Shown here piece by piece: positions 1 to 26,365 of a DNA stretch of 26,365 nucleotides. The position numbers and the translations under genes are program-made. The notes under the pieces were generated by a model, which was not told where the DNA came from, did no database searches, and saw nothing but the letters and a program-made list of their open reading frames with translations. The DNA lies in the IMG/VR virus record IMGVR_UViG_3300043478_000013, positions 1 to 26,365 of that record; one strand, written 5' to 3'. How positions within the stretch are numbered: the stretch's first letter is position 1; each line of letters starts with the position of its first letter. The stretch is from a virus (lineage: Duplodnaviria > Caudoviricetes).

Positions 1-988
1 TGACAAAAGCGGCAATACGTTGCCGGTCTTGCGGGTTGTCCTGCGAGAGATAGCGTTTCTTGCCGTCTACTACGTCATAGAGCTTGATGTCGGCCGCGTT
101 GCCCAGATCGTGCCGGTGTGTGCCAACACGGTCGGGACCGGAAGACGGTTGTCCGCCAGAAATCACGTCGACCGAAACGCCAGCGGCTTGCGCTGCGGTG
201 CCTAGCTGACCTTCTAGCTCTCCCGAGATCGGCTTATTCCGAATGCCGCTTTGTAGCTGGTTGACGCGGCTGGACGGCGCCGCAATCGGTAGCCGCTGCT
301 TGAGGATTTCGAGCCGTTGCTCCTCCGGCTGCAGCTTGAGCCAGTCTTCGCCGAACTGCTCCGTGCGCTTGCGCAGGTAGGCGTCGGTCTTCCTCGGGTC
401 GGCGTAGCCGGCCTGCACCGCGCCGGCGTGCAGGTTGTGAATTTCCTTGATCTTGGCGTCAGCCGACTTCGGGTCGGGATCGTTGAGCGCGCTCTGGTAT
501 AGCTCCTCGTCCTTGGTGCGGTTTTCCTCGACGACGGCGTCGCCGCGGCGCTTGAAGACCTCGTTGCCGACGTTGACCGAGCCGAGCGCGACGCGCTGCT
601 GCTGGCGGATGGTGAATTCTTGCTTATGCGCCGGGTTGCTGAAGCGCTGCCCCGCCTCGCTGATGACTGCGCTGGAACCCTCCTCCCACTTCTGCGGCCA
701 GTTTTCGTAATTGGGGTCTTTGGAGAGGTCGCTATTGACCTTAGCGAGGCCGATCGTGACATCGGCGTCGGCCTGCGCGGACTGCAGCGCGTCGGCCTTC
801 TTCTCCTCCTGCTGACCGCGCACGCCGATCTGCTCGAGCCCGTGGCCGACCTGCTGGAGCGCGCGGCCGATGTACTCGCCGCCGCGCGTGCCGGTATAGA
901 CAAAGTCCTTCGGCGAATAGTGCGGCACAATCCCCGAGGGGTGCGGTTGCTCAAGATTAAGCGCGGTAAAATCGGGAAGTTTCGGCAC
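1..988 (-). CDS. Internal virion (ejection) protein with a putative peptidase-M15-like domain; 3' end runs off the window
   Basis: Not in the ORF track; translated by hand. GTG at 988 follows AGGAG overlapping the upstream stop; open for 329 codons to the edge: MPKLPDFTALNLEQPHPSG...GGQPSSGPDRVGTHRHDLGNAADIKLYD. Position after a gp14-like gene; helical, Q/E/K-rich; HxxGxAxD motif. Confidence 0.75.
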   Translation of the reverse strand, partial: MPKLPDFTALNLEQPHPSGIVPHYSPKDFVYTGTRGGEYIGRALQQVGHGLEQIGVRGQQEEKKADALQSAQADADVTIGLAKVNSDLSKDPNYENWPQKWEEGSSAVISEAGQRFSNPAHKQEFTIRQQQRVALGSVNVGNEVFKRRGDAVVEENRTKDEELYQSALNDPDPKSADAKIKEIHNLHAGAVQAGYADPRKTDAYLRKRTEQFGEDWLKLQPEEQRLEILKQRLPIAAPSSRVNQLQSGIRNKPISGELEGQLGTAAQAAGVSVDVISGGQPSSGPDRVGTHRHDLGNAADIKLYDVVDGKKRYLSQDNPQDRQRIAAFV

Positions 989-997
989 TGTGCGCTC

Positions 998-1510
998 CTA
1001 CCCGAACTTCGCGCCGGCGCCGAACAGCCCGCCGATACCGCCGAGGATGGTGGCGTCGGCCTTGGTGCGCGTGGCGGCGGCCTGGTCGGCGAGCGCGGTG
1101 GCGCGCACATAGCCCGAATAGCGGTCGAGCTTGGCCTGATTCTCCATCCCGACCGCTTGGCTTTCGCCCGACCACATTTTCGAGAGCGCGTTGTACTCGC
1201 CGCGCTGCGCGATGTCGGACGAGAGCTTGACGATGGTCGGATCGTCCGCACCGCCGCCCGATGCCGCGGCGGTGGCCTGCAGATGCGACTGGACGTATTT
1301 TTCTTTTTCCTTCTCGTCGAGCGCCTGGCGCTGCGCCGCCGCGCGCTGCTCCTGCCCGACCCGCTCCTCTTGCTTGGCCTTGTACTCGGCGGCCTGGATT
1401 TCGGCCTGCGCCTGGTACTCGAGCGCCTGCGCCTGCTGACGCGCTGCGTTCGCGGACGCAATTGCGCCCATGAACGAGAACAGCCCGCCGATGATGCCGA
1501 TTGCTGCCAT
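998..1510 (-). CDS. Internal virion protein (T7 gp14-like small ejection protein)
   Basis: 170 aa; hydrophobic Gly-rich N- and C-termini, Ala/Gln-rich helical core, AAASGG motif; lies downstream of nozzle and GNAT genes. Confidence 0.75.
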   Translation of the reverse strand: MAAIGIIGGLFSFMGAIASANAARQQAQALEYQAQAEIQAAEYKAKQEERVGQEQRAAAQRQALDEKEKEKYVQSHLQATAAASGGGADDPTIVKLSSDIAQRGEYNALSKMWSGESQAVGMENQAKLDRYSGYVRATALADQAAATRTKADATILGGIGGLFGAGAKFG

Positions 1511-1521
1511 GCGGGCCTCAC

Positions 1522-1554
1522 AAAAAAGCCGCCCCGTAAACCCGTCGGGACGGC
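1522..1554 (-). terminator. Rho-independent terminator
   Basis: Minus strand GCCGTCCCG-(9 nt loop)-CGGGGCGGC-TTTTTT: 9-bp stem with one G-U pair, then six U. Confidence 0.75.
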
Positions 1555-1570
1555 GTCTTGACGGCTGCGG

Positions 1571-1765
1571 TCAGTGGACCGGGTTGACTTCGGCGGCCGG
1601 GTCGGGGGTAGCCTCGGCGGCCGGCTTGTCCGGCATGAGCAACTCGTCGAGCTTCAGCCTGGCTTCGGCGACCTTCTCCTGGATTGCCCGCGGATTATCC
1701 TTGGCCTGGTCGATCTGCTCGAGGATGCCCTTGAACTGCAGGTAAACTTCTTGGACGTTCGGCAT
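1571..1765 (-). CDS. Probable separately initiated 64-aa helical protein (MPNVQEVYLQFKG...) in frame with the GNAT gene
   Basis: AAAGGAG at 1780-1774, 8 nt before the ATG at 1765; followed by the terminator. Confidence 0.55.
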   Translation of the reverse strand: MPNVQEVYLQFKGILEQIDQAKDNPRAIQEKVAEARLKLDELLMPDKPAAEATPDPAAEVNPVH

Positions 1766-2182
1766 GAGGTGATCTCCTTTGCTCGGAGGTTGCGGCAACT
1801 CATTCCGCGAGGGGCAAAAGCGTTGCCAATAACTCTTGCTCTCGGTGCGGTGCATTTCATTGAAACCGAGACGCTGCAGCCACCGCGCCGCCGCCTCGCG
1901 CGAGAGATCGGCCTCGGCGCACAGCCGCCGCACGCCATGCGCCTCGCACATCGCAAAGAACTGTCGCGCGGCCTTGGCGAGGGCTAATCGGTATTTCTTG
2001 CAGTCGGCCTCGGATGCTTCGACAAAGGCGACACGGGTGCCGTCGGTGTTGTAGTAGTAGCCGCCGATTCCAACCACGCGCCCGTCCACCCGCACGGTCA
2101 GGGCGCAGATGCGGCCCCACGGCGGCAGACGCGGGAAGAATTCGGCCACGTCCTGCGGCGTGGTCGGCTCAATCGTGGTCAC
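1571..2182 (-). CDS. GNAT-fold protein (T7 gp13-like) with an in-frame C-terminal extension
   Basis: VDGRVVGIGG and AARWLQRLGF motifs are typical of gp13-like acetyltransferase-fold proteins; GTGA coupling to the nozzle stop. Confidence 0.75.
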   Translation of the reverse strand: MTTIEPTTPQDVAEFFPRLPPWGRICALTVRVDGRVVGIGGYYYNTDGTRVAFVEASEADCKKYRLALAKAARQFFAMCEAHGVRRLCAEADLSREAAARWLQRLGFNEMHRTESKSYWQRFCPSRNELPQPPSKGDHLMPNVQEVYLQFKGILEQIDQAKDNPRAIQEKVAEARLKLDELLMPDKPAAEATPDPAAEVNPVH

Positions 2183-4869
2183 GTCTTTTCAGAAGTAGCC
2201 ATCCCCACCACCGCGCCGAGGATCGTGACCGGCCGCGGCGCCGTCGCCCGCAGGCATAGCCGCGCGTCGGTATTCCATGCTCCCGGAAGTACAATCATCG
2301 GCTCGTCGAATTCGTCGTACACGAGGTCGGGATCAACCGTTGCGCCCTGGTAGACCAGCGGCAGCGGGTCCATGCGCTCGAACGTCTGCCCGAATTCGAG
2401 CCCGCGCGCGTGGGTGTTGTGCAGGATCAGCCCGAGGTGGTCGATGCGCTTCTTTTGCGTCAGTGACGTTCCGAGTTGCGCACCGTAGGCCAACTTTGCC
2501 GATTTGAAGTGCGCCGTGTACGGCAGGCCCACGATTGCCGTGGTCACGGCCTCCGACGCTGTGATTGCACCGAATGCCACCGTATAGGTGCCGAGGTCTT
2601 TGCCGTTCGCCCATACGGCGACGGTCTCGCCTTCGAGGTGACTGAGCCCCACGACGAATGTGGACGACACCTGGTTAACGACCGTGTAGGCGTCGAGTTG
2701 GTGGTTGAGGTCGCCGCCCACGCAGTCGTCCACCATCGCGTAACGCTCGACGTAGCGCACCATCTCGCCGTTGATCGTGCGCTTGACGTAGTAATAGACC
2801 TTGTCCTCTTTATCCCCCGGCAGGACACAAACCTGCTCCACAAAGCCTTCCGTGTGCACATTGTACCAGCACACCACTTCCTCGGTGGGCTCGAACAGCA
2901 GCACCATCACATCGCCGTCGGCGCGGATGACATGGATGCGGGTGTCGGGTTGCCGTTGCACGGCGATGCGCATGAGGTCGCTATCGATGTCGGGCCGCAG
3001 CACCGTTAGGTCGGTCGCGGCGTAGTCCTGCACCTCGATCTGGTAGAGGAGCTGGTAGACCTTGCGCTTGCTTTGCTGGATGAACACGCCGCGGGTGTCG
3101 ATCTTGACCGCCGGCACGCGGGCCGAGCCCTGGGTCGAGCAGTCCTTGATCGAGAAGTTGGTTGGGGTGAGCGGCTGGTCGAAGGTTGTGGACTTCACCG
3201 ACGCTTCGGACGACTGCAGCCCGAGAATGAGCCGCTGCAGCGGGAGCGCGAAGTTGATGATTTCCACCGGGCCGTAGCCGATCGAGCGCGAGATCGGGCC
3301 GGAGTCACCCTTGATCGTGTCGTCAAAGCTCTCGAAGGCGTCCGAGACAGATCCCCAGATACGGTCGCGGCCGAACCACCACAGCCGGCCCTCGTGAAGC
3401 GTGGTGCAGGACGGCCAGCCGTAGCGGTCGGACCACTCGCCCTCCTCCCAGTCGCGGGTGCCGGTGGTTGACGTGAGGTCGAACATGACCTCGGCGGTGG
3501 CGTTCTGTTGGTCGGTTACAGAGGTAATCCGCACGATGCCGGCGCCGCCGCCGCTCGGGTAGTTCAGCACGACCTCGGCGACGCCGCTGGTGTAATTGCC
3601 GATCGTAAAGCCGACGCGATACCAAATGATGGAATTGTCAAAGTGGTCGTCGATCGTGGTGGTGCCGTTCGCCGTTATCGTGATGATGTCCGAGAAGCCC
3701 GCATCCTTCCCCTCGGTCGAGCGCTGCAAGGTGAGGGTGCCGGCCCACGTCCCCGATACCGTGATGGTGAAGGCGCGGGTGCCGATGGTCGGGGGCGATG
3801 TCGCCGGGTCGGTGGAGACCCCGGTAACTCGAATTGTGTCAGTGAACGTGTCCTCGTCCGCGAGCTCCTGGTCGATGATCTGCGAGGTGTTGAACATGCG
3901 GAGCAGCGAGCCGACCAGATCGGCCTTGAAGAACGGGGCCGAGGCGGTGAGCGTGATATTACCCACCCCGGCCGAGGGGGTAAGGATCAGGTCGGCCGAG
4001 GCATTGATCCGGAACGGGCCGTCGATCGGTTGGTAGAGCACAATCGACCACGAGCGCGTGGTGCGCCGCTCGAGCTTGCGCTGCTGATAGCCGGCGTTGG
4101 CGAGGTAGAGCACGTCGCCCGATTGCGTATAGGCGATGGTGGCGATGTCGCCGGCGGCCCACGGGACCGGCAACTCCATGAGGCCGGCGACCTCCACCTC
4201 GCAGGAGGTCACGGTGATCTCGCGCCGCGAGGTCGCGCGCAGTTGCACGTAGACGGTCGCGACCGTAGGCGTGAACGCAAGCGAGTGCTCGCCGGTCCCG
4301 AGTAGCGTCGCGGAAAACACGTCGTCCTCGTCGGCGGCCGAGCCGATGCGGAACGCCACCGGGCCGTTGGCGACCACGATCCGCAACGCGTGCTCGGTGC
4401 CGACCTGGCTGATGGCGAGCGCCTGCTCCGCCAGCGTGGTCGAGCCGAACGGTGTCGCGTCGAAGACCAGCGCGCCGGTGCCCATGGTGGCGGTGGCGCC
4501 GCCGGTGGTGGTGAGCGTCCACCCGGCCGATACATCAGTGAAGTCGCCGTTGACCATGGCCGCCGTGACGGCCGGTCGGCTGATGAGTTCGTCGGCGATC
4601 CGCACCCGGATGGCGGAAGCGGAAATCTCTACAATGGCGGTGTCGGTGTGGGAGAACACGAACGGGATCGGCAGCACCGCCTCGCCATGGATCGTGGCAT
4701 CGAGGTAGCGCAGCCCTGGCCGTAGCATCATCGGGCCGATGGCGCGGGGAAACCAGTTGGTCTGGATTTCGGCGGAGAACTTGAGGCGGGAAACGTCGAC
4801 GCGGGCGAGCGCGAGCTTGGAGACGATACCGGAGTTGAATGTCGTTACGGGCGGATGAGTGAGGCCCAA
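2179..4869 (-). CDS. Tail nozzle / tail tubular protein B (T7 gp12 / P22 gp10-like)
   Basis: 896 aa; FNSG N-terminus, YTQSGDVLY, GWPSCTTLHEGRLW, VGLPY and C-terminal PRPVTIL motifs; position after the adaptors. The TTG start is uncertain. Confidence 0.85.
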   Translation of the reverse strand: MGLTHPPVTTFNSGIVSKLALARVDVSRLKFSAEIQTNWFPRAIGPMMLRPGLRYLDATIHGEAVLPIPFVFSHTDTAIVEISASAIRVRIADELISRPAVTAAMVNGDFTDVSAGWTLTTTGGATATMGTGALVFDATPFGSTTLAEQALAISQVGTEHALRIVVANGPVAFRIGSAADEDDVFSATLLGTGEHSLAFTPTVATVYVQLRATSRREITVTSCEVEVAGLMELPVPWAAGDIATIAYTQSGDVLYLANAGYQQRKLERRTTRSWSIVLYQPIDGPFRINASADLILTPSAGVGNITLTASAPFFKADLVGSLLRMFNTSQIIDQELADEDTFTDTIRVTGVSTDPATSPPTIGTRAFTITVSGTWAGTLTLQRSTEGKDAGFSDIITITANGTTTIDDHFDNSIIWYRVGFTIGNYTSGVAEVVLNYPSGGGAGIVRITSVTDQQNATAEVMFDLTSTTGTRDWEEGEWSDRYGWPSCTTLHEGRLWWFGRDRIWGSVSDAFESFDDTIKGDSGPISRSIGYGPVEIINFALPLQRLILGLQSSEASVKSTTFDQPLTPTNFSIKDCSTQGSARVPAVKIDTRGVFIQQSKRKVYQLLYQIEVQDYAATDLTVLRPDIDSDLMRIAVQRQPDTRIHVIRADGDVMVLLFEPTEEVVCWYNVHTEGFVEQVCVLPGDKEDKVYYYVKRTINGEMVRYVERYAMVDDCVGGDLNHQLDAYTVVNQVSSTFVVGLSHLEGETVAVWANGKDLGTYTVAFGAITASEAVTTAIVGLPYTAHFKSAKLAYGAQLGTSLTQKKRIDHLGLILHNTHARGLEFGQTFERMDPLPLVYQGATVDPDLVYDEFDEPMIVLPGAWNTDARLCLRATAPRPVTILGAVVGMATSEKT

Positions 4870-5505
4870 CTACAGCCCCCGCCCGGTCCCGTTGATCCGC
4901 GAGGCGCGGAACCGATTAAGCCGCGATGTCGACCATGACCCCAACGGCGGGAAGCGCGCCGGCAGGTCCATGGCGTTCTTGTTCTCCGCGGCGTGTGCGA
5001 GCGAGCGTTCGAGCTTGATCAGCATCGTCTGCTTGGTGGTGTCGCCGCCGAGGCGCCCGCAGAGCGAGGCAGCTATATTGGCCTCGACATAGCGCTGGAA
5101 GGCCATCGACCACTTGCCGAGGTCCATGCCGTATTGCGGGTCGGACGATACGAACCGGATGTAGATCGGGGTGAGGTTGGCGTAGAAGTAGCCCTGCTCG
5201 AAGGCGTAATCGACCAGGGGGTTGCGCTCCAGAATGTCGGAATAAACCCCGGTCGTGCGCATCCAGTCGTTAGGTATCTTGAAGGCGTAGGAGTAGCCGA
5301 AGGTCGGCTCGACCGAGGGGTCGTCGTTGGCCTCGATGGCGCGGATGGCAAAATTCCACATGCCGCCTTCCAGGCACGCGCGCGTAGCCGAATTCCATAT
5401 CTGATCGAGCGCCCGCTTTTGGTCGGTGTTTTCCGACAGCGATTGCAATTCGCGCTGCCCGAGCAGCCGCAGTGCGCCGTTGTAGACTTCGAGCTTGTCG
5501 GCCAT
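4870..5505 (-). CDS. Tail adaptor / tail tubular protein A (T7 gp11-like), copy 1
   Basis: 211 aa; YNGALRLLG, WNFA and YAFKIPNDW motifs. Confidence 0.85.
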   Translation of the reverse strand: MADKLEVYNGALRLLGQRELQSLSENTDQKRALDQIWNSATRACLEGGMWNFAIRAIEANDDPSVEPTFGYSYAFKIPNDWMRTTGVYSDILERNPLVDYAFEQGYFYANLTPIYIRFVSSDPQYGMDLGKWSMAFQRYVEANIAASLCGRLGGDTTKQTMLIKLERSLAHAAENKNAMDLPARFPPLGSWSTSRLNRFRASRINGTGRGL

Positions 5506-5508
5506 GGG

Positions 5509-6207
5509 CTATTTGCTCCCGCGGTTGCCCTGATCGCCTTGCGGCTGCGCTGGGGCCGAGAATTTCAGTTGTGCGTGGAACGGCAGGATGTCGATCGGGT
5601 GCAGCGCGTGGCCCTCGACCGGCATCGCGCGCGCCTGCGCATCGAACGGGCGCAGCCCCGGCGCCATCGCCACGGAGTCGATGGCAAGCGCCGCCATCAG
5701 GTAGCGGTCGACGCGGGCTTCGAGGAGTTCACTGAGCGGGCCGGCGCCGCTGATGCGTATCGCCGCCCACGCGGCCAGCAGATGCACGAAATAGGTGGTG
5801 AAGGTCTGCGACCATTTGGCGAGATTGGCGCCGCCATCCGTTACGTCATTCGACGAGTAGCGGACGTAGAGCGTGGCGGCGTTCGAGAACCACTGGCCTT
5901 GCTGGTCGATAAAGTCGTTGACCAGCGGCAGATTGTAGGCCGCCGCCTCGGAGGCGAGGAACAGGTGCACGAGGTCGGTGGGCTTGGTGAAGACGTTGGC
6001 GTAGTTCATGTCGCCGCCGCCCGCCGGCGTCAGCGCGGCGTTGCGCATGGCGAAATTCCACATCCCTTGTTCAAGGGCGAACTGCAGGCAGTCGGGATAC
6101 AGGTCGTCGAGCACACGGCGCGGCTCGACTTCTTCCACGAGCGACGCGAGCGTGCGCTCTCCCATGGCGATCAGCGCTCGGTTATAGATGCCGAGTTTCG
6201 TCGCCAT
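5509..6207 (-). CDS. Tail adaptor / tail tubular protein A, copy 2 (paralogue)
   Basis: 232 aa; YNRALIAMG, GMWNFA, FTKPTDL and LAKWS align with copy 1. Confidence 0.8.
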   Translation of the reverse strand: MATKLGIYNRALIAMGERTLASLVEEVEPRRVLDDLYPDCLQFALEQGMWNFAMRNAALTPAGGGDMNYANVFTKPTDLVHLFLASEAAAYNLPLVNDFIDQQGQWFSNAATLYVRYSSNDVTDGGANLAKWSQTFTTYFVHLLAAWAAIRISGAGPLSELLEARVDRYLMAALAIDSVAMAPGLRPFDAQARAMPVEGHALHPIDILPFHAQLKFSAPAQPQGDQGNRGSK

Positions 6208-6210
6208 GGA

Positions 6211-6399
6211 TCACCCTGCGATGGTTTTGCGCTTCGCCGCCGACGCCCGCGCCCAAAGCTTGCAGTGCCCGCGCGGGGAGATATCCCCCTGCACCGAGAT
6301 GCAGCGCCTCGCCAGCCGATACATCGAGCAATCCTGGCACTGCTTTGTCGCCGAATAATCGACGTAGTTCGCCTCGGCCTTGCTGATCTTCTCGGTCAC
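6211..6399 (-). CDS. HiPIP-like [4Fe-4S] protein lacking a signal peptide
   Basis: 62 aa; Y12, C21-x2-C24-x8-C33-x12-C46, ISPRGHCKLW (HiPIPs have GWC). Resembles small HiPIPs such as PioC and Iro, from memory. Confidence 0.75.
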   Translation of the reverse strand: MTEKISKAEANYVDYSATKQCQDCSMYRLARRCISVQGDISPRGHCKLWARASAAKRKTIAG

Positions 6400-6402
6400 G
6401 GC

Positions 6403-6597
6403 TCACCCCACGATGGTCTTGTGCTTTGGCCTCGCCGGCGCCGTTTCCCGTGCCGTCGCCAAGGCGACCGCCACCGCCTGCTTGTCCGCGGTTTCTTTGT
6501 CATGATCGCGCTTTGTGCGCGCGTAGGTTTGGCCCTTATGGAATTCGCGGATATTTGCCGAAATTACCTTGCGGGATTTTCCCTTTTTCATTGGCAT
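6403..6597 (-). CDS. Small basic phage protein (MPxKKGKS...ISxNI...QAVAxAL family, DUF6496-like)
   Basis: Real gene is the C-terminal 64 aa of track ORF 6403..7170, starting at ATG 6597 just after the upstream stop. Confidence 0.7.
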   Translation of the reverse strand: MPMKKGKSRKVISANIREFHKGQTYARTKRDHDKETADKQAVAVALATARETAPARPKHKTIVG

Positions 6598-6599
6598 GG

Positions 6600-7073
6600 C
6601 TAGGCCGCCTTCGTCTTGGTGGAGCGCTTGACGTAGTCGGCGAGCGCCGCGTCGGCACGCTCCTTGGTGGGGAACTTCGCGACTTCCTTGTTGTCGTAAC
6701 CGATCAGCCGCCAGCCCGACTTGGTGAAGTGCAGGCCCGGCAACTCGGTCGGCGGGTCGGAGTATTTCTTGCGCTCGGCCTCGACGGCCGCGGAGGCTTC
6801 GGTCGCGGCGGCCCGCTCGGGGAAGTGCTTCACCCACAGTTCGTCCATCACGACAAAGCCCGCCTCCACGTCGAACACGATCAACTCGCCGACGTAGGAG
6901 AAATCCTCCGCGCGCGCGAAGACGGTGTCGCCGCGCTTCATGGTGCCGGCGTGGTGCTGCCAGGCCTTCGGGTCGAGCAGGTCTTTCCAGGCCACATGCG
7001 GCTGCAGCGTGATGTGCCAGGCGACGGACTCGAACTCGCGCCGCTTGAGGATGGTCGGAGAAATAACGGTCAC
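6600..7073 (-). CDS. Hypothetical phage protein, 157 aa
   Basis: Start moved to GTG 7073, with AGGAG at 7085-7081; globular composition; in the operon. Confidence 0.7.
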   Translation of the reverse strand: MTVISPTILKRREFESVAWHITLQPHVAWKDLLDPKAWQHHAGTMKRGDTVFARAEDFSYVGELIVFDVEAGFVVMDELWVKHFPERAAATEASAAVEAERKKYSDPPTELPGLHFTKSGWRLIGYDNKEVAKFPTKERADAALADYVKRSTKTKAA

Positions 7074-7095
7074 GGGTGTGCTCCTGTGTTTGGGG

Positions 7096-7126
7096 TGACG
7101 GGGCGGCCCGGGAGGCCGCCCCGCCA
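7096..7126 (-). terminator. Strong hairpin after the capsid/decoration genes (attenuator or 3' stabiliser)
   Basis: Perfect 10-bp stem CGGGGCGGCC/GGCCGCCCCG (7099-7108 with 7114-7123), extendable to 13 bp on the minus strand; no U-tract. Confidence 0.45.
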
Positions 7127-7174
7127 TCGTGCGGGGCCGAGGGAGGACCGAGAGACCGGCGCCCGCGCAAGGTT

Positions 7175-7435
7175 TCAGGTGATCGCGGTCGGGGCCGCGA
7201 CGGTCGCGGCTTTGCCGGACACGCTGGCCACCTGATAGCGCTTGTACTTCGGGCCGGTGGCGTTGATGCCGTCGACGATGTCGCCGACCCGCATGCCCTT
7301 GGTCACGCCGTCGGTGAAATAGGACGCGCCGACGATGGTGGCATCGGCATCGGCGGAGAGGTAGGTGAAATAGCGCGGGATCTGACCGCCCACGTCGCTC
7401 GTCACGAGCTTAAGGGTTTCAGGGGTGTAAGCCAT
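7175..7435 (-). CDS. Putative capsid decoration / minor capsid protein
   Basis: 86 aa directly after the capsid gene; strong AAGGAGG RBS; YFTDG...GMRVGDIV motif. Confidence 0.65.
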   Translation of the reverse strand: MAYTPETLKLVTSDVGGQIPRYFTYLSADADATIVGASYFTDGVTKGMRVGDIVDGINATGPKYKRYQVASVSGKAATVAAPTAIT

Positions 7436-7478
7436 TACTGGCCTCCTTGGTAAGTGCGGGTGAATTTCCTGCTGCTAT

Positions 7479-8318
7479 TTACGAGCCGGCGACGATGGCC
7501 GAGCCGTCATGCTTCATCATGACGACGCCGGTGTTCTGCAGGAGCACGCCGCCGTGGTACACGGTCGCCCGCGTCCAGGACGTGTCCTCTTTCTCGTCAT
7601 AACCGAGCATGATGTTCTCATCGCCGACGTTGACGGCGTAGCCGATGGCGTCGCGGTGGAACAGGTAGCACTTCTCGGTATTGGTCCCGATGCCGCTGAT
7701 GCGGGTCGAGAGAATCCAGTTGATGCCGCTCCACCGCCACACCTTGCGGGTGATGCCGGCGAGAGGTTTGATGTCGACGTAATCGCCGCTGGAGTACGCC
7801 GTGACCTGTTCGAGGTAGGCCAGGAAAGCGGGGCTAACCACCGCGAATAGGTTCTCCATGTCCGACACATCCACATCGGCCTTGCCGAGGACGCCTTTAG
7901 CGAGGGAAACCATGGCCAGCGTGGCGGTGGCCGTGGTGCCGGTGGTCTGCGTCGAGGTATCTAGGATGTCGATGATGGTCTGGTCGATGTCGCGGTTGAT
8001 GGTCCCCATCGAGTTGCGGCGCATGATGGCGTTCTGATCGCCCTGCGACGCAAAGATGTTGAACCCCGTCATCTCGAACGGCGCGTGCTTTTCGAGCAGC
8101 GTCGCGGTCTTCTGGGTATTCGAGTTCTGCCCGTAGGGGATTTTTCCGTTTGATCCGCGGGTGACCGCAGTAGCGCCGCCGGAGCCGGCGACCAGGAACA
8201 CCGCAGTGTTGCCTTTGATGACCTGCTCGCGGGTGGCGCACTGGCGCAGCATGGACACGGTCTGCTCGAACGTGCCGATGAACTCTTTCCTATAATGGGT
8301 GACAGCAGCAGCTACCAT
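7479..8318 (-). CDS. Major capsid protein
   Basis: 279 aa; GAGGAG RBS; follows the scaffold; INRDIDQTII, WSGINWI and FHRDAIGYA motifs of podovirus capsids. Confidence 0.85.
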   Translation of the reverse strand: MVAAAVTHYRKEFIGTFEQTVSMLRQCATREQVIKGNTAVFLVAGSGGATAVTRGSNGKIPYGQNSNTQKTATLLEKHAPFEMTGFNIFASQGDQNAIMRRNSMGTINRDIDQTIIDILDTSTQTTGTTATATLAMVSLAKGVLGKADVDVSDMENLFAVVSPAFLAYLEQVTAYSSGDYVDIKPLAGITRKVWRWSGINWILSTRISGIGTNTEKCYLFHRDAIGYAVNVGDENIMLGYDEKEDTSWTRATVYHGGVLLQNTGVVMMKHDGSAIVAGS

Positions 8319-8518
8319 GGCTGCAACTCCTCTGTGAGGTGTTGGAGGCCGTGGTCTCGGGTGTCGTCAGGCGCGCGCGTGCGGGGTGGCTACTTCCGTT
8401 TCGCCGCCGATTTATTGGTGGCAAAAATGAAGCGGCGCCGTCGCGTGCCCTGCCGGGCTCGACTCGTTGGCGGGTGTGGGGGGTGCCGGGGCCTTACGGG
8501 GTGTCCGGCGAGAAAGGG

Positions 8519-9463
8519 TTATGCGGCGCGGCCGCGCGCCTGCATCTTCTCCTGCTTCTCCAGGTGCTCGAGGTATTCCTTGCGCAGCGCGTTGGAGTTG
8601 GCGCCGGTGTAGTATTCCGAATTGGCGTCCTTCACCATCGCCTCGAGCTCAGCCAGGCGAGACTGGAACTGTGACACCGAGGCGCCCGACGGCAGGATCG
8701 TGCTCGCGGGATGCAATTCGCGGGCAATCGACGCGAGCCATTTCAGCACCGTCGGGTCGTTGCCCACCATCGTGCCATCGGCAGTCCGGCCGCCCATCAG
8801 CCGCTCGCGCACGCCCTCGGGCGCGCCGGTGAGCATGTTCTGAATGGCGTTGATGTTGGGGCGGAAGTCAGAGCCCCAGTCGCTGCGCAGCGTATCCTCG
8901 GCCTGCTGCTTAAACTGGGCGTCGGCCTCCTCGCGGGCGTTGGTCACCGCTTGGAGCTCGTGGTGATAGGCAGCGAGCACCGCGTTATACTGATCCTGCG
9001 ACCAGTTGGATTTCTCCGCAAAGCCGGCCAGCCGTTCCAGCCCTGGCTTGTCGGCATCGCCGAACACCACGCCCGTCGGCGGGGCCATCTTCTCGATATA
9101 GGCTTCGGCCTTGTCCGGCACGCCATAGGCCGTGCGCCATGCCTGCTTGTCCGCATCGGTGCCCTTGTCCGGGAACGGCTTCGGCGCCTCGCGCAATTCG
9201 CCGGACGACATGCGCTGCAGCAGTGCCCGGTGCGCCTTGCCGAAGGCAGCCTCGTCGGAGTAGCGCGAGAGCACCTTCTCGGCGAATTGCTTGTCGTCGC
9301 CGGCGATCTTGCTGCGCCAGTCGGATGCCACCGGCGCGGTCGGCGCTGCGGTTGGCGGGGTCGCAGAAGCGCCCGCCGATGGGGCGGGCGCGGGAGCTGC
9401 GGGGGCTGGGGCTGGCGCCGGTGGCGGCGGCGCCTCGGTTTGCAACGCTAGTGGTTCGGTCAT
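8519..9463 (-). CDS. Capsid scaffolding protein
   Basis: 314 aa; Pro/Ala-rich N-terminus, GVPDKAEAY and LRSDWGSDF motifs, helical; lies between portal and capsid. Confidence 0.8.
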   Translation of the reverse strand: MTEPLALQTEAPPPPAPAPAPAAPAPAPSAGASATPPTAAPTAPVASDWRSKIAGDDKQFAEKVLSRYSDEAAFGKAHRALLQRMSSGELREAPKPFPDKGTDADKQAWRTAYGVPDKAEAYIEKMAPPTGVVFGDADKPGLERLAGFAEKSNWSQDQYNAVLAAYHHELQAVTNAREEADAQFKQQAEDTLRSDWGSDFRPNINAIQNMLTGAPEGVRERLMGGRTADGTMVGNDPTVLKWLASIARELHPASTILPSGASVSQFQSRLAELEAMVKDANSEYYTGANSNALRKEYLEHLEKQEKMQARGRAA

Positions 9464-9753
9464 GCTGCTTTGGTCCCCTTCTTGCGCAACGCCTCAAGGA
9501 TAGTCGGCGCGTTGTTGATCACGCTCACGAGGTTGAGCCCCACGCCGCGCATGCCCTGCGCGTAGAGGGTGTTGCTCTCGCTGTCGGCAAAGTAGGTCTG
9601 GTCGTAGATGCGGCAGAACTTTTCGAGGATCGCCCGCACCGCGCGCTGTTGCTGGTCGGCCGAGGCGACACCCTTGGCCACGGCCTCGATCGCGGACACG
9701 TCGATTGCATCGTAGTCGGGCGGGTGCCACGGCTGCGGCAGCGGCTTGGTCAC
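9460..9753 (-). CDS. Bbp19-like small head protein
   Basis: 97 aa between portal and scaffold; TLYAQGMRGVGL resembles the AFxEGxRxVGL family motif; 4-nt overlaps on both sides. Confidence 0.65.
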   Translation of the reverse strand: MTKPLPQPWHPPDYDAIDVSAIEAVAKGVASADQQQRAVRAILEKFCRIYDQTYFADSESNTLYAQGMRGVGLNLVSVINNAPTILEALRKKGTKAA

Positions 9754-11408
9754 CGATTCAACGCACTAACCATCGGCGCGGCCTTGTTGGCGATCTCCGC
9801 CGCCTGGCCGGCCTGCGCCATCTGCGCCTGCTGCGCCTGCACCTTGCGGGCGGCGGCGACCATCTGCTCGACCTGCTTGGGATCGCGCAGCCAGTCGGCC
9901 GGAATCTCGACCCCGCGAAGCGCATCGCGGCCGGCCTTTGCCACGTCGAGCTGGTGCACGAACGCGGGATCGAGTTGCATGGCGGCCTGCACGATCGGCC
10001 CGGCCTCCTGGAACGCCTGCGCCTTGGCGCGCTCCGCGGTCGCCTGCAACGGGCTCTCGAACTCGAAGTGAACGTCGGCGCCGCGCAGAATGTCGGGCAT
10101 GCCTTCCGGCGGGCCGAAGCCGTTGTTCTCCACCATCAGCGCAAAGGTCTCGTTGCACATTTCGCCGTTGTATTCGACCTCCATCGGCTCGAAGAGCGGC
10201 AACGCCGAGCGCACGTACTCCTCGATCCGTTTGCGGGTCTCGAAGGCCGTCATCTCGCGCCCGTCCTCGGGCAGCGGGAGGTTGATCTTGTTGAGGTAGA
10301 ACTGATGCTTCATCAGCTCTTGCACCTTCTCGAGCATCGCCATGCCGTGGTTGATGCCGCGCAGATCTTGGGTGACCGGGCGCAGCGCATCGCCGAGGCG
10401 CTCATCGTACTCGCGGTCGACCCAGGTAATGCCGCCGGCGTAAAGCTGCATGTCGGTGCGCACCGCTTCGAGCGTGGCCACCATCGGCGGGTTCGACGCC
10501 TTCTCCCCCACCTCGAGCAGCGAGAGCGTCATCTGCTGCATAAGGCGCGCATCCGGCAGCGCCAGCATGACCGCGGGAGAGACCGCGTATTGCTTGAACG
10601 CACCCAAGTTCCAGCGCGGGATGACGTAGCCGAGGCGAGTTTGCGGCAATTCCTCCAGGATGACATCGTTCGTGACATCGAGCAGGAACGAATAGAACGG
10701 GAAGCGCTTGCGGTTGATCTTCTTGCCGTCCTCGCCCTTGCCATCGTACTGCTCGGACGGGATCACGCAGTGCCGCACCTCGAATTCCTTGTAGGGCTCG
10801 TCGCGAACGACCTGGTTCTTGACGACATCGGCCACCGTCTTGGGAAAGAACTTCACCAGATCGCGGGCGCAGACCTTCTCCTTGCGGTGCACGGCGTCGA
10901 TCGTGCCGGTGCGGTCCTCGCACCACGCCACGTCGCGCAAGTGGTAGGTCTGGAACAGGAGTCCGTCGCGGTCAGGGTTGAGCGAGATCTGAATCGCGGT
11001 TTGCCCGAACGCGCAGAAATCCCGGTCCCCCACCTTGGTCGAGCGCAGGAATTGGGCGCGACGGGCATACATCGATTTGCGCATGCGCTCGCTGGCCCAT
11101 TCGAGCCATTGCCGGGCCTGCGTGTCCTCGTCGATCTGCGCATTCGTGGCGGTGAGCTTGGCCCACAGCTTGCTCCGCGGGCGCAACATCGCGGCCAACT
11201 GATCGGACAGTTCCCGGAGCTGCAGCGGCGGGTAGCCGGTCATCAGGTACGACGCGAAGTCGTCGCCGAGCGTGCGCGTGGTCGTGAAGTCGGCCCGCTC
11301 GGGATAGAAATTCTCGGCAATGTCCTGCCACAGCGACATGAGCGAGCCGCGCGAGGAGAACAGCCGGTCGCCGATCTCGACGATCTCGCGGCAGCGGGAC
11401 TTGCTCAT
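9750..11408 (-). CDS. Portal (head-to-tail connector, T7 gp8 / BPP-1-like)
   Basis: 552 aa; WQDIAENFYP, YVIPRW...YAVSP, MTAFE and FESPL motifs. Confidence 0.9.
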   Translation of the reverse strand: MSKSRCREIVEIGDRLFSSRGSLMSLWQDIAENFYPERADFTTTRTLGDDFASYLMTGYPPLQLRELSDQLAAMLRPRSKLWAKLTATNAQIDEDTQARQWLEWASERMRKSMYARRAQFLRSTKVGDRDFCAFGQTAIQISLNPDRDGLLFQTYHLRDVAWCEDRTGTIDAVHRKEKVCARDLVKFFPKTVADVVKNQVVRDEPYKEFEVRHCVIPSEQYDGKGEDGKKINRKRFPFYSFLLDVTNDVILEELPQTRLGYVIPRWNLGAFKQYAVSPAVMLALPDARLMQQMTLSLLEVGEKASNPPMVATLEAVRTDMQLYAGGITWVDREYDERLGDALRPVTQDLRGINHGMAMLEKVQELMKHQFYLNKINLPLPEDGREMTAFETRKRIEEYVRSALPLFEPMEVEYNGEMCNETFALMVENNGFGPPEGMPDILRGADVHFEFESPLQATAERAKAQAFQEAGPIVQAAMQLDPAFVHQLDVAKAGRDALRGVEIPADWLRDPKQVEQMVAAARKVQAQQAQMAQAGQAAEIANKAAPMVSALNR

Positions 11409-11668
11409 CCGTACCCCGCCGTCTTGGTGCCTGCGCCGCCGCCGAGCGTGGTGCGCGTCCCGGCGGCGTAATAAGGCCCGCTGCCAGGCAGGATGCCTGG
11501 ACCGCCGCGCCCGCCGAAGGGGAAGGGGCCGGGGCCCACCGGCGGTGCGGTGCCGCGCACACCCTCGCTGCCCGTGACCCAGTTCCAGCCGGTAGGCAGC
11601 GGCGGTGGCTGCGGCGGGGCCGGCGGCGGGAACGTCATGGGCGAATTCCCTCCAAACAACCCGGACAT
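11405..11668 (-). CDS. Small Pro/Gly-rich putative virion protein, 87 aa (MSGLFGGNS...)
   Basis: ATG 11668 with GGGAGG upstream; stop overlaps the portal ATG. Confidence 0.6.
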   Translation of the reverse strand: MSGLFGGNSPMTFPPPAPPQPPPLPTGWNWVTGSEGVRGTAPPVGPGPFPFGGRGGPGILPGSGPYYAAGTRTTLGGGAGTKTAGYG

Positions 11669-11669
11669 G

Positions 11670-11888
11670 TCAGCCTCCCAGCGTGCGGCGGGTGTAGGGC
11701 GCATCGCTGTCGCCCTGCGAGAGGATGGTCGAGCGCCGACCCGAGCGGCCGATGATCGCACGCATGCGCTCCTCCTCCGCCTGACGCACCTCCGGTGCCT
11801 GCAGGTCCGGCATCACCGGCGTCGGCTTCGGCGGGGGTGGCGGAGGGGGAGGCTGGGGGGCGTCGCCGCCGCCAAACAAACCGGACAT
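11670..11888 (-). CDS. Small putative virion protein, 72 aa (T7 gp6.7/7.3-like position)
   Basis: ATG 11888 with GGAG RBS; MSGLFGG, poly-Pro, GRRSTILS and C-terminal RRTLGG, typical of pre-portal proteins. Confidence 0.7.
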   Translation of the reverse strand: MSGLFGGGDAPQPPPPPPPPKPTPVMPDLQAPEVRQAEEERMRAIIGRSGRRSTILSQGDSDAPYTRRTLGG

Positions 11889-11902
11889 GCTAATCTCCAT
11901 CC

Positions 11903-12163
11903 ATGGACAGACGCTCATTCCTTTGCGGCGCCGTCGGCCTAGTGGCCGCGCCCGCAATAGTGCGGTTTGCTTCGCTGATGCCGGGCGGGCTGGTCATGGC
12001 GATGCCGAAAATGGTCATTCTATCGCGGGAGGAGTTCGAAAGAGTGGGCTGGAAGTTTATCGAGGCCGGCTATCCCGTCATCATTAGCATGCCCATACCC
12101 ATCAGCGGCGGCGTGCCGCCTGATGCCCCAGCACCGCCTTGGGCAACCCGCGCGGGCTCATGA
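11903..12163 (+). CDS. Small protein with a twin-arginine (Tat-like) signal
   Basis: MDRRSFLCGAVGLVAAPAIVRFASLMP: RRxFL consensus followed by a hydrophobic stretch; 3' end overlaps terL antisense. Confidence 0.55.
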   Translation: MDRRSFLCGAVGLVAAPAIVRFASLMPGGLVMAMPKMVILSREEFERVGWKFIEAGYPVIISMPIPISGGVPPDAPAPPWATRAGS

Positions 12164-13688
12164 GTTGCGAGCGCCGCGCCGCGTCGCCTTCGGATAGGGC
12201 ATAGGCAACCGCATCACCTTTGCCGGGCGAGCGGCCGAGCCGCTTGCGCAGCTCCGCCTTGTCTTCGATCAGGATGCCGCGCGCGGTGGCGTCATAGGTC
12301 GGCGCGGCAAGGTCGGCCCGCAGTTCCGGGTCGGGCGGCAGCGCAATGACCGAGCCGCCAACCTGGTCGGGGTTCAAGGCCTCGCGTAGTCGCCACCAGC
12401 ATTCCGCGCGTTTGTTGGCAAAGTGCAGCGCACCATCGACGGTGCGGGCGCTCGAGGCGCCGGCGCCGTTGAACGGGCGCACCGGAACGCCGTTGTCCTT
12501 GAGCCGCATGATGGTGACGCCGCCGAAACCGTGGCCGGCGCCGCCGCCGGCGTCGACCACCACGGGAGCGTTGTCCCGACGGTAAGAGATGATCTTGCCC
12601 GCCGCCGCCGAGCCGTCTGCGGTCTGCTCGCCCTTCTCGGTGATCAGCGGCGCGTACCATCCGCCGTGCCGCCGCGCGATCACGGCGTCGTCGCGCCCGC
12701 CGCCGGCCGGGTCGAAGGCGATTGCGGTCATCGCGAATTCTTTATGGCCGTCCGCCGTCCAGCGGTTTTGCGCCTGCACGATCCAGTCAGTCGGGATCAC
12801 CTGGAATTCGGCGTCGCGCTGGCCGACATCGAAGCGGCCCTCGCGCATCATGGTGCGCAGCGGCTCGGGCATGCCCTCGAGCGTTGCGGCGTAATTCTCG
12901 GACATCAAATACGGATTGTGCTCGAGCCGCGCCGAGATGAATGTTCGCGACCGCGCCACGTATTCTTGCCCGTCGATGACGTGCGGGCCGCGGCCCTTCA
13001 CTTCGGTGGTCACGCCGTCGACAACGACATACCATCGCAATTCGCCAGGCACGGCCGGGGCGGGATGCGTCGGGTCGAGCCACGCGCCCCAATACTTTAC
13101 GACCCAAAAGCCTTCGGCTTTCGTCGGTGGATTGCCGGTTGCCACGACGCGGCAGCGCTGGCCCTCGCTGGCCGAGCGATTCCAGCCGATCAGGAAGCGA
13201 TACTGGCTTTCGGTGAAAAGCGTGATCTCGTCGAAGCCGACAAAGTCATGGGCGCGGCCCTGATATTTCTCCTTGTCGTTCTCGTAGGGGACCGAGCCGA
13301 ATTCGAGCTCGCGTCCTTGCGCGTACCGCCAGATTTTCTGCTGCGCGTTATAGCCGGCGTGAGTGCGCAGGATTTTTGCGACCTCGTCCACGAGTCCCTT
13401 GATCTGGGGAAACTCGCGGCGAAAGATGATGGCGTTGCGATGCTCCTGAACGGCAAGGCCGCATAGCAGCGCCGACTTCCCGCCACCGGCGGCGCCGCCA
13501 TAGAACAGTTCGTCGGCCTCGCAAAAGTAAGCGTCTTTCTGCGGGCCGGAAATTGGTTCAAAAGGCAGGCCATTGGTCAGGCGCTTCTCCTTCATGGCCT
13601 CTTTGACGGGCGCCGCGATCTTGTGTTTGACGATGGCGAGCAAGGCGTCATATGCCATCGCCGTCTCGGATGCGCGAGGGTCGGTCAT
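12102..13688 (-). CDS. terL: Terminase large subunit
   Basis: Walker A YGGAAGGGKS, Walker B FVGFDE, ATGNP coupling motif, nuclease FDPAGGGRD...KGDA. Start set at ATG 13688 (ATGA overlap). Confidence 0.95.
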   Translation of the reverse strand: MTDPRASETAMAYDALLAIVKHKIAAPVKEAMKEKRLTNGLPFEPISGPQKDAYFCEADELFYGGAAGGGKSALLCGLAVQEHRNAIIFRREFPQIKGLVDEVAKILRTHAGYNAQQKIWRYAQGRELEFGSVPYENDKEKYQGRAHDFVGFDEITLFTESQYRFLIGWNRSASEGQRCRVVATGNPPTKAEGFWVVKYWGAWLDPTHPAPAVPGELRWYVVVDGVTTEVKGRGPHVIDGQEYVARSRTFISARLEHNPYLMSENYAATLEGMPEPLRTMMREGRFDVGQRDAEFQVIPTDWIVQAQNRWTADGHKEFAMTAIAFDPAGGGRDDAVIARRHGGWYAPLITEKGEQTADGSAAAGKIISYRRDNAPVVVDAGGGAGHGFGGVTIMRLKDNGVPVRPFNGAGASSARTVDGALHFANKRAECWWRLREALNPDQVGGSVIALPPDPELRADLAAPTYDATARGILIEDKAELRKRLGRSPGKGDAVAYALSEGDAARRSQLMSPRGLPKAVLGHQAARRR

Positions 13689-14503
13689 GCGCCGCACCAC
13701 TGTCGGAAATTAGCGATCAGTGCTGCGCGCTGCGGCGCCGTCGGCACTGCGTTGCACGTCGCCATCTCAAAGATCTTGCCGTCGAAGGCGCCAGTGCCGC
13801 TGGCCAGGCCGCCCATGGAGATGAGGCCGGCGCCGTTGGAGGTGTTGCCGGAGGCGAGGGTGAACTCCGCAGCATTGTTGATTGCGCCCGCCACGTTGCC
13901 GCCGCTGTGACGCCATTCGAGGACGTAAGCGGTGCCGGCGACGATCGCGGCGGCGCCCGAGTCGGCATAATCGAAAGTTCCATCAAAGTTGAACGCATAG
14001 AGGTTGCCGCCGAGCCGGCCCGCCATGCCCCAGTCGTCGAGCGTATCGATGAAGATGCGGTGGTTGCGGTCCTTGGTCGAGCCGTCGTTGAGCGTCAGCG
14101 TGTCGAAGATGCCGCTGATGATGACGTACAGCGTCGAGGTCGAGCCGAGCGCCGTCATGGTGGCGGCGGACTGGCCGTTCAAGCAATCATCGGTCCCGTC
14201 GAAGTCGCCACAAGGGCGTGAGCTGGGGCCAGCCGTGGTCAGCGTCGGCTGGCGCGTTCCGGTCTGGGTCAGGTTGCGGAGCGTCGTCCCTTGCTGGTTA
14301 TAGACGGTGGTGTTGCCGCCCACCGCGTCCGCCAGCGTGCCGCCGTAGGCCGACAGCAAGCGCCGCCCGAACGACCACGCGCCGGTCACACCCGTGATGC
14401 CGTCGAGCGGGAACGACAGCGCCAGGTCGCGATTACGGTGATGCGAGCGGCCATTCCCCGCACCGCGGCTCCGGTTTTTGCGGCGGTAATAGAGCTGCAG
14501 CAT
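13685..14503 (-). CDS. Putative fibre/receptor-binding protein, LamG/ConA-like
   Basis: 272 aa; GAWSFGRRLLSAYGG, DFDGTDDCL and FDGKIFEM motifs; basic N-terminus. Confidence 0.6.
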   Translation of the reverse strand: MLQLYYRRKNRSRGAGNGRSHHRNRDLALSFPLDGITGVTGAWSFGRRLLSAYGGTLADAVGGNTTVYNQQGTTLRNLTQTGTRQPTLTTAGPSSRPCGDFDGTDDCLNGQSAATMTALGSTSTLYVIISGIFDTLTLNDGSTKDRNHRIFIDTLDDWGMAGRLGGNLYAFNFDGTFDYADSGAAAIVAGTAYVLEWRHSGGNVAGAINNAAEFTLASGNTSNGAGLISMGGLASGTGAFDGKIFEMATCNAVPTAPQRAALIANFRQWCGA

Positions 14504-14504
14504 T

Positions 14505-15443
14505 TTAGGTGAAATTCCCGATGCCGATGGCGGTCACATTACTGCCCGTGGTTAATTTCCAGGCGCCTCCGGTCGAGACTATGCCGAGCGGCACGTAGAT
14601 CGGAGCGAGGTCGGCGAGCGCAGTCGTGCCGCCGCCGGCAAAGATGGAGATCGCCGACCCGGCCCCGTCCTTGATCGAGACGGCCCCCGCGGCCGAGGTG
14701 CCAGGCACGATCAGCACCGCCTCGAGGTAATCGCCGGCGGCGCCGGTGGCGCCGAGCGATTGGTCGGTCTGCGAGGCCGCCACGGTCTCATATTCGCCGG
14801 CAATGAAGTTGGCCGAGTCGGTGTGCAGGGTGTTGAGCTGCGAGGTCACGAGCCGGAGCTTGGCCGATAGCGAGCCGGTCGATCCTGCGGTTGCTGCTGC
14901 GTCGGCGGTGGCGCCGAGCGTGGCGACGGCCGGGTCGTCCGAGGCGAGCGTGACCCGCGGGACGGTGGCAGCGACCGCGCCGGCGCCGGCCGCAACGCCG
15001 GCCTGACCGACAATGATGTTGACCTTGGCGCGGTCGGTTTCATCCCAGTCGCCGAGGACCGACAGCGAGGCTTCGGCCGCCGCGTCCTGCACGGCGAAGG
15101 TGCCGGCGTTGGTGACGGCGTGCGAGCCGACGGTGACCGTGCCGGACACTGCCACCGTGCCGTCGACCGTGAGCGATCCGGCGTTGTCGTCAACGTGCAC
15201 GACGTTGGTGATCGTGGTGACGGTGCCGACGGTCACCGGGATCGCGCTCTGATCGGAGGCGATCACCACCGGCAGCGATGCCGCCATGGTGTCCTGGCCG
15301 ACCACGACGGCCTCGATCTCGCTGCCCGAGCTGTCGCTGTTGACGATGCGCTGCAGCTCCTTGGTCTCGGTGTCCTCGCTGATCGAGTAGGTCGCGACGT
15401 TGCGGCCCGATCCGGGGGTGACTTTGACATCAGATGTTGTCAT
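14505..15443 (-). CDS. Putative virion fibre protein with beta-rich repeats
   Basis: 312 aa; Ala/Gly/Thr/Val-rich; SLPVVIASDQ and RVTLASDD repeats; compact C-terminal beta domain. Confidence 0.6.
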   Translation of the reverse strand: MTTSDVKVTPGSGRNVATYSISEDTETKELQRIVNSDSSGSEIEAVVVGQDTMAASLPVVIASDQSAIPVTVGTVTTITNVVHVDDNAGSLTVDGTVAVSGTVTVGSHAVTNAGTFAVQDAAAEASLSVLGDWDETDRAKVNIIVGQAGVAAGAGAVAATVPRVTLASDDPAVATLGATADAAATAGSTGSLSAKLRLVTSQLNTLHTDSANFIAGEYETVAASQTDQSLGATGAAGDYLEAVLIVPGTSAAGAVSIKDGAGSAISIFAGGGTTALADLAPIYVPLGIVSTGGAWKLTTGSNVTAIGIGNFT

Positions 15444-15479
15444 ACATATATTCCCTGGTCAGGACTTGGAGAGTTAGGC

Positions 15480-16007
15480 ATGACGCCCGACTTGAGCTTG
15501 CTCGGTACCCGGCTCGACGAGTTGCTGCGGATCGCGAACATGAAAGCACTGACTATCTGGGCACCATGGGCGCAATTGATCATGATTGGGGCGAAGCCAT
15601 TCGAGTTTCGCCGCTGGGACTACCGCGAGCGCGAGCGCGCACTGGAAGGCCAGCGCATCGTGATCCATGCTGGCGCGCGCCCGGTACGGGCCCTCGAGGT
15701 CGAGGACATCATCGCGGGGCTCAATGATCGCATAAGCTCGCTCATCCCGGACAAGGCGAGGCCGCTCCTTGAGCGGCTGCGGTCGGCCAAGTGCCAGGGC
15801 GTGTGCGAGTTGTCGGCTGGGCTTGGGACCGTAGTGCTCGGCAAGCCGCGGCACGTATCGAGCCTCTCGCCGGCCGACAGCGACCGCATCGACCATCACA
15901 TGTGGGCGTGGCCGATGCTCGACATCCAGCCATGGCCGGAACCTGTTCCGATGCGGGGGGCGCAAGGCTTCTGGCAATGGCCGCAGAAGGACGAGGAGGC
16001 GGCGTGA
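15480..16007 (+). CDS. ASCH-domain protein
   Basis: MKALTIWAPWAQLIMIGAKPFEFRRW...IVIHAG...PVPMRGAQGFW; GGAGAG RBS before ATG 15480 (alternative start 15540). Confidence 0.85.
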   Translation: MTPDLSLLGTRLDELLRIANMKALTIWAPWAQLIMIGAKPFEFRRWDYRERERALEGQRIVIHAGARPVRALEVEDIIAGLNDRISSLIPDKARPLLERLRSAKCQGVCELSAGLGTVVLGKPRHVSSLSPADSDRIDHHMWAWPMLDIQPWPEPVPMRGAQGFWQWPQKDEEAA

Positions 16008-16036
16008 AGATGTGGGCAGATAGAAGGACAGGTACG

Positions 16037-16432
16037 ATGCGTGGTGTGGTGGTTGCGGTGGCGGCGTGCGTGCTGGCGACAGAGGCGGGCGCGGCGACGT
16101 GGCATTGTCATTTCCGGCCGTCGCCAGAGTGCGTGGGGGTCGATAGTCAGGCGTGCTTTCACCAGACGTTTCGACTCGTTGACGGGCGGGTGTGGGTCGA
16201 GCCTGGACGCGGCGCCGATCCCGATTGGCGGACGCCGCTGCGGAGGATCGGTCGCAATCACTGGTCGTTGACTATCAACGGAGACAAGTCAGATATGCGC
16301 TTGAGGCGGTTATCGAACCGCAGGGCTCTATTGACCTCAAACGAAGACACCGCCGATTGCATTTGGCTGCGACGAGAGACTGAGGACTGGAGCCCTTATT
16401 TCAATCGCGATACGGGAAAATGGGATTACTAA
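16037..16432 (+). CDS. Secreted/periplasmic protein, 131 aa
   Basis: AAGGA/AGGT upstream; signal-like MRGVVVAVAACVLATEAGA-A; four Cys in the mature part; stop overlaps the convergent gene's stop. Confidence 0.6.
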   Translation: MRGVVVAVAACVLATEAGAATWHCHFRPSPECVGVDSQACFHQTFRLVDGRVWVEPGRGADPDWRTPLRRIGRNHWSLTINGDKSDMRLRRLSNRRALLTSNEDTADCIWLRRETEDWSPYFNRDTGKWDY

Positions 16433-17976
16433 GCCACGTCCGTGATGCCGTCCGGATTCACCGCCGTGAAGTCGCTGGCGAGCCCATCGTTGTTGGCGGT
16501 GGTGCCGGTGATGATGTCGGCCTTGTGGCCCCAAAACAGAATTTCCGCCACACCGAACTTGCTCTGTCCCACCGACGGTATGCGCATCGTGCCGTTCTTG
16601 TAGAAGTACTCGATGTTGCTTTTCGAGCCGGACGTTAGCTTGGTCTGCGCCTGCGCCCGTTTAGCGGCGTAAAAGTTTTGCAGGTTCGTCCACCACTGCG
16701 AGATCGTGCTCGCCAGGGTTATCCTGGTACCCCACTGGGCACTCATCCATGCCTGATTTAGCAGATTGTGCGGCGTGGGCGGCGCAAACGTGCTGATGAC
16801 TCTGTTGGGTGTGTCCCGCACTGCATTGAGGACGATGTTGAAACCGCCGGGGCCTTGGTTGTGCGAGAGGTAGTGATAGAGCCCGGTCGGGTCAGCCACT
16901 CCTCGGCTCACCACCGGGCCGTGCCAAGGCACGATTCCGCTTTGTGTCCTGGTGGTCGTGTAGAACCACAGATAGGCGTCCAATTGATCGGTTGTCTTAT
17001 ATAGGTCCGGCGTCCGCGTCAGCCCCAATCCAGTGAAAGCCGCCTGGATTTCGGCAGCGTTGAACTGGAACAGACCCTTGTACTGCGTGCTGTTGGTGCG
17101 GTTGGATAATGGGTTGTATGCGCTTTCGATATTGGCAAACGTGAGCATGATGAGCGGGTCGAGGCCGTAGCCGTTGGCGCCGTCGACGAGGTCGCGTATC
17201 CAGTCGTCTGAATTGGCGACCTGAGCGCCCGATGCGGCGCCCTCCGGGTCGATGTACTGCGCGCACCATACTTGAATGTTGGAGAGGTTGACCGCTCCAT
17301 CCCCGTTCGGGTTTGGTATTGAGATTGTCGGCCCACTGATGGCGTTGACGATGGCCGCCGACCACGGGGTGATGGTGGCCTCGAGGGGCGTCCCAACGCC
17401 GCTACCGGCGCGATAGCTGCCCGCGGTATAGTTCACCGGGTAAAACTCGTTGCTTGTTAGGTCGAGACAGTCAACCCCGTTGATCCATAGTTTAGCGATT
17501 GGCGCCTCAAACGACGGCGGTACGCTGGGAGAATAGCTGACATAGGTGGATAGGTCGATTGAGATAAACAAATGAAACTTGTCGCCCAGAGCAACCGTCT
17601 TCGAATCGAATCCGAATACGCCCTTTAGGTGCTCGGTGCCGTTTGCTTCGGTGGTAACCGTCGCGCCAGTGGCGGTGCTCTCGACATTCACGGTGATCGA
17701 GCCCGACCCGCCCCCGCTCATATTAAGGATGATGGTGGTGTTGCCTCCAGGGAAGCCGGGGCTGCCCTCGTCGCCAATGGTGATTAACGGATACTGGCCT
17801 GCCGCCGCGGCCGGCTGCACTCCCATCGAAAACGTGAGCTTGTTGGTGTCGGCTATCGTGGTGGCGGCCTGGCGAAGCGTCGAGCCCACCGCATACCGCA
17901 GCCACGCCGGCTCCAATATCTCCTCCGTGACCACCCCGCCCGGCCGTTTGTTGCTCGCGCGCAGCTTCTTCGCCAT
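16429..17976 (-). CDS. Fibre-like (LamG-type) protein containing a lytic transglycosylase domain
   Basis: 515 aa; GLDP...IES, GLFQF and YLSHNQGPGG are the SLT/lysozyme-like motifs; flanked by beta-rich sequence. Confidence 0.75.
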   Translation of the reverse strand: MAKKLRASNKRPGGVVTEEILEPAWLRYAVGSTLRQAATTIADTNKLTFSMGVQPAAAAGQYPLITIGDEGSPGFPGGNTTIILNMSGGGSGSITVNVESTATGATVTTEANGTEHLKGVFGFDSKTVALGDKFHLFISIDLSTYVSYSPSVPPSFEAPIAKLWINGVDCLDLTSNEFYPVNYTAGSYRAGSGVGTPLEATITPWSAAIVNAISGPTISIPNPNGDGAVNLSNIQVWCAQYIDPEGAASGAQVANSDDWIRDLVDGANGYGLDPLIMLTFANIESAYNPLSNRTNSTQYKGLFQFNAAEIQAAFTGLGLTRTPDLYKTTDQLDAYLWFYTTTRTQSGIVPWHGPVVSRGVADPTGLYHYLSHNQGPGGFNIVLNAVRDTPNRVISTFAPPTPHNLLNQAWMSAQWGTRITLASTISQWWTNLQNFYAAKRAQAQTKLTSGSKSNIEYFYKNGTMRIPSVGQSKFGVAEILFWGHKADIITGTTANNDGLASDFTAVNPDGITDVA

Positions 17977-17980
17977 CGCG

Positions 17981-19237
17981 TCAGTCCTCGATCCACGCCT
18001 GCACGGTCCCGGCGTGCGTCGTGATGATGGTGAGGTAGCTCCATTCCATCGTCGCGAACACGACGCCGCGGGCGGGCTCGAAGACCGGCGGGTCGGTGTA
18101 GTTGAGCGTTATGCCATCCGCGTCGTAGGACACGAACGTCGCTACGATGTTGGCGACGCCGTCCTGCCCCAGCAGCGTGATGGTGTCCTCGTTGGCGGTC
18201 GAGTGGTGCACGGTCGGATGGCCGGAACCGACCGAGTTGCCGTCCGAGGTCGAGCCGACCGCAAAGCCGCCCGACTTGCTCGAGGTGACGGCGTGGTTGC
18301 CGAAGCGCCAGTCGAACGCCTGCGACAGCTTTTGTTGCTGCGTCAGAAGAAGCAGGAACTGCTGCGGCGTCCCGCCGAAGCCGGTATAGGACTGGTGCCC
18401 GGCGTCCTCGGTGAGGCCGAATTTGCCGGTCGAGAGCACGCCAGCCCCTTCGTATTTGAGCGCGAGGTAGCCGTACTTGTGGGTCGGCTCGCTCGATGAC
18501 GAGTGGAGCGTGAAGCCGTTGGCGACCTGCGTGACGATGGCGCCGTACTGCGTGGCGCCGAAGCGATAGGCGCCCCAGGTCGGCCCGAAGGCTGGCCCCG
18601 ACGCGGTGGTGACGTTGTTTCGGGTGCCGATTCCGGCGTCGTGGACGTGCTGCACGGCGTTGCTCAAGCCGCCGCCGAAGGTGGTCGCCCCGATCGTGAC
18701 CTGGCCGAAGCTCGTGGCGACCGTGCCGGCGATGGCATCGGAGGCGCCGGCGAGGAGCACGCAATCGGGGGTGAAGCCGAGCGCCGTGGTCACACCGGCG
18801 AAGCTGATGGCCGAGGTGCCGCAGGCCACCGTCCAGTCGGAGCCGGAGAAGAACAGCGCCGTGACAAGCCAGCCGTCGGCGGCGGCGACGGTCCAGTTGA
18901 CGGTGACGCCGTTGGCGATGAACGCGACGAAGGCGGCGGCGGAGTGGATCGCCGAGGTGGCCTTGAGCGCCACGATGCACGCGGCCGAGGTGCCGATCTT
19001 AGTGGCGACGCCGACCGAGGTGGCGCCGTTCTGCGCCCACATCGCGAACGCGCACTGGTTGACGCCGTCGGTCATGCCGAACGAGGCGCCGGCGTCGGCA
19101 GTCACGGTGCCGTTGGCGGAGGCGCGTGAGTATAAGAACAAACACGCCTTCGGCGTTTCGCCGCCGAGGTCGGTGGTCGTGATGTCCTGGTTGCCGGTGC
19201 TCGTCTTGGCGGCGGCAACGGCAACGGCGACGGTCAT
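17981..19237 (-). CDS. Putative virion fibre/structural protein
   Basis: 418 aa; Ala/Gly/Thr-rich; three internal repeats (LGGETPKACLF, LGFTPDCVLL, FGGTPQQFLL; GVTVNWT, GFTLH, GITLNYT). Confidence 0.6.
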   Translation of the reverse strand: MTVAVAVAAAKTSTGNQDITTTDLGGETPKACLFLYSRASANGTVTADAGASFGMTDGVNQCAFAMWAQNGATSVGVATKIGTSAACIVALKATSAIHSAAAFVAFIANGVTVNWTVAAADGWLVTALFFSGSDWTVACGTSAISFAGVTTALGFTPDCVLLAGASDAIAGTVATSFGQVTIGATTFGGGLSNAVQHVHDAGIGTRNNVTTASGPAFGPTWGAYRFGATQYGAIVTQVANGFTLHSSSSEPTHKYGYLALKYEGAGVLSTGKFGLTEDAGHQSYTGFGGTPQQFLLLLTQQQKLSQAFDWRFGNHAVTSSKSGGFAVGSTSDGNSVGSGHPTVHHSTANEDTITLLGQDGVANIVATFVSYDADGITLNYTDPPVFEPARGVVFATMEWSYLTIITTHAGTVQAWIED

Positions 19238-19279
19238 GCTATAACCTCGCCGCGGCCGTGCGCCTAACCTACTAGGATT

Positions 19280-19444
19280 TTATGGATAGGTCAAACTGAT
19301 CAAAAGGCCGATGACCTCGCCGGAATTGCTGCCGCTGCTGCCGCCGCCGCCCTCGCTGGGGCTCTTGCTCACCAGATCGGACCCGGCGGCGTCGAACGGC
19401 GAGTATGTGAACTTGGAACGCACGGCGGCGAGGAATCGCTGCAT
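19280..19444 (-). CDS. Small protein, 54 aa, with Gly/Ser linker and C-terminal GEVIGLLISLTYP
   Basis: ATG 19444 after AAGGG; the C-terminus resembles GxPxGLLLxLT endings of phage fibre-associated proteins. Confidence 0.5.
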   Translation of the reverse strand: MQRFLAAVRSKFTYSPFDAAGSDLVSKSPSEGGGGSSGSNSGEVIGLLISLTYP

Positions 19445-19454
19445 GGATGCACCC

Positions 19455-19787
19455 TTACGCGAAGAACTGCATGGTGACGGTGGTAGCGACCGCCGCAATC
19501 AGCGAGATATACGCCTGATCGGACGGCAGTTGCCGCATGGCCGGGTTGAGCTCCGCGGCCGAGCCGTCGACGATATCGCCCGCCGGCACGAACGCGGCCA
19601 CACCCGCCGGATCGATGCGGGCGTAGAAGTCGCCGTTGGCGGAGAACAGCACGTACTTGGCCGTGGCCGGCGCCTGGAAGGTTTCGGCAGCGCCCGCGCC
19701 GAGGATGCGCGCATCGATCCAGTTGGATTGCCGCAGCGCTTCCGCGTTGCCGTCATAGATGCTGAGGCGGGAGACGACCTGTACCAT
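19455..19787 (-). CDS. Small beta-rich phage structural protein, 110 aa
   Basis: Start likely ATG 19787 (MVQVV; alternative GTG 19901); VLFSANGDFYA and DGSAAELNP motifs. Confidence 0.6.
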   Translation of the reverse strand: MVQVVSRLSIYDGNAEALRQSNWIDARILGAGAAETFQAPATAKYVLFSANGDFYARIDPAGVAAFVPAGDIVDGSAAELNPAMRQLPSDQAYISLIAAVATTVTMQFFA

Positions 19788-20016
19788 GGGGGCGCTCTTC
19801 GGTTGCTTGGAGGATCGGGTCTTTGGCGGGCGCGGCACCTTTTCCCACCCGGCCGGCAAGGCGCCGAAACCGTGCGGGTCAGCGACGCGGCGGCAATCCA
19901 CTTGGATTATCCTGCTTTCCTGCCGGCCGACCTGGTTATGGTGCCGCCGGCGAGAACCGCCGGCAGTTCCGACAGCTTCACGACAAGCGGATCGACCGTG
20001 CTCTGTTCATCTTTCG

Positions 20017-20310
20017 TTAGATCAGCTTCTGAACCGCGTTTTCGACCGCGCCCTGCAGTTCCGCGTCGGTGACCGCGATACCACTCGCTTGAACACTGGC
20101 ATCCCAGACTACGGTCGGAATGACCTGGGCCGTGGCGCCTTCAGGGTTAACTAGAGTGGTCATGGACCATTTGTACCGTGTTGGATGTGCCGGCACGTTT
20201 GGCGCCTCGTCCGCGATGTAACTCGCAAATTTTGCGCAGCTAACCGTCACCCGACCGCGGAACGCCTGATCCTTCATCAGCTCAAACGTCTCTTCATAGG
20301 TCAGTGCCAT
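20017..20310 (-). CDS. Putative tail-fibre-associated (chaperone-like) protein
   Basis: 97 aa directly after the fibre gene, with a GAGGG RBS. Confidence 0.55.
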   Translation of the reverse strand: MALTYEETFELMKDQAFRGRVTVSCAKFASYIADEAPNVPAHPTRYKWSMTTLVNPEGATAQVIPTVVWDASVQASGIAVTDAELQGAVENAVQKLI

Positions 20311-20313
20311 GTG

Positions 20314-21417
20314 TCACCCTCGTTGTTTCGCCTCAAGGTCACTGATGCGTTGCACGGCGCCGGCAAAGGCCGACGCCAGCAGCTCGACGGCGAGCCATAG
20401 GCGATTATACATCTCGCCGAGCGATTGCTCGCCATGTTTCCAATCTTTGGTCGTTGGCATGCCTGGCAACGCCTCATCGCGCAGCATGCGCTCGACATAT
20501 TGTTGTGGATTGCGAGGGTCGAAGTCCTTCAGCATCTCAACAAAACGGTGCGCCAGCTTGTGCTTGCCGGTGGGTGCGAATGCGTCCCATTGCTTCAGGT
20601 CGACCGTACTGCGCGCCGCGTACTGAGCCCCGAAGCAGGTCAACAACGTGCCGTCATCGTACACGGCTTGCGCATTAATGGCGCCTGCTCCCGCGACGTC
20701 GCCACCTATGGGAGCGCCCCACACAAACGCGCCATTCGCCGCAGCATATCCTCGTGGCGTACCGGCGATTACAAACTCAATCGGCCCACCGCCAGTGTCG
20801 GTCATGAGGTTGAGGGCATTGGCTCCGCCGTATGCAGCGTAATTCGACGAGCCTAAGAATATATATGCCAACGTAGCGGCGTTGTTCTTGAACTGAATAG
20901 CTGTAGCTGCGTTGCTGGCGGAGTTGATGTTTTCCAAATTGAACCCAAAGAAGAGCCCTGCGACGCTCGCCGTTGTCGATATCTGGCCATTGGCGGTGAT
21001 GCTGCCACTGGCGATATTCCCGCCTACTCCCAGCCCGCCCGCCACCGTCAGCGCGCCGGTCGAGGGGGAGGTCGAGGCGGTAAAGCTCCCAACCGAGACT
21101 TCGCCGGTCGGCGTCAAGCGCAGGTTGACCTGACTATTGACACCGAGGTCGGCCGGGCCGGCGCTGTTCTGCGTTACAAAAAACGCTTTTTCCGGCGTGT
21201 TGCCGAACAGCAGATTGTTGATGAGGACCCCGTAAGAACTGTCGTCGGGAACCCCCAGCACCAAATTGGCCGTGGCCAGCGCGGGGGCGGGGATATTGAT
21301 ACCGAGGGCGCCGGTCATGGTGTCGCCGGCCTTGGCGACCTTGGTATCGATCGCAGCCAAGCCGGCATTGAGCTCCGCGCGAACACTTGCGCCGCTTTCA
21401 CCGTTGTCGATTGTCAT
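20314..21417 (-). CDS. Tail fibre with a C-terminal intramolecular-chaperone-like domain
   Basis: VAKAGDTMTGAL and TGALTVAGGLGVGG fibre motifs; C-terminal LPGMP...SLGEM...coiled coil (RISDLEAK). Confidence 0.75.
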   Translation of the reverse strand: MTIDNGESGASVRAELNAGLAAIDTKVAKAGDTMTGALGINIPAPALATANLVLGVPDDSSYGVLINNLLFGNTPEKAFFVTQNSAGPADLGVNSQVNLRLTPTGEVSVGSFTASTSPSTGALTVAGGLGVGGNIASGSITANGQISTTASVAGLFFGFNLENINSASNAATAIQFKNNAATLAYIFLGSSNYAAYGGANALNLMTDTGGGPIEFVIAGTPRGYAAANGAFVWGAPIGGDVAGAGAINAQAVYDDGTLLTCFGAQYAARSTVDLKQWDAFAPTGKHKLAHRFVEMLKDFDPRNPQQYVERMLRDEALPGMPTTKDWKHGEQSLGEMYNRLWLAVELLASAFAGAVQRISDLEAKQRG

Positions 21418-21419
21418 GA

Positions 21420-24400
21420 TCAATCAATCCATACCGCCGTGTCGTCCCATGACCCGCTATCGTCCCAGCTGCCGTCCGTGAGTATCCAATGGAGAGTGAC
21501 CGTGATGCCGTAGTAGTCGGCCATGTTCTCGCGGATCGATGTGCGGTCATCGGATGAAACGGCGGCGTTCCATGCCACGCACTCAAGTTGAGTGACGCCG
21601 GCACCTGTCCCCGGATACTTGACCACCGCGGTAGGCGCCGCTTCCAGCGGTGCCTGTATCCCGCTTTGAAGGGTCGTTGTTAACGCAACGCCATCGACGG
21701 AGATGGTAGTGGCGCCGTCCGCTGCGACCACGCATTCAAAAACGTGCGCGCCCACATCGACGGTTTCAGTGGTGGCCCAAACCATTCCGCCGCCCGTGTC
21801 GAAATACAAATCCCCGGCCACATTCCAAAAGGAGCCAAAATTTATTTGAGATGAGGTCGCGTGAAGTAGCGCGTATCCGTTGGACGGGTCTGTCACTTTT
21901 GCAACAGCAATGATAGTCAACGCCCCGCCAGCAAAGTCAACATTTCCCGAAAGCTCACGACCATCAAAAGCAACAATGCCGGGTTGGGAGTTTTGAACGC
22001 TCGCCGCCCATGCTGGTTGGGCATCCGGATCGGCCTGCGTCGTGTCTATGTCATTGCCAGATTGGTCATTATCGGTAACAACAAGTCCGGCCGCCCCGTC
22101 CAGAAATGCAAGGATACTCGCCGCAGGCGCCGCGCCGGTCGTTGCGTCTGAGCTAAACTCCTGCGTGGTGTCCCCAGCATCCTCGCGGATTGTGTAAAGC
22201 GCCGAACCGCGCATGGCCGCGCTTAGTGCCCGCTGCCCGTAAGCGAGGATTGCTCCAGAGACAATGTCGAGCGGTCCCTCGTAGGCGCCGCCGCCCGTCA
22301 CCGTGACCGTAATCGTCTGCGTATCGCTGCCCCCACCGCGCCCGGTGGCTGCGACCTCCACCTCATATTCGCCCGCCTCCGCAGGGTCGATGAACCACAG
22401 GTCTCCGGTTTGGTCGAGGATTTCAAACAGCGCCGCGTCGGCACCGCCGGTGATGCTGTAGTTGATCGGCCCGCCACCATGGGCTTGCTCCGCAACAACA
22501 GTGGTGACCTCGATCTCCCCGCCCGCGACCGACACCGCCGCGGTCGCGCCGCCGCCGTCCGAGGTGATGGCGGGCGCCAGACACCTGATGCCAGGGAAGA
22601 AGACCGCGCCCATCAGGTGATCCCGAGCATCGAGGCCCTGATCCGTGATGACCTCAACAGTGATAGATGTGCTGCCGATGTCGCCAGGGACGGAGCTGAA
22701 CCTTGGATACATTTGGTCGTTGAGCAGCCACGTTCCAGCGCCAGGGTCGGTAATGCTATCTCCGGCTTGGGTGCCGTCATGCGTTGTCGGATAGAGGTTG
22801 CGAACCCCGGCCTGCTTCGGATCGATGGTTGGGGTCCAGATAACGGCACTTCCAGCTGAATTGATAACGAAGGGGCCGTCGAAGCCGAATGTCGGAGATG
22901 AACTCCCGGTATAGGGTGTCACCACCTCAATTCGGATGCTGACCAGATATCCCCAAACCGGGACGACCACAGCGGGCGAGCTGCCATTGTAGGTTCGCCG
23001 CGAATACGACCAGAGCGGCTTATTCTGTGCCCCAGCTTGGGATAGATCGACCGCGTCGGCACATCCCGTGTTCCCGGTTCCCGACAAAATTGGACAAGGA
23101 TGCACAACAAGCTTGAACGACGACGTGCCTGCAAAGAAAGGAAGAGTTGGCCACCCTCCCGGTAACGTCGTATGAACTCGCGTGAACCCGCTATCCTGCG
23201 TCACGCCAGTAACCTGAAATGGCGATCCCTCGAAAGTATATTGCCCTCTAAAGACTAGATTAGTGCCGGGGACAGCCCAGGCTAGCGGAACCCCATCGTC
23301 TTCGTAAGAAATCACTCCACCCGATATGGTGTATTTGCTATCCACACCAAGCGGACCCCCAGGCTCCACGACTGGATTGATCGCTATCTCCCCAATAATG
23401 CAGTCTGTTACGCTGATTTGATCGGTGCGCCCGTAGCCAGACACACCAATGGACAAGGAATCTGTTGTCCCACCGTCAATGGTTAACCGCCTAGGAGTAC
23501 CGTTGTACGCATCGACATGAGCATCCGTAACAAACATATTTGCAGGGCCCGTCATGGAAATGAATTGAAAGATGCGATAGTCACCTCTTGTAATGTTCAA
23601 AGTGGTGACGAGTTTATCGACTTCCTGGTTCGCGCTCGACTGATCAAAGTCAATCCAATTGATCTCATCGCACTGTGAAGGAATAAGGCCATTGCCACCT
23701 AGTGCGCCACCACCATTCCATGTGTATTTGCGGGCCTTACAATAGGTTTGAACATTGACCTGATCAATGGTCAGGCCATTAATTGTCAGATCCAAATCCC
23801 AAACGTAAGGCATTGCATATATTGTAGCAACGGGTTGACCTGTACTATAAGACGGCCACGTTGAAAGGTATTGGTTAGCAAGACCAGTTGAGAATGAAAT
23901 ATCCCCGGTCGAGGTATTTATCGCTGTTATCTTTCGATAATCGTGAAAGGCGGGATTCGGGGGAGATGAGCCCCCACCTTGCAAGTCAAACCCAGCAACA
24001 CAAATCCACTGATTAACGACAAAGCGTGTGTGTTCGCTTGGGGTCTTAAGCCGAACTGAAGTTGCCCCTATGCTGGCGGATTCAATGAGTGCCTGCTTAG
24101 TCGGGTCATCCTCGACAACGCCAATTCCCGCAACATTAAATCCAGCCGCAATGCCGCCATCCGTAGCCGTGAAGGTAACCCCAGTTGCATTGACGACAAC
24201 TGTCAAGCCACCCAGAAGTCCGTCAACCAAACGAAATCCACCTGGGCCGTCCATCACGTATGTATTAGCGCCACCCGCCCCGGCATTCGGAACCGTCAGC
24301 GTAACATCGTCGCCCGCATTCAGACCTTGCAAAAAATTATAAAAGTCGGCCCACTCACCCGAGCAATCTGTAACTCCGTCTAAGGGCGGGGAATAGTCAG

Positions 24401-24428
24401 TGACGAAATTCTTGGTATAGCTGGTCAT
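21420..24428 (-). CDS. Large tailspike/adhesin, 1002 aa: beta-helix-like + cadherin-like + LamG-like + Trp-rich tail
   Basis: Start set at ATG 24428 (GAGG upstream). DYSPPLDGVTDCS resembles the DGVTDD start of tailspike beta-helices; APAITSDGGGATA...YSITGGADAALFEI...DTQTITVTVT is cadherin-like. Confidence 0.75.
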   Translation of the reverse strand: MTSYTKNFVTDYSPPLDGVTDCSGEWADFYNFLQGLNAGDDVTLTVPNAGAGGANTYVMDGPGGFRLVDGLLGGLTVVVNATGVTFTATDGGIAAGFNVAGIGVVEDDPTKQALIESASIGATSVRLKTPSEHTRFVVNQWICVAGFDLQGGGSSPPNPAFHDYRKITAINTSTGDISFSTGLANQYLSTWPSYSTGQPVATIYAMPYVWDLDLTINGLTIDQVNVQTYCKARKYTWNGGGALGGNGLIPSQCDEINWIDFDQSSANQEVDKLVTTLNITRGDYRIFQFISMTGPANMFVTDAHVDAYNGTPRRLTIDGGTTDSLSIGVSGYGRTDQISVTDCIIGEIAINPVVEPGGPLGVDSKYTISGGVISYEDDGVPLAWAVPGTNLVFRGQYTFEGSPFQVTGVTQDSGFTRVHTTLPGGWPTLPFFAGTSSFKLVVHPCPILSGTGNTGCADAVDLSQAGAQNKPLWSYSRRTYNGSSPAVVVPVWGYLVSIRIEVVTPYTGSSSPTFGFDGPFVINSAGSAVIWTPTIDPKQAGVRNLYPTTHDGTQAGDSITDPGAGTWLLNDQMYPRFSSVPGDIGSTSITVEVITDQGLDARDHLMGAVFFPGIRCLAPAITSDGGGATAAVSVAGGEIEVTTVVAEQAHGGGPINYSITGGADAALFEILDQTGDLWFIDPAEAGEYEVEVAATGRGGGSDTQTITVTVTGGGAYEGPLDIVSGAILAYGQRALSAAMRGSALYTIREDAGDTTQEFSSDATTGAAPAASILAFLDGAAGLVVTDNDQSGNDIDTTQADPDAQPAWAASVQNSQPGIVAFDGRELSGNVDFAGGALTIIAVAKVTDPSNGYALLHATSSQINFGSFWNVAGDLYFDTGGGMVWATTETVDVGAHVFECVVAADGATTISVDGVALTTTLQSGIQAPLEAAPTAVVKYPGTGAGVTQLECVAWNAAVSSDDRTSIRENMADYYGITVTLHWILTDGSWDDSGSWDDTAVWID

Positions 24429-24798
24429 TGACCGCCTCGCCCTCGATGGTGGCCGGCTCGGCGGTGGCCGCGCTTTCGAGGATCGAGAGGATCCAGCGCG
24501 CGAGGTCGATGTCGGAGACCTGGCTGGTGTCGAGCGCGGCCGCGGCGCCAGGCTCGAGCTTGGCGGCCTCGAGGATATGCTTGCACGCCGTATTGCGGGC
24601 CGAGACCGGGGTCTTGGGGTTCTTGATGGCGGCGACCAGGGCGTCGATCGCGAGCGCGATGTGGGGCCGGGCGAGCTCGGCGGCGGTGGCCTTGGTCTCG
24701 GGGGTCGTGGCCTTCGGCAGTGGGGGCGAGGTCTTCGGGCCGCTACCTTCGCGGGTTCCACCATGCTTGCCGCGGCCCCGCAGCGAAGCCTTCCTCAT
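24397..24798 (-). CDS. Putative terminase small subunit, 133 aa
   Basis: GGTREGSGPK N-terminal motif, then ELAR.H..AI..L and SAR..A...IL helices typical of TerS-like proteins; first gene of the structural run. Confidence 0.6.
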   Translation of the reverse strand: MRKASLRGRGKHGGTREGSGPKTSPPLPKATTPETKATAAELARPHIALAIDALVAAIKNPKTPVSARNTACKHILEAAKLEPGAAAALDTSQVSDIDLARWILSILESAATAEPATIEGEAVNDQLYQEFRH

Positions 24799-24842
24799 CG
24801 TTACAATCCGTGATACGGGCCCCCCGCCAGGGGCCACCGGCC

Positions 24843-25049
24843 ATGATGACAGCCGCGGAGTTCTGCGAAGCCCTCGCCCAACTCGGCCTCTCCAAGGGCG
24901 ACGCGGGCGAGTTGTTCGGCACGGATCCGAGAACCCCCTACCGTTGGGCAAGGGGTGACCGCCCCATCCCGCCGACGGTGGCCATGCTGCTCCGTCTCAT
25001 GCTCCGCGGCAAAGTCACGGCCCACGAGATTACAGCGGCGCAAAGTTGA
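24843..25049 (+). CDS. Small XRE/Cro-like HTH protein, 68 aa
   Basis: MTAAEF..AL..LGLS...AGELFG...RT.YRW..G.RPIP pattern. Confidence 0.8.
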   Translation: MMTAAEFCEALAQLGLSKGDAGELFGTDPRTPYRWARGDRPIPPTVAMLLRLMLRGKVTAHEITAAQS

Positions 25050-25161
25050 CCGACGGTCGGGTGCTTGAACTTACTGGCGGCAGACACACAGGGGGATGCT
25101 GGACGCCGGGGAACGACAACCGAGCCAACGGACGGGGGCGGCTGGTGGATTAGGGGTTCGG

Positions 25162-25506
25162 CTAGTCTGCACTGGCGAATTCGTTCGGTTGGGCGCCCCC
25201 ACCCACGCGCCGCCCCTCCAAGAAACGATCGGGCAGGGCAACTAGGGCTGGGTGATCGGGGTGCCCAGAGGTACGAAGCAGCGCTTCCTTGGTCCGGCAG
25301 AAGGATTGGCCAACCCAAGGCCGATTACCGCGCACGAGCTTCTGCACGATCCATTGGATGCCTGCGGCGCATTCGATAACACGGTAGCCGTCGCCGAAAT
25401 CAACGATGACATAGGGGTAGTCGTGGGCATTTTCGGCCACCCGACGCCGTGGAGGCGATGATTCAGCTTCCGGCAACAAAGTTGCGGCAAAATTATCAAT
25501 GGGCAT
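25162..25506 (-). CDS. Hypothetical protein, 114 aa
   Basis: Strong AGGAGG RBS; RVIECAAGIQWIVQ and SFCRTKEALLR core. Confidence 0.7.
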   Translation of the reverse strand: MPIDNFAATLLPEAESSPPRRRVAENAHDYPYVIVDFGDGYRVIECAAGIQWIVQKLVRGNRPWVGQSFCRTKEALLRTSGHPDHPALVALPDRFLEGRRVGGGAQPNEFASAD

Positions 25507-25572
25507 CGCGGCCTCCTACGAAGGTTGCGGTGTCAAGTGGCCGGACGGTGTTTCAGCACCGTTCGGCCGCGC
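25498..25572 (+). ncRNA. Candidate SymR-like cis-antisense RNA (boundaries approximate)
   Basis: Complementary to the ATG and RBS of the 114-aa gene; ends in hairpin GGCCGGACGGTGT-TTCA-GCACCGTTCGGCC, whose two G-U pairs form only on the plus strand. Confidence 0.45.
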
Positions 25573-25573
25573 A

Positions 25574-25582
25574 ATCATATCA
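25574..25582 (-). promoter_or_regulatory. Putative extended -10 promoter for the 114-aa gene
   Basis: TGaTATGAT just upstream of the leader hairpin; no good -35. Confidence 0.4.
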
Positions 25583-25654
25583 CAGCCGTCGAAGCAAACG
25601 TTGATTATTTTGGAGGCACACACACGGGATTGCGCTGGTGCAAACTGGCGAGCG

Positions 25655-26218
25655 TCATGAGTGTGTATTTGCAAGGATGCGCCCGTTTTTTCGCAAGGTC
25701 AAGCCGAAGTGCTTGGCGAGGCTCATGAGTCCGTCGCGCAGCGCCGGGATTTCGCTGACGTTGACCGCCTCGTGGTAGACGGCGACGCGGGCCACTACCT
25801 TGACGGCACGCTTACCGGCGGTCCCGACCGCGGCATAGGCGAGCTCGAAGCGGACCTTGCGGCCGCGGCAGATGCACCTGTCCGGCTCGAGGTCGCAATC
25901 GGCCCAACAGACGAACCCACGTCCCGAGCCTGCCATTGAGCGCGGGGTGCCGATGACGACACGGTAATCGCCGACGATGACGGCGTAGCGCAGGCCGGCC
26001 TGGTATTGCGGATCGTCGATGACGCCGCGCAGCGCGAGTTGCCCGAGCGGGGACTCGGCGCGTTCATCGAGGCGGTCGGCCTCGGGGAGGTTACGGCGGT
26101 GGGGCTGGCGGCCGGCGCGGACCCGGTCGTCGGGGGCGCGTTCGAGCGCGGGGCCCGGGGCGAGGGTTTGGCCTCGCCACTTGCGCTTGCGGCCGCGGCG
26201 GCCGGGCGATTGTTTCAC
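25655..26218 (-). CDS. Putative late-gene regulator (DUF6456-like), 187 aa
   Basis: ESPLGQL..RG.I...QYQAG.RY and LRDGL..LAKHFGL motifs; upstream of the packaging genes; CxxxC...CxC cluster. Confidence 0.55.
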   Translation of the reverse strand: MKQSPGRRGRKRKWRGQTLAPGPALERAPDDRVRAGRQPHRRNLPEADRLDERAESPLGQLALRGVIDDPQYQAGLRYAVIVGDYRVVIGTPRSMAGSGRGFVCWADCDLEPDRCICRGRKVRFELAYAAVGTAGKRAVKVVARVAVYHEAVNVSEIPALRDGLMSLAKHFGLTLRKNGRILANTHS

Positions 26219-26365
26219 GTGGCACCCCCCGCAATTGCCCGAGGATGGCCCGTGGTGCGTTTTTCTGGCATGGGCGCCGCCATGGGCTGCTCGGTCATGT
26301 CGCCAGCACCAGGACGACGACGGCGGCGGCCAGGGCGACCGGGGTCCAATCTGTCATCTTCACCT

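Follow-up and report, generated by a model that had tools for sequence, protein, structure and literature searches.

What would a HiPIP-type iron-sulfur protein that lacks any export signal do in the head-tail module of a phage? HiPIPs are textbook periplasmic electron shuttles, with a [4Fe-4S]3+/2+ redox couple at +50 to +500 mV and a Cys pattern of C-x2-C-x(8-16)-C-x(10-13)-G-x-C. The window analysed here (a whole contig, 26,365 bases) carries a small gene of this type packed between the capsid cluster and the tail adaptors (Table 1).

The gene proposed in an earlier note corresponds to a minus-strand open reading frame with a GTG start, and the translation contains the expected C21-x2-C24-x8-C33-x12-C46, with Tyr12 upstream and G-D-I-S-P-R-G-H-C-K-L-W around the last Cys; translation of the + strand of 6211-6399 gave no four-Cys HiPIP-like protein. 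This ORF behaves as a true gene and its codon use fits the genome: GC3 is 0.85 and CAI 0.64, compared with 0.53-0.77 for ten neighbours and 0.17 and 0.34 for the remaining two minus-strand frames over the gene. A ribosome-binding-like stretch, GGGGTGAG, overlaps the stop of the upstream gene, and only 3 nt separate the HiPIP gene from its neighbour on each side. The proposed lack of a signal peptide also stands, as a leader is excluded by an in-frame stop two codons 5′ of the start and the maximum 15-residue hydropathy of the protein (0.06) leaves no room for one. The sequence of the gene is not an assembly error, and contigs from two other soil runs match parts of the region without differences (X2, 6123-6331 and 6359-6620; X3, 6254-6560), run X1, which may be the source, having been left out of this count. 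No read or contig joint bypassing the gene turned up, a result without weight at the thin cover available. Separately, a 1090-base X2 contig contains exact 18-mers of window positions 6226-6243 and 6385-6402, in order and ~900 bases apart, possibly by chance.

Table 1 Features of the window at and around the HiPIP gene.
Feature	Position	Strand	Remarks
Portal/head-tail connector	9750..11408	minus	Pfam/PHROGs context
Major capsid protein	7479..8318	minus	Pfam/PHROGs context
Small basic DUF6496-like protein	6403..6597	minus	phrog_2423; ends HKTIVG; upstream neighbour of HiPIP gene
Junction copy 1	6397..6437	minus	DUF6496-like 3′ end, stop in Shine-Dalgarno-like stretch, 3 nt, HiPIP GTG
Signal-less HiPIP-fold gene	6211..6399 (6399→6211)	minus	62 aa, GTG start, net charge +7
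HiPIP gene, Cys21/24/33/46	6339-6337, 6330-6328, 6303-6301, 6264-6262	minus	
HiPIP gene, aromatics			Y12, Y27, W49; H45 replaces Trp/Tyr
Junction copy 2	6205..6245	minus	HiPIP 3′ end (RKTIAG), stop, 3 nt, ATG of tubA1
tubA1, extra tail tubular/adaptor copy	5509..6207	minus	phrog_394 E=2e-24
tubA2, tail tubular/adaptor copy closest to relatives	4870..5505	minus	phrog_394 E=2e-33; 51% to L005

By sequence and predicted fold the protein is a HiPIP homologue. Both matches of a single-sequence PDB search are HiPIPs (PioC, E=1.9e-5; Rhodothermus HiPIP, 0.034), as are all 14 PDB matches of profile A3, made from 18 signal-less relatives (PioC, 8e-14). An AlphaFold2 model on a 108-row alignment had a pLDDT of 88.5 (an earlier model from an 18-row alignment, pLDDT 49.5, was set aside), and 16 of the 17 Foldseek rows listed are HiPIP entries, the top three with probability 1.0 and TM 0.64-0.66, although Foldseek against the PDB gave no match at E≤0.001. 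The HiPIP identity suggested by the earlier note is thus borne out by the best PDB match, by a profile that finds HiPIPs only and by the resemblance of the model to HiPIP structures, so that structure prediction agrees with it. The Pfam HIPIP model (PF01355) gave a divided answer: the window copy scores 13.4 bits against a gathering cut-off of 22, which is why automatic annotation misses it, but four phage-type relatives exceed the cut-off (23.6-25.7 bits). The score against the Iro model NF041615 is 21.7 bits (curated cut-off 100), and a PHROGs search found no family for the gene.

The four Cys follow the order C-x2-C-x(8-16)-C-x(10-13)-G-x-C, their spacing having been compared with that in Iro and PioC. 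PioC (Rhodopseudomonas palustris TIE-1, PDB 6xyv) and Iro (Acidithiobacillus; ligands Cys24/27/36/49, PMC10654088, in part) share the length class and Cys spacing of the window protein, as well as a Tyr before the first Cys and an aromatic residue after the second, and the model aligns with 6xyv at TM 0.66/0.75. Unlike PioC and Iro, the window protein has no Tat signal, has His before the last Cys and a basic C-terminal tail, scores under both curated cut-offs and is encoded in a phage structural operon. HiPIPs are exported by Tat (PMC7462912, in part), and the window copy, HiPIP-like by fold, therefore departs from the classical family in having no such export. It keeps Y12, Y27 and W49 of the aromatic shell, with His preceding Cys46; aromatic residues shield the cluster of HiPIPs (PMC10879576, in part), and retention of three of the four would favour a cubane over Zn. 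The protein likely binds a [4Fe-4S] cluster.

Relatives of the gene are numerous. A phmmer search against 50%-identity representatives gave 185 clusters, and the best 150 of these comprise 5 Tat, 81 stand-alone (85 aa or less), 49 longer, 14 tandem and one domain-less form, with two further entries assigned to the ‘cell-like’ class by eye; as the representatives carry no gene context, ‘signal-less’ does not establish that a sequence comes from a phage. Of the members with a record, 89-100% are viral in the three nearest ESM Atlas clusters, UniProt labels two viral entries by a HiPIP profile, and PF28414 is listed for three relatives. All four Cys are present in 165/167 domains, the G-x-I-x-P-x-G loop is conserved, and the 157 non-cell-like domains have an aromatic residue at the positions of Y12 (156), Y27 (154) and W49 (156). 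The residue before the last Cys is more relaxed (n=157: H 56, W 31, T 16, C 13, S 12, V 8, L 8), and His is found there in 1/10 cell-like domains as well. The change from Trp to His pointed out in the earlier note is therefore real but not special to the window copy; a private His45, a candidate while it was seen in 1/18 of a first set, is ruled out by the 56 of 157, and His for Trp at this position is, on the aligned domains, a subfamily trait.

Among other variants, Ser replaces the last Cys ligand in L173:48-296, L176:4713-4955 and P0178, and a serine-ligated HiPIP mutant (C77S) is present among the PDB matches. A 131-aa form from a 484-kb phage (LR756508; L016:2791-3186) scores above the Pfam HIPIP cut-off and has an N-terminal extension common to P0038-P0042. 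A word-index protein search with the single HiPIP query returned only the query itself, and viral scans with the HiPIP query, with P0092 and with tubA2 returned zero loci. The genome-contig scan, which used a strict pattern one residue longer than that of the viral scan, gave two weak loci, neither a domain match, a result that does not show absence of the family from cells. By the word-index and viral searches, the window copy has no close relatives.

These patterns bear on whether the four Cys form a degenerate Zn site, or the protein is carried along in the window phage without a function under selection. The relaxed residue before Cys46, loss of the last Cys in a few members and dispensability of the gene in relatives of the phage all point that way, but the aromatic shell and G-x-I-x-P-x-G loop are kept, codon use matches the genome and structure matches are HiPIP-only, and we consider this explanation improbable.

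By PHROGs and Pfam matches, the gene order begins with the terminase and continues with a portal-type connector, a scaffold-type gene, the capsid gene and three small genes up to the HiPIP gene; after it come two phrog_394 tail adaptors, a tail protein of phrog_376 and the internal virion proteins, apparently a podovirus-type layout. PHROGs families on both sides thus agree with the position given in the earlier note. Its placing of the gene in the head-tail module holds insofar as the gene is packed among structural genes, but not as a fixed part of the module: 12 of 14 capsid relatives span the capsid-to-adaptor slot and the HiPIP gene is present in 0/12, so that it is an accessory insertion in the window phage. 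The slot is variable, with other inserts in L005. The two adaptor copies are 35% identical over 156 aa, and the 12 relatives have one copy. Comparison with cultured phages found none close (best capsid matches 24-29%).

The 41-nt junctions at the two ends of the gene are identical at 30/41 positions (next best 41-mer in the window, 26), and junction copy 2 may be the scar of a cassette insertion. The DUF6496-like gene of L005 ends RKTIAEK and runs directly into the adaptor; the RKTIAG tail of the HiPIP protein resembles this end, and the relative P0092 ends RKRTISG. From these sequences we infer that the HiPIP gene arrived as a cassette inserted into the end of a DUF6496-like gene, taking the basic tail and the coupling signal. 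The idea of a general packaging signal of the form K/R-T-I/L-x-G at the C-terminus was not supported as tested and is a weak lead, the motif being found in five window ORFs (three credible genes) and two ORFs of L001-L014, of 488, against 12/4271 in other loci. Small pre-portal proteins (window 11670-11957; L002, L003, L007, L009, L010) often end TLGG, MLGG or GLGG, loosely like the HiPIP and DUF6496-like tails, and these ends are a possible candidate packaging signal.

Some other features of the window were noted. The DUF6496-like, HiPIP, tubA1, tubA2 and tail protein genes (6597 to 2179, minus strand) share one reading frame, the first four ending in TGA, TGA, TAG and TAG, followed by 3, 3, 3 and 0 bases; low-level read-through would join HiPIP to adaptor, as in portal fusions, although chance and coupling are likelier explanations. 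A block of long genes without Pfam families occupies 13685-24764 (minus strand), upstream of the head module and bounded by the terminase and the left end of the gene order; one of its genes has a weak virion-protein match and one a weak tail-fibre match. An 86-aa ORF with a twin-arginine-like N-terminus (11903-12163, minus strand) is found just after the terminase.

At the level of the family, ties to virion proteins recur. Portal, prohead-protease (DUF2213, S78, XkdF), MuF or major-head matches were identified in 12 of 37 longer relatives scanned for domains (the 12 omitted from the 49 are 89-116 aa), one of them weak (P0046, E=8e-7), and co-cargo in fusions includes Acb1, NUDIX, InPase, His-phosphatase, LMW phosphatase and ParB-like domains. 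In a search for longer forms 3/8 matches have protease or portal domains, and BFVD matches include XkdF, ClpP-class and prohead proteases. On viral contigs the HiPIP domain is N-terminal on podovirus-type portals (portal families are matched by L120, L128 and L159; L097 has no such match but is a near relative of L159, which follows a terminase) and on tail proteins (L105-L108, L119, L162-L171; three scanned). L144, which shares scaffold and capsid families with the window phage, has a His-phosphatase-HiPIP fusion gene between its scaffold and capsid genes.

In the cultured Synechococcus phage S-SRM01 (homologue QPX48026.1) and 75 similar viral loci the HiPIP domain lies behind a T4-like capsid-targeting leader. 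The leader pattern, written after viewing these loci, which are close kin, is present in 74/75 cyanophage-type HiPIP ORFs (the one exception is truncated where its contig ends) and in 1/1324 other distinct ORFs of the same loci. Six of the leaders have 9/10 identities to the T4 IPII/IPIII leader, and ten leader residues are enough for head loading in T4 (PMC9026906, in part). In a quick tree (56 columns, few supported forks) the 16 head-fusion rows require 12 changes and the 16 cell-like rows 4, suggesting repeated recruitment. In L149:4953-6479 a leader-bearing HiPIP gene is two genes away from an endonuclease V-like match; in T4, ipII adjoins denV.

Co-cargo and leaders would also fit a protein that is packaged and injected but in which the cluster is structural, a small stable fold that would bind a host defence protein and block it, comparable to the action of T4 IPI* on GmrSD. 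Acb1, NUDIX, InPase, His-phosphatase and ParB-like domains are largely of head-injected effector types (parts of PMC9503650 and PMC5512222), and the leader-bearing proteins of T4 are diverse counter-defence proteins (PMC3012670, in part). However, one core is retained in phages and contexts that differ widely, which would fit a general chemistry better than a single host target, and portal fusions would probably remain on the virion; we regard such a blocker as unlikely. Portal and protease fusions also do not fit a role like that of cellular HiPIPs, in which the phage would supply an electron carrier to rewire the respiration or photosynthesis of its host. Closeness to PioC and Iro and the frequency of the domain in cyanophage-type contigs speak for such a carrier, but access to the partners of HiPIPs is from the periplasm (PMC7462912, in part) and the window copy has no export signal, and its Iro score is 21.7 against a cut-off of 100, so that this role seems very improbable.

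The tie to structural modules proposed in the earlier note therefore holds for the family, through head and tail fusions and T4-like leaders, but not for every member. The best viral match, L177, has small genes around it and a ParB-like gene nearby, L180/L187 lie upstream of primase/helicase and L173 upstream of helicase, so that a survey of signal-less phage homologues finds many linked to heads and some stand-alone forms among replication or non-structural genes. Homologues not associated with structural modules, which the earlier note had held would speak against it, thus exist in part of the family. Such relatives, the variable slot with its other inserts in L005 and the junction repeat suggestive of insertion are what would be expected if the stand-alone protein stayed in the cytoplasm of the infected cell as a redox or Fe-S effector, e.g. 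in a peroxide or iron response, the slot being simply a landing site. Genes for T4 internal proteins also lie outside the head cluster, yet their products are packaged (PMC9026906, in part), and the repeated head fusions and leaders argue against a cytoplasmic site; we consider it rather unlikely.

The reading preferred here, to which we assign a probability of about 0.35, is that the window phage has an accessory, cluster-bearing HiPIP that is packed in the head with the DNA and acts as a one-electron sink, limiting oxidative damage to the genome. Its starting point is the HiPIP sequence and predicted fold without a signal peptide. Host cytoplasmic Fe-S machinery would very probably load the cubane, as for HiPIPs before export, and in the reducing cytoplasm presumably in the reduced state. 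For the window copy, translational coupling to late structural genes and co-packaging of a basic (+7) protein with DNA would follow, at what we judge to be even odds. The protein is unfused and coupled to structural genes, and neither a known packaging tag nor a T4-type capsid-targeting leader is present in it. In the last and weakest step the reduced, DNA-bound cluster would pass one electron along the DNA to guanine radicals, whether in the free virion or shortly after injection. Binding to DNA shifts [4Fe-4S] clusters to about +90 mV, and guanine radicals can then oxidise them through the DNA (PMC8499023, in part). A phage genome presumably tolerates few lesions, and a basic HiPIP lying against it could quench a small number of oxidative holes. 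The protectant model needs no fixed redox partner, and the relaxed residue before the last Cys therefore fits it. Tail-protein fusions, which would sit outside the head, and the Ser-for-Cys relatives (L173, L176, P0178) count against it. Net charge has a median of +5 in stand-alone relatives (n=93) and +0.5 in domains of head fusions; as the latter are near neutral, DNA binding is not family-wide. The wider proposition, that HiPIP was taken up by tailed phages of many lineages as a mobile redox buffer that travels in the virion and quenches oxidative holes in the packed genome, is doubtful; loading routes would then be portal, prohead protease, MuF or T4-type leader and, in the window phage, possibly a basic tail derived from the neighbouring gene.

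Among known systems, T4 IPI-IPIII are, like the window HiPIP, small basic accessory proteins and have a leader nearly identical to that of the cyanophage-type relatives, whereas the window copy lacks a capsid-targeting leader and its phage is podovirus-type. We know of no T4 internal protein that is an Fe-S protein. MuF-, portal- and prohead-protease-fused effectors (Iyer et al. 2017, PMC5512222; 2022, PMC9503650) have architectures that HiPIP relatives share, beside NUDIX, 2H/Acb1 and InPase, but those effectors are nucleotide-processing enzymes and the window HiPIP stands alone. Virions with a four-Cys [4Fe-4S] cluster have a precedent in the tail-tip domains of lambda gpL and RcGTA gp13 (PMC10721106, in part), which differ from the window HiPIP in Cys spacing (173/182/205/212), in belonging to a core tail-tip protein and in lying on the outer surface; gpL/gp13 domains were not among the PDB matches of the profile or Foldseek searches.

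A literature search covering titles and the starts of abstracts, and few subscription papers, returned nothing on phage HiPIPs. The main texts of PMC9503650, PMC5512222 and PMC7824862 do not contain the word ‘HiPIP’, and those of the first two also lack ‘iron’, although supplements of the three papers could carry the domain under another name. HiPIP relatives form a large, apparently undescribed family with repeated ties to phage heads. A cluster held inside virions would mean that redox chemistry travels in the phage capsid, with consequences for the survival of virions in oxic soils and sunlit water, for the part played by Fe-S clusters in virions (gpL) and for the question whether genomes in nature are protected by DNA-mediated charge transport. 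The tagged copy in cultured Synechococcus phage S-SRM01 makes the idea directly testable, and, should the redox-buffer reading be true, phage heads would have in HiPIP their first protective cargo that is redox-active.
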